A stretch of DNA of 63,309 bases, the filler included, from Candidatus Rokuibacteriota bacterium (lineage in GTDB: Bacteria > JAUVQV01 > DATDCY01), in the NCBI GenBank assembly GCA_031406795.1. It is 5 parts of 5 records of this genome, joined end to end, with 100 filler letters (N's around TTAATTAATTAA, not from the genome) between each part and the next. Parts side by side here need not be neighbours in the genome. Positions count along the whole stretch, not along the records: positions 31,446 to 50,562 come from JANOHV010000100.1; 4 more parts are not named here. The stretch is one strand, 5' to 3'. The notes under the pieces are model-generated. The model had not been told where the DNA came from and did no database searches. It was given only the letters and a program-made list of their open reading frames with translations. Position 1 is the stretch's first letter. Each line of letters opens with the position of its first letter. The position numbers and the translations under genes were made by a program. Positions 1 to 63,309 of this stretch are shown piece by piece.

Positions 1-160
1 GATCGCGATCTGCGGTGAAGAGCGCTTCCGCGGTGCGCGTCGCCAGTTCGGCGGCGCGGTCGAGCAGGCGCTGGTTGCCGAGGGCCAGGCCGCCGACGGC
101 GCGGCGCACGGCGTCGGGCGGCAGGTCGAGCTCGCGGGTCAGGGCCTCGATGTCGTCGAC
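1..160 (-). CDS. 5'-less fragment of a diverged homolog of the adjacent diguanylate cyclase (runs off window start)
   Basis: Reverse complement reads DIEALTRELDLPPDAVRRAVGGLALGNQRLLDRAAELATRTAEALFTADRD, colinear with LDASADAVRRAVGDLALCNPRQLARAAELASLTAEALFTADRH on the + strand. Confidence 0.7.
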
Positions 161-193
161 ATCGGCGGCCCGCTCGACGCTTCTGCCGATGCC

Positions 194-1834
194 GTGCGCC
201 GCGCGGTCGGCGACCTCGCCCTGTGCAACCCGCGCCAGCTCGCGCGCGCCGCCGAGCTGGCCTCGCTGACCGCGGAGGCGCTGTTCACCGCCGATCGGCA
301 CCTGGCCGCGGAGCGCACGCGCGCCGCGCTGCTCACCTCGCTGCTCTCGATCGGCGCGGACTTCGCGCGGGAGCGCGCGCCGCACGAAGTGCACGCGATG
401 ATCCTGGACGCCGCCTCGATCCTGTTCGACCTGCGCCGGGCCTGCCTGCTCGTGCACGATGAGCGCACGGGCCGCTTTCGCCTGCGCACGGCCTTCGGCG
501 CGCCGGCCGGACTGCTCCCGGCCGCGGGGCTGCCCGCCGACAGCCCGCTGCTCGCGCACGCCCTGCGCGAGCGCGCGCCGGCCGTCAGCGAGGACCGCGC
601 ACGGCTCTCGAGCCAGGGTTTCCCCCCGGGGACCGGTTCGCTCGCCGTCTTCCCGCTCTTCGCCGGCGAGAACGCCCTCGGGGTGCTCTGCGTGGTCGAC
701 ACCCCCCTGAGCGAGACCGAAACCGCGCTGCTCACGGCGTTCTGCCACATGGCCGCCCTCGCGCTGAGCAACGCGCTGCTGCGCGAGAACCTCGCGCGCA
801 GCACCCGCGAAATCGAGTGCTCCAACCGCATCCGTGAGCGGCTCACGCCGCTGTTGTCCTGGGAGCAGGTCATCGAAGCCGTCTTCGAGGAGGCGGTCCT
901 GCTCGCAGGCGCGCGCGAGGGCTCGTTGATGCTCTTCGACCGCGCCTACCGCACGCTGCGCGTCAAGCAGGCGCACGGCACCCACACCGCGGTCCTTCAG
1001 GCGGTCTCGGTCGCGGCGGGCGACGGGATCGCGGGCCGCGTCGCCGCCGACGGCCGGCCGCTGCTGATCGAGGACTTCGCGAACAACGCGCAGTTGCAGC
1101 GGCCGCAGCGCCCGCGCTACCGCACCGCTTCGTGCATCGTCGTCCCGCTGCTGGTGCGCGGCCGGGTGATCGGGGTGATCAATCTCGCCGACAAAGACAC
1201 CGACGCGGCTTTCGGCGCCGAGGACCTCAACGCCGTCCTGATGGTCACCGCCCACGCTTCCTGGGCGCTCCAGAGTTCGGCGCTTCACGGGCGGATGTGC
1301 ACGCTGCGCGAGCAGGCCGTCACCGACTCGCTGACCGGCCTGTTCAACCGCCGCTACCTCGAGACGCGCCTGCGCGAGGAGACCGGGCGGGCCAAGCGCC
1401 ATGGCGCGGCCTTCTCGCTGCTGATGATCGACATCGACAACTTCAAGCCCTACAACGACCGCGAGGGACATCCCGCCGGGGATACGCTGCTGGCCGCGGT
1501 CGCCCGGGTCATCCGGACGGCGGCGCGCGATACCGATCTCGTCTCCCGCTACGGGGGAGACGAGTTCGCCGTCGTCTCGCCCGAAACCCGCGTCGAAGAT
1601 GCCCTGCTTCTCGCCGAGCGCATTCGGGCAGCCATCGCCGCGCACCCGTTCGCGCTGCCCGGCCTGCCCGGGGCGGGCGGCCTCACGCTCAGCATCGGCG
1701 TGGCCGGGTTCCCGATCGACGGTGAGGACCCCGACGCGCTGGTGCGCGCGGCGGACAGCGCCCTCTACCGGGCCAAGGCCGCGGGGAAGAACCGGGTCGA
1801 CCTCACCGGAGTGCCCGCCCGGACGAGTGGTTGA
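194..1834 (+). CDS. GAF-GAF-GGDEF diguanylate cyclase (true 5' end missing; possible PocR-like N-terminal remnant)
   Basis: TDSLTGLFNRR, intact GGDEF, RxxD I-site (RDTD), two GAF-like segments. Confidence 0.9.
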   Translation: MRRAVGDLALCNPRQLARAAELASLTAEALFTADRHLAAERTRAALLTSLLSIGADFARERAPHEVHAMILDAASILFDLRRACLLVHDERTGRFRLRTAFGAPAGLLPAAGLPADSPLLAHALRERAPAVSEDRARLSSQGFPPGTGSLAVFPLFAGENALGVLCVVDTPLSETETALLTAFCHMAALALSNALLRENLARSTREIECSNRIRERLTPLLSWEQVIEAVFEEAVLLAGAREGSLMLFDRAYRTLRVKQAHGTHTAVLQAVSVAAGDGIAGRVAADGRPLLIEDFANNAQLQRPQRPRYRTASCIVVPLLVRGRVIGVINLADKDTDAAFGAEDLNAVLMVTAHASWALQSSALHGRMCTLREQAVTDSLTGLFNRRYLETRLREETGRAKRHGAAFSLLMIDIDNFKPYNDREGHPAGDTLLAAVARVIRTAARDTDLVSRYGGDEFAVVSPETRVEDALLLAERIRAAIAAHPFALPGLPGAGGLTLSIGVAGFPIDGEDPDALVRAADSALYRAKAAGKNRVDLTGVPARTSG

Positions 1835-1952
1835 CGACCCTTCGCGCCCGCGCGGCGCAGGGCGCTTCGAGAAGCTTGACGCCCGGACCGGGAGGGCTAA
1901 GATGAACGCCACGGCCGTCGGAAATGGCCTCCACTCTCGAAAGGAGCGCACC

Positions 1953-2342
1953 ATGAGACACTCCCGATTGTTCGCGACGCTGGCGTTGGCGACCGGCCTG
2001 ATGGCCGGCGCGCCCGGATCTGTGGGTGCCGCGCAGCCCGAGCAACTCCCGCAGAAGACATTCGCCGTCCGCGTGGAGGGCGGCGTCGTGGATGTGTCGT
2101 TCGCGTTGGCGCTGAGCGAGGTTTCGAATTACCCGGTCACGATCACCGCCATCGGCGGCCCCCTCGAGGAGGTGCTCTGGGAGGGAGTGCTGTCGGAGGG
2201 AATCTACCGGCTGCGCGCCCCGCTCGCAAAAATCACCTCGGGGACGCTCAAGGTGGTGCTGAAGACCAAGGTCGTCAACCGTGACTCCGCGGGATCGCAG
2301 AGCTCTCTCCGGTACCTGGTCTGGGAAGGCCCGTATAATTGA
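1953..2342 (+). CDS. small exported hypothetical protein
   Basis: AAGGAG RBS, ATG at 1953, signal-peptide-like N-terminus, beta-rich mature part. Confidence 0.7.
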   Translation: MRHSRLFATLALATGLMAGAPGSVGAAQPEQLPQKTFAVRVEGGVVDVSFALALSEVSNYPVTITAIGGPLEEVLWEGVLSEGIYRLRAPLAKITSGTLKVVLKTKVVNRDSAGSQSSLRYLVWEGPYN

Positions 2343-2358
2343 TGCCGCTGAAGTCAGT

Positions 2359-2811
2359 TCACGGTATTCTGCATTTCGGCGGCAGCCTGACGATGCAGAG
2401 CCAGAAATCCTCGATCGAACGGACCACCTTGATGAACTGGTTCAGATCGATCGGTTTGGTGATGTAGCAGTTCGCGTGCAGGTTGTAGGAGCGCAGGATA
2501 TCCTCGTCCGAACTCGATGTCGTGAGGATGACGACCGGAATCAGCTTGAGATCGTCGTCGGACTTGATCTCGGCCAGGACTTCACGACCGTCTTTCTTCG
2601 GCAGGTTCAAGTCCAGAAGGATCAGATCCGGCCGCGGGGCGTCCGCATAGTTCCCCGTGCGCTGCAGAAACTCCATCGCCGCCTCGCCGTCGCCGACGAC
2701 ATACAGCATGTTGTGCAGTTTGCTGTCTGCCAGCGCCTCCCTCGCAAGGTCGGCATCCCCGGGGTTGTCCTCGACCAGGAGGATCTCGATCCGCTTGAAT
2801 GCATCCGCCAT
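2359..2811 (-). CDS. single-domain response regulator, Rcp1-like
   Basis: [31 protein letters not shown] motifs. Confidence 0.9.
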
Positions 2812-2828
2812 AATTCCCTCCCTTGCTT

Positions 2829-4325
2829 TCATTGTGGCATGGAGAAAAAGAACGTCGAGCCCTTGCCCGGCTCGGATTCGACCCAGATCCTTCCGCCGTG
2901 CCGCTCGACGACCTGCTTGCACAACGCCAGGCCGATGCCGGTGCCGGGGTACTCCTCCCGGGTGTGCAGACGCTGGAAGATCACGAAGATGCGGTCGGCG
3001 TGCTCCGGCTTGATGCCGATCCCGTTGTCGCGAATGGAAAAAATCCACTCACCGGCCCGATCGGCGACCGCGACGTGCACCCGCGGCTCCTCCGGCCCGC
3101 GGAACTTGATGGCATTGCCGATGAGATTCTGAAACACGAGCGTAAGCTGTGCGGCGTCGGCGCGCACGGTCGGCAGTTTCCCGGCGGTGATCGACGCCCG
3201 ACTCTCCTCGATGGCCGCCGCCAGGTTCTTCAAGGCCGCTTCGAGGACCGCATTCGCGTCGATCGTCTGCAGCGGCATCGCGCGCGACGCAATCCGCGAA
3301 TAGGTCAGCAGATCGTCGATCAGCCGCTTCATGCGCACCGCCCCGTCGACCGCGTAGTTGATGTATTTCCTGCCCTTCTCGTCGAGTTGACCCTCGTAGC
3401 GCTGCGCGAGCAGCTGCGTGAAGCTCGCGACCATCCGCAACGGCTCCTGCAGGTCGTGAGAGGCCACGTAGGCGAACTGCTCCAGGTCCTTGTTCGAAGA
3501 CTCCAGGTCTTCGTTGGCCTTGTGGAGCGCGGCCTCGACCTCCCGGCGCTTGATGACTTCCTTCGTCAGCTCGTCGCGTGAGACAGTGATGGACCGCAGC
3601 CGCTCCGTCATCGCGTCGAAGGCCCTGCCGACGTCGCCGATCTCGTCGTTCGAAACCAGGCCGATCCGATGGGCGAGATCCCCCGTCGAGATCACCTCGA
3701 TCCCCTGCTCGAGCCGTCTCAGCGGCGCGACGATGCTTCGCGCCACCAGCGCCAGAGTGGCAAGCGCAAATCCGGTCAGCGCCAGAAAGGAGGTGAGAAT
3801 CAGCGCCTGGCTCCGGGAATACCGCGCGGCGCGTTCCCGGTTGGTAATGGCTTGAAGTTTGAATATCTGCACTGCAAGTTGCTGCGCATCGAGAATGAGT
3901 TGCGAACGGAGCAGCCCTTCGATCACCGCGCCCTGCGCGGCGTCGAGGCTGCCGCGCGAGGTCATCTCGTGAGTCTCGAGAAGCCGCGCGAAAAGCACCT
4001 TCGTCTTCTCCAGCGACGGGCGGATGCGCCGCAACAGGTCCTGCTGATCCGGCGCACCCAGGACCGTGTTCGCCCGCTCCAGAGCCGCCGTCATGTGTTC
4101 GGTATGCTGCATCCATTGTTCCCGGGGCCGCTCCTCGTGGTAGAGGAAATACTCCTCCCGCAACGCCGCCCGCTCGAATTGCGTCTCGATCAGCTCCTGG
4201 ATCAGCGCGAGTTCCGCCGCACTCCGCGACAACTGCGCGTTGGTCCAGGCCAGGGTGGAGAGGGCGAACAGGCCGACGATCGCCGCGGCTCCGGTAATGG
4301 CGGCAAGCTTGGTGCGTATCCTCAT
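2829..4325 (-). CDS. membrane HAMP histidine kinase (Cph1-like kinase core)
   Basis: 2 TM segments, [15 protein letters not shown]-box, [20 protein letters not shown]. Confidence 0.92.
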
Positions 4326-4332
4326 CGCGGGC

Positions 4333-5397
4333 TCAGCGGTAGACGGTCACGGCGTCCGGCGTCACCGAATACAGGAATCCCGGAAGCAGGTTCTTCAGAA
4401 AATTGGGTGTCGGACGCTTTATGGCAAGTCCCTTGTCCATTCTCCAGCGTGCCTGGCTCTCCATCCCCACCAGCAAGCCCTGTCCGAGCGAGAGCGTGAT
4501 GTCGAGCTCAGGCAGGGCTTCCACGAGATGGGGCTCGTCGGAGCCAAGCTTTCGCGCCAGCGCCAGCCGCGCCCGTGCGGGGTCGGTGCGGAGCAGGGTC
4601 TCGGCATCGGCCAGCGCCCGGAGCAGCCTCTGGGCGGCCCGCGGGCGTTTTTCGGCGAAATCCTTCGTGCAGATCAGCAGGAAATCGTAGTGCTGACCGC
4701 TCTGGACCGGCCAGGAGCGCGCATTGGCGCCCAGCTGCTGTTTGATCTTCCAGATGACGCTTTTCCAGGCGACGGCTCCATCGACGCTCCCCGCCACGAC
4801 CGCGTCGACGATCGCCATGGGAGTGAGGTCGACGATCGCGACGGATTGCGGATCGAGGTGCTGATAGTGCAGGTACCGATCCAGGAAATAGGCGGCAGGG
4901 GTCTGGCCGGTGAGCGCAATTCTCCGGTTCTTCAAGTCGGCGGGCGCCGCGATGCCCCGATCCTGGCGAACCACGATCTCGATCGCCTCCGAGTGGGCGA
5001 TCTCCGCCAGGATCCTCAAGTCACCCTTGCTGTCGGGTGCGAGCGACTTGCTGACGAAGACGGCATCGGAACCGGTCGCGACATCCTCGGCGCCCGCCAT
5101 CAGCGCGCCGACGGACGCCAGGTCGGACTCGAAACCGGTGAGTTGTGCCTGAAGGCCGTGCCTCGAAAAAAGGCCCTCGCTCTCGGCCAGCCACACCAAT
5201 GCGGCCTCTTCACCCTTGAAGGCGCCGATCCTGATGGTCTCAACCGGCTCGGCAGGTTCCTGCGCCGGAGTGCAGCCGGTCGACAGAGCCATAACAGCGA
5301 TGAACAGGGGAACGAGGAGCAACCCGCCCAGCGCACGCAACATCCGCGCGCGAGCGTGCGGCGCACCGGCAAGCGTCTCTCCCGCGCAATCAGCCAT
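4333..5397 (-). CDS. NMT1/SsuA-type periplasmic substrate-binding protein
   Basis: [27 protein letters not shown] pattern; possible lipoprotein signal (STGC); start uncertain. Confidence 0.8.
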
Positions 5398-5503
5398 GCT
5401 CCCATTCCCCTCAGCAGAATTGCGATCTTGCCCGCAGGGTAATTGCCTGTCAATGCCGGATTGGGAATGGGGAAGGAGACGATCGAGGTTCAGAAACCTG
5501 CAC

Positions 5504-5588
5504 TGGTGCCGAAGGGGGGACTTGAACCCCCACGGGTTTCCCCACCACCCCCTCAAGATGGCGTGTCTGCCAATTCCACCACTTCGGC
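5504..5588 (-). tRNA. tRNA-Leu(GAG)
   Basis: Reverse complement GCCGAAGTGGTGGAATTGGCAGACACGCCATCTTGAGGGGGTGG...GGTTCAAGTCCCCCCTTCGGCACCA; anticodon GAG, long variable arm, encoded CCA. Confidence 0.97.
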
Positions 5589-5788
5589 ACTCGCGGCGTA
5601 GTCTAGTCAGCCACTCCGCCAAAGTCAACCGGAACCCCCCGCCGCAAATCCGCGCATTACGCGCGGATCCAGGTCCGCCGATCTTCATTGACAGTTTCCG
5701 ACAGAAAAAATACACTAATGGCGAGAACTTGTGAGCGAGCGCGGCGGGCAAATCCCACTGCGCTTCAACCATAGTATTTTTCAGGGCC

Positions 5789-6783
5789 TTGATGACAGAG
5801 GGTACGACCTACCATTTTCAGGTAAACGACGAGACCGCCGGAGTGAGGCTCGACCAGCTCATCCCGCGGTTTGTTCCTGATATTTCGCGCAGCCGCGGGC
5901 AGTCCCTGATCGGATCCGGGATGGTCACCGTCAATGGCGCGATCACCTCGAATCACTTCGCCGTCCGGCTGGGCGACCTGATCGCGGTCACGTTGCCCCC
6001 CGCAATTCCGGCGACACCCCAGCCGGAAGTCATTCCACTTGAGATTCTCTACCAGGACGTGAATTTCGTGGCCGTGAACAAGCCCGCGGGCATGGTCGTC
6101 CACCCGGCGCCCGGACACCCGGGCGGGACGCTCGTCAACGCGCTGCTGGCCGCGGTCCCCAATCTCTCCGGCATCGGCGGCGTCATCCGGCCGGGGATCG
6201 TCCACCGCCTCGACAAAGGCACCTCCGGGGTGATCCTCGTGGCCAAGAACGATCGCGCGCACCGTGCGCTCGCCAGGCAGTTCGCGGGGCGCGAGGTCGA
6301 AAAGACCTACCTCGCCGTCGCCTGGGGAGTCCTTCAGGAGAACGAGGGGGTCTGGGATGCCGCCATCGGCCGCGACACGAAGGATCGCCAGAAGATCTCC
6401 GTGCGCACCCGGTATCCCCGGGCCGCGCTCACCCGCTGGCAGGTGCTGCGGCGGCTCCCCGACTCGACGATCCTGGAACTGCACCCCGAGACCGGGCGCA
6501 CCCACCAGCTGCGCGTCCACCTCGCGAATGCGCTGCACCCGATCCTCGGCGACCCGATCTACGCTCCGCGCGGCGGGCGCGAAAGCGCCTACCGGCGCGC
6601 AAGCGTCAAACATGGCTTTCGCGACCGCCTGGCTTTGCACGCCTGGAAGATCCGCTTCACACCGCCCTCCCGGCGCACACCCATGGAGATTATCGCGCCG
6701 CTGCCCCCGGAGCTGGCGCAACTCCTCCCGGACCACGGTCTGGGGACAGATCTGAAATCTGCCCCCCCGAGGAAGAGGACCCG

Positions 6784-6787
<4 letters not shown>
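5789..6787 (+). CDS. rluD: RluA-family pseudouridine synthase with S4 domain
   Basis: S4-like [36 protein letters not shown]. Confidence 0.9.
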
Positions 6788-10966
<4,179 letters not shown>

Positions 10967-10967
<1 letters not shown>

Positions 10968-11132
10968 CCGCAGATGGGCCCTTTTCAGTCGCCGCAACGG
11001 TAGCGGAGAGGCGGCTCAAAAGGGTCCAGGTGCAAGGCGCCCGACGAATCGGCGAATGAGGCGGGCTGGTGCCCGCCGCAGTGAGCCGTGAGGAGGGCAA
11101 CGCCGCAGATGGGCCCTTTTCAGTCGCCGTTA
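10967..11132. repeat. MITE/REP-like repeat family A (full copy 10997-11132 plus extra right-end copy 10967-10994)
   Basis: GCCGCAGATGGGCCCTTTTCAGTCGCCG occurs twice; left end GGCGGCTCAAAAGGGTCCA is its imperfect inverted repeat; related copies at 53160, 55640, 50500. Confidence 0.85.
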
Positions 11133-12922
11133 TTGAGGACCCGTTCGCGGAAGAAGCCGCAGTCGGCGCAGTCGCCAAGATTGCGGGCCTGCGTCCCCGT
11201 CGGCGCCCCCTCGCACAGCGTCCCGGCCACCGCCCAGCACGCCTGCCCGAAATTCGGCCAGGCCGGGCACGGTTCGGCGACGTCCTCTCCGGCGCGACCG
11301 CAGCGCAAGGCCTCCCAGCAGGGGATGCCGGCGAGCGCCTCGTCGTCCTGAAACGGGAACCAGAGCGCCGCGGCGAGACCGCCGGCCGGCCGGTTCACGA
11401 CCGTGATGAAACCGCCATGGGCTTCGACGATCTTGCGCGTGATCGGCAGGCCGAGCCCGGTGCCCGCACCCATCTTCTTCGTAGTCCAGAAGGGCTCGAA
11501 CAGCCGCCCGAGGTCCGCCTCCGGAATGCCCGGGCCGGTGTCCTCGACGGTGACGACGACGAACGTCAGGCAGCGGGCCGCAGCCAGCCGGGTCGACACG
11601 CGCAGGGTCCCCCCCGAGGGCATCGCGTCGATCGCGTTCGCCAGCAGATTGTCCACCGCGCGGCGCGCATGACCGGCGTCGACGAACACCGGCTCCTCCG
11701 CCGTCAGCTCCGCCTCGACCCGGATCCCGCGCTCGGCGCAGCGCTCTTCGAACGCCTCAAGCGATTCGCGCAGAATCGGCGCGAGCGACTGCCGGACCAA
11801 CTCGTAGCGGGTAGGGCGCGAGAAGTCGAGGACGTCCTTGAGCAGGTTCTCGAGCCGCGCCGCCTCCGACACGACGATCCGGGCGTCCTTCTTCTCCCTC
11901 TCGGAGGAGACGGTGCGCAGCAGCCGCCGGGCGTAGCCGCCGAGCGAAGTCAGGGGATTGCGGATCTCGTGCGCGAGCTCGGCGGTCAGGCGGCCGAGCG
12001 CGGCGAGCCGCTCGGCCTGGGCCAGCAACCCCTCGGTGTGGCGCACCTCGGCGGTCTTCGCCGCAACCTGGCGCTCCAGTCCTTCCGCCAGGCGCTCCAT
12101 GCGCCTGCGCGAGGCAGCAAGTTCCATCGTCATCGCGTTGAAGTTGCCGGCGAGGCGCCCGATCTCGTCCTGCGAGGCCACCGGCACCATCCTGGTCAGA
12201 TCCCCTTCCGCCACCTTGTCCACGCCCGCGGAGAGCGCCCGCACCGGCCGCAGCACGATGCGCCAGAGCACGAGATACCCCATGCCCCCCAGGGCGGCGA
12301 AGTACAGGGCGACGAAAACCGAAAAATCGCGAACCTGCCGCTCGACGCGCCGGTCGAGGCGGGTCAGCGGAAATTCGGCGAGCAGAATCCCAAGGACCCG
12401 GGCACCGTCGTCGTGGGCGTGGCATTGCGCGCTCGCGCACTCCGGCCGGTTGTAGATCGGCTCGACGATGCTGAGCACCCGGTGCCCGTCGGGGTCGGCG
12501 GAGACCGTGTAGCGTTCGGTCTCGTGCAGCGTCTGGCGCGGCCGCAGCGGGTCGCCGTGGCAGCCGAGACAGGGCTGCTCGTCGCGGACGACGGCACGCC
12601 CGATCTCGGCAGGGATCGAGGAGTAGGCCACGACTCCGCGGCGGTCGTAGATGCGCACCGTGCGCAGCGACTCGGAATCGGTGACGGAGGAGATGGTGCG
12701 CTGCACCTGTTCGCGTCTGTTGTTCATCATCGCATCGTGCACGCTCTTGCGGAGCAGTTCGGAGAAGGACCCGGCGAACTCGACGGCGATCGCCGTCAGC
12801 TGGCGCCTCTCGCTGACCAGGGAGCGATACCAGAAGGCGCCGCTCAGCGGCAGCACCACGACCGCCGAGGCGACCATGATCTTGATCGTCAGCGAGCGCC
12901 CGAAGAACAGGCGCAGACGCAT
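11120..12922 (-). CDS. HAMP histidine kinase with periplasmic c-type heme motifs and C-terminal Cys/Trp (two-CW-like) domain
   Basis: CLGCH and CASAQCH between TM segments; AHEIRNPL; GTGLGL; tail CWEALRC..CPAW..CWAVAGTLC..CADC. Confidence 0.88.
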   Translation of the reverse strand: MRLRLFFGRSLTIKIMVASAVVVLPLSGAFWYRSLVSERRQLTAIAVEFAGSFSELLRKSVHDAMMNNRREQVQRTISSVTDSESLRTVRIYDRRGVVAYSSIPAEIGRAVVRDEQPCLGCHGDPLRPRQTLHETERYTVSADPDGHRVLSIVEPIYNRPECASAQCHAHDDGARVLGILLAEFPLTRLDRRVERQVRDFSVFVALYFAALGGMGYLVLWRIVLRPVRALSAGVDKVAEGDLTRMVPVASQDEIGRLAGNFNAMTMELAASRRRMERLAEGLERQVAAKTAEVRHTEGLLAQAERLAALGRLTAELAHEIRNPLTSLGGYARRLLRTVSSEREKKDARIVVSEAARLENLLKDVLDFSRPTRYELVRQSLAPILRESLEAFEERCAERGIRVEAELTAEEPVFVDAGHARRAVDNLLANAIDAMPSGGTLRVSTRLAAARCLTFVVVTVEDTGPGIPEADLGRLFEPFWTTKKMGAGTGLGLPITRKIVEAHGGFITVVNRPAGGLAAALWFPFQDDEALAGIPCWEALRCGRAGEDVAEPCPAWPNFGQACWAVAGTLCEGAPTGTQARNLGDCADCGFFRERVLNNGD

Positions 12923-13001
12923 CAGCGAGGGCCAGCCGCGCGGGCCGATGAGGCGAAGCATGATGCTGGAGTGTAGCAGAAGGGGACGGTCGAGCTGCCG
13001 G

Positions 13002-13247
13002 CTAAGGCCGCCCGGGCGGCGTACGTTCGGCCGGCGCGACGGGAGCCGGGTCCGGCTGCGCCGCCGCGCGGATGAGACGCACCCGCATCAGCGGGATGCT
13101 CTGGTGGCCTCGGATCTCGCCCCCCGCCCCCCCCCGGCCGACCACGACCAGAAGCACCAGGTGGACGATCAGCGAGAGCAGAAGCGCAACACGGAAGGGA
13201 CCGCTGCGCAGCGCCAGTGCGAAATCCTGCGCCGCGCGGGCGCTCAT
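13002..13247 (-). pseudogene. TonB-like N-terminal fragment / short membrane protein
   Basis: ALLLSLIVHLVLL (SxxxH TM motif) plus Pro-rich stretch, no TonB C-domain; follows TonB-dependent receptor. Confidence 0.45.
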
Positions 13248-13267
13248 TCCGGGCTTCGTCACGCGTT

Positions 13268-15124
13268 TCACAGCCCGACCTTGACCTCCGCAAACCAGGA
13301 GCGACCGCGCATCGGGAAGCCTTCCACGGTCTCGTAGTCCCGATCCTGGAGATTCTCCGCTCTCAGGCTGACCTGCACCGGAACCGAGGCGATCGTGTCC
13401 CGCCAGGCGAGCGCCGCATTGAAAGTGGTGGAATTCAGGAACCCGCGGGTCTCCCCCGTGTCGACCCTGTTGGTGGCGAGATATTCGAGCGACCAGGTGA
13501 GCGATTTTCCGGTTCCCTGGACCGCCGCCCGCCAGAGGCTGCGCACGGCGCCCGGGAGCTGCTCGTTCGTCTCCTCGTCCCGGGTCGAGAGCCGCTGATA
13601 GCCGACCGGGATCGCGATCGAGGCGCTCGGACGGTAGAGCACCTGCGCCTCCCAACCGCTGACCGTCACCCGGGACAGATTCTCGGACTGGTAGACGAGG
13701 TCACCGTCGCGGTCGGCCCAGGCGACCTGGTTGTGGACGTTGCGGCGGAACGCGCTCAGGCGCACGCGCCCCCCGCCTCCCCCCAGTTCGATGCCGCCAT
13801 CGAAACTGTCCGAGGTCTCGAGCTTGAGATCGGGATCGCCCTGCAGGTACCGCCCGTTCGCGTACAATTCCTCGAAGCTCGGCGCGCGGAAGTTGTTCGC
13901 CCACGCGCTCCAGAGCTTCCAGCCGCCGCTGCCCCAGCCGACCGAGAGGGAGGGACTGACGCGCCCGCCGTGCCGGGAGTGCTCGTCGCGGCGCAGTACC
14001 CCGACCGCCGACCAGTTGCCGGCGCGCCACTGGTCCTGCGTGTAGACGCTCCAGCGCTCCACCGCATGGTCCTCATCGGCGTCGTCTTTGAGCCGATCGT
14101 TGACCCACTCCGCGCCGACCGTGAAAAGATCGGCGCCTTTCGTGGCGACGTTCATCCGTGCCTCGAAGCCGTACGAGCTGTTCTCCGCCCTGGTTGCGAG
14201 GGGTGCCTCGGGGAGCAGCGGGTCGGAGGCCGGCGGCGCCGGGTCGGTGAACCGCAGCGACTGACTTCGCGTGAAGGCCCCGATCTTCAGATCCCAGCCG
14301 CCGCCGGGCAGGTAGAGGACATCCGCGCGCAGCCCGTCGTGGGCGTCCTTCTGCCGCGCCGCCGGCGACGGGAGCGCAACGGGGCCGGGCACGCCGGCTT
14401 CGCGATTGAGCACTGTCCAGCGCACCTCGAGACCCCAGGGCGCGGGCTCGACCGCCGCTCCCAGCACAAAACTCTTCGAATCGTAATCGCCGTTGTCGCG
14501 AAAGCCATCGCCGCTGAACCACTGACCGTCCAGGCGCAGCCCCACCTTGCGAAAACCGTACTGCACGCCGCCGGCAAGACGCTGTGCGGCCTCGGAGCCC
14601 CGTCCATAGGAGACGCCGAGCGCAGGGGTCGCGGCGGCCGGGCGCGTGACGATGTTCACGACGCCGCCGATCGCGTCGGGGCCGTAGACCAGCGACGCGG
14701 GGGCCGGGGTGACTTCGACCATTGCGACGCGCTCGACGGGCACCGCGAGGTCGTTGAGGTTGAACGCGGCGCCCGGAGTCGCGCTCACCCGGTGGCCGTC
14801 GACCAGCACGAGCACCTGCCGGCCGCTCGAACCACGCAGCGAAATCGTCACCAGCCCCGAAGCTCCGCCGGTGTCCTCGATGACGAGCGTCGGCACCAGG
14901 GCGAGCGCGGCGGCGATGTCGGTTGCCCCGCTCGCCGCGATCTGCCCGGCGGTGACCAGCGCGAAATTCCCGATGGCGCCCCCGACGGGCCCCGGCGCAA
15001 CCGGCGACGGCGCGGCGACGGGCGCGGGCCCGCTCGAATTCCTCTTCGGCGCCGCGAGGGCGGCGCGCCCCAGAATCAGCACGACGATCATCCCGGCGAC
15101 GCCGGCCAACTTCGATGACTTCAC
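13268..15124 (-). CDS. btuB: TonB-dependent receptor, BtuB-like
   Basis: Plug ISLRG..VLVLVDG..YGPDAIGGVVNIVT; C-terminal ENLQDRDY..GRSWFAEVKVGL; in btu-like operon. Confidence 0.75.
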   Translation of the reverse strand: MKSSKLAGVAGMIVVLILGRAALAAPKRNSSGPAPVAAPSPVAPGPVGGAIGNFALVTAGQIAASGATDIAAALALVPTLVIEDTGGASGLVTISLRGSSGRQVLVLVDGHRVSATPGAAFNLNDLAVPVERVAMVEVTPAPASLVYGPDAIGGVVNIVTRPAAATPALGVSYGRGSEAAQRLAGGVQYGFRKVGLRLDGQWFSGDGFRDNGDYDSKSFVLGAAVEPAPWGLEVRWTVLNREAGVPGPVALPSPAARQKDAHDGLRADVLYLPGGGWDLKIGAFTRSQSLRFTDPAPPASDPLLPEAPLATRAENSSYGFEARMNVATKGADLFTVGAEWVNDRLKDDADEDHAVERWSVYTQDQWRAGNWSAVGVLRRDEHSRHGGRVSPSLSVGWGSGGWKLWSAWANNFRAPSFEELYANGRYLQGDPDLKLETSDSFDGGIELGGGGGRVRLSAFRRNVHNQVAWADRDGDLVYQSENLSRVTVSGWEAQVLYRPSASIAIPVGYQRLSTRDEETNEQLPGAVRSLWRAAVQGTGKSLTWSLEYLATNRVDTGETRGFLNSTTFNAALAWRDTIASVPVQVSLRAENLQDRDYETVEGFPMRGRSWFAEVKVGL

Positions 15125-15137
15125 TTCCCGTCTCCTC

Positions 15138-15914
15138 TCACCATTGAACCCGCACGCGGCCGTCGGGGCCTTCCACCGTCTCCACGGCCACCCCGAAGAG
15201 TTCCGTCAGGTTGTCGCCCGTGTAGGTCGGGCGTCGCGGGCCCGACGCCAGCACACTGCCGTCCCGCAGCAGCAGCACCCGGCCGCAGAAGGCCCCGACC
15301 AGGTTCAGGTCGTGCGAAACCGCGACGAAGGTCAAACCCTGCTCCCGGCGGAGGCAATCGAGCGTGCGAAAGATGCCCAGCTCCTGCGCCAGATCAAGAA
15401 AGCTCGACGCCTCGTCGAGCAGGATGATCCTCGCCTCCTGCGCGAGCGCCCGGGCGATGAGCACGCGCTGGCGCTCCCCGCCCGAGAGCTGGTCGAGCGT
15501 GCGGCCGGCGAAGCGCTCGGTGTCGGTGCGCCGCATCGCTTCGCGGCAGATCTCCCGGTCGCGCTCCGACAGCCAGCCGGTCCAGGCCAGGTGCGGCATC
15601 CGCCCCATCCCGACCATCTCCTCGACGGTGTACGGAAAGACCGTGCCGCCGCCCTGCGGCACCACGGCCACCAGCTGCGCAAGTTCGCGCCGGGGGTAGT
15701 CGGCCACCGGCCGGCCAAGCACGCTGACCGCGCCGCCGCTCGGGCGCAGCACCCCGGAGAGCAGTCGCAGCAGCGTCGTCTTGCCCGAGCCGTTGGGGCC
15801 GACGATGCCGAGCATCTCGCCCGCGGGCACCTCGAGCGTCACCCGGTTCACGACGGTTCGCCCGGCGTAGGAGAAGCTCAGGTCATGTGCGGCCAGCGCG
15901 TTCATCCCATCCAC
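15138..15914 (-). CDS. ABC transporter ATPase (BtuD/FepC-like)
   Basis: GPNGSGKT, LSGGERQR, ILLDE, SHDLN. Confidence 0.92.
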   Translation of the reverse strand: MDGMNALAAHDLSFSYAGRTVVNRVTLEVPAGEMLGIVGPNGSGKTTLLRLLSGVLRPSGGAVSVLGRPVADYPRRELAQLVAVVPQGGGTVFPYTVEEMVGMGRMPHLAWTGWLSERDREICREAMRRTDTERFAGRTLDQLSGGERQRVLIARALAQEARIILLDEASSFLDLAQELGIFRTLDCLRREQGLTFVAVSHDLNLVGAFCGRVLLLRDGSVLASGPRRPTYTGDNLTELFGVAVETVEGPDGRVRVQW

Positions 15915-16923
15915 CCGCGGCGACGCCGCAGCAGAACGAGAAAGAACGGGGCGCCGATCAGCGCGGTGACCACGCCCACCGGGATCTCGGCGGGAGGCAG
16001 CACGCTGCGCGCCACCGTGTCGGCCAACATGAGGACGACCGCGCCGGCGAGCGCCGAAGCCGGGATGAGCAGCCGGTGATCGGCGCCGACGACCGCGCGC
16101 AGGGCGTGCGGCACCACCAGTCCGACGAAGCCGACGAGGCCGGCCGACGCGACGGCCGCGCCGGTGATGACGGAGGCGGCGAAGAACAGGCGCAGCCGCA
16201 CCCGCCGGGCGTTGATGCCGAGGTGCGCGGCCGTCTCCTCCCCGAGCGAGAGGGCATTGAGCTGCGGCCCGGACAGCACGGCCAGCACGACCCCGGCCGC
16301 GACGACGACCGCCACCGCCGGCAGGATCCCCTGCGGGGGTGAGGCCAGGCTCCCCATCATCCAGAACATCGCACCCTGCACCCGGCCGGCGGGCGCGATG
16401 GCGGTCATGAACATCACCAGCGCCGAGCAGAAGGCGCTGACGACGACCCCCGAAAGGATCAGGGCGGTCGGCGGCAGCGCGCCGGCCCCCGACGCCAGAC
16501 GCCAGACGGCGGCGACCGCAAGCAATGCGCCGCCGCAGGCCGCCGCCGGGACGATCAGGGGCACCCCGCCCGCCGCACCTGTGGTGAGGACGAACACCGC
16601 CCCGAGCGCCGCGCCGCCGGAAACGCCCAGCAGGTAGGGGTCGGCGAGTGGATTGCGCAGCAATCCCTGGAAGGTCGTGCCGGCCACCGCGAGCGCCGCG
16701 CCAACCAGGAGCCCGAGCATCACGCGAGGCAGCCGCAGGTCGAGCAGGATGCGGCTTTGCATCGGCAGCGACGAGCGCGCCTCCGGTTCCGTGAGCACGC
16801 GTCCCAGGTCGGACCAGGAGATCGGGACCGGTCCCGTCTTCGCGGCAAACAGTGTCGCCGCAATGAGCAGCGACGACAGCAGCCCGAGGACAAGGATGGC
16901 CCGGCCGGCCGGCCCAGGCTCAT
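15902..16923 (-). CDS. FecCD/BtuC permease with apparent frameshift near the start
   Basis: LRLPR..LLRNPLADPYLLGVSGGA, LSLGEETAAHLG; ATG at 16923 is out of frame with TM1 (AILVLGLLSSLL) across a (CCGG)3 tract. Confidence 0.85.
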
Positions 16924-17825
16924 CGCCCGGCTTTCGCGGGGTGCAGCATCTCGGCGAGCTGCTCCAGCGAGTCCACGATCCGCGGTCCCGGGCGGAAAAA
17001 GCTCCCCTGGCCGACGGAGATCATCCGGCCGGTGCGCATCGCCCGCAGTGCCGTCGCGCCCGGGAGGGCAGCCCAGCGGGAGATCAGCTCGGCGCTGCTC
17101 AGCGGCTCGGGATCGGCCGCGTCGAGGATCACCTCGGGGTCATCCGCCAGGAGCCTCTCGAGGCTGAAGACGGGGTACTTGATCGGCGAGTCGCCCGCGA
17201 TGTTGCGCCCGCCCGCGAGCGTCAGCAGTTCGCCGACGAACGTGCCGGCCCCGGCGCTGATGAGCGGCGCGCGGTCGATCGCCGCGAACACCGTCACCGG
17301 GGCCAGGCCGGCGACCCGCGCCCGCACCGCCTCGCGACGACGGTCGAGCCCGGCGGCGATCTCCCGCGCCTGCGCGGCGCGCCCCGTGAGTTCGCCGATC
17401 GTGACCAGCGTGCGCAGCACATCCGCGACCGAGCGCGTATCGATGGTGTAGACCGCCACCTTGAGATCCGCGAGCCGGTTCACGTCCTCCGCGCGGTTTC
17501 CATCGGCCGTGGCCAGCACGAGGTCCGCGCCGAGCGCGACGATCGACTCGAGAGAGGGGTTGATGAGGCCGCCGATCTTCGGCTTCGCGGCCACCTCCGG
17601 CGGCCAGTCGCAGAAGAGCGTTACGCCGGCAACCCGCCCGCCGAGCCCCAGGGCAAAGAGCATCTCGGTCACGTTCGGGGCAAGCGACACGATACGCTTC
17701 GGGTCGCTCGGGACGTCGACGGAGCGTCCGACCGCGTCGCGCACCGTTGATGCCGCGCCCGGCGGCGGCGTCCCGAGCGCGAGCAGGAATACGAGAGCCG
17801 AGAGGGCGACGCGACGGCGATACAT
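16920..17825 (-). CDS. btuF: cobalamin-binding periplasmic protein, BtuF-like
   Basis: RIVSLAPNVTEMLFALG, CDWPPE, RPGPRI. Confidence 0.8.
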   Translation of the reverse strand: MYRRRVALSALVFLLALGTPPPGAASTVRDAVGRSVDVPSDPKRIVSLAPNVTEMLFALGLGGRVAGVTLFCDWPPEVAAKPKIGGLINPSLESIVALGADLVLATADGNRAEDVNRLADLKVAVYTIDTRSVADVLRTLVTIGELTGRAAQAREIAAGLDRRREAVRARVAGLAPVTVFAAIDRAPLISAGAGTFVGELLTLAGGRNIAGDSPIKYPVFSLERLLADDPEVILDAADPEPLSSAELISRWAALPGATALRAMRTGRMISVGQGSFFRPGPRIVDSLEQLAEMLHPAKAGR

Positions 17826-17928
17826 GGGTCTTCTTCCTTTGGCTCGAAGGGGTTAGAGGAGCTTCCGCATAGCTTCGCGTTTGTTAGCACACGCCAACAG
17901 GAAACACAAGCCGAAGCAACATGATAGC

Positions 17929-18072
17929 GTAACCCTTCAGTGAAGTTCGGTAACTTTTCCCGTTCGTGGTGAGCCTGTCGAACCACGAACGGGAAAGAGT
18001 CTTCATACAAGCGCCCTTCGACCGGCTCAGGGCGAACGGTACTGATCAAGCCACTGTTCACTGAATGGTTAC
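17929..18072. mobile_element. MITE family B, copy 1, with 8-bp target-site duplication
   Basis: TIR GTAACCCTTCAGTGAA / TTCACTGAATGGTTAC; flanked by ATGATAGC at 17921-17928 and 18073-18080; internal REP-like hairpins. Confidence 0.85.
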
Positions 18073-18098
18073 ATGATAGCGGGGTTCTCCTGCGGCGG

Positions 18099-20783
18099 CT
18101 AACGAAGCGTGCCCCCCAGCGGGATCGTGCCGGCGTAGCCGAACGCCGTCTGCCAGAAGCCTTCCGTGCTCTTGAAGACGTACCAGGCGCCGCCCGGCGC
18201 GGAGTAGACGCCGATGTCGTCGCGGCCGTCGCCATCGAAATCCCCGACCACGGGCTCCGTGCCGGGATAGCCGAACTGCGTCTGCCAGGAGCCCTCCGCA
18301 CTCTTGAGGAGCTGCCAGCTTCCACTTGGCGGGTGGTAGACGCCGATGTCGTCGCGGCCGTCGCCGTCGAAATCCCCCACCACCGGGATCGTCCCGGCGT
18401 AGCCGAACTGCGTCTGCCAGAAGCCCTCGGCGCTCTTGAAGAGATACCAGTTCCCGCTGTCCGGGTGGTAGACCCCGATGTCGTCCCGGCCGTCGCCGTC
18501 GAAGTCCCCCGCCACCGGAATCGTCCCGGCGTAGCCGAACTGCGTCTGCCAGAAGCCGTCAGCGCTCCTGAAGAGATACCAATTCCCGCCCTCGGGAAAA
18601 TAGCACCCGAGGTCGCTCGTGCCGTCGCCGTCGAAGTCTCCGACCACCGGAATCGTTCCGGCGAAGCCGAATTGCGTCTGCCAGAAGCCCTCCGCGCTCT
18701 TGAACAGGTACCAGTTTCCCCCCTCGGGAAAGTAGCACCCGATATCGCTCCTGCCGTCCCCGTCGAAGGTCCCCGTGACCGGGATCGTTCCGGCGTAGCC
18801 GAACCGCGTCTGCCAGAAGCCCTCGCTGCTGTTGTACCCGTACCAGGCGCCGGCGGGCGGAAAGTAGCAGCCGATGTCCGAGCGGCCATCCCCGTCGAAA
18901 TCGTTGGCTGCGGGATGCGCGACGGTCGCCGCGCGATAGTAGGCCCGCACGGTCCGGCCGGCATCCAGCGTGACCGAGCAGGTCAGCCCCGATGCGCTCG
19001 AGCAGCCGATCCAGCCGCTGAAGGCATTGCCGGCGGCGGTCGCGGGTGCCGTCAGGGTCACCGTGACGCCATTGCCGTAGGCGCGCGCGAACGGCGTGGT
19101 CCCGTCTCCCAGAGCGCCGATGTCGACCGGACTGACCGCGATCGGCACACCGCTCGTCGGGTTGGTCGAAGCCACGGTCAGGCTTGTGAACGCCAGCGCG
19201 TCCACCGCCCGGCCGAGGTTGATCCGGGGCCTGGTGATCGCGACCTTGCCGTCGGTGACGCTGTCGCCGTAGTCGACGAGCGCGGTTCTCACCTGGTCCG
19301 GGGTCAGATAGGAGCCGCTCCTGGCCTTGGCCGCCGATTGCAGCACCGCCGCCGCGCCGGCGGCATAGGGGCTGGCCGCGGAGGTCCCGCCGAAGCCGGT
19401 GAAATAATCTCCCGGCGAGTAACCCCCGATGCCGACGATATCGGCGGTGGAGGCCAGGTTCGCCGGGGCAAGAAGCGTCAGGAACGGGGCGCTGTTCGAG
19501 TACGAGGCGACTTTGTCCGGCCGGGTGCTGTCGGTCGCGAAGAACCCGGTCGCGCAGGCCCCCGCCGTCTTCACGGCGCACGACGCGGCGTCCACGCAGG
19601 GGAAACTGGTGCCGACGCCGGCATCGTACACCGCCCCGACGGAATTCACGTGGCTGATGCAGGCCGGCCAGGCCATCGAATCACAGTAACCGTCGTTGCC
19701 CGAGGAGGCGAAAAGGGTGATCCCGGCGGCCACGGCATTGGCTGCTGCCGCCGTCATCGCCGGACTTGCGGCATCGCAGGGCCCGGAGTACTTGCCGCCG
19801 CCGTAACTGGTGCTGATGATCAGGATCGGGTTGGCCGGGTCGTCGTTCTGATGGGTCACGCACCACTCCCACCCCGCGATCATCGCCGACGACGTGGCGT
19901 CGCCTCCGGGACCGCTCGAGATCTTGATCGCGTAGAGCCTGGCCTCCGGCGCAACGCCGCCGATGTAGGAGCCCACCGTTCCCAGGCTGCCGGCGGCGAT
20001 CCCGGCGCTGCACGTTCCGTGGGCCTCGGCGTAGATCCCCGGCCGCGGGTCGGCGTCGTTGTCACCGGTGTCGTAGCCGCCGATCACCTTCGCATTCGGG
20101 AAGCCGGCGGTCCCGCCCAGCCGGGGATGCGACGTGTCGATGCCGGAATCGCAGATGGCAATGCTCACGCCGGCGCCGCCGTACGTTCCCCGGGCGGCCT
20201 CCGCATTCATCAACGCGAGGCCCTGGGCGAGATGCATGTGCAGCACCACGTCCTTCTCGACGCCGATCACCTCGGGCGAGCCGAGAATCCGCTGCAGCGC
20301 GGAGGCCGTCACGCGCGCCGAAAACCCGAACTGGTACGAGAATCTGCGCTCCACCGCGATGCCGGGGGCGCCGAGATCGTCGATGTCGCGGCCGACTTTC
20401 TCAGCGACGGCAGCCCTCAGCCGGTTCCTGACGGGGGCGTCCTGGAGGCTGTAAGCGGCGCCGGCACCCACTGCGGACGATTCGTCGGGAATCTGCGCCG
20501 ACCCCGGCAGGGGGAGGGCCGCCCCCGTTGCCTGAACCGTCGGCCGCAGCAGCACGATGACCGCCGTCTCGGACGCGCCGCGCTCGAAGTCGGCGAGAAC
20601 GTCGTCCGGGGCATGGAGCTTCGCGCTACGCCGCAGCTCCGCGAGAACTGAGCCGCCTCCCTGCTGCGCGCCGGCCGGCGCCGCGACGTGAGTCAGGGCG
20701 AGAACAGCGGCGAGCGCCAGACACCAGAGCGCCCGGCTCGTGAGGCATCTGCCCGTCCGGGTTTCCCCAGTATCGCACTCCAT
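18099..20783 (-). CDS. secreted S8 subtilisin-like serine protease with C-terminal FG-GAP/VCBS repeats
   Basis: Triad ICDSG / HGT / GTSAASP; signal peptide; six (D/T)FDGDG repeats. Confidence 0.92.
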   Translation of the reverse strand: MECDTGETRTGRCLTSRALWCLALAAVLALTHVAAPAGAQQGGGSVLAELRRSAKLHAPDDVLADFERGASETAVIVLLRPTVQATGAALPLPGSAQIPDESSAVGAGAAYSLQDAPVRNRLRAAVAEKVGRDIDDLGAPGIAVERRFSYQFGFSARVTASALQRILGSPEVIGVEKDVVLHMHLAQGLALMNAEAARGTYGGAGVSIAICDSGIDTSHPRLGGTAGFPNAKVIGGYDTGDNDADPRPGIYAEAHGTCSAGIAAGSLGTVGSYIGGVAPEARLYAIKISSGPGGDATSSAMIAGWEWCVTHQNDDPANPILIISTSYGGGKYSGPCDAASPAMTAAAANAVAAGITLFASSGNDGYCDSMAWPACISHVNSVGAVYDAGVGTSFPCVDAASCAVKTAGACATGFFATDSTRPDKVASYSNSAPFLTLLAPANLASTADIVGIGGYSPGDYFTGFGGTSAASPYAAGAAAVLQSAAKARSGSYLTPDQVRTALVDYGDSVTDGKVAITRPRINLGRAVDALAFTSLTVASTNPTSGVPIAVSPVDIGALGDGTTPFARAYGNGVTVTLTAPATAAGNAFSGWIGCSSASGLTCSVTLDAGRTVRAYYRAATVAHPAANDFDGDGRSDIGCYFPPAGAWYGYNSSEGFWQTRFGYAGTIPVTGTFDGDGRSDIGCYFPEGGNWYLFKSAEGFWQTQFGFAGTIPVVGDFDGDGTSDLGCYFPEGGNWYLFRSADGFWQTQFGYAGTIPVAGDFDGDGRDDIGVYHPDSGNWYLFKSAEGFWQTQFGYAGTIPVVGDFDGDGRDDIGVYHPPSGSWQLLKSAEGSWQTQFGYPGTEPVVGDFDGDGRDDIGVYSAPGGAWYVFKSTEGFWQTAFGYAGTIPLGGTLR
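18115..18905 (-). repeat. six tandem 132-bp (44-aa) FG-GAP-like repeats within the S8 gene
   Basis: GGxATCGTxCCGGCG motif recurs at 18385, 18517, 18649, 18781; unit GDFDGDGRDDIGVYHPDSGNWYLFKSAEGFWQTQFGYAGTIPVV. Confidence 0.9.
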
Positions 20784-20922
20784 CAAGTCTTCTCCCCCTG
20801 GCTGGCCCAACCCAGCAACATTCCATATTACGATGCTGCCGGTGGGAAGTTCGGTGCCATCGCCAGGAAAAGTTCGGTCGTCCGCCCTTTTTCGCGTTGA
20901 CAATCGCCACCGCGCTCCCCCC

Positions 20923-20974
20923 TTGACATGGCCATATCTTGTGACTAGAGTTCGCGCGTCCACAACATATGGTA
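20923..20974 (+). promoter_or_regulatory. sigma70 promoter with two tandem NrdR boxes
   Basis: TTGACA(20923)-17bp-TAGAGT(20946); TGGCCATATCTTGTG (20929) and CCACAACATATGGTA (20960), 31 bp apart, resemble acaCwAtATaTwGtg; upstream of an RNR gene. Confidence 0.75.
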
Positions 20975-21045
20975 GGGCGAAGCTCTCCTATGATGAAATT
21001 TGGTACCTGGCACCGAGACAGCGATTTTCGAAGGAGAAGCACGGC

Positions 21046-23986
21046 ATGACAACGTCGGTAGCGAACAGCGCAGTGGTCCCGGCTCTCACCAGCAACGCCC
21101 TCACCGTCCTGAAGAAGCGCTACCTGAAGAAGAACCTTCAGGGCGAGCCGCTCGAGGCGCCGGCGGACATGTTTCACCGCGTGGCGCGCGTCATCGCCGG
21201 CGCCGAGGCGCTCTTCAACCCGGCGGCCGACACCGAGGCGCTGGCCGAGACCTTCTACGGGCTGATGACCAACCTGGAGTTCCTGCCCAATTCGCCGACG
21301 CTGATGAACGCCGGCCGCGAGCTCGGCCAGCTCTCGGCCTGCTTCGTGCTGCCGGTGGGCGACTCGATCGACGACATCTTCGACGCGGTGAAGTTCACCG
21401 CGCTGATCCACAAGTCCGGCGGCGGCACCGGCTTCTCCTTTTCGCGGCTGCGCCCGGCGAACGACGTGGTTATGAGCACGACCGGCATCTCGAGCGGGCC
21501 GATCTCGTTCATGCGCGTCTTCGATCTCGCGACCGAGACGATCAAGCAGGGCGGCACGCGCCGCGGCGCGAACATGGGGATCCTGCGCGTCGACCACCCG
21601 GACATCATGGACTTCATCCGCAGCAAGTCCGACCTGAAGTGCTTCAACAACTTCAACATCTCGGTCGGGCTGACCGAGGCCTTCATGCAGGCCGTCGCGG
21701 ACGATGGCGAGTACGAGATGATCAACCCGCGCAGCCGGGCGGCGGCCGGGCGGCTCAAGGCGCGCGAAGTCTTCCGCTGCATCGTGCACCAGGCCTGGGC
21801 CACCGGCGAGCCGGGGATCGTCTTTCTCGACCGCCTCAACCGCGACAACCCGACGCCGCAGGTCGGGGAGATCGAGAGCACGAACCCGTGCGTCACCGCC
21901 GAAACGTTCGTGCAGACCCTTGATGGCCCGCGCCAGGTGCGCGATCTCATCGGAACGCCGTTCACCGCGATGATCGACGGCGCCCCCTTCCCCGCCGCGC
22001 CCGAGGGTTTCTTCGCAACCGGAACCAAGGAGGTGCTCTGCCTGCGCACCCGCGAGGGGCACCGCCTGCGCCTCACCGCAGATCACCCCGTCCGCCGCGC
22101 CGCAAGCGTGACCCGGGCCCGCGTGGTCGAGGAGTGGGTCCCGGCCGCGCAGCTGACGCCGGGCGACCGCATCGTGCTGCACCGCCACGAGGGCCTCTGC
22201 TGGCCGGGGAACCACGGCGAAGCCGAGGGCTATCTGCTCGGCCTGCTGGTTGGCGACGGCACGCTCAAGCACGACAAGGCCGTCATCTCCGCCTGGCCGG
22301 TGCGCCGGGTCGCCAACGGCGATACCACGGCCGACGGCGTCGAGTCAGTGATGGCCGCCTCGGCCGGATACGCGCAGACGCTCCCGCACCGCGGCGATTT
22401 CACGGGCTGGTCAGCGGTCGCCGGCCGCGACGAGCACCGGCTGGCCCTCGGCGCGGTCAAACACCTCGCGGCCGAACTCGGGATGGCCCCGGGCGCGAAG
22501 ACGATCACCCCGGCGCTGGAGCAGTGCTCCTCGGACTTCTGCCGCGCGTTTCTGCGCGGGCTCTTCGACGCCGACGGCTCGGTGCAGGGGACCACGGCCA
22601 AGGGCGTCAGCGTCCGGCTCGCACAGAGCGAGATCGCAACGCTCGAAGCCGCGCAGCGCATGCTGCTGCGGCTCGGGATCTCCAGCACGATCTATCGTGA
22701 TCGGCGTCCCGCGGGGACCACGATGCTGCCGGATGGCCGCGGGGGATCCGCCGCCTACCAGGTGAAGGCGCAGCATGAATTAGTCATCACGCGCGAGAAT
22801 CTTGCGACATTTGCCGAGCGCATCGGTTTCCACGACACCGCCAAGAACACGCGACTGAATGGTCTCCTCGGCTCCTACCACCGCACCATGAACCGCGAGC
22901 GCTTCCTCGCGACGGTCGAGAGCCTGACGCCGGACGGATGCGAAACTGTCTACGACGTCCAGGTCCCCGGCGCGAACGCCTTCGACGCCAACGGCCTGTA
23001 CGTGCACAACTGCGGCGAACAGCCGCTGCTGCCGTACGAGGCCTGCAACCTCGGTTCGATCAACCTGAACCGCCTCGTGCGCGACGGGCGCCTCGACTGG
23101 GCGCGGCTCGGCGAGGTGACGCGGCTGGCCGTGCGCTTTCTCGACAACGTCATCGAGGTCAACAACTACCCGCTGCCGAAGATCGACGAGATGACGCGCG
23201 CCAACCGCAAGATCGGCCTCGGCGTCATGGGCTGGGCCGACATGCTGATCGCGCTCGGCGTGGCCTACGACTCGCCCGAGGCGGTCGCGCTCGCGGACCA
23301 GGTGATGCGCGCCATCCGCGAGGAGGGTCATGCGGCATCCCGGGATCTCGCGCGCGAGCGCGGCGCCTTCCCGAACTTCAAGGGCTCGATCTTCGATCGG
23401 CCCGGCGCCGAGCCGATGCGCAACGCAACCGTCACGACGATCGCCCCCACCGGCACGATCTCGATCATCGCGAACTCCTCCTCGGGGATCGAGCCGCTCT
23501 TCGCGATCTCCTACATCCGTACCGTCCTCGACCAGAACCGCCTGGTCGAGGTCAACCCGACGTTCGAGCGCCTCGCCCGGGAGCGCGGCTTCTACAGCGC
23601 CGAACTGATGGAGCGCATCGCCGAGGCCGGGACGGTGCGCGGCATGACGGAGATCCCCGAGGACGTTCAGCGGATCTACGCGACCGCGCACGACATCTCC
23701 CCCGAAGTCCACGTGCGGATGCAGGCCGCCTTCCAGAAGCACACCGATAACGCGGTGAGCAAGACGGTGAATTTCCCGAGCGACGCCACCGAGGCCGAGG
23801 TCGACCGGGTCTTCCGGCTCGCCTACGAGCTGGACTGCAAGGGCGTCACGATCTACCGCGACGGCTCGCGCGAGAACCAGGTGCTCTCGACCACGAAGAA
23901 GACCGATCCGTGCGCCGTCGAGCCGGCCGCGGCGCCCGAGCCGCCGCGCGCCCCGGTCATCCGCCGCCGGCCGAAGGCGCTGCGCG
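21046..23986 (+). CDS. nrdJ: class II (adenosylcobalamin-dependent) ribonucleotide reductase, intein-containing, 3'-truncated at contig end
   Basis: FLPNSPTLMNAG, QLSACF, QGGTRRGANM, TNP[intein]CGEQPL, TIAPTGTIS, SKTVN. Confidence 0.93.
21889..23010 (+). mobile_element. intein (374 aa) with LAGLIDADG homing endonuclease
   Basis: Starts CVTAET, block B LRLTADHPV, LLGLLVGDG and FLRGLFDADG, ends VYDVQV..YVHN before Cys. Confidence 0.95.
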
Positions 23987-24086
23987 NNNNNNNNNNNNNN
24001 NNNNNNNNNNNNNNNNNNNNNNNNNNNNNNTTAATTAATTAANNNNNNNNNNNNNNNNNNNNNNNNNNNNNNNNNNNNNNNNNNNN
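23987..24086. other. artificial contig linker
   Basis: N-run flanking TTAATTAATTAA. Confidence 0.98.
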
Positions 24087-24399
24087 TCATGCCGGGATAG
24101 TAGAGCTGGGCGACCATATTCGCCGAGGTCATCAGCTGCAGCGACGGCTCGAAGTTCGCCCCCAGACTGTATTCCACCCTGAAGCGCAGCGTCTCGGGCG
24201 CCCGGTGCGGCCAGATCCGGTCGTAGTCGTAGAGGAGGATTCCGGTCAGCAGGCAGAAGCCCACGCCGCCGGGGCTGTACGATGCGCCGCAGGAGACCGC
24301 GAACCCCGCCCGCGTCGGTTCGGTCGCGGCCGCGTGCAGGGATGGCGGCGCGAGCAGGCTCGCGGCGAGGAGCGCGGCGTTGACGATGACGCGTTTCAT
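24087..24399 (-). CDS. acyloxyacyl hydrolase / PagL-like outer-membrane protein (3'-truncated)
   Basis: Signal peptide; YDYDRIWPHRAPETLRFRVE resembles deltaproteobacterial PagL-like proteins. Confidence 0.55.
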
Positions 24400-25484
24400 G
24401 CCTTCGACAGCAGCGTCAGCGCGTATTCCCCGCCGGCCGACACGCGCAGCAGGCCGATGCCGGCGGACGGCAGCGGTTCGCCGGCCGGCGGCACGCGCCA
24501 GGAATGCGGGCGATCCGACTCCGGCGGCGATGCGGGCGTGCAGCCGGACCGCAGCAGCACGGCCGCCGCCGCGGCGTCGAAAGCCGTTGCGGTCGGGAAA
24601 CTGCCCCAGATCTGGCCGAGCGAGGTGACCGCGCACCCCGCGGGGACGAGTTTGACGTAGGCGCCGGCGCACCGGCGGTGGCCGTCCGCGCCGAGCACGA
24701 GGAGACGATCCGCGGGGATCCCCGCGGGAGCGCCGCCGATGCGTCCCATCCGCACCGCCTCGATGATCGCGTCGCCGCCGCGCCCCGCCGAGGGGCGCTC
24801 CAGCAGCAGGAAGGCGCAGCCCTCGCCGGGGCGGGCCGTTTGGCGGCGGGTGTCCAGGGGGAGGCACCGCGGGGAGTCGGGCTCGCCGAAGGAGCGCTTC
24901 CAGCAGTACCCGAGGACATCGCAATATTCGTCGACACCGCCGACCAGCACGCGATCCACGCGTCCCTCCGCGAGCCAGAGGGTGGCGGTGAGCAGCGCCG
25001 AAGAGGCCGACACCTCGAACTGGCTCAGCGAGAGATTGGGCCCGGTCACCCCGAGCAGGGTCGAGAGGTTTGCGGCCGGGGCGTTGTGAACGGAGGAGGA
25101 GAACAGCGTGGGGGAGGAACAGGAATCGCCGCTGTCGATGAAGGAGTCGAGGAATGCGAGGGTGGTGCCCGAGGGGCCGTACCCGGTCGAGAGCACGACT
25201 CCCATGCGCCCATCGGGGCGGTCGACGCCGGCGTCGCGCAGGGCCAGGCAGGCGCCGAGAATCGCCAGCCGGGAGATGGTGTCCATCCGGCGCAGGGACC
25301 GGCGGTCGACGAAGGCCTCGAGCGCGGCGGTGTCCGCGCGCCGGCACCCGCTGTCGACCCCGCCGGCGCCGGGGATCGGAACGGCCGGGCCCGGGTTGCC
25401 GGCGAGTGCGTCGCGCAGCGCCTCGACCCCGGTCCCGAATCCCCCGACGACGCCAATGCCGCGGATCGCGGCCAGCGCGCTCAC
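24396..25484 (-). CDS. beta-ketoacyl synthase chain-length-factor-like protein
   Basis: LRRMD, SPTLFSSSVHNAPA, no catalytic ACSS motif; GTG overlaps KS stop. Confidence 0.8.
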   Translation of the reverse strand: MSALAAIRGIGVVGGFGTGVEALRDALAGNPGPAVPIPGAGGVDSGCRRADTAALEAFVDRRSLRRMDTISRLAILGACLALRDAGVDRPDGRMGVVLSTGYGPSGTTLAFLDSFIDSGDSCSSPTLFSSSVHNAPAANLSTLLGVTGPNLSLSQFEVSASSALLTATLWLAEGRVDRVLVGGVDEYCDVLGYCWKRSFGEPDSPRCLPLDTRRQTARPGEGCAFLLLERPSAGRGGDAIIEAVRMGRIGGAPAGIPADRLLVLGADGHRRCAGAYVKLVPAGCAVTSLGQIWGSFPTATAFDAAAAAVLLRSGCTPASPPESDRPHSWRVPPAGEPLPSAGIGLLRVSAGGEYALTLLSKA

Positions 25485-26680
25485 CGGTCGGCCCTCCCGA
25501 GGATCAGGACGGCGTTGTTGCCGCCGAACGCCAGCGAGTCGGAAAGCGCCACGCCGCCTTCGATGTCGCGCCCGATCGCGGACGGCGTCCCGTGGATGTC
25601 GGGGTCGGCCTCGGCGAAGCCGGCGCTGGCCGGAATCCGTCCGGCCTCGAGGCAGGCCACCGTGAAGGCGGCCTCGATCGCCCCGGCGGCGCCGAGCGTG
25701 TGGCCGGTGTAGCCCTTGGTGGACAAGAACGGCGTCTCCGGGAACAGCTGGTTCAACACCCGCCCCTCGACGCGGTCGTTGTCGGGGGTGCCGGTGCCGT
25801 GGGCGTTGATGAAGGCCACCTCGCGCGGCGCGACGCCGGCGCAGGCGAGCGCTTCGGCGAAGGCCTGGCGCAATCCGCGGCCTTCGGGGTGCGGCGCCGT
25901 CAGGTGGTGTGCGTCGCAGGCGGAGCCGTACCCGAGCACCCGGGCACGCACCCGCGCGCCGCGGGCCGCGGCCGCCGCGGGGCTCTCGAGCACCAGCACC
26001 GCGGCCCCCTCGCCGAGATTGAGGCCACGGCGATTGCGGTCGAACGGGCGGCAGGGCTGGTCGTCGGTGATCATCAGCGAAATGAAGCCGTTGTAGATGA
26101 TGCGGCAGAGTTCGTCGGCGCCGCCGGCCAGCGCCACGTCGCAGACGCCCGCCCGGAGCCACGACGCGGCGATGCCGATGGCGTCGGTGCCCGACGAGCA
26201 GGCGTTGACCACGGTCTGCACCGGACCGTCGAGCCCGAGTTCACGCGAGACGGCGGCCGCGGGGTTGCTGCGCAGGAAACGCTCGATCGTTTCGAGGTCA
26301 GGGCACCCGCCGCCGCGGTACTCCCGGTAGAAGTCCTCGATGTTCAAAGCGCACCCGACGGTGGTCCCGAGGCAGACGCCAACCCGCAGTCGTTGCAGCG
26401 CGGCGGGCTCCCAGCCGGCGTCGACGAGGGACTGCCGGGTTGCCGCCAGCGCGAATCGCGTGGTCAGGAGCAGGTCGGTCCGTTCGAGGAGGTCTGCCGG
26501 GACAAAATCGTCGGGCACGCCGAAGACCGGATAACGCTTCGGGTGGCCGGTGCTGAAGCGAACCGGGGGGTGAGGGGAGCGCCGCGCGGCGGCCATCGAG
26601 GACATCGCCGCGGGAAGATCCCGCCCGGCGGCACAGATGCACCCGATCCCGGTGACGGCCGCCGGGGTAGGGGGGGTCAT
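25481..26680 (-). CDS. beta-ketoacyl-ACP synthase (type II KS)
   Basis: NACSSG, NAHGTGT, KGYTGHTLGAAG, FGGNN. Confidence 0.92.
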   Translation of the reverse strand: MTPPTPAAVTGIGCICAAGRDLPAAMSSMAAARRSPHPPVRFSTGHPKRYPVFGVPDDFVPADLLERTDLLLTTRFALAATRQSLVDAGWEPAALQRLRVGVCLGTTVGCALNIEDFYREYRGGGCPDLETIERFLRSNPAAAVSRELGLDGPVQTVVNACSSGTDAIGIAASWLRAGVCDVALAGGADELCRIIYNGFISLMITDDQPCRPFDRNRRGLNLGEGAAVLVLESPAAAAARGARVRARVLGYGSACDAHHLTAPHPEGRGLRQAFAEALACAGVAPREVAFINAHGTGTPDNDRVEGRVLNQLFPETPFLSTKGYTGHTLGAAGAIEAAFTVACLEAGRIPASAGFAEADPDIHGTPSAIGRDIEGGVALSDSLAFGGNNAVLILGRADR

Positions 26681-26931
26681 CCCCGGTAGCGCTCTTCCAC
26701 GAACGCCGCGAGCGTGTCGATCGAGCGGAAGGCCTCGCGACCCTCCTCCATGTCCTTGATCTCGACGCCGAAATGTTTCTGGATCAGAACGACGAGCTCC
26801 ACGGCGTCCAGGGAGTCGAGCCCCAGACCTTCGCCGAACAGGGGCGCGGAGTCGACGATATCCTCCGGGCGCATCTCCTCGAGGTTGATTCCCTCGATGA
26901 TGATCTTCTTCAACTGGTCTTTCACGGTCAT
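26677..26931 (-). CDS. acyl carrier protein
   Basis: PLFGEGLGLDSLDAVEL; own GGAGG RBS and ATG, in frame with upstream ORF. Confidence 0.9.
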   Translation of the reverse strand: MTVKDQLKKIIIEGINLEEMRPEDIVDSAPLFGEGLGLDSLDAVELVVLIQKHFGVEIKDMEEGREAFRSIDTLAAFVEERYRG

Positions 26932-28464
26932 ACTTCCCGACCTCCCCCAGGTAATTGACTTTTCATTATACCCGCCCGAAGTGCGGTCCTCAAGGCGCCC
27001 GGCCGCCTCCGGCAGCGCGCGGCCCCGCCGGGCCGCCACTTCCAGCAGCATGCCGTCGAAGGGCCAGGACTTGAGCAGGTTGGAGGAGACCCGGATCTCT
27101 TCGAAGCCGGCGGCCGCGAGCATTGCGGTGATTTCCCGGCGGCTGTGCGCCTTGAGCCACACCCCCTGACGCGCGGCGTTGCCGATCTGGGTGAACAGGC
27201 CGAACAGCGAGCGCCGCGTGGTGATGAAATAGAGGATGCCCCCCGGTTCGAGGTGCCGCGCGAGGCATTTCAGGAACGCGGGGAGATCGGCCAGGTAATA
27301 CAGCGCGGAAAAGCCGCAGGCCAGGGAATAACGACCCTCCAGGTCCAGCGTCTCCGCATTTCCGGTCAGGGTCCGGATGTTGACCAGCCGTTCGGTGATC
27401 GCTTTCCGCTTCAAGATCTCCAGCATGCGGCTGGAGACGTCGACGGCTACCACTTCCCGGCAGTGCCGGGCGATGGGCAGCGTGAAGATGCCGGTGCCCG
27501 CCCCGATCTCGAGCACCCGGTCCGCCCCGGTGAAGAGCCGCGGAAGCTGCGCCTGGAAAAGCGCATACTCGGCCCGTTTGGCGATCGAAACCGCCGAGTT
27601 GAACTGCTCGGCGTCGTAGTCTGCCGCCAGGGTGTCGTAAAAGAGGGCCGCCGGCAGCCGCTCTTCGGGCGTCGCTTCGCGCACCATGACCTCCCTGCCG
27701 ATCAGACGGGCCAGCGGGACGACGTCCAGCCCCTTCTGCTTCAGGCCGCGAATCAGCGCGTCGAACTCGCCGAGCAGCAGGTCCGCGCTCGCCCGCGGCG
27801 GAGCGACATCGTGGAGGGCGATGATGTCACCCGGGGCGACCTTCTTCAGCACCCGCGACGCGAGGCGGGCGATCCGCCGGTTTCCCATGTCGCCGGCACG
27901 GCAACTGAAGTTGACGCAGTACATCCCCTGCTCGAGCAGGACCCGCCAGAGGTGGGGATTGGTGATCCCCACCGGGGGCCTGAAGGCCAGCGGGACGATG
28001 CCGAACCGCCCGAGCACGCTCTGGGCGGCCTGGACCTCGCGCCGGAGCGTCCGCATCCCCTTGAGCATCAGCCACGGCAGGTGGCGGTAGGAGTGGTTGC
28101 CGATCGCATGCCCGCGCGCGAGGGTGTCACGGACGATGGCGGGGTGACGGGCGGCGTTGCCCCCCGTCACGAAGAACGTCGCGCGGACGCCGTGCCGGTC
28201 GAGAAGATCGAGCAGCCGGGGCGTGAAGGCGGGATCCGGGCCGTCGTCGAACGTCAGCGCGACGCCCTGTTCGCCGCGCTTGCCCCGGCTGACAACCGGC
28301 AGAAAGAAGCCGAAGCTGGGAAGAAACGGGGCGATCGCACAGACCAGCACGAACGCCAGCAGCGGCAGCGGCGCGAACCGGCTGCCAAGGAGCAGCAGCA
28401 GCGCGTAGACGTGAAACGCGGCGAACCCGAAGATCGCGGCGGGCGAGAACGGGCAAATCTTCAA
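26932..28464 (-). CDS. polysaccharide deacetylase + SAM methyltransferase fusion, reading through into ACP
   Basis: LTFDDGP, NHSYRH, FRPP, LHD; VLEIGAGTG; no stop before ACP. Confidence 0.85.
26965..26993 (-). promoter_or_regulatory. putative sigma70 promoter for ACP-KS-CLF
   Basis: TTGAGG-17bp-TATAAT on minus strand about 35 nt before the ACP ATG. Confidence 0.55.
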
Positions 28465-28689
28465 GAGCGGCTTCCGGCGCCTTCAGTCATCGCATCTCCC
28501 TGTCGCGTCCATGATGCCACAGTGCCGCCGGAGGTGCCGGCGCGGCGCCTTGACTTTCGCCGTCTGCAGCAGGAGACTCCGGCGGTGCGCTGCGCCGGCG
28601 CCCGCTCTGAAAGGATGGGATTCAGGATTTGGACGATTCGATCAAGAAGTTCATACTCGGCTGGTTGCCGTATCGCCGTCAGATCAGGA

Positions 28690-28789
28690 NNNNNNNNNNN
28701 NNNNNNNNNNNNNNNNNNNNNNNNNNNNNNNNNTTAATTAATTAANNNNNNNNNNNNNNNNNNNNNNNNNNNNNNNNNNNNNNNNNNNN
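28690..28789. other. artificial contig linker
   Basis: N-run flanking TTAATTAATTAA. Confidence 0.98.
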
Positions 28790-28991
28790 GATGTTCCTGC
28801 TCTCCGAGTCCTGCACCGGCCACACCAACGGCGAGACGGTCGCCGAGATCACCGTGGCCACCTGTTGGGACGCCGACCGGTTGGACCTTGCGCGTGTCGG
28901 CAAGATACCCCGCCCGGAGCGTCTCTGCACTGATGCCGCCCGCGACCCCGGGATCATCGCCTGGGCCTGCAGCAGGAGCCAGGGTCGATGA
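28790..28991 (+). CDS. HD-superfamily protein, C-terminal fragment
   Basis: CWDADRLDL motif; truncated by contig start. Confidence 0.65.
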
Positions 28992-29617
28992 TGGTCAGCG
29001 ACCCGGTCTTCAGGCATCTGCTCGAATTCCTCGGCGTGATCGCTTTTGCGCTTTCGGGCTTCATTGAGGCCGAGCGCAAGCAGGTTGATCCGGTGGGCGT
29101 CTTCGTCGTGGCCTTCGTCACGGCCTTCGGCGGCGGCACCTTGCGCGACCTGCTCCTCGACCGCCGCCCGTTCTACTGGGTCGAACATGAAGTCTACGTG
29201 CTCCTCCTGTTCGCCCTCACCGCCGTGGCGCCGATGCTGCTGCGCATGCTGCACAAGCATTTTCTTTTCTCGTTCTTCATCCTGGCCGATGCCGTGGGAT
29301 TGGGCATCTTCTCGGTGGCTGGAACCGTCATGGCGCTCGCAGCCGGGTTGCCGGCGTTCTCCTCGACCATGTTGGGCGTAGTCACGGGCGTGTTTGGAGG
29401 TGTGCTGCGCGACGTCATCCTCAACGAGGTGCCCATGGTGCTGCGCGACGGGCGGCCCTATGCCACTGCGGCCTTCGTCGGGTGCCTGGCGTACACGGGG
29501 CTGGTGCGGGCCGGCGTGGGCGAGGCCAACGCCCTGTGGGTGGCGGCGCTGTCCATCGTCGTCCTGCGCATGGTGGCGTGGCACCGCGACTGGCACATCG
29601 GCTACCGGCGCCGCTAA
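28988..29617 (+). CDS. TRIC/YadS (UPF0126) membrane protein
   Basis: FALSG, TAFGGGTLRD, DAVGLG, GVFGGVLRD. Confidence 0.9.
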   Translation: MMVSDPVFRHLLEFLGVIAFALSGFIEAERKQVDPVGVFVVAFVTAFGGGTLRDLLLDRRPFYWVEHEVYVLLLFALTAVAPMLLRMLHKHFLFSFFILADAVGLGIFSVAGTVMALAAGLPAFSSTMLGVVTGVFGGVLRDVILNEVPMVLRDGRPYATAAFVGCLAYTGLVRAGVGEANALWVAALSIVVLRMVAWHRDWHIGYRRR

Positions 29618-29651
29618 GGGCAGCGGTATCGACGGGAAGAAAATCAGCCAC

Positions 29652-29924
29652 TCACCGGTATGCTTCACCGCGCGGGACGATGGCGAAGACATACAAGAAC
29701 CTCTCCTCCGTATTCGGTGTGAACAGCACCCGCCAACCGCCGACACGCAGCCGCTCCTCGACCCACTCCGGTCGCGAGAGCAGTTCCAGGGTCTCACGGT
29801 GACGTTCGACATACTCGTCAATCAGCTCCGCGATGATGTCTTTCATCTCCCGCCGTTCCACACTCGCGATAATCTTAAGCAGGTCCCGCTTCTCTTCTGG
29901 AATGCGCAATGTTGCTGTCGACAT
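29652..29924 (-). pseudogene. in-frame fusion of antitoxin N-terminus and RelE/ParE toxin C-terminus
   Basis: RHH-like MSTATLRIPEEKRD..ETLELLSRPEWVE joined to RLRVGGWRVLF..IVPRGEAYR. Confidence 0.6.
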
Positions 29925-29978
29925 GCCTTATCCTCCATCCAGGAGGAGCTCTTTGCGGGCGCGCACCTAGTGCCGACG

Positions 29979-30362
29979 CTACACCCGCACTACCCTCAGG
30001 CCGCGAGCCTTCGCCTTCCGGACGCACTTCTCGTCGAAGGTGTGAAAGACACCTTCGGCGGAAACCATGTGCAGGGCGTCCGCGAAATCCAGTCCTCCCC
30101 GATAGTGCTCCAAAGCAGCCGCGACGACCTCCGGCTCCTCCGGCTTGACCACCGGCAGCCCCAGTATGTGCAACAAGGACCGCTCGACCGCGTCTGCGGA
30201 AAGACCATAGACCGCCCGAAGCACCCACTCCAACTCCAGGAGCACCGTCTTGGGAACGAAGATCGCCGTCGACTTCGAGATCAGACGCACCGCCCGTGCG
30301 GCCTGGTCGGCATCGTCGTTCGTGACGTAGCGTACCCAGACGCTGGTGTCGAGTATGATCAC
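29979..30362 (-). CDS. vapC: PIN-domain VapC toxin
   Basis: ILDTSVWVR, ELEWVL, DFADALH, TFD. Confidence 0.88.
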   Translation of the reverse strand: MIILDTSVWVRYVTNDDADQAARAVRLISKSTAIFVPKTVLLELEWVLRAVYGLSADAVERSLLHILGLPVVKPEEPEVVAAALEHYRGGLDFADALHMVSAEGVFHTFDEKCVRKAKARGLRVVRV

Positions 30363-30631
30363 GGTCGCTTTCCCTTGCGCCACGCGGACCGGACGGCGGC
30401 ATCGAGCCCTTCCTGAATCTCTTCCAGGGACCTGGGCGGCCCCTGATACCCTGCACAGCCCAGACCGTCCTCGATCCGGGAAACTGGAAATGTTTTTCGC
30501 GGCTTGAGCAGGAGACCGGCCTCCGTGTCTTCGACCACGAACACCGTCCCGGCCTGCCAGTGATGCTTCGACCGCACAGTCTTGGGGATGATGAGTTGCC
30601 CTTTGCTGGAGAGGATCGTCGTCGTCGTCAT
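30359..30631 (-). CDS. AbrB/MazE-type antitoxin
   Basis: LSSKGQLIIPKTVR; overlaps vapC start. Confidence 0.88.
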   Translation of the reverse strand: MTTTTILSSKGQLIIPKTVRSKHHWQAGTVFVVEDTEAGLLLKPRKTFPVSRIEDGLGCAGYQGPPRSLEEIQEGLDAAVRSAWRKGKRP

Positions 30632-30849
30632 CGCTGCCTCCGTAAGATTTAGTAAGAACAAGATACGCGCCGGTTCACGCGTGGTCAAGCCCGGCGAAGT
30701 GGTGCTGGTCGAGCTGCTGGGGACCGGCGCCCGGCGCGAGCTCGACCCGGCGACTGGGTTCTCGCAAAGATCACTTGATTCGTTCAAACCTGGATTCCTT
30801 TTCGTGTACAGTCCCTCAACGAGATGCAGCGGTTCCTGTTGGTTGTGCT

Positions 30850-30875
30850 ATGATAGCCATCATGATGGCCATCAT
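30850..30875. promoter_or_regulatory. tandem palindromic TA operator
   Basis: ATGATAGCCATCAT overlapping ATGATGGCCATCAT, immediately before the GGAGG RBS of the Phd gene. Confidence 0.65.
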
Positions 30876-30887
30876 GGAGGATACGAC

Positions 30888-31166
30888 ATGAAGCGCGTGT
30901 ATTCGGTTGCAGAAGCCCGGAACCATCTTGCGGCCCTCGTTCACGAAGCCGAGGCTGGCCGTCCGGTGCGGATCAGCCGCCGGGGAAAACCTGCCGCGGT
31001 TCTGGTCGCGGACCATGAGTACGACCGTCTGGCGCGGCAACATTCCGGTTTCTGGGCGGCGCTGGAGTCCTTTCGCTCGACGGTTGCACCCGACGCTCTC
31101 GTCGACGCCGCCACCGCATTCGACGACGTCAGGGACCAGGCTCCCGGGCGGGACGTCGCCCCGTGA
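30888..31166 (+). CDS. Phd/YefM antitoxin
   Basis: YSVAEARNHLAALV..ISRRGKPAAVLV. Confidence 0.9.
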   Translation: MKRVYSVAEARNHLAALVHEAEAGRPVRISRRGKPAAVLVADHEYDRLARQHSGFWAALESFRSTVAPDALVDAATAFDDVRDQAPGRDVAP

Positions 31167-31345
31167 AGCCGCAGTACCTGCTCGACACGAACATCCTCTC
31201 CGAACCGCTGTCAACGACACCCAACACGTCCCTGCTGGCACGCCTTAAACGTCACGAGGGCGAACTCGCCACCGCCTCGGTTGTCTGGCACGAGTTGGTC
31301 TTCGGCGCGAGCCGGCTGCCGCAATCCCGGCGCCGCACGGCGATC
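31163..31345 (+). CDS. vapC: PIN-domain VapC toxin (truncated by contig end)
   Basis: YLLDTNILSE, VWHELVFG. Confidence 0.85.
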
Positions 31346-31445
31346 NNNNNNNNNNNNNNNNNNNNNNNNNNNNNNNNNNNNNNNNNNNNTTAATTAATTA
31401 ANNNNNNNNNNNNNNNNNNNNNNNNNNNNNNNNNNNNNNNNNNNN
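31346..31445. other. artificial contig linker
   Basis: N-run flanking TTAATTAATTAA. Confidence 0.98.
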
Positions 31446-32034
31446 CGACCGGCTTGCCGGCCACGCGCAGCGTAATGCGGCCGTCCTGCGGCAGGCGCTT
31501 CTCCGCGATATCCAGCTGCGCCATGATTTTTACACGCGAAACGAACGCCGCATGCAGCGCGCGCGCCGGCTCGATCAGATCACGCAGCGTGCCGTCAATC
31601 CGCAGCCGTACCACCGAGCGGGTTTCGAAGGGCTCAATATGGATGTCCGATGCCCCATCGCGCAGCGCCTGGGTCAGCAACGCGTTGATCAGACGAATGA
31701 CCGGTGCATCATCCCGGCTTTCGAGCAAATCCTCGACCCTGGGGATTTCCTGCAACAGCCGTGAGAGATCCAGGTCCTGGGCAAGTTCGCCCGCCAGCGC
31801 GGCGGCCCCGGTGTCTGCGCCGTTGTACGAGGCGGCGAGGAGTTCGCCAAACTCATCGTTCCCGACGCGACGTGCGCGCAGCGGTACGCCGAGTGCCCGA
31901 CGTAATTCGGCAAGCGCGCCCGCCTGAGCGTCGCTGCGGATCACTACCGCCGCGCCGTCTTTATCAATTGCAGTGACAACGACGCCATTGGCTTTGGCAA
32001 ATGCATAGGGAACGGCGTCCGCTGTTTTGATCAT
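31446..32034 (-). CDS. gspE: type II secretion ATPase GspE (3'-truncated)
   Basis: PYAFAK, DAPVIRLIN, ASDIHIEP, LDIAEKRLPQDGR. Confidence 0.88.
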
Positions 32035-32546
32035 CGCGGCACATCGATCACGGCTGGACTTTGTCCGCCGGCACCGTCGGCCATCTGTTTCGTGCACCAG
32101 CGCGCATAGACGCCGCCGAGTAAACGGCCAAGCCAGGACCTGGGCGCGTTGGTCGGCAACCTGTAGTCGATGAATACACGTACCAGCGATGAATCGCCTA
32201 TTCGCGTCAGCTCGAAGCCCATGCGGTAATGCGCCAGGAACAGAAGGTTCGGGGTTTCGATGGTCTCCCAGACCTTCATTGAGGGAACCTGGCGCTCGGT
32301 GATCACCTCTTCCAGAAAAAGTGGAATGCCCATCATAGTTCCATACATGCGGATCTTCGATCCGATCATGCGGCCACCGTCGGCATCGACGTCTATCGAC
32401 ATGCGCGAGCCCATCATCATCATCGAGGACTCGCCCATGTGCGCCGCCAATACCTTCGGATCGTCCAGATAGGCGAAGACCCGATCGGCCGGCGCATTGG
32501 CCAGTGCGGTGCTTTCATGGTGAAAAGGAAACGATGGATCAGACAT
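32031..32546 (-). CDS. SRPBCC-family protein
   Basis: NAPADRVFAYLDDP..HM pattern; Met-rich segment. Confidence 0.65.
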   Translation of the reverse strand: MSDPSFPFHHESTALANAPADRVFAYLDDPKVLAAHMGESSMMMMGSRMSIDVDADGGRMIGSKIRMYGTMMGIPLFLEEVITERQVPSMKVWETIETPNLLFLAHYRMGFELTRIGDSSLVRVFIDYRLPTNAPRSWLGRLLGGVYARWCTKQMADGAGGQSPAVIDVPR

Positions 32547-32669
32547 TGCTGCCTTCGAGGGGCGGGTCAGGCCGTTTGTGCAATTCCCAGACAAAATTAC
32601 ATGCAAGCTTGCCAACCGCAATCCGTCCCCCAAGGAGGCCGCGATCAAACGTAGTGTGATCGGCGCGAG

Positions 32670-32924
32670 TTAGCCGCAGCAGCAGCCCTTGCCTTGAGGT
32701 TTCTGAGCAGTATTGGCGGGATCGACACCATAGCCCGCGCCCTTCACGGCCGATTTCAGTTGATCGGGAGACGTTTGCCGCTCGTCGTATTGCACTGTGG
32801 CTTCGCCAGCCGAGAGCGATACGTTTACGTCACTGACCCCGGAGACCGCTTTCAGCGCGTGCGTGACGCTGCTAATGCAGCCGCTGCAGGTCATTCCCGT
32901 TACTTTAACAATTTCAGTTTGCAT
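32670..32924 (-). CDS. copZ: HMA copper chaperone, CopZ-like
   Basis: GMTCSGC; C-terminal KGCCCG. Confidence 0.85.
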   Translation of the reverse strand: MQTEIVKVTGMTCSGCISSVTHALKAVSGVSDVNVSLSAGEATVQYDERQTSPDQLKSAVKGAGYGVDPANTAQKPQGKGCCCG

Positions 32925-33327
32925 GGCGATGTTCCTTTCCATTGGGTTGAATAGGTCACAGGAATTCCCTTTCGCGGCCTGACTGCCATCGTTTCGCCCA
33001 GAAGCCCTTTGGAGGGTGCTTTGGCTCATGATGGGGACGATTCTCCGGGCAAGGCTGATGGTTGTCAAGGCATTGGCCTCGAAGAGCAGGCCGACAGTCG
33101 CCTGAAGAACCACGACAGAGGAAACAGGTCCGCGAGAAGAAAAACGTCCTCCGGCGCCCCACGCCGAGAAGATCTCAGTCCTCGCAGGGGACGCGCTCGA
33201 AATCCACGGCCGCCGGCAGCAACCGGTGGCGGTCGCGCTCGGGGTGCGCGGGGTGCTGGTGTCCGTCCCCGCGCGGCGGGAAGCGGGGGCATGGGGTCGG
33301 CCCCCGCGGCGCAGATCCCGCTGGGAC

Positions 33328-33545
33328 AGCTGGGTGGGCATGATCGCGCTGCTCGGCATCGCCACCGAAACCGCCTCGATCATGATGGTCTACCTCGACC
33401 AGGGCTACGAGACCTGGCGCAAGGAGGGGCGCATCCACTCGGTGGCCGATCTCATCGACATGGCCGTGGAGTCCGCCACCCTGAGGGTGCGGCCGCTCGT
33501 CATGACCGTGGGCATGAACATCGTGGGCCTCATTCCGGTGCTGGT
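33328..33545 (+). pseudogene. CusA/CzcA RND permease C-terminal remnant
   Basis: WVGMIALLGIATET.IMMVYLD..RVRPLVMTV..GLIPVL with no flanking CusA sequence. Confidence 0.75.
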
Positions 33546-33636
33546 CCGCGGCATTTCCCACCTTGACTTCGGTCTCCGGCAGCATGAACATTCTTCTAGC
33601 CAAGAAAAGTCTTCCGGACTCAAGGGGAGGTAGCGT

Positions 33637-35022
33637 ATGGACGCTGAGGGAATTGGTATTTCGAGGCGCGATTTCATCCGGATCGTCGGAACGGCGGCGG
33701 TGGCGAGCCAATTGCCGGTCACCGGGGCGCGCGGCCAGGAGGGTCGACCCGCCGACATCGAGCCGGGCGACCGGGTCTTCATCGCCAACGAGGACTCGAA
33801 CACGATCAGCGTAATCGACCCGGCGCGCAACGCGATCGAGACGACCATCAACCTGACGAGCTTCGACGAGGATCCGCGCCCGCCCTTCCGGCTCGTCACG
33901 GGCGGCGTCGCCCCGACGCACGCCGCGCTCATCCACAAGCCGCTCTACCACGGGTGCGTCGACGCGCATGGGGTCGTCCCCTCGCCGGACGGCCGGATGC
34001 TCGCCACCTCCGGACGCGGGTCGAGCAACGTCTACCTCATCGACACCGTCGCGCGGAAGGTCATCGGGAACACTCCGAATCCCTTCGCCTCGGCGACGAC
34101 GAACGCCGAGCGGATCTCCAGCGGCGTCCTCGTCGGTCGCGAGCCCCACGAGCCGACCTTCACCCGCAACGGCCGCGAACTCTGGGTCGCCGTCCGTGGC
34201 GAGGACCGCATAGCGATTTTCGACACGGCGCTGGCCGTTGCCGGGGCGGGTGGCGCTCCCGGCAGGGCGCTGCTGCGCACGCTGCCCACGGTGAACGGCC
34301 CCGCGCAGGTCTGGTTCGACCGGGCGGGGACACTCGCCTTCGTGGTGAGCCAGAAGGTGCCGCGCGTGCAGGTCTTTGCCGTCAACCCCGACGCGGAGGG
34401 ACACTCGCGCCCCGAGCCGGTCGCCACGATCGACGTCTCGGCTCAGGATGCACCGGGTTTCACACCCTTCGAGAAGAGTTCCCCTGATGGCTCCGAGATC
34501 TGGTTCTCGCACAAGCTCGCGGACGCCGTCTCGGCCCGCTCCACCGCAGCGCCGTTCGGGCTCCTCGACACGATCGCCCTCGGGGAGAAGGCCCGGCCGA
34601 ACCATCTGGAGTTCGTCGAGAACGCGCGGGGTCGCGTGGTCTATGTGAGCTTAGCGCGGGTGGACGACGACGGGCCGGGCGGGGTCGCCGCGAGTCGAAT
34701 CGCCGTCATCGACCGGTCCGCCGCACCCGGGGCGCGCCGGGTCGTCGGCACGTTCTTCTCGGGCGGCCGCGAGGCGCACGGTCTCTGGACCAACCCCGCG
34801 AACACGCTCCTCTACGTGGCGCACGAGCAGGACGAGCTGCCCGGCACGCCGAACGCCGGCCAGACCGTCGCGAGCGCCTTCGACGTCTCGGACCCGTTCG
34901 CGCCGCGCTTCATCGCCCAGATCCCGCTCGGCAACCTCCTGCTGCCCTCGGGCGAACTACGCAACAAGAAGAGCATCAACCTCGTATACGTGCGCCCCGG
35001 CTACCGGGGCCAGACGGCATGA
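33637..35022 (+). CDS. Tat-exported YVTN/YncE-like beta-propeller protein
   Basis: SRRDFI Tat motif; VFIANEDSNTISVID; His-containing blades. Confidence 0.8.
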   Translation: MDAEGIGISRRDFIRIVGTAAVASQLPVTGARGQEGRPADIEPGDRVFIANEDSNTISVIDPARNAIETTINLTSFDEDPRPPFRLVTGGVAPTHAALIHKPLYHGCVDAHGVVPSPDGRMLATSGRGSSNVYLIDTVARKVIGNTPNPFASATTNAERISSGVLVGREPHEPTFTRNGRELWVAVRGEDRIAIFDTALAVAGAGGAPGRALLRTLPTVNGPAQVWFDRAGTLAFVVSQKVPRVQVFAVNPDAEGHSRPEPVATIDVSAQDAPGFTPFEKSSPDGSEIWFSHKLADAVSARSTAAPFGLLDTIALGEKARPNHLEFVENARGRVVYVSLARVDDDGPGGVAASRIAVIDRSAAPGARRVVGTFFSGGREAHGLWTNPANTLLYVAHEQDELPGTPNAGQTVASAFDVSDPFAPRFIAQIPLGNLLLPSGELRNKKSINLVYVRPGYRGQTA

Positions 35023-35032
35023 GGTCCGGGCC

Positions 35033-35374
35033 ATGAACGACCGGATCGCGCCCGACCGTTTCGCCGTGGAGATGGGGGCGGGCATGGAGCGCATGATGCG
35101 CGCGATGCACGCCAGCGCCCCGACCGGCGACCCTGACGCAGATTTCCTCGCGATGATGATCCCCCACCACGAGGGGGCGGTCGAGATGGCGCGGCTCGAG
35201 CTCGTCCACGGCCGCGACCCGCTCGTGCGGCAGCTTGCCGAGGGGATCATCGCGAGCCAGCGGACCGAGATCGAAGCGATGCGGGCACGGCTCGAGATCC
35301 TGCGGCACCGGGGCGCCGCCGCAGAACCGGAGTTCCCCGCCCTCGGCGGGACGCGCGGGCCAGCGGCGCGATGA
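35033..35374 (+). CDS. DUF305 / CopM-like metal-binding protein
   Basis: DADFLAMMIPHHEGAVEMA..IIASQRTEI. Confidence 0.88.
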   Translation: MNDRIAPDRFAVEMGAGMERMMRAMHASAPTGDPDADFLAMMIPHHEGAVEMARLELVHGRDPLVRQLAEGIIASQRTEIEAMRARLEILRHRGAAAEPEFPALGGTRGPAAR

Positions 35375-35392
35375 AGAGAAAACCGGGATTTC

Positions 35393-36421
35393 TTAGCTTC
35401 CCGCGGCAAGGAACGCCGCGTCCCTGACGGGCCAGACCCGGAAGTGCCGACCGCTCTTCTGGCCCACCCCGATCGCCCCTTTCGCCATGTAGAGCGCCCA
35501 GGCCCAGTCCGGCTCGAAGACACTCGTTGTCGATGACCAGTACCCCTCGCCGACACCGCGGAACGGGTGCAGTACCGGCAGCGCGGGGGAGTGCCGGTCG
35601 CAGTCAACAAGAGATTCAAGCTCGTTGATGTTCGGCAAGCGCCAGCCCTCCCGCGACCCCGTGGTGTGGTTGAGGGTCCGGACCGCTTCGAGCCCTTCCT
35701 CCCACGTCACCGGCCCGGCGCAGAGATCGGCCTCGCTCTTCCAGCAAAGTCCGGTCAGGAGATCGAGAATCCCTTCCTCCGCGGTGCGAAATCGGGGATC
35801 GGGCCAGGGACGGCCCATGCGGAACTCGCCGTCCTGTCCGGTCCCCCTGCAGGGCGCTTCCGCGCCGGCCTCGTCAAAGCAGCGCCGCTGTCCGGTCCGC
35901 AGGCAGACTTCGGTCTCGCCGCATACCGGCCAGAGCAGGGCGAAGCGCTGCTTCTCGCCGTAGAACATCCTTGCGCCCGCAAGGTGCACATACCAGGCGA
36001 ACGCCGGATTGATTGCCGCCGAGGTCGAGGTCCAGTACCAACCCTGGAAGAGGTTTCGGAAAGGATGGCCCGCCGGAAGAGCCGGACGCGCCTCCTGGTG
36101 ACTGAGCAGGCTGCGCAACTCGCGCCGGTTCGGCACTCGCCAATCGCGGTGGCCGAAAGCGCTCTTGCGGTTCATCGCAGCTATCGCCTCGAACGCCTCG
36201 TTCCAGCCGATGGGGAACTCCATCGGATTGGCGTCGATCATCCAGATCAAGCCAGTCAGGCGGTCCGTCGCGACTCCCCCAGCGACGGAAAAGCGCGGTT
36301 CGGGCCAGGGACGGCCTTTCGTGTGCTCCGCGTCTTGGGAACTCCCGGTGCACTGAATTACGCGTCCGTCAACGCCGTAACAGCGAAACTGACCGGTTCG
36401 GAGCAGGCGTTCGTCAGTCAT
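35393..36421 (-). CDS. DUF1566 (Lcl C-terminal) tandem-domain protein, copy 1
   Basis: TGQ..C, D.LTGL.W, WRVPNRRELRSL and WRLPNINELESL, YWSSTT. Confidence 0.88.
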   Translation of the reverse strand: MTDERLLRTGQFRCYGVDGRVIQCTGSSQDAEHTKGRPWPEPRFSVAGGVATDRLTGLIWMIDANPMEFPIGWNEAFEAIAAMNRKSAFGHRDWRVPNRRELRSLLSHQEARPALPAGHPFRNLFQGWYWTSTSAAINPAFAWYVHLAGARMFYGEKQRFALLWPVCGETEVCLRTGQRRCFDEAGAEAPCRGTGQDGEFRMGRPWPDPRFRTAEEGILDLLTGLCWKSEADLCAGPVTWEEGLEAVRTLNHTTGSREGWRLPNINELESLVDCDRHSPALPVLHPFRGVGEGYWSSTTSVFEPDWAWALYMAKGAIGVGQKSGRHFRVWPVRDAAFLAAGS

Positions 36422-36431
36422 CTGGCTGACT

Positions 36432-37601
36432 TCAGTTCAGTGGAATCGTCTCCCGGTAGATTGGATACGCGATCGGCTCGCTGTTCTCGTAACCTATTCG
36501 CTTGCGCCTTTTCTCGTCTAGCAGGTGATACGTGACCGTAACTTCGAGTCTCACGGGCGGGTTTTTGCCCTGCCGGCTGAACTCGAAGGAAAACACCCTC
36601 GTCTTCCCCTTGGGCAAACGGGTGTCCCTCAGGTCGACGATGAAAGGTCTCCACATGATGTACCGTTTCATAAGGAATGTCTCGTGCTTGATGGTATTTC
36701 CACCCCGGTCGAGCAGCCTCAGATCGAGGCTGAGATGACGATCCGGCGTGCCAGTTGGGAGATAGTGGGCAGCCCCGGCATTCGTCAGGCTGATGATATA
36801 TTTCACCCTGGCGCCGCCGAGTTCTTCAGTCTTGTAACCGACCTCGAGCGCGCTCTTCACCATTTCCGGAACGTGGCCGCCCTGGAAGAGATGTCTTCTC
36901 CCTCTCCGCACCACACCCCCACTTGCGATGGGACGACTGACCGGCGGCATGTGACAACCGATGCAATCCGGCCTCTGGCCGCTTTCGCTGATCTCGGCCA
37001 CGGTGCCGCAGGGAGGAACCCGATAAAAGACATCCCATCGTCTGTTCGTGGCGATGTGACACCGCGCGCAGGGACCGATTCCTGAAACCATGTCCGGGTC
37101 AACCGCCACGGGATGAGGTGCCTCGGCGGACGCGAAAGGTCCCACGATTTTCCCATCCCTCACATGACAGACCGCGCAGGTGACCCCCTCCTCCCGCAGA
37201 GTCGGGTCATAGGCTGGGTTGGGCTTGAGGAGCGGCTTGAATTTCTCGCGATCCTGGAAACCGAGAACGAGGTTCTCCTGCTGGTTCTCCAGTGGTGTAT
37301 GACAATTCAGGCAGATCTGCTGCGAACCATCGAACTGGAAATCCACCTGGAAGTAGGGATCCCGCCACGCGCGGGCGTGCATGCTCTCCGCCCATTCCCG
37401 GTAGATATCCTCATGGCATTCACGGCATTCGCCGGCGCTGACCGTCTTCAGCCCCTCAGGTATGACAACGGCCATCGGTCTTTCAAACCTGTCATCGACC
37501 ACGAAGATATTGAGCGGTCTGACTATGCGCCAAAGGAAGAAGGTTGAAAACAGAACGAGAACAGCGATCCAGAGTACCCGCTTCCGTTTTCTACCACCCA
37601 T
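36432..37601 (-). CDS. membrane-anchored multiheme cytochrome c (c554-like, 5 CxxCH)
   Basis: CRECH, CLNCH, CAVCH, CARCH, CIGCH; N-terminal TM. Confidence 0.9.
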   Translation of the reverse strand: MGGRKRKRVLWIAVLVLFSTFFLWRIVRPLNIFVVDDRFERPMAVVIPEGLKTVSAGECRECHEDIYREWAESMHARAWRDPYFQVDFQFDGSQQICLNCHTPLENQQENLVLGFQDREKFKPLLKPNPAYDPTLREEGVTCAVCHVRDGKIVGPFASAEAPHPVAVDPDMVSGIGPCARCHIATNRRWDVFYRVPPCGTVAEISESGQRPDCIGCHMPPVSRPIASGGVVRRGRRHLFQGGHVPEMVKSALEVGYKTEELGGARVKYIISLTNAGAAHYLPTGTPDRHLSLDLRLLDRGGNTIKHETFLMKRYIMWRPFIVDLRDTRLPKGKTRVFSFEFSRQGKNPPVRLEVTVTYHLLDEKRRKRIGYENSEPIAYPIYRETIPLN

Positions 37602-37604
37602 GGC

Positions 37605-39113
37605 TCAGGTCTTCAGAATTCCAAGCTCCACGATGATGACGGTGGCGATCTGCACAAGCCAGAAGAGGAACAGCCCGAAACCGAGGCGCGTTCCGGCAAT
37701 GTTCCACCCAACCTTCAAGAACCGCACCGCCAGGATCTTGCCGGCATAGAGAGCAAAGCCGATCAGGCCGTTGACGGGATGCAGCAGGAACCATCCCAGA
37801 TTCGAGAGCTTGCCCAGGTTGTCGAGCGGCGTGTGGATGAAGACGCAAAGAAGAGCATCGAAGCAGAAGACGGCGAAACTCACCCATGCTGCGTGGCGGT
37901 GCACGCTGATCATCGTCTGGACTTCCGCGAAAGGACGGATCCAACCCTTGGCGGCGGCCGCCGAGAGAAATGCTAGCAGGGCGAACAGCCCCCCGCCGAT
38001 CGCCAAAATCAACTGCAGACGCATGATCTTCACGTTTGTTGTCGCCCGCAGGCGATGGACCACCGATCCGTACGCTTCGGCCCACTGTCGACTTCTGAAA
38101 ACGTCATGGCACGGCATACAGACGTAGTCCACCGTGAGGAAGCCGGGGTTGTAGCTTGCGCCACCTGTTGTCCGCTTCGGAATTTCCGCGTGAGGCCTGA
38201 TAACGAAGAGGTGACTCCGCACGTCACCGTGCAGGGAGTCGGGCCGCGATTTGGCGAGCAGTCCGGCCGGGGGCATGTGACAATCGATGGACCCGACGCG
38301 GGCATTCGCCATCAGACTTTCTTGATAGACTTTGGCGACCCCGGGATGGCAGGAAGCGCAAGTGCGCCGCTGGGATCCTTCCCCGCTACGGTGGGGATTG
38401 TGACAACCCGTGCAGCCAAGCCCCTTCATTTTGCTTTTCTCGAGCTGGTTCGCCTCGGTATAGGGCGCGAGGAAGTCACCGACGAGCGGGATCCCTTCCT
38501 TCGACTCCTGGCGGTGGCAGGAGGCACAGCCGTCGGGTCGGGTGACGTATGTCCTGGCGCAGGCTCGAACGTGCGTGCCGGGCACCGGGGCCGTGGCAGT
38601 GCTCGCACTGCACCCCGTCGAGTCGCCAGGTGCCGACGATCCCGGGGAGCCCGTCTTGGTGCCCCTCCGCGGCGTATCCCGTCGTATGGCACCGGCCGCA
38701 GTCGTAGGGGACTTTTTCCCCGGGCCGGAAGTCCACCCAGTGCCGGCCCTGGAGGTTGAACTGGTTCGCTCCGGGCCCGGATCCGCTCGACGTCACGAGA
38801 TAGCCCTGCCGGTCGAGGAAAAGGGCCTTCCAGCGGAAACCGCCGACGATGTAGGAGATATCGGCAGTCGTCAATCCCAGCGGAAGGGGGATGTCCCGCG
38901 CTTCGATGGCGCCGGGGCGATGCAGGATGCGCGCGTGGCCGGTTGTGACCAGTGCTCGAAGATCTCCCGGTGACAGGGTGCGCAGCCCGCGGCGCCAACA
39001 TAATCCGACGCCTTGTCGGAGGCCGCGGAAGCCGGTGCAGCGAGGGCGAGCAGGAGACACATTCCGGCCAGAATCCATCGCACCGGGCGAAATCCGCACG
39101 TTGTTCTGTCCAT
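37605..39113 (-). pseudogene. octaheme-like cytochrome c with C-terminal 4-TM domain, split by two frameshifts
   Basis: CAPCH / CGRCH, CEHCH / CASCH, CTGCH, CASCH, SIDCH, CMPCH in three ORF pieces; shifts near 38945 and 38547. Confidence 0.8.
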
Positions 39114-39175
39114 AGTATCTCACTCCTCGTCGGGCAGCAACACGGGCACGGGTAGGCGCCGGTTATCCGGCCTTG

Positions 39176-39394
39176 TTACTTCCGTTTCGTCATGACAACG
39201 ACTCCCAGAATCACCAAGACAACGATGACGATCAGAATCAACCCGCCGGAGTTCATCCCCCAACCCCAACCGCCGCCCATCATGCCACCACCCTGGCCAG
39301 AGCCCATGTTGCCGCCCTGGCCAGTGCCCATCTGGGCGGAGGCAGGAATCCCGGAAAAGAACAACACCGTCAGCAACAACATCAATCTTTTCAT
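39176..39394 (-). CDS. small Gly/Met-rich membrane protein
   Basis: GGAGG RBS; signal peptide, GGGMMGGGWGWGM, C-terminal TM. Confidence 0.7.
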   Translation of the reverse strand: MKRLMLLLTVLFFSGIPASAQMGTGQGGNMGSGQGGGMMGGGWGWGMNSGGLILIVIVVLVILGVVVMTKRK

Positions 39395-39469
39395 CTCGTG
39401 CCTCCATTTCAACAGCCGCGCCCTGTCCGACCCAGGGCTTCCCGTGCCCCTGCATGCAGGAGCCTTCGT

Positions 39470-40219
39470 CTACAACCAGCGAACGACCCCGAGGAATACC
39501 CCGAAGGCCGGTCCGCCGTCGTTCAAGCCGATGGTCATGCCTCCGGTGAGAGCGTAATCCTTGCTGAGGAGATGAAACGCCCCGAGACTCGCCTCGAGCG
39601 GGTCCTTGGCATTTGAAACAGTCGCTCCCCGGCCTTCCAGCGATACAAAGACGTTCGTCATGCCGAAGACTTTCGAGACGCCGATGCCGGCGAGCGGGAT
39701 GTCATCGTATGAGGTGCCGGAGGGATCGCCGGTGACGATATACCCCCCCGTCAAAGAGAACTTCAGACCCCTGAGACGCTGGTGGAAGCCGGCGAAGACT
39801 CCGTAATCCGTCTGGCCGGTGCCAAGACCATTCGCCTCATCGGCTGTTGGCAGTTTCACCGCCGCAGAGCCGCTGACGGAAAACCCGCCGCGGGACTCCG
39901 ACAGCAGGACCGCTCCGGCCCGCACAACGACATCCCCCAAACCGGTTTCCGTGGCGCTTGAGCCACCGGTCTTCTGCGTGAGGGAAAGCAGCGGCGTGGT
40001 AACGCTTGCGCTGTACCGCGGCGAGACGTACCCGAGAGTCGGCGAAAGGGAGATGAGGCTGGATGTCGTCGGGGTGCCGAAATCGCCGGTCTTGTATCCG
40101 GCGTCGAGCTCCAGATAGCCGCGGCCATCCAGAGCCCGAGCCGCACCAGGTGAGAGAATCCCAAAGAGCACGAAAACAACCGCAGAGACCGCCAGGACTC
40201 CTCTCGCCAGGGGAACCAT
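39470..40219 (-). CDS. putative outer-membrane beta-barrel protein
   Basis: Signal peptide; TGLGDV..VKLPTADE..GLGTG.TD motif. Confidence 0.7.
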   Translation of the reverse strand: MVPLARGVLAVSAVVFVLFGILSPGAARALDGRGYLELDAGYKTGDFGTPTTSSLISLSPTLGYVSPRYSASVTTPLLSLTQKTGGSSATETGLGDVVVRAGAVLLSESRGGFSVSGSAAVKLPTADEANGLGTGQTDYGVFAGFHQRLRGLKFSLTGGYIVTGDPSGTSYDDIPLAGIGVSKVFGMTNVFVSLEGRGATVSNAKDPLEASLGAFHLLSKDYALTGGMTIGLNDGGPAFGVFLGVVRWL

Positions 40220-40653
40220 TACTTCCCCTGCTTGCTCAGGTCGTCCATCATCTGGTTCAGATTCTTCATCCGCGCCTGCATCGCTTGCATCGCCGCGGAA
40301 TCCATCGTGCCCTTGGCCATGTGCTCCGACATCTGCTTCATCGTCACGGACATATCGGCCATCCCCCCGGACATCTTCTGCATCCGGTCCATGGCCATCT
40401 GCCCTTCCATGCCGCGAGACATTTTCTGCATGACCTGGTCCATCTGACTCATCATCCCCGTCATGTCCCGCATCATGTCCTGCTGCATCATCGTCTGTCC
40501 GCCCATCATCTGCGAGGACGGCTGGGAGCCCATCATGCCGCCGCCGGAAGGCTGCTGCCCGCCGCCCATGCCGCCGCTGGGCATCATCTGGGCCGTCGCC
40601 ACCAGGGCCGAGAAACCGATAATCGCCGCTGTTCCTGCAATGATTTTTTTCAT
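40219..40653 (-). CDS. Met-rich periplasmic protein
   Basis: Signal peptide; very high Met content, helical. Confidence 0.75.
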   Translation of the reverse strand: MKKIIAGTAAIIGFSALVATAQMMPSGGMGGGQQPSGGGMMGSQPSSQMMGGQTMMQQDMMRDMTGMMSQMDQVMQKMSRGMEGQMAMDRMQKMSGGMADMSVTMKQMSEHMAKGTMDSAAMQAMQARMKNLNQMMDDLSKQGK

Positions 40654-40740
40654 CTCGTTCTCCATTTTTGGGGTGTCGAACTCATCGCACTGTGCCCGGT
40701 CTTCCCGATCTTTCTACTTTATCCGGCCTCCTTTCTCTGG

Positions 40741-43008
40741 TCAAACCCGCGCCCGACGCAGCCGCAAGGCGTTGCCGATCACCGACACCGAGCTGAGGCT
40801 CATCGCCGCGGCGGCGATCATCGGACTCAGCAGCATGCCGGAGAAGGGATAGAGCACCCCGGCCGCGATCGGCACGCCCAGCACGTTGTAGATGAAAGCG
40901 AAAAAGAGATTCAGTCTGATGTTCGCCATAGTCGCCCGGCTCAGTCGTCGCGCCCGCACGATGCCGCGCAGGTCGCCTTTGACGAGGGTCACGCCGGCGC
41001 TTTCCATCGCCACGTCGGTTCCCGTGCCCATGGCGATGCCGACCTGTGCCTGCGCCAGGGCGGGCGCGTCGTTGATGCCGTCGCCGGCCATCGCGACGAC
41101 CTTGCCCGCCGCCTGCAGATTCTTCACCGCCTCGGCCTTCTGATCCGGGAGCACCTCGGCCAGCACTTCGTCGATGCCGAGCTTCTTCGCGACCGCCTCC
41201 GCCGTCACCCGGTTGTCGCCGGTCAGCATGACGATGCGTATCCCCTCGTCATGGAGTTGCCGGATCGCCTCCGGGGTGGTCTCCTTGATCGGGTCGGACA
41301 CCGCCAGCAGGCCGGCGACCTTGCCGTCAACGGCTACGAACATGACGGTTTGCCCCTCCGCCCGGAGTACTTCCGCCTGCTCGGCTAGCCCGCCGGGGGC
41401 GATCTGAAACTGTTCCAGGAGTTTGGCGTTGCCCAGAAGCACCGTGCGCCCGTCGACCATGCCGGCGACGCCCTTGCCGGTGTGGGAGACGAATTCGACG
41501 ACCTCGCCCGTACCCGCGCCGCGCTCGCTCGCTCCGGCGACGATGGCGCTGGCGAGGGGATGCTCGCTGCCCTTCTCGACGCTCGCCGCAAGCCGCAGGA
41601 GGGTCGCCTCGTCCATGCCTGCCGACGTCACGACCTGCGTCACCTTCGGTTTGCCCTCGGTGAGGGTGCCCGTCTTGTCCACCACCAGGGTGTCGACCTT
41701 GCGCAGCGTCTCGATGGCCTCGGCGTTCCTGAAGAGCACCCCCAGCGTCGCGCCCTTGCCCGTTGCGACCATGATCGACATCGGCGTGGCGAGTCCCAGG
41801 GCGCAGGGGCAGGCGATGATCAGCACCGAGACCGCGGTGATCGAGGCGTAGGCCAGTCGCGGCTCGGGTCCCACGAAATACCAGACGAGAAAGGAGAGAG
41901 CGGCGATCGCAATCACGATCGGCACGAAATACCCCGAGACGACGTCGGCCAGCCTCTGGATGGGTGCGCGGCTGCGCTGGGCTGCTGCCACCATCTGGAC
42001 GATCCGCGCCAGCAGGGTCTCGGCGCCGACCTTTTCCGCTTTCATGACGAGGGTGCCGTTGGCGTTTACCGTGGCGCCGACCACTTTGTCGCCGGCGTGT
42101 TTCTCTACCGGGATCGGTTCGCCGGAAATCATGGACTCATCGATGCTGCTGGCCCCCTCGAGCACCTCGCCGTCCACGGGCACCTTCTCCCCGGGCCGGA
42201 TCCGGAGCCGGTCGCCGACCTGCACGTGCTCGAGCGGGATGTCGGCCTCCTCGCCATTGTCGGAGAGTTTCCTCGCGGTCTTGGGCGCGAGCCCGAGCAG
42301 GGCCTTGATCGCGGCGCCTGTTCTGCTGCGCGCCCGCAGTTCCAGGACCTGGCCGAGCAAGATCAGCGTGACGATCACCGCCGCCGCCTCGAAATAACCG
42401 GGCACCAGGCCCGTGTGGGTACGCATGGCAACCGGGTACAGACCCGGCGCGAGGAGTGCCACCAGACTGTAGAGATAGGCGACGGAAACGCCGAGCGCGA
42501 TCAGCGTGAACATGTTGAGGCTGCGATTGGCGACCGACTGGACACCCCTGGCGAAGAACGGCCACCCTGCCCACACAACGACCGGCGTCGCCAGAATAAA
42601 CTCCAGCCAGCCGAGGATCCCGCCGCCCACGACGGACTCGAGGGAGCGACCGCCGGGAATCATGCCGCGCATTGCGATCGCGACGAGAGGGACCGTGAGC
42701 ACGGCACCGACGATGAAGCGCCGGCGCATGTCGCGATACTCCGCGTCTTCCTCAATCCCCTCCGCCGTTGCGCCCCGGGGTTCCAATGCCATCCCGCACT
42801 TCGGGCAGATCCCCGGCGCGGGCTGCACCACTTCCGGGTGCATCGGACAGACGTACTCCGTCCGCTGGGGGGTGGCCGGAGCCGGTTCTTTCGGCTCGAG
42901 GGCCATCCCGCACTTCGGACAGATGCCCGGCCCGTCCTGAACGACCTCCGGGTGCATGGGGCAGGTGAACTGCCGAGGAGCTATCGTCGTTCGCCGCTCG
43001 CTCGTCAT
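40741..43008 (-). CDS. copA: P1B copper-translocating ATPase with two HMBD repeats
   Basis: 2x [40 protein letters not shown] and MSLSS. Confidence 0.93.
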
Positions 43009-43026
43009 CGAGAGACCGCCATCGCC

Positions 43027-43239
43027 CTAGTGATGCTGCTCATGCTCGGAGTTTGGCTGTGGCGCGGCGCCGGCCGGCGGTGCTGCCGCTGCCGACGGTG
43101 CGCTCTCGCTCATCCCCTGCCGGGCCTCGGGCGGGGACGGCGCGTCGCTGCCACTCATTCCCGTGCCCATCATTTGCGCCGACGCAACGCCGGGCGCCGC
43201 CAAGAGGACAACAACTGCTGCGAGCACATACCGTTTCAT
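43027..43239 (-). CDS. small exported protein with His-rich tail
   Basis: Signal peptide, QMMG, C-terminal SEHEQHH. Confidence 0.65.
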   Translation of the reverse strand: MKRYVLAAVVVLLAAPGVASAQMMGTGMSGSDAPSPPEARQGMSESAPSAAAAPPAGAAPQPNSEHEQHH

Positions 43240-43286
43240 CTCTATCCCCCTTGTTGTCAGGGAAGACGGCACCCTACGTCTCTAAG

Positions 43287-43301
43287 GCATCAACTGTGCC
43301 A
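43287..43301 (-). promoter_or_regulatory. sigma54 -24/-12 promoter
   Basis: TGGCACAGTTGATGC on minus strand about 50 nt before the first gene of the copA run. Confidence 0.7.
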
Positions 43302-43331
43302 TTGCCTGATCCGGATGAGGCGCGCACTACA

Positions 43332-43344
43332 CAACTGCTTGATA
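43332..43344 (-). promoter_or_regulatory. IHF binding site
   Basis: TATCAAGCAGTTG matches WATCAAnnnnTTR just upstream of the sigma54 site. Confidence 0.65.
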
Positions 43345-43609
43345 AGCTTTGCAATATTCAGTGCGGCCACAGGGAAAACCAGGGGGAAGCTCGGGCTCCA
43401 CAGTCACATTTTGAGACGCTTGATCGGGTCCACCGCGTTTCAGAATTTCCGAATCGGGGCCGGAATTCACAAGAAATTATTGGCATTCTTTCTGGGCGGC
43501 GTCGTCGAACCCGGGAATAGTTGTCTCGTAATTGAATTTCGGCTCATTTGACACAACTGCACTCGCTGCAACCCCGGTCGCACAATGCCTCACGTCAGCG
43601 AACGCCCGA

Positions 43610-44668
43610 CTACGACGCGAGATCGTCGGGATCTCGCGCAGGCAACGACGCCGCATCCTTGACCGGCCAGACGCGGAAGTACCTGCCCCCCTTTTGACCC
43701 ACCCCGATCGCCCCTTTCGCCAGGTAGAGCGCCCAGGCCCAGTCCGGTTCGAAGACGCTCGTCGTCGACGACCAGTATTCCTCGTCGACACTGCGGAACG
43801 GGTGCGGCGCCGGCAGGGCGGGAGAGTGGCGGGCGCAGTCCACCAGGGATTCAAGTTCGTTGATGTTCGGTAGTCGCCAACCTTCGGACGTTCCAGCGTT
43901 GCGGTTGAGGGTCCTGACCGCCTCAAGCGCCTCCGCCCAAATGACCGGCCCGCCGCAGAGGTCGGCATCACGCCTCCAGCAAAGCCCGGTCAGCAAATCG
44001 ATGACCCCGTCCTCCGAAGTGCGGAATCTGGGATCGGGCCAGGGGCGCCCCAGGCGCAGTTCGCCGTCTTGTCCGGTCCTCTGGCAGGGCACCTCCGCAC
44101 CCGACTCGTCGAAGCAGTGCTCTTGTCCGGTCCGCAAGACGACTTCCGTCTGGCCGCAAACCGGCCAGAGCAGGGCGAAGCGCTGCTTGTGCCCGTAGAA
44201 CATCCGTGCTCCCGCGAGGTGCACATACCAGGCGAATGCCGGACTGATCGCCGCCGTGGTCGAGGTCCAATACCAACCCTGGAAAAGGTTGCGGAAGGGA
44301 TGCCCCGCCGGAAGGGCCGGACGCGACTCCTGGTGACTGAGCAAGCTGCGCAACTCGCGCCGGTTCGGCACTCGCCAGTCGCGGCGGCCGAAAGCGGCAT
44401 CCCGGTTCATCGCGGCTGTCGTCTCGAACGCTTCGTGCCAGCCGACGGGATACTGTGCCGGATTGGCATCTCCAGACCAGGTTAGGCCGGTCAGGCAGTC
44501 CGTCACGACCTCCCCGTCCACGACAAAGCGGGGTTCGGGCCAGGGCCGGCCGATCAGAAGCTCAGCGTCCTGAGCGCTGCCGGGGCAGGAAATCTCCCGC
44601 CCGCCCGGGCTGTAACAGCGGAGCTGCCCCGTGCGGAGCAGGCACTGAGGGTCCTGGGATACCTTCAC
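43610..44668 (-). CDS. DUF1566 tandem-domain protein, copy 2
   Basis: Same motifs as copy 1; GTG overlaps the regulator stop codon. Confidence 0.88.
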   Translation of the reverse strand: MKVSQDPQCLLRTGQLRCYSPGGREISCPGSAQDAELLIGRPWPEPRFVVDGEVVTDCLTGLTWSGDANPAQYPVGWHEAFETTAAMNRDAAFGRRDWRVPNRRELRSLLSHQESRPALPAGHPFRNLFQGWYWTSTTAAISPAFAWYVHLAGARMFYGHKQRFALLWPVCGQTEVVLRTGQEHCFDESGAEVPCQRTGQDGELRLGRPWPDPRFRTSEDGVIDLLTGLCWRRDADLCGGPVIWAEALEAVRTLNRNAGTSEGWRLPNINELESLVDCARHSPALPAPHPFRSVDEEYWSSTTSVFEPDWAWALYLAKGAIGVGQKGGRYFRVWPVKDAASLPARDPDDLAS

Positions 44669-46056
44669 GACTGAACTGTTTCGGGTGGCTTTCGCGGCAG
44701 CGAGAATTTCTCCATCCGATAAAGAAGCAGGTGTCGGGGTACCTTGAGCAGCTGCGCGGCGCGGCTCTGGTTCCAGCCACTCCTGCGCAGCGCTTCCAGG
44801 ACGATAGCCTTCTCGGCCTCCTCCAGCGACAACCCCTCCTCGGGAAACGTGAACGAGAAACCCGAAGTGTCCTGTCCGGTCCCGGATGGGCGCGGGGCGC
44901 GGATCTTCTCCGGCAGGTCTTCGAGGCGGATGACGTCGGCATCGCCGAGCACGAGCAGGCGCTCGACGTTGTTCTCGAGCTCGCGCACGTTGCCCTTCCA
45001 GGGGTGGCGCTTGAGGGCGTCCATCGCCTCTCGGCTCACCGTGACCTTCCGGTCCCCGCCGAGCGTCCGCAGGAAATGCGCGACAAGCAGCGGTATGTCC
45101 TCGGGGCGCTCTCGCAGGCTCGGCAGGTGGATCGGCACCACGGCCAGCCGATAGAAGAGGTCCTCGCGGAACCGCCCCTCGGCGACGTCGCCCTCGAGGT
45201 CGCGGTTGGTGGCGGCGATCACCCGGGCCTCGAAGCGCAGTGCGCCGTTGCCGCCCACCGGCGTGAACTCCCGCTCCTGCAGCGCGCGCAGCAGTTTTGC
45301 CTGCAGCTCGACGGGCAGGTCCGCGATCTCGTCGAGCAACAGGGTGCCGCTCCCGGCCTCTTCGAAGCGCCCCATCTTGTCGCGCACGGCGCCGGTGAAG
45401 GCGCCTTTTTTGTGGCCGAACAGCTCGCTCTCGAGAAGCTCGCGCGGAATCGCGGCGCAGTTGACGGCCACGAACGGCTTGTCGGCCCGCAGGCTCCGGT
45501 AGTGAATGGCCTTGGCGACGAGTTCCTTGCCGGTGCCGCTCTCCCCGGTGATCAGCACCGAGGCGTCGGAGTCGGCCACTTTCTCGATCACCCTGAACAC
45601 CTGCTGCAGCAGCGGCGAGTCGCCGACGATGTTCCCGAGACCGTACTTCTTCTCGACCTCGCGCCGCAGACGCGCGTTGTCGTGCTCCAGGCTCTTGAGC
45701 CGCAGCGCCTTGCGGACGGCGAGCGAGAGTTCGTCGCGGTTGAACGGCTTGGCGACGTACTCGAAGGCGCCGGCTTTCATCGCCTCGACGGCCATCGCGA
45801 TCGTGCCGAAGGCGGTGATGACGATGACCTGGGTCTCGGGGGAGGCCTGTCGCACGCGCCGCAGCAGGTCCATGCCGTCCATCCCCGGCATCTTGATGTC
45901 GGTGATCAGCAGGTCGACGCGCTCGGCGCCCAGCAGCGCGAGCGCCTTCTCGCCGGAGTCCGCGGTGAGGACGGCGTAGCCCTCCTTGGCGAGGTTGTAC
46001 TCCAGCACCCGTCGCAGGCTCGCGTCGTCGTCGACAACCAGGATTCGTTCAGTCAT
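44665..46056 (-). CDS. sigma54-dependent response regulator (NtrC/ZraR-like)
   Basis: REC, GESGTGKE, GAFTGA, WKGNVREL, Fis HTH. Confidence 0.95.
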   Translation of the reverse strand: MTERILVVDDDASLRRVLEYNLAKEGYAVLTADSGEKALALLGAERVDLLITDIKMPGMDGMDLLRRVRQASPETQVIVITAFGTIAMAVEAMKAGAFEYVAKPFNRDELSLAVRKALRLKSLEHDNARLRREVEKKYGLGNIVGDSPLLQQVFRVIEKVADSDASVLITGESGTGKELVAKAIHYRSLRADKPFVAVNCAAIPRELLESELFGHKKGAFTGAVRDKMGRFEEAGSGTLLLDEIADLPVELQAKLLRALQEREFTPVGGNGALRFEARVIAATNRDLEGDVAEGRFREDLFYRLAVVPIHLPSLRERPEDIPLLVAHFLRTLGGDRKVTVSREAMDALKRHPWKGNVRELENNVERLLVLGDADVIRLEDLPEKIRAPRPSGTGQDTSGFSFTFPEEGLSLEEAEKAIVLEALRRSGWNQSRAAQLLKVPRHLLLYRMEKFSLPRKPPETVQS

Positions 46057-47245
46057 GCGGCCTCACCTCCGTGTCCGCGCCGGCCGCCGGGAGCGAGAGC
46101 GTGAACCGCGCGCCGCCGCCCGGCCGGTTTTCCGCCCTGAGGGCGCCCCCGTGAGCCTCCGCGATGCGCAGGCTGATGGCGAGCCCGAGCCCGGTCCCCT
46201 CGGGCCTCGTGGTGTAGAAGGGCAGGAAGACCTTCGCCAGGTCCGTCTCGGGGATGCCCGGTCCCTCGTCGTCGACGACGACCTCGACCAGGCGTCCTTC
46301 AACGTCGCGGTACTCGAGGCCCTTGACCAACCCGACACGCACGGCGCCGCTCACGCTGATCCCGCCCCCGGGCTCAGTCGCCTGCGCCGCGTTCAGCAGC
46401 AGGTTCAGCAGGACCTGCTTGAGCTGCACCGGATTCCCCCGGACGGGCAGCGGCGCGCCGATCGCCGTGGTCAGCCGCACGCCCCGCCGCGCAGTCTGGA
46501 CGCCGACCAGCGCGGCCGTCTGCCGGGCCAGTTCCCCGAGGTCGAAATACGCCGTCGCCCCTTCCGCCGCCTTCGACCGCGCCAGGCCGAGGTACTCCTC
46601 GACGACCTTGTTCAGCCGGTCGGTCTCCTTGAGCAGGATCTCGAAGAACTCCGCTTTCGGGGAGTTCGCCGGGAAATCCTCCTTAAGTATTTCGACGGTC
46701 CCCCTGATCGACGAAAGCGGGTTGCGGATCTCGTGCGTGATCGTCGCGGCGAGTTCGCCCACGGCGGCGAGCCGGTCGGCGCGGCGCATCTGGCCCTCGA
46801 TCTCCAGGATCATGTCGGCCTGGCGCCGCAGTTCCTGGTAGGAGTCCTCAAGTTGCCCCGCGATCTGCTCGCTCCGCAGACGGTACCGGCGTTCCCGGCC
46901 GGCGAAGTGGCCGATGAGCGTGGAGAACGCGAAGTACTGCGCGATCTCCATGAACTGGTTCGCGATTTCGCGACCCATGTGCTGCCAGTGCAGCAGGATG
47001 TGGGGGGCATAGAGCACCGCCACCGCCGCCGAGGCGACCACGCCGCCGCGCACCCCGAACCAGACGGCGGCCAACCCCACCGGGATGTAATAGAGTCGCC
47101 GGTAGAAATCGTGGAGCAGCGGGATCGAGGTGACGGTCGCGTAATGCAGTGCGGAAACCCCGAGCACGAGTAGGACGACGGTCACGATCTGGCGTCGCGC
47201 ATTCCCGGTGCCGCTGGCGGCAGGCAGGCTCTGCTCGAGCGTCAT
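46049..47245 (-). CDS. intramembrane-sensing histidine kinase
   Basis: 4 TM with several His (LHY, LHD, PHILLHW), THEIRNPL, GTGLGL. Confidence 0.9.
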   Translation of the reverse strand: MTLEQSLPAASGTGNARRQIVTVVLLVLGVSALHYATVTSIPLLHDFYRRLYYIPVGLAAVWFGVRGGVVASAAVAVLYAPHILLHWQHMGREIANQFMEIAQYFAFSTLIGHFAGRERRYRLRSEQIAGQLEDSYQELRRQADMILEIEGQMRRADRLAAVGELAATITHEIRNPLSSIRGTVEILKEDFPANSPKAEFFEILLKETDRLNKVVEEYLGLARSKAAEGATAYFDLGELARQTAALVGVQTARRGVRLTTAIGAPLPVRGNPVQLKQVLLNLLLNAAQATEPGGGISVSGAVRVGLVKGLEYRDVEGRLVEVVVDDEGPGIPETDLAKVFLPFYTTRPEGTGLGLAISLRIAEAHGGALRAENRPGGGARFTLSLPAAGADTEVRPHD

Positions 47246-47463
47246 CGCGTCACTATAGCCATCACCCGCCGCCTTGGATAGGGGGAGCCGGCGGCGCCGC
47301 GGGGTCTTTCACGCATTCGTCGCTTGACATGCCGGCCCGGTCATCCCAAGATTCCCCTGCGAGCACAATTATGGACCCAGGCCATGTCACGCCCCCGCTC
47401 TCGCGGCCGCCGCTCGTCCGACCCGAGCGCGCCATCGACCAGGCCGCCTGAGTTCACCCGCCG

Positions 47464-48954
47464 ATGCGCGACTCAGCCCTGCTCGAAGTGCTGCTGGTCA
47501 AGGCCGTCGAGGAGGCGGACCGCAGCGGCAGCCTGATCCCGTTCGGCGACCGGGAGCGCGCCGCGCGCGAAGCGCTGCGATCGGCCGGGCTCGGCTCCGG
47601 CGAGATCGCCGCCGGTCGCAATTCGCCCGCCTTTGAACAGGCGCTCGCCGCCCGCGCCGCGAGCCTCGCCGGACCGCTGCTCGAGCGCCACCCGGTGCTC
47701 CGGGCCGTGCTCCGGCGGTGCCGTCCCCCGGCGTGGGTGGGACTCGCCCTGTTCGCGGCCGTCTTCGCGACCGGGGCCGGGCTTTCGGCGCTCGACGGCT
47801 CGCGACGGATCAACATCCTGGCTCCGCCGGTCCTCGGCCTGATCCTTTGGAATCTCGCGGTGTACCTCCTGCTCGCGATCGGCGCACTCCGCAGCCTGGG
47901 CGCCGGCGCGAGCGGCCGGCCGCCGTTCACCCGATCCTTCGTGAAAGCGATCGGGCGACGGCTCGCCCCGCTGCTCGCCAAGACCGCCGACGTCGACACG
48001 CTGCTCGGCGACGCCGTCCGTCGGTTCGCCGCAGACTGGTGCGGGGCGGCGGCGCCGCTGCTCGGCCAGCACCTGAGGCGCTGGTTCCACATCGGGGCCG
48101 CAGCGCTCAGCGCCGGGCTCATCTGCGGGCTCTATCTGCGTGGACTCGTCCTGCGCTACGAAGCCGGGTGGGAGAGCACGTTTCTCGAGCCGGCGCAGGT
48201 CAAGAGGCTGGTCGACCTGCTGTTCGGACGCATCGCCGCCTGGGCCGGCATCCAGCTGCCGCAGACAATCGAGGAGGTGGCGAAGTTGCGCTGGGACGCG
48301 GGGGGCGGCGGCGGTGCGGCCGCCTCATGGATTCACCTGATCGCTTTGCTGCTGACGGCCATCGTCCTGGTCCCCCGGCTCACCCTCGCGTCGATCGCCT
48401 GGCTCTCCGGCCGACGACTCCGCGGGTCCGGCCATCTTCCCGGCGACATTGTCGCGTACGCCCGACTCGCCTTCGGCGCGGGGCAGCAGGTGCCGGTTGC
48501 CGTCAGCGTCACGCCGTACGCCTTCGAGCCGCCTCCCGGCACCGTGGAGCAGCTCGCCGTGCTCCTGCGGCCGACCCACGGGCGCGGCGTTCAGCCGGAG
48601 CTGCGGGCGCCGATCGCCTACGGCGACGAACGTTCCATCCCGTCGGCTTTCGACGCCGACGCGCATCGCGTCGGCGGGCGGGTGCTGCTGATGAATCTGT
48701 CGTCGACGCCGGAGACCGAGAACCACGGCGCCGCGATCGTCGCCGCGCGCGACCACACCCGGCGGGTCCGGCCTGAACAACGGCTGCTCGTCGTCCTCGA
48801 CGAGTCGGCGTACGCTTTGCGTTTTGCCCAGGCGGCCGCACCCGCCGGGCGCATCGAGGAACGTCGCCGCCTGTGGCGCGCGTTCGTCGACGGGTACGGC
48901 GTCGAGGTCGCATTCACGCACGAGTCGGGCGCGCCGCCCGAGCCGGGAGCGTGA
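47464..48954 (+). CDS. DUF2868-like membrane protein
   Basis: RINIL, Y.AGWESTFL, VPRL, TPE.ENHG; paired with DUF3482 GTPase. Confidence 0.7.
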   Translation: MRDSALLEVLLVKAVEEADRSGSLIPFGDRERAAREALRSAGLGSGEIAAGRNSPAFEQALAARAASLAGPLLERHPVLRAVLRRCRPPAWVGLALFAAVFATGAGLSALDGSRRINILAPPVLGLILWNLAVYLLLAIGALRSLGAGASGRPPFTRSFVKAIGRRLAPLLAKTADVDTLLGDAVRRFAADWCGAAAPLLGQHLRRWFHIGAAALSAGLICGLYLRGLVLRYEAGWESTFLEPAQVKRLVDLLFGRIAAWAGIQLPQTIEEVAKLRWDAGGGGGAAASWIHLIALLLTAIVLVPRLTLASIAWLSGRRLRGSGHLPGDIVAYARLAFGAGQQVPVAVSVTPYAFEPPPGTVEQLAVLLRPTHGRGVQPELRAPIAYGDERSIPSAFDADAHRVGGRVLLMNLSSTPETENHGAAIVAARDHTRRVRPEQRLLVVLDESAYALRFAQAAAPAGRIEERRRLWRAFVDGYGVEVAFTHESGAPPEPGA

Positions 48955-50394
48955 ATGGCGACCATCGACCTGAGCCTGATCTCGCACACGAACATCGGCA
49001 AGACGACGCTCGCCCGCACGCTGTTGCGCCGCGACATCGGCGAGATCCGCGACGGCGCCCACGTCACCGACGCGGCCACCGGCTACACGCTGATCGAATC
49101 GCCCGAGGGCGACACGCTGCGGCTCTGGGACACCCCGGGGTTCGGCGACAGCGCGCGCCTGCTCCGGCGGCTGAACCAGAGCGGCAACCCGCTCGGCTGG
49201 TTGCTGGCTCAGGTCTGGGACCGCTACGTTGACCGGCCGTTCTTCAGCAGCCAGCTGGCGGCGCGCAACGTTCGCGACGTGGCCGACGTCGTGCTCTATC
49301 TCGTGAATGCGGCGGAGGACCCGGCGGGCTCCGGCTATCTGGACCCGGAAATGCAGGTCCTCGGCTGGACGGGCAAGCCGGTTCTCGTCCTGTTGAATCA
49401 ACTCGGTCCGCCGCGCCCGGCCGAGCAGGAGCGCGCCGAGCTCGAGCGCTGGGCCGCCCATCTGCGCGGCTACCCGTGGGTGCGCGGCGCGCTGGCGTTC
49501 GATGCCTTCGCGCGCTGCTGGGTCAAGGAGCACGCGCTGCTCGAGCACATCGCCGCCGCGCTGCCCGAGGGCGCCCGCGAGACGTTCGCGCGGCTCGGCG
49601 CAGCCTGGCGCGCCCGCAACGAAGAGGTGTTCCGACGCTCGGTCGACCTGCTGGCGACGGAACTTGCCGCGGTCGCCGGCGACGGCGAGGAGGTCGCGAC
49701 ACCGACGCTCGGCGCGACGGCCCGGGCCTGGCTCGCCGGCTTTGTCCGCGGGGAAAGCGCCGGCTCCGGCGCCGGCATTGCTGCGGCAATGCAGGCGCTC
49801 GCCGGGCGCGCCGATGCGCGCATCCGCCTGGCGACCGACGGGCTGATCGCCCTGCACGGGCTCGCGGGCAGTGCCGCCGCGCAGATCCGCGCGCGCGTCG
49901 CGACGGACTTCGTCGTCGATGCCGCCGCCGACGCCGGCAAGGCCGGGGTGATCGGCGCCGCCGTCTCCGGCGCTCTCGGCGGGCTGGCAGCGGACCTTGC
50001 CGCGGGCGGCCTGACGTTCGGCGCCGGCGCGCTGATCGGCGGCCTCCTCGGTATCGCCGGCGCGCGCGGTCTCGCGCAGGCCTACAACCTGATGCGCGGC
50101 GCGGACACTTCGACCGTCCGCTGGAGCGACGGCGTGCGATCGAAGCTCGTCGCCGCGGCCGGCCTGCGCTACCTCGCCGTCGCGCACTTCGGGCGCGGGC
50201 GCGGCGATTATGTCGAGAGCGAATACCCGGCGCACTGGCGCCCCGGGGTCGAGGCCGCGGTCGGCGCGGAGTCGGCGGCGCTCGCGGCGATCTGGGCGGC
50301 TGCGGATCGCGGCGAAGCGCCCGAGCAGCTCGCGCAGCCGTTGCGCGCGGTCGTCGAACGGGTGCTGCGCTCGCTGCTGGCGAATCTCTCCTGA
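48955..50394 (+). CDS. DUF3482-containing P-loop GTPase
   Basis: SHTNIGKT, DTPGFGD, FDAFARCW, Gly-rich AGGLTFGAG segment. Confidence 0.8.
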   Translation: MATIDLSLISHTNIGKTTLARTLLRRDIGEIRDGAHVTDAATGYTLIESPEGDTLRLWDTPGFGDSARLLRRLNQSGNPLGWLLAQVWDRYVDRPFFSSQLAARNVRDVADVVLYLVNAAEDPAGSGYLDPEMQVLGWTGKPVLVLLNQLGPPRPAEQERAELERWAAHLRGYPWVRGALAFDAFARCWVKEHALLEHIAAALPEGARETFARLGAAWRARNEEVFRRSVDLLATELAAVAGDGEEVATPTLGATARAWLAGFVRGESAGSGAGIAAAMQALAGRADARIRLATDGLIALHGLAGSAAAQIRARVATDFVVDAAADAGKAGVIGAAVSGALGGLAADLAAGGLTFGAGALIGGLLGIAGARGLAQAYNLMRGADTSTVRWSDGVRSKLVAAAGLRYLAVAHFGRGRGDYVESEYPAHWRPGVEAAVGAESAALAAIWAAADRGEAPEQLAQPLRAVVERVLRSLLANLS

Positions 50395-50499
50395 GAGCCG
50401 AGGCGCGGAGGCGCTCGAACGCGACGCACTCGACATCACGACTGCGACGTTTTTGTGAACATGCTGCCCGAGTCACGCGGGAGCGTCAGGACGCGTCTT

Positions 50500-50550
50500 G
50501 GCAAGGCAGTGACGAGTGTGCGCGGAGGCGGGCTCGTGCCCGCCGCACAA
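50500..50550. repeat. partial family-A-like repeat at contig end
   Basis: GCAAGGC..GAGGCGGGCTCGTGCCCGCCGCA shared with other copies. Confidence 0.55.
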
Positions 50551-50562
50551 GCAGCACGAGGA

Positions 50563-50662
50563 NNNNNNNNNNNNNNNNNNNNNNNNNNNNNNNNNNNNNN
50601 NNNNNNTTAATTAATTAANNNNNNNNNNNNNNNNNNNNNNNNNNNNNNNNNNNNNNNNNNNN
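50563..50662. other. artificial contig linker
   Basis: N-run flanking TTAATTAATTAA. Confidence 0.98.
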
Positions 50663-51291
50663 GCAACCGCTTCAAGAGCGCCGGGCTGCCGCTGATCGGC
50701 GACGACATCAAGAGCCAGGTCGGCGCGACCATCCTGCACCGCACGCTGGTCAACCTCTTTCTCGACCGCGGCATGCCCATCGACCGCACCTACCAGCTCA
50801 ACACCGGCGGCAACACCGACTTCCTGAACATGAAGGAGGAGGCCCGCCTGATCAGCAAGCGCCGCAGCAAGACCAACGCCGTGGTCTCCCAGATCGCCGC
50901 CCGCGGCCTCGAGATCAAGCCCGACGACGTCTACGTCGGCCCCTCGGACTACGTGCCCTGGCAGAAGGACAACAAGCTGTGCTTCCTGCGCATCGAGAGC
51001 CGCCACTTCGGCGACGTGCCGATGGAGCTGGAATGCCGCCTCTCGGTCGAGGACTCGCCCAACTCCGCCGGCGTGGTCATCGACGCGATCCGCTGTGCCA
51101 AGATCGCGCGCGACCGCGGCATCGGCGGCGTGCTCGAGGCCCCCAGCGCCTACTTCATGAAGACCCCGCCGAAGCAGCACCCCGATTCGCTCGCCTTCGC
51201 CATGGTCGAGCGCTTCGCGGCCGCGACCGCCGCCGCAAAGACGAAGAAGCCCGCGGCCAAACCGGTCGCCAGCAAGAAGGCTGGCAAGTAA
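50663..51291 (+). CDS. ino1: myo-inositol-1-phosphate synthase (5'-truncated)
   Basis: [35 protein letters not shown]. Confidence 0.92.
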
Positions 51292-51310
51292 CCCCGGGAC
51301 CGCGGACCTC

Positions 51311-52102
51311 GTGCGCATCCTCATCACCAACGACGACGGGATCGCCGCCCCGGGGATCGAAGCCCTGTGGCGGGCCGTGCGCGACCTCGGCGAGGTGACC
51401 GTCGTCGCCCCCGACAGCGAGCGCAGCGCCGTCGGGCATGCGATCACGCTGGCCGACCCGCTGCGGGTGGCCGACTACACCGGCCCGGGCGGACTGACCG
51501 GGCACGCGGTTTCCGGGACCCCGGCCGACTGCGTGAAGATTGCGGTGCGCGCCATCCTCGAACGCCCGCCTGACCTGGTGCTCTCCGGCATCAATCAGGG
51601 GGCCAACATGGGCACGAACCTGCTCTACTCCGGCACCGTCTCGGCCGCCACCGAGGCCGCGATGCTCGGCCTGCCCGCTGCGGCCTTCTCGCTCGCGGCC
51701 CGGCACTACCACGACTTCTCGGCCGCCGCGGCTTATGCGCGTCGGCTGGCCATCGAGATCGGCCGTCGCGGCCTGCCGCGCGGCGTTTCGCTCAATGTGA
51801 ACATCCCTCCCCTCCCGGCCGCCGAGATCCGCGGCGCCGTCCAGACGCGACAGGGGCGCGTGCGCGTCCTCGAGTCGTTCGACCGGCGCAACGACCCGCG
51901 GGACCGTCATTACTACTGGATGGTCAGTGAACGGCTCGAGGACCAGGCCGACGCCGGTTCGAGGCTCGACGACGCGGTGGTTTCGGCCGGGTTCATCTCG
52001 GTCACCCCCATCAACTTCGACCTCACCGACGAGGCGATGTTCGCCACCCTCGGCGGGTGGGATCTCGACCCGGGAACTTTTCCCGGGGAGCGGAATCTAT
52101 AG
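51311..52102 (+). CDS. surE: 5'/3'-nucleotidase SurE
   Basis: ILITNDDG, GTPADCV, SGINQGAN, YSGTV. Confidence 0.95.
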   Translation: MRILITNDDGIAAPGIEALWRAVRDLGEVTVVAPDSERSAVGHAITLADPLRVADYTGPGGLTGHAVSGTPADCVKIAVRAILERPPDLVLSGINQGANMGTNLLYSGTVSAATEAAMLGLPAAAFSLAARHYHDFSAAAAYARRLAIEIGRRGLPRGVSLNVNIPPLPAAEIRGAVQTRQGRVRVLESFDRRNDPRDRHYYWMVSERLEDQADAGSRLDDAVVSAGFISVTPINFDLTDEAMFATLGGWDLDPGTFPGERNL

Positions 52103-52376
52103 TGGTGTACCCTCCCTACCCTACCCCAGGGGGGCCGGAGAGAAGGAGTGAGGCTCTCCGGTCCCCCACCCTAACGAAAACGGCGAGACGAGGCGCTTTT
52201 CCTGCTCTGCTGCCGCGGGGGCTCGCCGATTTCGTTCGGCGCGCGGTACCGACCGCGCCCCGGGAGTTCGGACGGATCGCTTTGCTCCCGCCGGCTTTCC
52301 CCCCCGGGGGAGGGGGACAATGAGCGATTCCCGGGCGATGGCTTGCCCGCTGCTGATTCCGTAAACCGAGGCGCTT

Positions 52377-53171
52377 ATGAGCAAGAACGACCCTGAGCGC
52401 GCGTACCTCGATGTTGCGGTGCGGGCTTGCCGCGCGGCCGGGCGGATCCAGCGTGCCGCCTTCGGCGGGGTGCAGCGGGTCGAGCACAAGGGGGAGATCG
52501 ACCTCGTCACGGCGATCGACCGAGCTTGCGAAAAGAGGATCCTTTCGATTATCGGCCGCGCATTCCCCGGGCACGGGGTCCTCGCCGAGGAGAGCGACCC
52601 GCGCGCCGGGGACGCCGAGCACCTCTGGGTCGTCGATCCGCTCGACGGGACGACCAACTACTCCCGGGGCTTCCCGTATTTCTGCGTCTCGGTGGCGCTC
52701 GCCCGCGCCGGGCGCGTGATCGTCGCGGCCGTCTACCAGCCGCTGCTTGACGAACTGTTCACCGCTATCCGCGGAAAGGGGGCCTTCCTCAACGGCCGGC
52801 GCCTGCGGGTGTCGGAGCAGGCGCGGCTCGATCAGGCGTTCCTGGCCACCGGGTTCCCCTACGACATCCGCCGCGGCCGCCGCACCAACATCGACCACTT
52901 CACCAACCTCGTCACCCGCTGCCTGGCCATCCGCCGGGCCGGTGCCGCAGCCCTCGACCTGGCGTACGTCGCGGCCGGGCGCTTCGACGGGTTCTGGGAG
53001 CTCAAACTGCGACCCTGGGACATCGCAGCCGCCTCGCTGCTGATCGAGGAGGCCGGCGGTCGGGTCACCGGGTTCGCGGGGCGCCCCTGGCGTCTGCCGG
53101 TGCGCGACATCATCGCCTCGAACGGACGGGTGCACGCCGAACTGCTCGCCGTTCTCCGTCACGGCCGCTGA
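52377..53171 (+). CDS. suhB: inositol monophosphatase family protein
   Basis: WVVDPLDGTTNY, WDIAAA. Confidence 0.92.
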   Translation: MSKNDPERAYLDVAVRACRAAGRIQRAAFGGVQRVEHKGEIDLVTAIDRACEKRILSIIGRAFPGHGVLAEESDPRAGDAEHLWVVDPLDGTTNYSRGFPYFCVSVALARAGRVIVAAVYQPLLDELFTAIRGKGAFLNGRRLRVSEQARLDQAFLATGFPYDIRRGRRTNIDHFTNLVTRCLAIRRAGAAALDLAYVAAGRFDGFWELKLRPWDIAAASLLIEEAGGRVTGFAGRPWRLPVRDIIASNGRVHAELLAVLRHGR

Positions 53172-53319
53172 AAAGGACCCGTCTGCGGCGGTGCCGACCC
53201 TGCCACCTGCGAGCGCAGCGAGTGGGTGGGGCCTGCGGCGGGCACGAGCCCGCCTCAGTCACCGCTTCGGGGGGGCTGCCTTGCATACGGATCCTTTTGA
53301 ACAGCCTCTCCGCTACCGT
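53160..53319 (-). repeat. MITE/REP-like repeat family A (inverted copy)
   Basis: Reverse complement ACGGTAGCGGAGAGGCTGTTCAAAAGGATCC..TGCAAGGC..GAGGCGGGCTCGTGCCCGCCGCA..CGCCGCAGACGGGTCCTTTTCAG. Confidence 0.8.
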
Positions 53320-53380
53320 CATGTACATTGGCGAAGCGGCTGGAGCGTCACTGAGGGAAGATACGCGGAGCCGCGGCCCG

Positions 53381-54373
53381 CTAGCCCCCTATTTGGCACA
53401 TGGTGCGGATGTAGGTCCCGTTCCCGTTCCCGCTGGGCAACAGATCGTGGGAAGGAGGCTTGAGCCGGATCGCCTCGCGGAACAGCGCGACCAGCCCTTC
53501 GCCCCGGACGCCGTCGCGGTAGGGGGTCTTCACGTCGACGCCGATGCGGTCGGTCAGCAGGCACGTGCGCACCCAGCCGTCCGCGGTGAGCCGGATGCGG
53601 TTGCAGCTGGCGCAGAAGTGCTGCGAGAGCGGGCTGATGAAGCCGACCGTCCCGACCGCACCCGGGATGCGCCAGTAGTGCGCCGGGCCGCGCCCCTGCG
53701 GCGCGACGGGCGACTCCTCGAGACCGAAGCGGGCGGCGATCCGGGTGCGCAGTTCGGCGCTCGGGATGTAGCTCCGCTCCCGCTGGAGGTCGGAGTTGCC
53801 GACCGGCATGAATTCGATGAAACGCACGTGCCGGGGCCGCTCGATCGTGAGACGGGCCATGTCTTCGATCTCGTCGTCGTTGATCCCCGGTATGACCACC
53901 ATGTTGATCTTCACCGGCTCGAGACCCGCGGCCTCGGCGGCCTGAATCCCGGCGAACACCTGCTCCGGGTCGCCCCCGCGGCAGATGCGCCGGTAGCGTT
54001 CGGGGCGCAGGGTGTCGAGGCTGACATTCACCCGGAGCAGTCCCGCCTCCCGCAGCTCCCCGGCAAACCTTGGCAGAAGCAGGGCGTTGGTGGTCATCGA
54101 GAGATCGTCGACACCCGGCAGGCGCGCGAGGCGTCGCACCAGGTCGACGATGCCGCCGCGCACCAGGGGTTCCCCGCCGGTGACGCGGATGCCCCGCAGG
54201 CCGAGCGGGCCGGCGACCGCACCGAGGATCCCCGCGATTTCGTCGAAGGAGAGGATTTCCCGGTGCGGCAGCATGCGGATGCCCGACTCCGGCATACAGT
54301 ACATGCAGCGCAGGTTGCAGCGATCGGTGACCGAGAGACGCAGATAGGAGACGACCCGGGTATCCTCGGACAT
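53381..54373 (-). CDS. moaA: GTP 3',8-cyclase MoaA
   Basis: YLRLSVTDRCNLRCMYC, FCASCNRIRLTADG, C-terminal IGG. Confidence 0.95.
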   Translation of the reverse strand: MSEDTRVVSYLRLSVTDRCNLRCMYCMPESGIRMLPHREILSFDEIAGILGAVAGPLGLRGIRVTGGEPLVRGGIVDLVRRLARLPGVDDLSMTTNALLLPRFAGELREAGLLRVNVSLDTLRPERYRRICRGGDPEQVFAGIQAAEAAGLEPVKINMVVIPGINDDEIEDMARLTIERPRHVRFIEFMPVGNSDLQRERSYIPSAELRTRIAARFGLEESPVAPQGRGPAHYWRIPGAVGTVGFISPLSQHFCASCNRIRLTADGWVRTCLLTDRIGVDVKTPYRDGVRGEGLVALFREAIRLKPPSHDLLPSGNGNGTYIRTMCQIGG

Positions 54374-54375
54374 CT

Positions 54376-54885
54376 CTAGAGCCGGCGGCCGGGACGGCGC
54401 ACGGCACCGGACTTGCCGCCGCGCTTCTCGAGCAGGCGCACATCCCGGATCGTCATCCAGCGATCCACCGCCTTGCACATGTCGTAGACGGTGAGCGCCG
54501 CGACGGCCGCCGCGGTCATCGCCTCCATCTCGACGCCGGTCTGCCCGGAGCAACGCGCAACCGCGAGGATGCGCACCGCGGTCTTGCCCTGCGCCGCCGG
54601 ACGCGCGTCGAAGGTGACGTCGACCTGGGAGAGCAGCAGCGGGTGGCAAAGCGGGATCAGGTCCGGGGTGCGCTTGGCGGCCATGATGCCGGCCAGGCGG
54701 GCCGCCCCCAGCACGTCTCCCTTGGCCGCTTTCCCGGCCGCCGCGAGCGCCCAGGTCGCCGCGTCCATCACGACGGTCGCCTCGGCGACGGCCTCCCGCG
54801 ACGTCTCGAGCTTGCCGGTGACATCGACCATCTTCGCCCGGCCGCCGGCATCGAGATGGCTGAGTTTTCGGGACGGGCGCTTCAC
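54376..54885 (-). CDS. moaC: cyclic pyranopterin monophosphate synthase MoaC
   Basis: MVDV, KGDVL, LIPLCHP, TGVEMEA, YDMCKA. Confidence 0.95.
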
Positions 54886-55316
54886 GGATGCGTCTCCAGC
54901 CAGACGGCCCCGTCGGGGGCGTGCTCCTTCTTCCATATCGGCACCACCTTCTTCAGTTCTTCGATGCACCAGGAGCAACCTTCGAAAGCCGCGGCACGGT
55001 GCTCGGCGGCGGCGGCGATGAGCACGATGTCGTCGCCCGGCGCCAGTTCGCCGACGCGGTGGATCAGAATGAGGTCGATCAGGCCGAACCGGCGGAGGGC
55101 GGTATCCCGAAGTTCCGCCAGCGTGGCTTCAGCCATCCCGGGGAAATGCTCGAAGAGAATCTTCGTCACCCCATGGCCCTGCGAGAACTCCCGCACGACG
55201 CCGACGAAGAGCACCACTCCCCCGATGCGCCGGGACGCCGCCTTGAGCCGCTCCAGTTCGGCGCCGGTGTCGAAGGGTTCGCGCTGGACGCGGACCTTGC
55301 CGTCGAGCGGCTCCAT
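54882..55316 (-). CDS. moaE: molybdopterin synthase large subunit MoaE
   Basis: HRVG, HRAAAF, PIWKKE. Confidence 0.93.
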
Positions 55317-55327
55317 GCCCTCCCGCC

Positions 55328-55582
55328 CTACCCGCCCGTCACCGGCGGGAACAGGGCGACTTCGTCCCCGTCCCTGAGCACGGTGTCCACAGCCGCATAC
55401 TCGCGATTCACGGCGACCAGCAGCGTCCCGCCGCGCAGAAAAGCGCCGAGCGCGGGGACGCGGTCGGCGAGCAGCCCGCGCACGCAACCGACGGTCGGCC
55501 CGGCGTCCTCGAGGGAGAGAACCTCCGAGTCGCACCCCATCCGCTCGCGCAGCAGGGCGAAATACCTCACGGTTATCTTCAT
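55328..55582 (-). CDS. moaD: molybdopterin synthase sulfur carrier MoaD
   Basis: YFALLRE, AVN, FPPVTGG. Confidence 0.93.
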   Translation of the reverse strand: MKITVRYFALLRERMGCDSEVLSLEDAGPTVGCVRGLLADRVPALGAFLRGGTLLVAVNREYAAVDTVLRDGDEVALFPPVTGG

Positions 55583-55639
55583 CGCAGCGCCCATTCTACC
55601 ATGCGCCAGATGGTACCGTGGAATACACGACCGGTTACG

Positions 55640-55771
55640 TCGCGGAGAGGGTGCTCAAAAGGGTCCAGGTGCAAGGCGCACGCCGATCCGACGACTGAGG
55701 CAGGCTGGTGCCTGCCGCAGGGAGTGGGGAGGTGTGCAACGCCGCAGATGGGCCCTTTTCAGCGCCCGTTA
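55640..55771. repeat. MITE/REP-like repeat family A
   Basis: GCGGAGAGGGTGCTCAAAAGGGTCCAGGTGCAAGGCG..CAACGCCGCAGATGGGCCCTTTTCAGCGCCCGTTA. Confidence 0.85.
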
Positions 55772-56167
55772 CTCGGGGCTGATGCCGGCGGCGTGCATTG
55801 CCGCGCGGGTGCGCTCCAGGCCTCCCTGATTGTCGGCCTTCTCGAAGGCGCGATAGGCGAACCAGAGCATGCCCGCCGTCAAAGCCGTCTCGCCGATGGC
55901 GACCCACTCGGCCGAGGTCGCCGTTTTCCCCAGGGCCTTGAGCGCCGGAACGAGGCTGAAGGTGTCCCCCGCGAGGCGCGCGGCTTCTTCGACGCGCGCG
56001 AGACCCGCGCTGTCGCCGGCCATCGCGAAGGACTCGAGCGCGCTGTCCAGCAGCCCGGCCTCGAGGAAGACCCGGCCGTGAGCGCTCAGCGCCGCCGGAT
56101 CTGGTTTTGTCGCGAAAAGCAGCTCGCGCCGCCCGTAAAATCCCGGAATCGATCCCTGTGTGCCCAC
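55769..56167 (-). CDS. hypothetical helical-repeat protein
   Basis: Plausible codon usage; TPR-like helices. Confidence 0.55.
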   Translation of the reverse strand: MGTQGSIPGFYGRRELLFATKPDPAALSAHGRVFLEAGLLDSALESFAMAGDSAGLARVEEAARLAGDTFSLVPALKALGKTATSAEWVAIGETALTAGMLWFAYRAFEKADNQGGLERTRAAMHAAGISPE

Positions 56168-56243
56168 GGCGCCATCCTCCCCGACGATTATTGCCCGCTA
56201 CGATACCACACCCGGCGGCGGCGAGGGGTGCGTCGAGGCCCTC

Positions 56244-57614
56244 TCATTCCATGTGCGCCAGCGCGGCGTCGATCCGCGCCGACCAGGTCGCGTCGGCACC
56301 AAGCCGTTCGCGCGCGCGCCGGTAGCTCGCGAGCGCCCCGGCGTAATCCCCGCGCAAGCCCGCGGCCCGCGCGAAATGGAAGTCCGCCTCGCCGAGACGC
56401 TCGGTGCCGCTGAGCGCCAGCGCGTACTGATAGTGGGCCTCGGCGAGCGGCGGCCCGAGTTCGGTGGCACGCGCGTACCGCTCCAGCGCTTCGGCGTCCC
56501 GACCCTCGGCGCGGGCGATCTCCCCGAGGGCGAACCAGGCGTAGGCACTGGCGGCGCCGCCCGGGAGCTTCAGCGCCCGTCCGAGTTCGGCGCGCGCGCC
56601 GGGGGCGTCCCCGAGCGCCCAGAGCGCCAGTCCGAGATCGATCGCGTACCGAGCCTCCCCGGGCGCCAGATCGACCGCGCGGCGAAATTGCCCGGCGGCC
56701 GCGACCGGGTCGCCGCGGCGGGCGTGGACGACCCCGAGCAGATCGAGATCGAGCGCGGCTCCGGACAGCGCCCGGCCGCCGAACTCGCGCAACGCGCGGG
56801 CCGGCTCGTCGATGGCGAGCAGAATCGCCCGGACGCGATCCCAGGCGGGGTCCCCGCCCGGCCGATAGATTTCGCCGGGGGGCAGGCCGAGGCCGTTCTG
56901 AAGCGCGCCAATGCGCGAGGGGGTGAGCGGGTGGGTGCGCAGCGATTCGGGAACGTCGGAGGGCATGAAGCGCTCTCCGGCTTCGATCAGCCGCAGCGCC
57001 CCGAGCAGGCCGCGGGGGTCGTACGAAGTCCGGCGCAGATAAATCATCGAGAGCCGGTCCGCCTCTTCCTCCATTTCGCGGGAGAACGCCAGCTGGTAGG
57101 ACTCGAGCAGCGCAAGCGCTCCGGCGAAAACCGCGGGGTTGCCCCCGGACAGGATGATCGCCGCAATTGCCGGGATCGTGCCGAGCGAGGCGCTGCGCGA
57201 GAGCCGCTCGTAGTGGCCGGCCTGGACGTGGGCGATCTCGTGGGCGAGGACACCGGCCAGTTCGCTCGACGAGCGCATCGCCGCCAGCTGCCCGGTGAAG
57301 AAGAAGATGTCCCCGGTCGGCGAGGTGAACGCGTTGAGGACCGGCTTGTCGATGATGTAGTAGTGAAAGGCCTCCACGGGCGCCCCGACCGCCGCCGCGA
57401 TGTCCCCGCCGGTGCGGCGCAGCATGTCGAGCACCTCGGCGTCCCAGAGCAGCGGAAACGCCGCGCCGATGCTGGTCACCCGCTGCTGGCGGGTGAGGAT
57501 GTCGCGCTCCTCGGTGGTGCTCTCGCGCCGCGGCGCGCCGTCCGTCGCGCAGGCGGCAGACGCCAGCACCGCGCACAGGGCGGCGCCGCGGCAGACCCGG
57601 CGCACCGTCGTCAT
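56244..57614 (-). CDS. M48 metalloprotease with TPR repeats (BepA-like lipoprotein)
   Basis: LNAF, AHEIAH, SREMEEEAD, THP; lipobox-like ASAC. Confidence 0.9.
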   Translation of the reverse strand: MTTVRRVCRGAALCAVLASAACATDGAPRRESTTEERDILTRQQRVTSIGAAFPLLWDAEVLDMLRRTGGDIAAAVGAPVEAFHYYIIDKPVLNAFTSPTGDIFFFTGQLAAMRSSSELAGVLAHEIAHVQAGHYERLSRSASLGTIPAIAAIILSGGNPAVFAGALALLESYQLAFSREMEEEADRLSMIYLRRTSYDPRGLLGALRLIEAGERFMPSDVPESLRTHPLTPSRIGALQNGLGLPPGEIYRPGGDPAWDRVRAILLAIDEPARALREFGGRALSGAALDLDLLGVVHARRGDPVAAAGQFRRAVDLAPGEARYAIDLGLALWALGDAPGARAELGRALKLPGGAASAYAWFALGEIARAEGRDAEALERYARATELGPPLAEAHYQYALALSGTERLGEADFHFARAAGLRGDYAGALASYRRARERLGADATWSARIDAALAHME

Positions 57615-58291
57615 CGCTTTCCCGCGACTTCCTGGTCGAATCGGGCGAAAAACGCCGCCGCGAAGGCGGCGCGATCGTCGGCCATGCGCCTGCCCGCCGC
57701 CGTCAGCAGCCGCGCGGGCAGATGGCGCAGCTTGACGAGCCACTCGCGCGTCGCGGTGTCCCCAGGGCTATAGGCCTTCGCTCGACGGGCCGCGGCCGGC
57801 GAGTTGTGCAGCCGGGAGCCGATCTCCCCGGCGAAGAGAAAGGCCCGGCCGACCCCGACCGCGCCGAGAGAGTCGAGTTTGTCGGCGTCGAAGAGCAGCT
57901 TCGCTTCGCGGCTCACGGGACGGGCCGCCCCCCGGAAGCGATGGGAACGCACGCACTCCGCGACGTGAGAGGCGCACCGGGCGTCGGCGCCGAGCCGCAG
58001 GAGGATCTCCCGGGACATGGCCGCCCCGGTCGCGGCGTGGCAGTTCGCTCCGGCGTCCGCGTCCTCGCGGGCGCGGCCGATGTCGTGCAGCAGCGCCGCG
58101 AGGGCGAGCACCCGCTCGTCGGCGCCGCTCTCGGCGCCGAGCCGCAACGCGAGCGCGAGCACCCGCTCGACGTGATCGAAACCGTGACTGCCGCGCCCGG
58201 CAGCCATCAGCCGCTTCGCCTCGCGACGCACGGCGCGCACGAGCGGGTCGCGCAGCACGGCGCCCGACGACGCCACCGCAAGCTGCGCCAC
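57611..58291 (-). CDS. HD-domain hydrolase
   Basis: HGFDH, LLHDIG, HRF, DADKLD. Confidence 0.9.
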   Translation of the reverse strand: MAQLAVASSGAVLRDPLVRAVRREAKRLMAAGRGSHGFDHVERVLALALRLGAESGADERVLALAALLHDIGRAREDADAGANCHAATGAAMSREILLRLGADARCASHVAECVRSHRFRGAARPVSREAKLLFDADKLDSLGAVGVGRAFLFAGEIGSRLHNSPAAARRAKAYSPGDTATREWLVKLRHLPARLLTAAGRRMADDRAAFAAAFFARFDQEVAGKR

Positions 58292-58301
58292 CGGAGCCCG
58301 T

Positions 58302-58382
58302 CTAGGCGCCGTTCAAGCCGAGAGCGGCGACGGCGTTATCCGCAATGAGCTTGACGGCGTCCTGAATCGATGGCTGTTTCAC
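58302..58382 (-). CDS. candidate 26-aa leaderless small protein
   Basis: MKQPSIQDAVKLIADNAVAALGLNGA; TTGCGA-17-TACAAT ends 6 nt before the GTG. Confidence 0.35.
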   Translation of the reverse strand: MKQPSIQDAVKLIADNAVAALGLNGA

Positions 58383-58507
58383 GCACGGATTGTAGTACAC
58401 GGCAGGGGTCCTCGCAACGACGCGACACCGGACTGTGCAAGCTGCAGAGGCCTTTCGCTGCGGACCTCACCCCCCGCGCCGGCGGCGTCTCGGACTGTCG
58501 TAAACCG

Positions 58508-61500
58508 TCAGAACCGTACCGGCTGGGCTGTCCGCGCGCGCTCCCGGAGCGTCTCGAGCCAGCCCGGCCCCGAGAGGGCGCGCGCCAGTTCGACGGCGAT
58601 GTGGCGCGGTTCGACGCCGAGGTCGCGATTGCGGCCGAGGCCGGTCAGGCAGGATGGGCAGTTGGTCAGCAGCACGGCGGTGCCCCGCCGGCCGGTGCGG
58701 GCTTCGGCGAGCGCCGCGCGTTTCCGGTGCAGCATGGCGCCCGTGATGTCCGGCCGCGAAAGAGCGAGCGTCCCGGCCTCCGAGCAGCAGTGCGGCACCA
58801 CGACGATGGTGGCGCCCGCGGCGGCGAGGAGCGCGGCCCCGCGGCCGTCGAGCGAGTCGTGGCAGGGGGTGTGATAAAGAAAATCACCGTCGATCGCAAC
58901 GGGCGCGCCGAGATCCAGTGCCAGCCGCGGCGCATCCGTCACCGCGCAACCGAACACCTTGCCGACCTCCAGCGCGACAAGCGACTCGCGGCAGGTGCCG
59001 CAGGTGACGGCCACCGCGTCGAAGGCCAGGTGGCTGAACATCTCGCGGATCTGCGCGAAGAGGATAGCGTCGCGCAGCGAAATGCGCCCGTGCATCTCGG
59101 TGCGCGCGTTGGCGTAGGCCGGAAAGCCGCAGCAGAGGTACGGGGGCGGCAGCACCACCCGCGCCCCGCGCGCCAGCAGCAGATGCAGCGCGGCGAGCCC
59201 GACCGAGCCATAGAGCCGCTCGGAGCCGCACCCGGGGAAATAGAAGACCGTCGCCCGCGCCGCGCCCTCCGGCTCGAACACCAGCGCCTGGTCCGGTTCG
59301 CAGCGGGGAAGAACGTCGCGCAACCCGATCGGGTCGGGGGGGGGCAGCGGCGAGCCGAAGAGCGAGCCGCGCCCCGCGCCGGCCGGTTTTCGCAGCGGCC
59401 GCACCGCGCGCGCGACGAGGCGCTGGGTGGCGCCGCCGGCGCCGAGCACCACCGCGCCGAACAGGCGGATGGCCGGCGGCGAGATGCTCTCGAGGTAACC
59501 GAGGGTCGCCCGGGTCGCCAGCGCCGTGTGCTTGAAGCCGTGGGCGGTGAGGATTTCGCGCTCGAGAATCGAGACCTCCCCGGTATCGATGCCCACCGGG
59601 CAGGGCTTGAGGCACTTGTGGCAGAGCGTGCAGTGGTCGGCGAGTTGCTCGAGATTGCGCAGCAACTCGAAGGCGCCGCCGCGCTCGCGCTGCGCGTCGT
59701 AGAGCAGGGCCTCGACCAGTGCGCCGATCGCCAGGTTCTTGTTGCGCGGGTGGTAGAACAGGCCGCCGCCCGGGTAGAAGACACAGCAATCCGGCTTGCA
59801 CTTGCCGCAGCGCACGCAGTGGGCGATCCGGAGCGCCAGGTCTTCGAGCAGGCCGTGCTTCAGGATCCGCGCCTCGAGTTCGAGCAGGTTGAACGAAGGG
59901 GTGAAGATCAGTTCGAGCGCCGCCAGGTCCTCGAGCTTGCCCGGGTTCATCAGTCCCCCGGGGTCGGCGACGCGCCGGTAGGCCGCGAGGGCCGCGCGCA
60001 ACGAGGGGGCGAGGTACTTGAGCTTGGTGACGCCGATGCCGTGCTCTCCCGAGCAGACGCCGCCGAGCGCGGCGGTCTTCTCCATCAACCGGTCGACTGC
60101 GGCCTCGGCGCGGCGGAGCATCGGCCGGTCGTTCGACATGACCGGAATGTTCACGTGCACGTTGCCGTCGCCGGCGTGCATGTGCGTGGCCAGCACGACC
60201 AGCCGCGAGCGCACGAAGCCCACGATCCCCTCGATCCCCGCGGCGAGGGCCGGGTAGCCGCGCACCAGCTCGCGCAACTGCGCGAGCAGTCCCTCGATCG
60301 CCGTGCCGCCGCGCATCGCCTCGGCGCCCTCCCAGGAGAGCGCCTCGAGCGTCTCCTCGCACAGGTCGAGGGCGCGGGTGATCTTGCCGTCGGCCCACCG
60401 CGGGTCCTCCTGGGGCGGCGCCGCCTCGAAGTAATCGCGCAGCCGCCGGACCAGCTCGCCGAGGTTCTCGCGCTCCTCCTCGAGGTTCACCGCGTCGACC
60501 CAGCGGGAGAACTCCGCGAGAGCCTCGAGCGGGAGCACGACGTCCTCGTTGAGCTTGAAGGCATTCGTGCGCGCCGCGATCGCGCCGAGCCGCTTGCGGT
60601 CGGCCCAGAAGCGCTTCGCCTCGATCGCGTCGCGCGCGACCGCGACCTCGGTGTTGGCGTGGCGCTCGAGGATGGCGCGGATCGTCGCGACCGCGCGCCT
60701 GAGCTGGGCGTCGTCGTGCCCGACGACGTCGACGAGCAGCACCGCCTTGGGCGTCCCGGCCCGCGCCGCCTTCACACGGTAGTCGATGGCCCGCACGTAC
60801 TGACCGTCGAAGTGCTCGAGCGCCTCCAGCGCCTCGCCCCCCCCGTCGGGGAAGGCGCGCACCAACTCGAGGATCACCTCGCTCGCCTCGTCCATGTCGT
60901 CGCCGAAGAACTCCAGGCACAGGGTGGCCGCGGCCTCGTACTGCGGGTGCAGGACGAACTCCGCGGCGGTGATGACGCCGTCGGTCCCCTCCTTCTGGAG
61001 TCCCGGCACGCCGCCGAGCGCCTTGTTCGTGATGTCCTTCCAGAGCCCGGCACAGCGGATTTCGCCGGCGGGCAGCGCGATCGTGCGCACCTCGCTCCCC
61101 GCTGCGTCCTCGACGCGCCAGCGCACCGTGTCCCCCGGCAGGATCTTGCGCAGCGGGTGGTCGAGCCGCCGCACGGTGAACGAGCCGCCCGGCATCGCGA
61201 TGCTCCAGGCCAGCAGGTTGTCGATGCAGGTCCCGTAGCGCACCGCGGTCTTGCCCCCGGCGTTCTCGGAGATGTTGCCGCCGATGGTGCAGGCCCAGGC
61301 GCTCGTCGGGTCGGTCGCGAAGACCAGCCCGCGCTCGGCGGCGGCCTCCATCGCGCGTTCGGTGACCACGCCGGCCTCCAGTATCATGACCTGCGCCCGC
61401 ACCGGGCGACCATCCGGGAGCGTAAAGTCGCGCGCCTCGATCCCGCGGATCCGATCGAGCCGCTCGGTGTTCACGATGACGCACCCTGCCTGCAGCGGCA

Positions 61501-62110
61501 CCGCGCCGCCCGTCAGCCCGGTGCCCGCCCCGCGGGGAATCGCATGCAGCCCGAGCCCGGCGATCGCCGCCAGCAGCGGCTGCACCTGCCCCGCGTCGGT
61601 CGGGAAGACCACGGCCGCCGGCAGGTACAGGCGCCAGTCGGTGGCGTCGGTCGCATGAGAGACCAGCGAGAAGGGGTCGAACAGCACATTCGTCGCCCCG
61701 ACGACCGCCCCGAGACTGCGGCGGATCCGCTCGCGCTCGGCCGGGATTCCGGCCATCTCGCGGCGGAACGCCGCCAGCAGCGTCGTCGCCCGCTCGAGGA
61801 CTTCATGAACGAGCGGATCGTCGCCGGCCTGGCGGCCGATCAGCCCGAGATCGTCCGCGAGGCTGCCGAACAGGTGGCGACGGCGCTTCGGGTCGAGCAC
61901 GAGTTCCTCGACCAGAAAGGGGTTGCGCCGGTGGATGAAGATCTCGCCGAGCACGCGCATCAGCAGGCGGGCCAGGCGGCCCGTCACGCGCCTGGCCCGC
62001 AGCCGCTCGATCGCCGCCCACCCCGCGGCGCCCAGCAGCAGCGTGACCACCTGGCGGTCGTCGGCCGAGGTGTAGTTGAAACGGATCTCGCGCTGATCGG
62101 ACATGCTCAT
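58508..62110 (-). CDS. large FAD-binding / Fe-S oxidoreductase (DUF3683/DUF3400-type)
   Basis: PRGAGTGLTGG, NAGG, HAGDGNVH, SGEHGIG, CxxCxxCxxxC motifs, CCG domains. Confidence 0.9.
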   Translation of the reverse strand: MSMSDQREIRFNYTSADDRQVVTLLLGAAGWAAIERLRARRVTGRLARLLMRVLGEIFIHRRNPFLVEELVLDPKRRRHLFGSLADDLGLIGRQAGDDPLVHEVLERATTLLAAFRREMAGIPAERERIRRSLGAVVGATNVLFDPFSLVSHATDATDWRLYLPAAVVFPTDAGQVQPLLAAIAGLGLHAIPRGAGTGLTGGAVPLQAGCVIVNTERLDRIRGIEARDFTLPDGRPVRAQVMILEAGVVTERAMEAAAERGLVFATDPTSAWACTIGGNISENAGGKTAVRYGTCIDNLLAWSIAMPGGSFTVRRLDHPLRKILPGDTVRWRVEDAAGSEVRTIALPAGEIRCAGLWKDITNKALGGVPGLQKEGTDGVITAAEFVLHPQYEAAATLCLEFFGDDMDEASEVILELVRAFPDGGGEALEALEHFDGQYVRAIDYRVKAARAGTPKAVLLVDVVGHDDAQLRRAVATIRAILERHANTEVAVARDAIEAKRFWADRKRLGAIAARTNAFKLNEDVVLPLEALAEFSRWVDAVNLEEERENLGELVRRLRDYFEAAPPQEDPRWADGKITRALDLCEETLEALSWEGAEAMRGGTAIEGLLAQLRELVRGYPALAAGIEGIVGFVRSRLVVLATHMHAGDGNVHVNIPVMSNDRPMLRRAEAAVDRLMEKTAALGGVCSGEHGIGVTKLKYLAPSLRAALAAYRRVADPGGLMNPGKLEDLAALELIFTPSFNLLELEARILKHGLLEDLALRIAHCVRCGKCKPDCCVFYPGGGLFYHPRNKNLAIGALVEALLYDAQRERGGAFELLRNLEQLADHCTLCHKCLKPCPVGIDTGEVSILEREILTAHGFKHTALATRATLGYLESISPPAIRLFGAVVLGAGGATQRLVARAVRPLRKPAGAGRGSLFGSPLPPPDPIGLRDVLPRCEPDQALVFEPEGAARATVFYFPGCGSERLYGSVGLAALHLLLARGARVVLPPPYLCCGFPAYANARTEMHGRISLRDAILFAQIREMFSHLAFDAVAVTCGTCRESLVALEVGKVFGCAVTDAPRLALDLGAPVAIDGDFLYHTPCHDSLDGRGAALLAAAGATIVVVPHCCSEAGTLALSRPDITGAMLHRKRAALAEARTGRRGTAVLLTNCPSCLTGLGRNRDLGVEPRHIAVELARALSGPGWLETLRERARTAQPVRF

Positions 62111-62168
62111 GGGCGGGGAATCCTCTCCCCGCGCCGCCGCAATGTCAAGCTGCGCGCGGCGCCGGCCG

Positions 62169-62324
62169 GTAACCGTTCAGTGAAGTGCAGTAACTTTTCC
62201 CGTTCGTGGTGAGCCGTGAGCTTGACGAACGGTCGAACCACGAACGGGAAGTCTTCATACAAGCGCCCTTCGACGGGCTCAGGGCGAACGGTACTGATCG
62301 GGCCACCGTTCAATGAAGGGTTAC
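62169..62324. mobile_element. MITE family B, copy 2
   Basis: TIR GTAACCGTTCAGTGAA / TTCAATGAAGGGTTAC; flanks GCCGGCCG and GCCGGCCC (7/8 match); body similar to 17929-18072. Confidence 0.85.
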
Positions 62325-63309
62325 GCCGGCCCGCCGGTGCGGAAGAGCGCCACAAGACGGGCGCCCAGTTCCTCGACGGTCCCCGGCTTCTGGATCAGCG
62401 CGAGGGCGCCCAGCGCCCGTGCCGCCTGGCCGTGCTCGGCCGTGACGTACCCCGATGTCAGCACGATCGGCGTGTCGCCCCGCGCCGCCAGAAGTTCCCG
62501 GGCCAGTTCGATCCCGGTCATCCCCGGCATCGCCAGGTCGGTCACGACGAAATCGTACGCCGCCGGGTCGCGCCGGAACGCCGCGAGCGCCGCAGCCGGG
62601 TCGGTGTACCCGGCCACGACGCAGCCGTGCCGCTCGAGGTAGCGCCGGACCAGCTCCAGCAGCGGCGCTTCGTCTTCGACGCAGAGCACCCGCCAGGGCG
62701 CGGCGCCGCCTGGCGCGCCTGGCGCGCACGGTGCGGCCGGCGGCGCGCCGGCGTCGCCCCCGGGTTCATCAAGGGCCTCGCGGACTTTGGCGGCGAGTTC
62801 TCGGAGCGAAAACGGCTTCTGGATGAACCGGACGTTCTCCTCCAGCACGCCGTGGGTGGCGATCACGTCGGCAGTGTAGCCGGACATGAACAGACACGTG
62901 AGCTGCGGGATCTCCACCTTCAGCCGCCGCGCCAGGTCCCGGCCGTTCAGCTCCGGCATGATGACGTCGGTGATCAGCAGGCGGATCGCTCCGCGGTGCT
63001 CCCGGGCCAGCCGCAATGCCTCGCCGGTCGTGCCGGCACAAAGCACCGCGTACCCCAGCTGCTCGAGCATCGCCGCCCCCAGCATCAGGATCGACTCCTC
63101 GTCCTCCACCAGCAGCACCGCCTCCCCGCGGCCGCGCGGCATTTCGGCGGACGGCGCGGCCGACGCCTCGGTGACGACACCGAAGCACCTGGGCAGGCAG
63201 ATCCTGACGCTCGTCCCCTTCCCCGGTTCGCTGAAGACGTGAATGTAGCCCTCGTTCTGCTTGATGATGCCGTACACGGTGGCCAGCCCCAGCCCGGTCC
63301 CCTTCCCCA
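62321..63309 (-). CDS. hybrid histidine kinase with two receiver domains (5' part outside window)
   Basis: GKGTGLGLATVYG, LLVEDE..TDVIMP, LCVEDE..TDLAMP. Confidence 0.9.
   Translation of the reverse strand, partial: GKGTGLGLATVYGIIKQNEGYIHVFSEPGKGTSVRICLPRCFGVVTEASAAPSAEMPRGRGEAVLLVEDEESILMLGAAMLEQLGYAVLCAGTTGEALRLAREHRGAIRLLITDVIMPELNGRDLARRLKVEIPQLTCLFMSGYTADVIATHGVLEENVRFIQKPFSLRELAAKVREALDEPGGDAGAPPAAPCAPGAPGGAAPWRVLCVEDEAPLLELVRRYLERHGCVVAGYTDPAAALAAFRRDPAAYDFVVTDLAMPGMTGIELARELLAARGDTPIVLTSGYVTAEHGQAARALGALALIQKPGTVEELGARLVALFRTGGPA

Follow-up and report, generated by a model that had tools for sequence, protein, structure and literature searches.

The gene run analyzed here raises the question of whether a Cu(I)-exporting ATPase, multiheme cytochromes, DUF1566 proteins and a sigma-54 two-component system constitute a conserved copper system, as a sequence-only reading of the same DNA had proposed. 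The window, that is, the whole analyzed stretch of 63,309 nucleotides, consists of five contigs of a draft metagenome-assembled genome separated by N spacers. The run is entirely within a single 19-kb contig (C143, window positions 31446-50562), and therefore the sequence outside these positions provides no linked context. ORF calling and comparison with Pfam and NCBIfam placed all twelve elements claimed by that reading (12/12) where it had put them, at 35393-47245 and all on the minus strand.

Gene content and regulation

46049-47245, minus: sensor histidine kinase (HisKA 61.2 bits, HATPase_c 85.4 bits)
44665-46056, minus: NtrC-type sigma-54-dependent response regulator (Response_reg 118.4, Sigma54_activat 239.6, AAA_lid_14 86, HTH_8 40.9 bits)
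43610-44668, minus: Lcl1, cytoplasmic double Lcl_C/DUF1566 protein (Lcl_C 194.7 bits, two stretches)
43344-43332, minus: putative IHF-like site TATCAAGCAGTTG, about 38 bp upstream of the -24 element
43301-43287, minus: candidate sigma-54 type -24/-12 promoter TGGCACAGTTGATGC, TGGCAC-N5-ATGC, 48 nt 5' of the first operon ATG
43027-43239, minus: secreted Met/His protein of 70 aa (signal peptide, QMMGTGMSG..., C-terminal EHEQHH)
40741-43008, minus: CopA, Cu(I)/Ag(I) P1B-1-type ATPase (E1-E2_ATPase 189.2, Hydrolase 132.9, HMBD 93.1 bits)
40219-40665, minus: periplasmic Met-rich protein (23.6% Met, signal peptide)
39470-40219, minus: outer-membrane beta-barrel candidate, Phenol_MetA_deg family (PF13557 29.4 bits, cut-off 22, E 1e-6)
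39176-39394, minus: Gly/Met-rich peptide (signal peptide, C-terminal transmembrane helix)
37605-39113, minus: CytTM, in this population a pseudogene, for an octaheme c-type cytochrome with a fused 4-helix membrane domain
36432-37601, minus: Cyt5, membrane-anchored pentaheme cytochrome (five CXXCH, C-terminal beta-sandwich)
35393-36421, minus: Lcl2, second cytoplasmic double Lcl_C/DUF1566 protein (Lcl_C 197 bits), last gene of the run

The claim of a CopA cassette under sigma-54 and two-component control is supported by the domains of the regulator pair, the -24/-12 element and CopA. The kinase starts with a hydrophobic domain of about 130 aa, predicted to be membrane-embedded, that contains six His residues and hydrophobic segments at 20-38 and 60-85 and has no periplasmic loop domain; its match to MASE1 is weak and below the cut-off (E 5.9e-4). 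The best partial NCBIfam matches of the kinase are AtoS and ZraS, each below its cut-off. The regulator gene begins within the end of the kinase gene (8-nt overlap), its translation contains GAFTGA, and rpoN was found in the genome. The promoter itself stands with one reservation: the -24/-12 element is present, but a search for the strict consensus TGGCAC-N5-TTGC yielded no match, and the candidate departs from it once, with A replacing the first T. The looser pattern TGGCAC-N6-TGC occurs 48 times on both strands of the 4.1-Mb genome, or about 0.22 expected occurrences per 19 kb. The IHF-like site is a consensus match only.

From the Met/His peptide gene to lcl2, the ORF coordinates leave gaps of at most 75 nt throughout, suggesting one tightly packed operon. 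The cytochrome genes are inside this run, flanked by the copper genes and lcl2 and separated from their neighbors by 3-62 nt. The start of the barrel gene overlaps the stop of the preceding Met-rich gene, and the GTG start of lcl1 overlaps the regulator stop. Terminator-like sites are not more common than in shuffled sequence (nine, versus 7.3 +/- 2.9 in shuffles).

Copper proteins and flanking genes

The core of the cassette is ordinary: a sigma-54 pair with its promoter, CopA, Met/His/Gly-rich periplasmic proteins and an outer-membrane barrel. ATPases of the P1B CopA family transport Cu(I) to the periplasm, and P1B-1 pumps also transport Ag(I). CopA has two N-terminal HMBD metal-binding domains (the HMBD match falls in two stretches), scores 610 against a TIGR01511 cut-off of 397, and contains the motifs CPC400, YNVLGVP707, MSLSS736 and DKTGT444. 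The 70-aa Met/His protein matches no Pfam or NCBIfam family; proteins with related N-termini are encoded upstream of CopA in a genome of the same genus (G004). The Met-rich protein likewise has no match in Pfam or NCBIfam, including Metal_resist/ZraP, and Met-rich or Metal_resist proteins are present in the related loci L171, L174 and L177. The Gly/Met peptide (25% Gly, 11% Met, hydrophobic segment 50-68) has counterparts of similar kind in L164, L174 and L177, some with SHOCT domains.

Other genes of the same contig adjoin the run:

35033-35374, plus: short DUF305/CopM-type protein (DUF305 70.7 bits, profile positions 72-149 of 151)
33637-35022, plus: Tat-signal beta-propeller (YVTN repeat) protein (Lactonase/YVTN matches, RRDFIR motif)
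33226-33633, plus: C-terminal remnant of a putative CusA-type RND pump (last ~80 residues RND-like; label read from sequence)
32670-32924, minus: CopZ-like HMA metallochaperone (C-terminal CCCG; CopZ models at E 1e-12 to 1e-11, below cut-offs)

The DUF305/CopM-type gene is convergent with the copper run, and its product scores 89.8 bits against the CopM family, whose cut-off is 90. No upstream frame continues the putative CusA remnant.

This gene content bears on whether copper is the signal at all. The signal could instead be envelope stress or another thiophilic metal (Ag, Hg, or Zn/Pb as with ZraSR), with CopA as one effector among several. The kinase and regulator are nearest to the AtoSC, ZraSR and NtrBC models, all below cut-off; Ag(I) is a substrate of P1B-1 pumps, mer and ars genes neighbor the pentaheme family, and Metal_resist (ZraP/CpxP-type) proteins occur in related loci. 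Nevertheless, we consider this explanation improbable: CopA carries the P1B-1 signature motifs, the CopZ-like, DUF305/CopM-type and CusA-like remnant genes share the contig, multicopper oxidase and CopB/PcoB genes are present in related loci, and neither mer nor ars genes were found on the contig among the ORFs or by Pfam and NCBIfam.

The octaheme and pentaheme cytochromes

The octaheme cytochrome listed in the sequence-only reading turned out to be encoded by a broken gene, and CytTM is a pseudogene in this population. A base is missing near 38942, where the frame is lost after EHWSQ, and an extra base near 38548 restores it; in addition, heme motif 7 reads SIDCH instead of CIDCH, with loss of a Cys that is invariant in 37/37 relatives. 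An intact relative (P0121, 502 aa) is 93% identical and has eight CXXCH motifs. Both indels recur in a contig that the same study obtained from another sample, and contigs from two other studies, about 95% identical, carry the cluster in pieces and keep the octaheme gene in frame where the two indels lie.

The membrane helices of CytTM contain two invariant histidines, His405 and His445, and are modeled by AF2 as a confident 4-helix bundle. This domain is not assigned to any Pfam family, DUF6529 reaching only E 0.1; structure comparison gave generic four-helix bundles, and the NrfH and CctA models of NCBIfam match CytTM weakly. The AF2 models of the heme domains are poor, with mean pLDDT of 58.7 for Cyt5 and 56.6 for CytTM.

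The CytTM family is rare, found in 1/401 and 3/401 sampled genomes of two phyla. Its genomic context is drawn from four outside loci only, which come from two other phyla:

L171: Met-rich, His/Met-rich and CopA genes, convergent with a pentaheme remnant, DUF1622 and CytTM
L172: multicopper oxidase, CopB/PcoB, CytTM, CopA
L173: CopA, then directly CytTM
L174: Metal_resist protein, pentaheme-like cytochrome, DUF1622, CytTM, G/M-rich peptide

The confident part of the Cyt5 model comprises a beta-sandwich at 245-389, and an N-terminal helix spans residues 3-27. Its top match is 5ZE8 (Foldseek E 1.6e-11, profile E 1.9e-16), and, judged by sequence profile and predicted fold, Cyt5 belongs to the cytochrome c552 (5ZE8)/MccSep superfamily. 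An additional residue, Cys198, is invariant and aligned with a Cys of cytochrome c552; one heme of Cyt5 probably has His/Cys ligation.

In 10 of 80 genome loci of the pentaheme family, a CopA-like gene is found within 10 kb, five of these being 65-77% identical to CopA of the window. Such a gene is absent near the pentaheme gene in the remaining 70/80 genome loci, in 15/15 metagenome loci and in 6/6 extra Desulfobacterota loci, many of these loci being short. Among 101 loci, the neighbors include VTT with rhodanese (20), a MerA-like oxidoreductase (19), ArsR-rhodanese (15), MerR (11), DsrE (8), MerB (6), MerT (5) and the Phenol_MetA_deg barrel (4). Thus the pentaheme family recurs in mercury, arsenic, copper and sulfur-transfer neighborhoods, and its neighbors indicate Hg, As and sulfur no less than Cu.

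Conservation of the gene set

A gene set not conserved elsewhere was the finding that the sequence-only reading named as counting against a system of CopA, cytochromes, DUF1566 proteins and a sigma-54 two-component pair, and this is what the synteny comparison found. Among 95 pentaheme loci, CytTM was found in none and there were only two Lcl matches. Relatives of the pentaheme cytochrome that are 76-78% identical, one of them in the same genus, are without the other genes of the set; none of these genes occurs at L082 and L083 (77-78%), the nearest outside pentaheme loci that have flanking DNA. In another genome of the same genus (G002), the orthologs of the pentaheme gene (76%) and of CopA (78%) are on separate contigs with at least 4.5 kb of flank. 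The pentaheme and DUF1566 families do not co-occur in Desulfobacterota genomes. The two Lcl proteins of the window are 79% identical; Lcl1 has no hydrophobic segment, and two Cys pairs, C18/C28 and C185/C195, are invariant in 21 aligned family members. Comparison of the neighborhoods of DUF1566 orthologs revealed none that is conserved, and both these proteins and the precise gene combination appear to be lineage-specific additions. Next to loci L019 and L172 are kinases whose match to that of the window begins in the N-terminal membrane region (query residues 31-388 and 23-390).

The link between CopA-type copper genes and these multiheme cytochromes extends beyond this locus and is not a local coincidence. 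Two sub-associations are real: (i) the octaheme family with copper contexts (4/4 outside loci) and (ii) the pentaheme family with the neighborhoods described above.

A broader form of the original proposal is a dedicated, conserved, oxygen-independent copper detoxification system in which multiheme cytochromes, instead of multicopper oxidases, oxidize the Cu(I) exported by CopA and send the electrons to the membrane, with the DUF1566 proteins and the two-component pair as integral parts. The genes are indeed co-oriented and tightly packed behind a single sigma-54 promoter, CytTM is linked to CopA in 3/4 outside loci, its membrane domain with invariant histidines could reach the quinone pool, and a literature search yielded no described anaerobic cuprous oxidase of this type. 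The reported absence of a multicopper oxidase holds for the contigs of the window, C143 among them, but not for the genome, where Cu-oxidase_3 matches are found on three other contigs. Replacement of these enzymes is further weakened by their presence beside the same genes: a multicopper oxidase and CopB/PcoB adjoin CytTM in L172 and are near Cyt5 in L034, and a multicopper oxidase adjoins CopA-Lcl in L164. Therefore, the cytochromes accompany multicopper oxidases rather than substitute for them. Bis-His multiheme cytochromes of the c552/MccSep superfamily typically have low potentials, as the title of the c552 paper reportedly also indicates. Electron transfer from Met-stabilized Cu(I) to such hemes would be uphill, making Cu(I) oxidation by these proteins unlikely. 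Together with the lack of conservation of the gene set and the inactivation of CytTM, these observations leave this proposal little chance.

Another scenario is that the cytochrome and DUF1566 genes are functionally unrelated passengers captured beside CopA, the pentaheme protein having its own redox role with sulfur/selenium or Hg/As. Islands of metal-resistance genes are hot spots of recombination. CopA is missing from most pentaheme loci, which instead hold mer, ars, rhodanese, DsrE, TauE and DsbD genes; gene order varies among all related loci; and G+C changes gene by gene from 0.56 to 0.69, versus 0.671 for the genome. Remnants are numerous: besides CytTM and the CusA-like fragment of the window, they include the Cyt5 remnant of L171 and the Lcl and regulator fragments of L019 and L164. 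The broken octaheme gene and the remnants fit decaying passengers and a module equally well. The passenger scenario is nonetheless somewhat unlikely, as a P1B-ATPase is found within 3 kb of CytTM in three of the four outside loci, all of copper type, compared with about 1-2% for a random gene (a rough estimate from gene density), a Cyt5-type gene adjoins CytTM in the window, L171 and L174, and the cytochromes lie within the operon-like run.

Proposed role of the cassette

We lean, with some reserve, toward a mosaic copper-stress island of the CorSR/curA kind joined by a recurrent accessory cytochrome module for electron transfer with a reductive role. The membrane-sensing kinase and the NtrC-type regulator would activate the sigma-54 promoter, from which the Met/His peptide, CopA, the Met-rich protein, the barrel, the Gly/Met peptide, both cytochromes and the DUF1566 protein may be expressed as one operon. 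CopA would deliver Cu(I) into the periplasm, where Met-rich proteins may buffer it, with the barrel as a putative exit route. The 4-helix domain of the octaheme protein, with its two invariant histidines and possibly a b-type heme, would take electrons from the quinol pool and pass them to the membrane-anchored pentaheme protein, and the module would then most likely reduce sulfur species or thiophilic metals in the periplasm during metal stress.

The architecture of Cyt5 is like that of MccSep and c552, probably with a His/Cys heme, and therefore the module is most likely reductive and not Cu(I)-oxidizing; a reductive quinol-to-periplasm module is more likely than a Cu(I) oxidase. Because the octaheme gene is inactivated in this population, the module would here be crippled or dependent on another electron donor. 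The occurrence of CytTM and Cyt5 beside copper pumps in other anaerobes hints at an electron-transfer side to copper defense.

Comparison with known systems

CymA/NrfH, ImcH and CbcL are quinol-dehydrogenase multiheme cytochromes with membrane parts. CytTM resembles them in its multiheme c domain joined to a membrane domain, with putative quinone-pool exchange feeding periplasmic partners, and differs in that its 4-helix domain is outside any Pfam family and matches the NrfH model weakly. The Cue/Cus/Pco systems share with the cassette a Cu(I) exporter of the CopA type, Met-rich proteins that bind Cu(I) in the periplasm, a component in the outer membrane and, nearby, a CopZ-like chaperone; however, the contig has no MerR-type CueR, no multicopper oxidase and, of CusCBA, only the putative C-terminal remnant of CusA, and the cassette is under a sigma-54 two-component system.

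ZraPSR of E. coli is a sigma-54-dependent metal and envelope stress system: a metal-binding protein of the periplasm is controlled by an NtrC-type regulator together with its kinase. The best partial NCBIfam matches of the kinase and regulator of the window include ZraS and ZraR, with scores far under the cut-offs (185.8 versus 479 and 383.8 versus 760). The Met-rich protein of the window does not match ZraP, and ZraPSR, unlike the cassette, has no pump or cytochromes.

Cyt5 shares a helical N-terminal domain with five CXXCH motifs and a C-terminal Ig-like beta-sandwich with MccSep/ExtKL of Geobacter sulfurreducens and c552 of Thermochromatium tepidum (PDB 5ZE8). MccSep is described as a reductase of polysulfide and selenite that carries five hemes, including a His/Cys heme, and an Ig-like domain (preprint 10.1101/2025.11.18.688581). 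The ExtKL model, with a cut-off of 250, gives Cyt5 39 bits. Cyt5 has an N-terminal membrane anchor, whereas MccSep is described there as a soluble periplasmic tetramer; a Cyt5 counterpart of its Sec325 could not be aligned.

Of the systems described so far, the CorSR/curA copper operon of Myxococcus xanthus (PMC3707914) comes closest. The curA operon is copper-induced and controlled by CorSR, a sigma-54-dependent kinase/regulator pair encoded inside the cluster; it also encodes a CopA of the P1B-ATPase type, a secreted His-rich protein, a DUF305 protein, a lipoprotein with a beta-propeller and a c-type cytochrome. All these gene classes are present on the contig of the window too. The account lists in curA a multicopper oxidase, CuoA, that has no equivalent on the contig, and lists no DUF1566 protein, barrel or Gly/Met peptide, all three of which the window has. 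The cytochrome of curA belongs to class I and resembles cbb3 subunit III, whereas the window encodes the octaheme and pentaheme pair, and the DUF305 and propeller genes are on the strand opposite to the run, unlike in curA. Copper induction has been demonstrated for curA (PMC3707914) and is putative for the cassette of the window.

Gene content and genomic context

The gene run at 35393-47245 lies wholly on one contig, C143, of a draft assembly. The window joins five contigs, so that only 31446-50562 represents linked context, and genes on different sides of a contig junction are not genomic neighbours.

Contigs of the draft assembly in the window
1-23986, C138
24087-28689, C141, end only
28790-31345, C142
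31446-50562, C143, 19,117 bp, contig holding the whole gene run
50663-63309, C144

The junctions (23987-24086, 28690-28789, 31346-31445, and 50563-50662) each consist of 12 real bases flanked by two stretches of 44 N; these bases read L-I-N in some frames and were taken as an artificial stop-codon linker. The source genome comprises 4.1 Mb in 278 contigs with a G+C content of 67.1%, and is 99.9% complete with 3% contamination; the searched collection contains just 6 species genomes of its phylum. Genomes of the same genus contain orthologs of the pentaheme cytochrome Cyt5 (76%) and of CopA (78-82%), arranged otherwise. Thus, the island genes belong to the lineage itself, and a binning error is unlikely.

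Every element named in the sequence-only reading was recovered by the ORF listing and the Pfam and NCBIfam searches, and each lies on the minus strand. Of these elements, the octaheme gene is disrupted.

Genes of the run, in order of transcription
46049-47245, minus, histidine kinase, hydrophobic N-terminal 130 residues with 6 His
44665-46056, minus, NtrC-type regulator with REC, sigma-54 AAA+ domain with GAFTGA, and HTH_8
43610-44668, minus, Lcl1, double Lcl_C/DUF1566 protein
43027-43239, minus, 70-aa secreted Met/His peptide ending in EHEQHH
40741-43008, minus, CopA, two HMBD domains, P1B-1 motifs
40219-40665, minus, periplasmic protein, 23.6% Met
39470-40219, minus, Phenol_MetA_deg barrel
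39176-39394, minus, Gly/Met peptide with membrane helix
37605-39113, minus, CytTM, octaheme cytochrome with membrane domain
36432-37601, minus, Cyt5, pentaheme cytochrome
35393-36421, minus, Lcl2, second DUF1566 protein, 79% identical to Lcl1

CopA matches PF00122 (189.2 bits) and PF00702 (132.9 bits) in Pfam and has the DKTGT site at residue 444. The metal-site motifs CPC400, YNVLGVP707, and MSLSS736 are all present, the P1B-1 membrane motifs being CPC, YN(x4)P, and M(xx)SS. The protein passes the copper-ATPase subfamily model TIGR01511 of NCBIfam (610 bits, cut-off 397) and falls below the E. coli CopA equivalog PRK10671 (698.8 vs. a cut-off of 1316). The Met-rich periplasmic protein has no credible Pfam family at E <= 10, and its BLASTP similarity to a Metal_resist protein of genome G004 is confined to the signal peptide.

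Lcl1 and Lcl2 match PF07603 at 194.7 and 197 bits (cut-off 34.9) with two domains per protein, and two Cys pairs are invariant across 21 members of the DUF1566 family. Both proteins are cytoplasmic, as they lack signal peptides and hydrophobic segments. For the same reason an extracellular adhesin role, as for Legionella Lcl and Leptospira Lsa25, was rejected; the score with the Lsa25 model is 37.4 vs. 260.

The same contig carries a CopZ-like chaperone gene and, on the strand opposite to the run, genes for a short DUF305/CopM-type protein and a Tat-signal propeller. Immediately ahead of the gene for the propeller, at 33226-33633 (plus strand), only the C-terminal ~80 residues are left of a pump gene, presumably of the CusA-type RND family, with no continuing frame upstream; we read this remnant as a trace of an old rearrangement of the island. 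The contig begins mid-gene (31446-32100, minus strand) with what we take to be a putative GspE-type type II secretion ATPase; the protein encoded next has 205 aa and matches no family. At the other end, 47464-50394 (plus strand) contains two paired genes of ~490 aa each; a small-GTPase motif (TIGR00231, E 5.6e-5) is at the N-terminus of the second. The G+C content of this pair is 73-74%, vs. 56-69% in the island genes, and the pair may be the native flank of the island.

Operon structure and sigma-54 promoter

The kinase and regulator genes overlap by 8 nt, and the regulator and Lcl1 genes by 4 nt. A gap of 370 nt follows Lcl1, after which the genes from the Met/His peptide through Lcl2 are separated by at most 75 nt. 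Terminator-like sites are not in excess (9 observed vs. 7.3 +/- 2.9 in shuffled sequences).

NtrC-type regulators activate sigma-54 promoters, and the regulator of the run, with its receiver, sigma-54 AAA+ domain with GAFTGA, and HTH_8, is of the NtrC/ZraR/CorR type. Reading of the sequence together with a relaxed scan revealed a promoter-like site, TGGCACAGTTGATGC, at 43301-43287 in the 370-nt gap, 48 nt before the ATG. The relaxed scan gave 11 other score-9 sites on the contig, so the score alone is non-specific; TGGCAC-N6-TGC has just 48 occurrences genome-wide. An IHF-like site, TATCAAGCAGTTG, is located 38 bp upstream of TGGCACAGTTGATGC. The genome encodes RpoN (Sigma54_DBD, E 1.1e-59, contig C178), and has both the sigma factor and a promoter with -24 GG and -12 GC elements ahead of the target operon, the strict TTGC form excepted. 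The proposed sigma-54 and IHF promoter is retained in its -24/-12 site, its IHF-like match, and the presence of rpoN, but not in the strict consensus TGGCAC-N5-TTGC, which has 0 matches in the window. Upstream of the promoter, a search for enhancer-type inverted or direct repeats found none, only two short palindromes. We infer that the run is co-transcribed and copper-induced.

The octaheme gene is a pseudogene in the window population

Relatives of CytTM, ~220 of which are in the protein collection, are proteins of ~500 aa with a signal peptide, eight CXXCH motifs, and four C-terminal helices. Compared with the closest intact relative, P0121 (93% identity), the reading frame of the window copy breaks off after EHWSQ (~38942) and resumes near 38548, leaving ~130 codons, which include hemes 2 and 3, out of frame and with stop codons within. 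In addition, heme motif 7 reads SIDCH instead of CIDCH, the first Cys being invariant in 37/37 relatives. Hence the window copy does not combine eight CXXCH motifs with an unbroken ~500-aa frame, while the relatives have 8/8 motifs.

A contig from a second sample of the same study aligns with the window without gaps over 38415-39625 and shares both indels, so that the lesions are no accident of a single assembly. In contigs of ~95% identity from two other studies, the extra base is absent and the missing one present. The remaining parts of the cluster are found as fragments in the same two runs, where one contig connects Lcl2 and Cyt5 to the beginning of CytTM. Thus, the cluster exists in close relatives with CytTM in frame at both sites, and CytTM is a pseudogene in the window population.

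The membrane part of CytTM is confidently predicted as a four-helix bundle, in which His405 and His445 are invariant. This domain has no Foldseek match at E <= 0.001 and no usable hit in the ESM Atlas; VIA-align returned only nonspecific four-helix bundles, with Z no higher than 12.6 and thus under the noise threshold stated for helical bundles, and the best Pfam match is DUF6529 at E 0.1. For the heme domain, the top Foldseek match is OcwA (E 2e-3).

The pentaheme cytochrome Cyt5

The CXXCH motifs of Cyt5 are at positions 59, 97, 142, 178, and 213. Its AF2 model is poor for the heme domain (mean pLDDT 58.7) and confident for the N-terminal membrane helix and the C-terminal beta-sandwich at 245-389 (block pLDDT up to 93). 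By both fold and profile, the best PDB match is penta-heme cytochrome c552 of Thermochromatium tepidum (5ZE8), with an hmmsearch E of 1.9e-16 in two stretches and a Foldseek E of 1.6e-11 over 421 columns, the TM score of 0.37 coming from a low-confidence model. An extra Cys198 (PPCGT), invariant in 28/28 sequences, is paired with a Cys of 5ZE8, and HYLPTGTPDRH of Cyt5 aligns with HAMPTGAPFRN of c552. Cyt5 thus belongs to the superfamily of penta-heme cytochrome c552, with both domains matched.

The MccSep/ExtKL proteins of Geobacter also have five hemes and an Ig-like domain; as shown in a 2025 preprint (10.1101/2025.11.18.688581), heme 2 of MccSep has His and Cys ligands, a selenocysteine of the Ig-like domain reaches in, and the protein reduces polysulfide and selenite and has been compared structurally with 5ZE8. 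Cyt5 shares both traits, the five CXXCH motifs as well as an Ig-like domain at the C-terminus, but is itself outside the MccSep/ExtKL family: it scores 39.1 bits with NF040886 against a cut-off of 250, and residues 45-78 alone match.

Conservation and genomic neighbourhoods

The Cyt5 family is large, with 1514 database relatives, many at 60% identity or above, and is widespread in anaerobes and microaerophiles, including Nitrospirota, Desulfobacterota, Gallionellaceae, and others. The loci retrieved for comparison, 80 from genomes and 15 from true metagenomes, had flanks of up to 10 kb, some contigs being much shorter; all window proteins were run against these 95 loci by tblastn. CytTM was found in 0/95 and Lcl in 2/95 of them; CopA-like proteins were near Cyt5 in 10/80 genome loci and 0/15 metagenome loci. 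The nearest Cyt5 overall (91%, locus L081) is on an almost flankless 1.8-kb contig. The closest ones with flanking DNA (L082 and L083, 77-78%) are accompanied by none of the other window genes. In a genome of the same genus, G002, the orthologs of Cyt5 (76%) and CopA (78%) are on separate contigs, with a flank of at least 4.5 kb, and the neighbours of Cyt5 there are TauE and a DsbD-thioredoxin protein. Searches of plasmids yielded only distant Leptospira matches (26-27%) for Cyt5 and none for CytTM.

Cyt5 and this type of CopA (65-77% identity) are paired in five loci: L019, L025, L027, L033 (a fragment), and L034. L034, from Desulfobacterota bacterium M19, has Cyt5 near MCO (multicopper oxidase), CopB, and CopA genes. 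In L019, from a Desulfobulbaceae MAG, Cyt5 is followed by CopA, and further on by kinases whose match starts in the N-terminal membrane region and by fragments of Lcl and sigma-54 regulator genes.

Neighbours of Cyt5 were counted in 101 loci (L001-L095 and L165-L170, 389-aa pentaheme relatives). They include VTT/DedA with rhodanese (20), a MerA-like flavoprotein (19), ArsR-rhodanese (15), MerR (11), DsrE (8), MerB (6), DUF3641 radical-SAM proteins (6), MerT (5), CopA with HMA (4), and the Phenol_MetA_deg barrel (4), as well as, in 10/101 loci, a methyltransferase that we labelled ArsM-like. Therefore, the family sits among thiophilic-metal and sulfur-transfer genes. This gene context suggests for Cyt5 proteins a general, seemingly undescribed role with thiophilic metals, metalloids, or sulfur.

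Matches to Lcl1 at E <= 1e-30 occur in 61 of the 401 Desulfobacterota genomes sampled, ~31 of them full-length; for 20 of the latter, we fetched ~10 kb on each side (L145-L164). No neighbour family is found in more than 4/20 of these loci. In L164, the CopA type is directly upstream of Lcl, together with an MCO and G/M-rich peptides; in one other locus, a distantly related P-type ATPase lies within 3 kb. Cytoplasmic double-DUF1566 proteins (~350 aa) are frequent in Desulfobacterota, lack a conserved neighbourhood, and have an invariant TGQxxC...C.G.GQD in each half. Seven genomes of this 401-genome sample encode Cyt5; the six besides G006 are all missing from the Lcl1 list, and CopA is in 0/6 loci fetched from these.

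The Lcl/DUF1566 genes beside CopA are fragmented in two Desulfobacterota MAGs (L019, 17900-19250; L164, 9568-10543), and the sigma-54 regulator adjoining Lcl in L019 lacks most of its receiver domain. Decay of accessory Lcl-type genes seems to be common.

CytTM is rare, with one occurrence in the 401 Desulfobacterota genomes and three in 401 genomes from the phylum of G424. It is in 0/14 genomes from the phylum of G007 and in 0/5 Cyt5-bearing genomes, numbers too small to mean much. All four outside loci are copper-type contexts.

CytTM loci outside the source genome
L171, Met-rich and His/Met-rich proteins and YHS-type P1B-ATPase, convergent with Cyt5 remnant, DUF1622, and CytTM
L172, MCO, CopB/PcoB, small membrane protein, CytTM, dehydrogenase, and CopA on one strand
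L173, CytTM immediately after CopA
L174, Metal_resist protein, distant Cyt5-like pentaheme protein, DUF1622, CytTM, and G/M-rich peptide

The Cyt5 remnant of L171 corresponds to residues 318-388 (66% identity), and near the L172 set there is a kinase matched from its N-terminal membrane region onward. A small DUF1622 membrane protein is encoded between the pentaheme-type and CytTM genes in L171 (4726-5094, minus strand) and L174 (8572-8904, plus strand); it is absent from the window, where the Cyt5 and CytTM genes are 3 nt apart.

Two associations are recurrent, that of CytTM with CopA or Met-rich genes and that of CytTM with a Cyt5-type gene. For the DUF1566 genes and for the sigma-54 pair, the connection is no more than a loose one. 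The complete gene set is a lineage-specific mosaic, and the view of the listed genes as an undescribed conserved system has to be given up. A serious alternative is that the cytochromes are passengers in the island. It retains its weight because of this mosaicism and the many gene remnants; in that case, the locus is merely one more mosaic copper island.

Possible role of the cytochromes

CopA exports Cu(I). Since the classical oxidase CueO requires oxygen, the handling of Cu(I) by anaerobes after its export to the periplasm by CopA is only partly understood. In the sequence-only reading, no MCO is present and the cytochromes handle the exported metal or pass electrons to the membrane. There is indeed no Cu-oxidase domain on C143, but matches are present elsewhere in the genome (contigs C48, C24, and C103), and MCOs occur alongside in L172, L034, and L164. 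Moreover, the potential of such cytochromes is expected to be too low; the c552 paper reportedly gives a low potential for the penta-heme protein. For these three reasons, we consider oxidation of Cu(I) by the cytochromes improbable. The sequence-only interpretation is partly supported: the sigma-54-controlled copper operon stands, the conserved system does not.

A reductive role is more likely. The kinase would sense metal within the membrane, the Met-rich proteins would buffer Cu(I), and the barrel would be the exit route. CytTM would take electrons from quinol and feed Cyt5, which would use a His/Cys heme to carry out reductive chemistry with sulfur species, selenium species, or metals. It is conceivable, though we would not favour it on present evidence, that CytTM and a Cyt5-type protein form an undescribed quinol-fed periplasmic reductase module against thiophilic metals, copper here and mercury or arsenic elsewhere. 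Such a module could, for example, form sulfide or persulfide, or reduce metal, at the His/Cys heme and thereby trap exported Cu(I).

If the cytochrome pair is an electron conduit of this kind for metal stress, it would constitute an oxygen-independent arm of copper defence, and perhaps of mercury and arsenic defence, linked to the respiratory chain, and would assign a role to the unannotated "multiheme c-type cytochromes", which make up a very large family. Multiheme proteins of this sort are probably easily mistaken for genes of extracellular electron transfer or the nitrogen cycle. Several carriers are apparently cultured (Desulfobacterota bacterium M19, Sedimenticola selenatireducens DSM 17993, and Ferrigenium sp. 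UT4), and the conduit idea is therefore testable.

Comparison with known systems

Among open-access papers and preprints, we found no report that ties multiheme cytochromes to copper-resistance operons. For DUF1566 and copper, the literature gave only a row in a Vibrio transcriptome table, and for multiheme cytochromes and the mer operon nothing relevant. The association of two multiheme cytochrome families with islands for copper and other thiophilic metals is apparently unreported, and it is testable. If MsrPQ draws its electrons from the membrane, it is an earlier example of a periplasmic reductive function that is fed from the membrane during copper stress. MsrPQ-dependent repair of periplasmic proteins under copper stress is described for E. 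coli in PMC9302797.

Of the systems described so far, the curA operon of Myxococcus xanthus comes closest; it is induced by copper, with the sigma-54 pair CorSR as its regulator (PMC3707914). Its products are a His-rich cupredoxin, the MCO CuoA, CorS and CorR themselves, two lipoproteins (one a propeller, the other a DUF305 protein), CopA, a c-type cytochrome similar to cbb3 subunit III, and a hypothetical protein (same source). The window resembles curA in the regulatory logic and in most protein classes, combining CopA, a sigma-54 two-component system, DUF305, a propeller, and c-type cytochromes. Unlike curA, it has no MCO, its two multiheme cytochromes are from other families, and it includes the barrel, the Gly/Met peptide, and two DUF1566 genes. 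Thus, the locus is a previously undescribed variant of the sigma-54-controlled copper operon.
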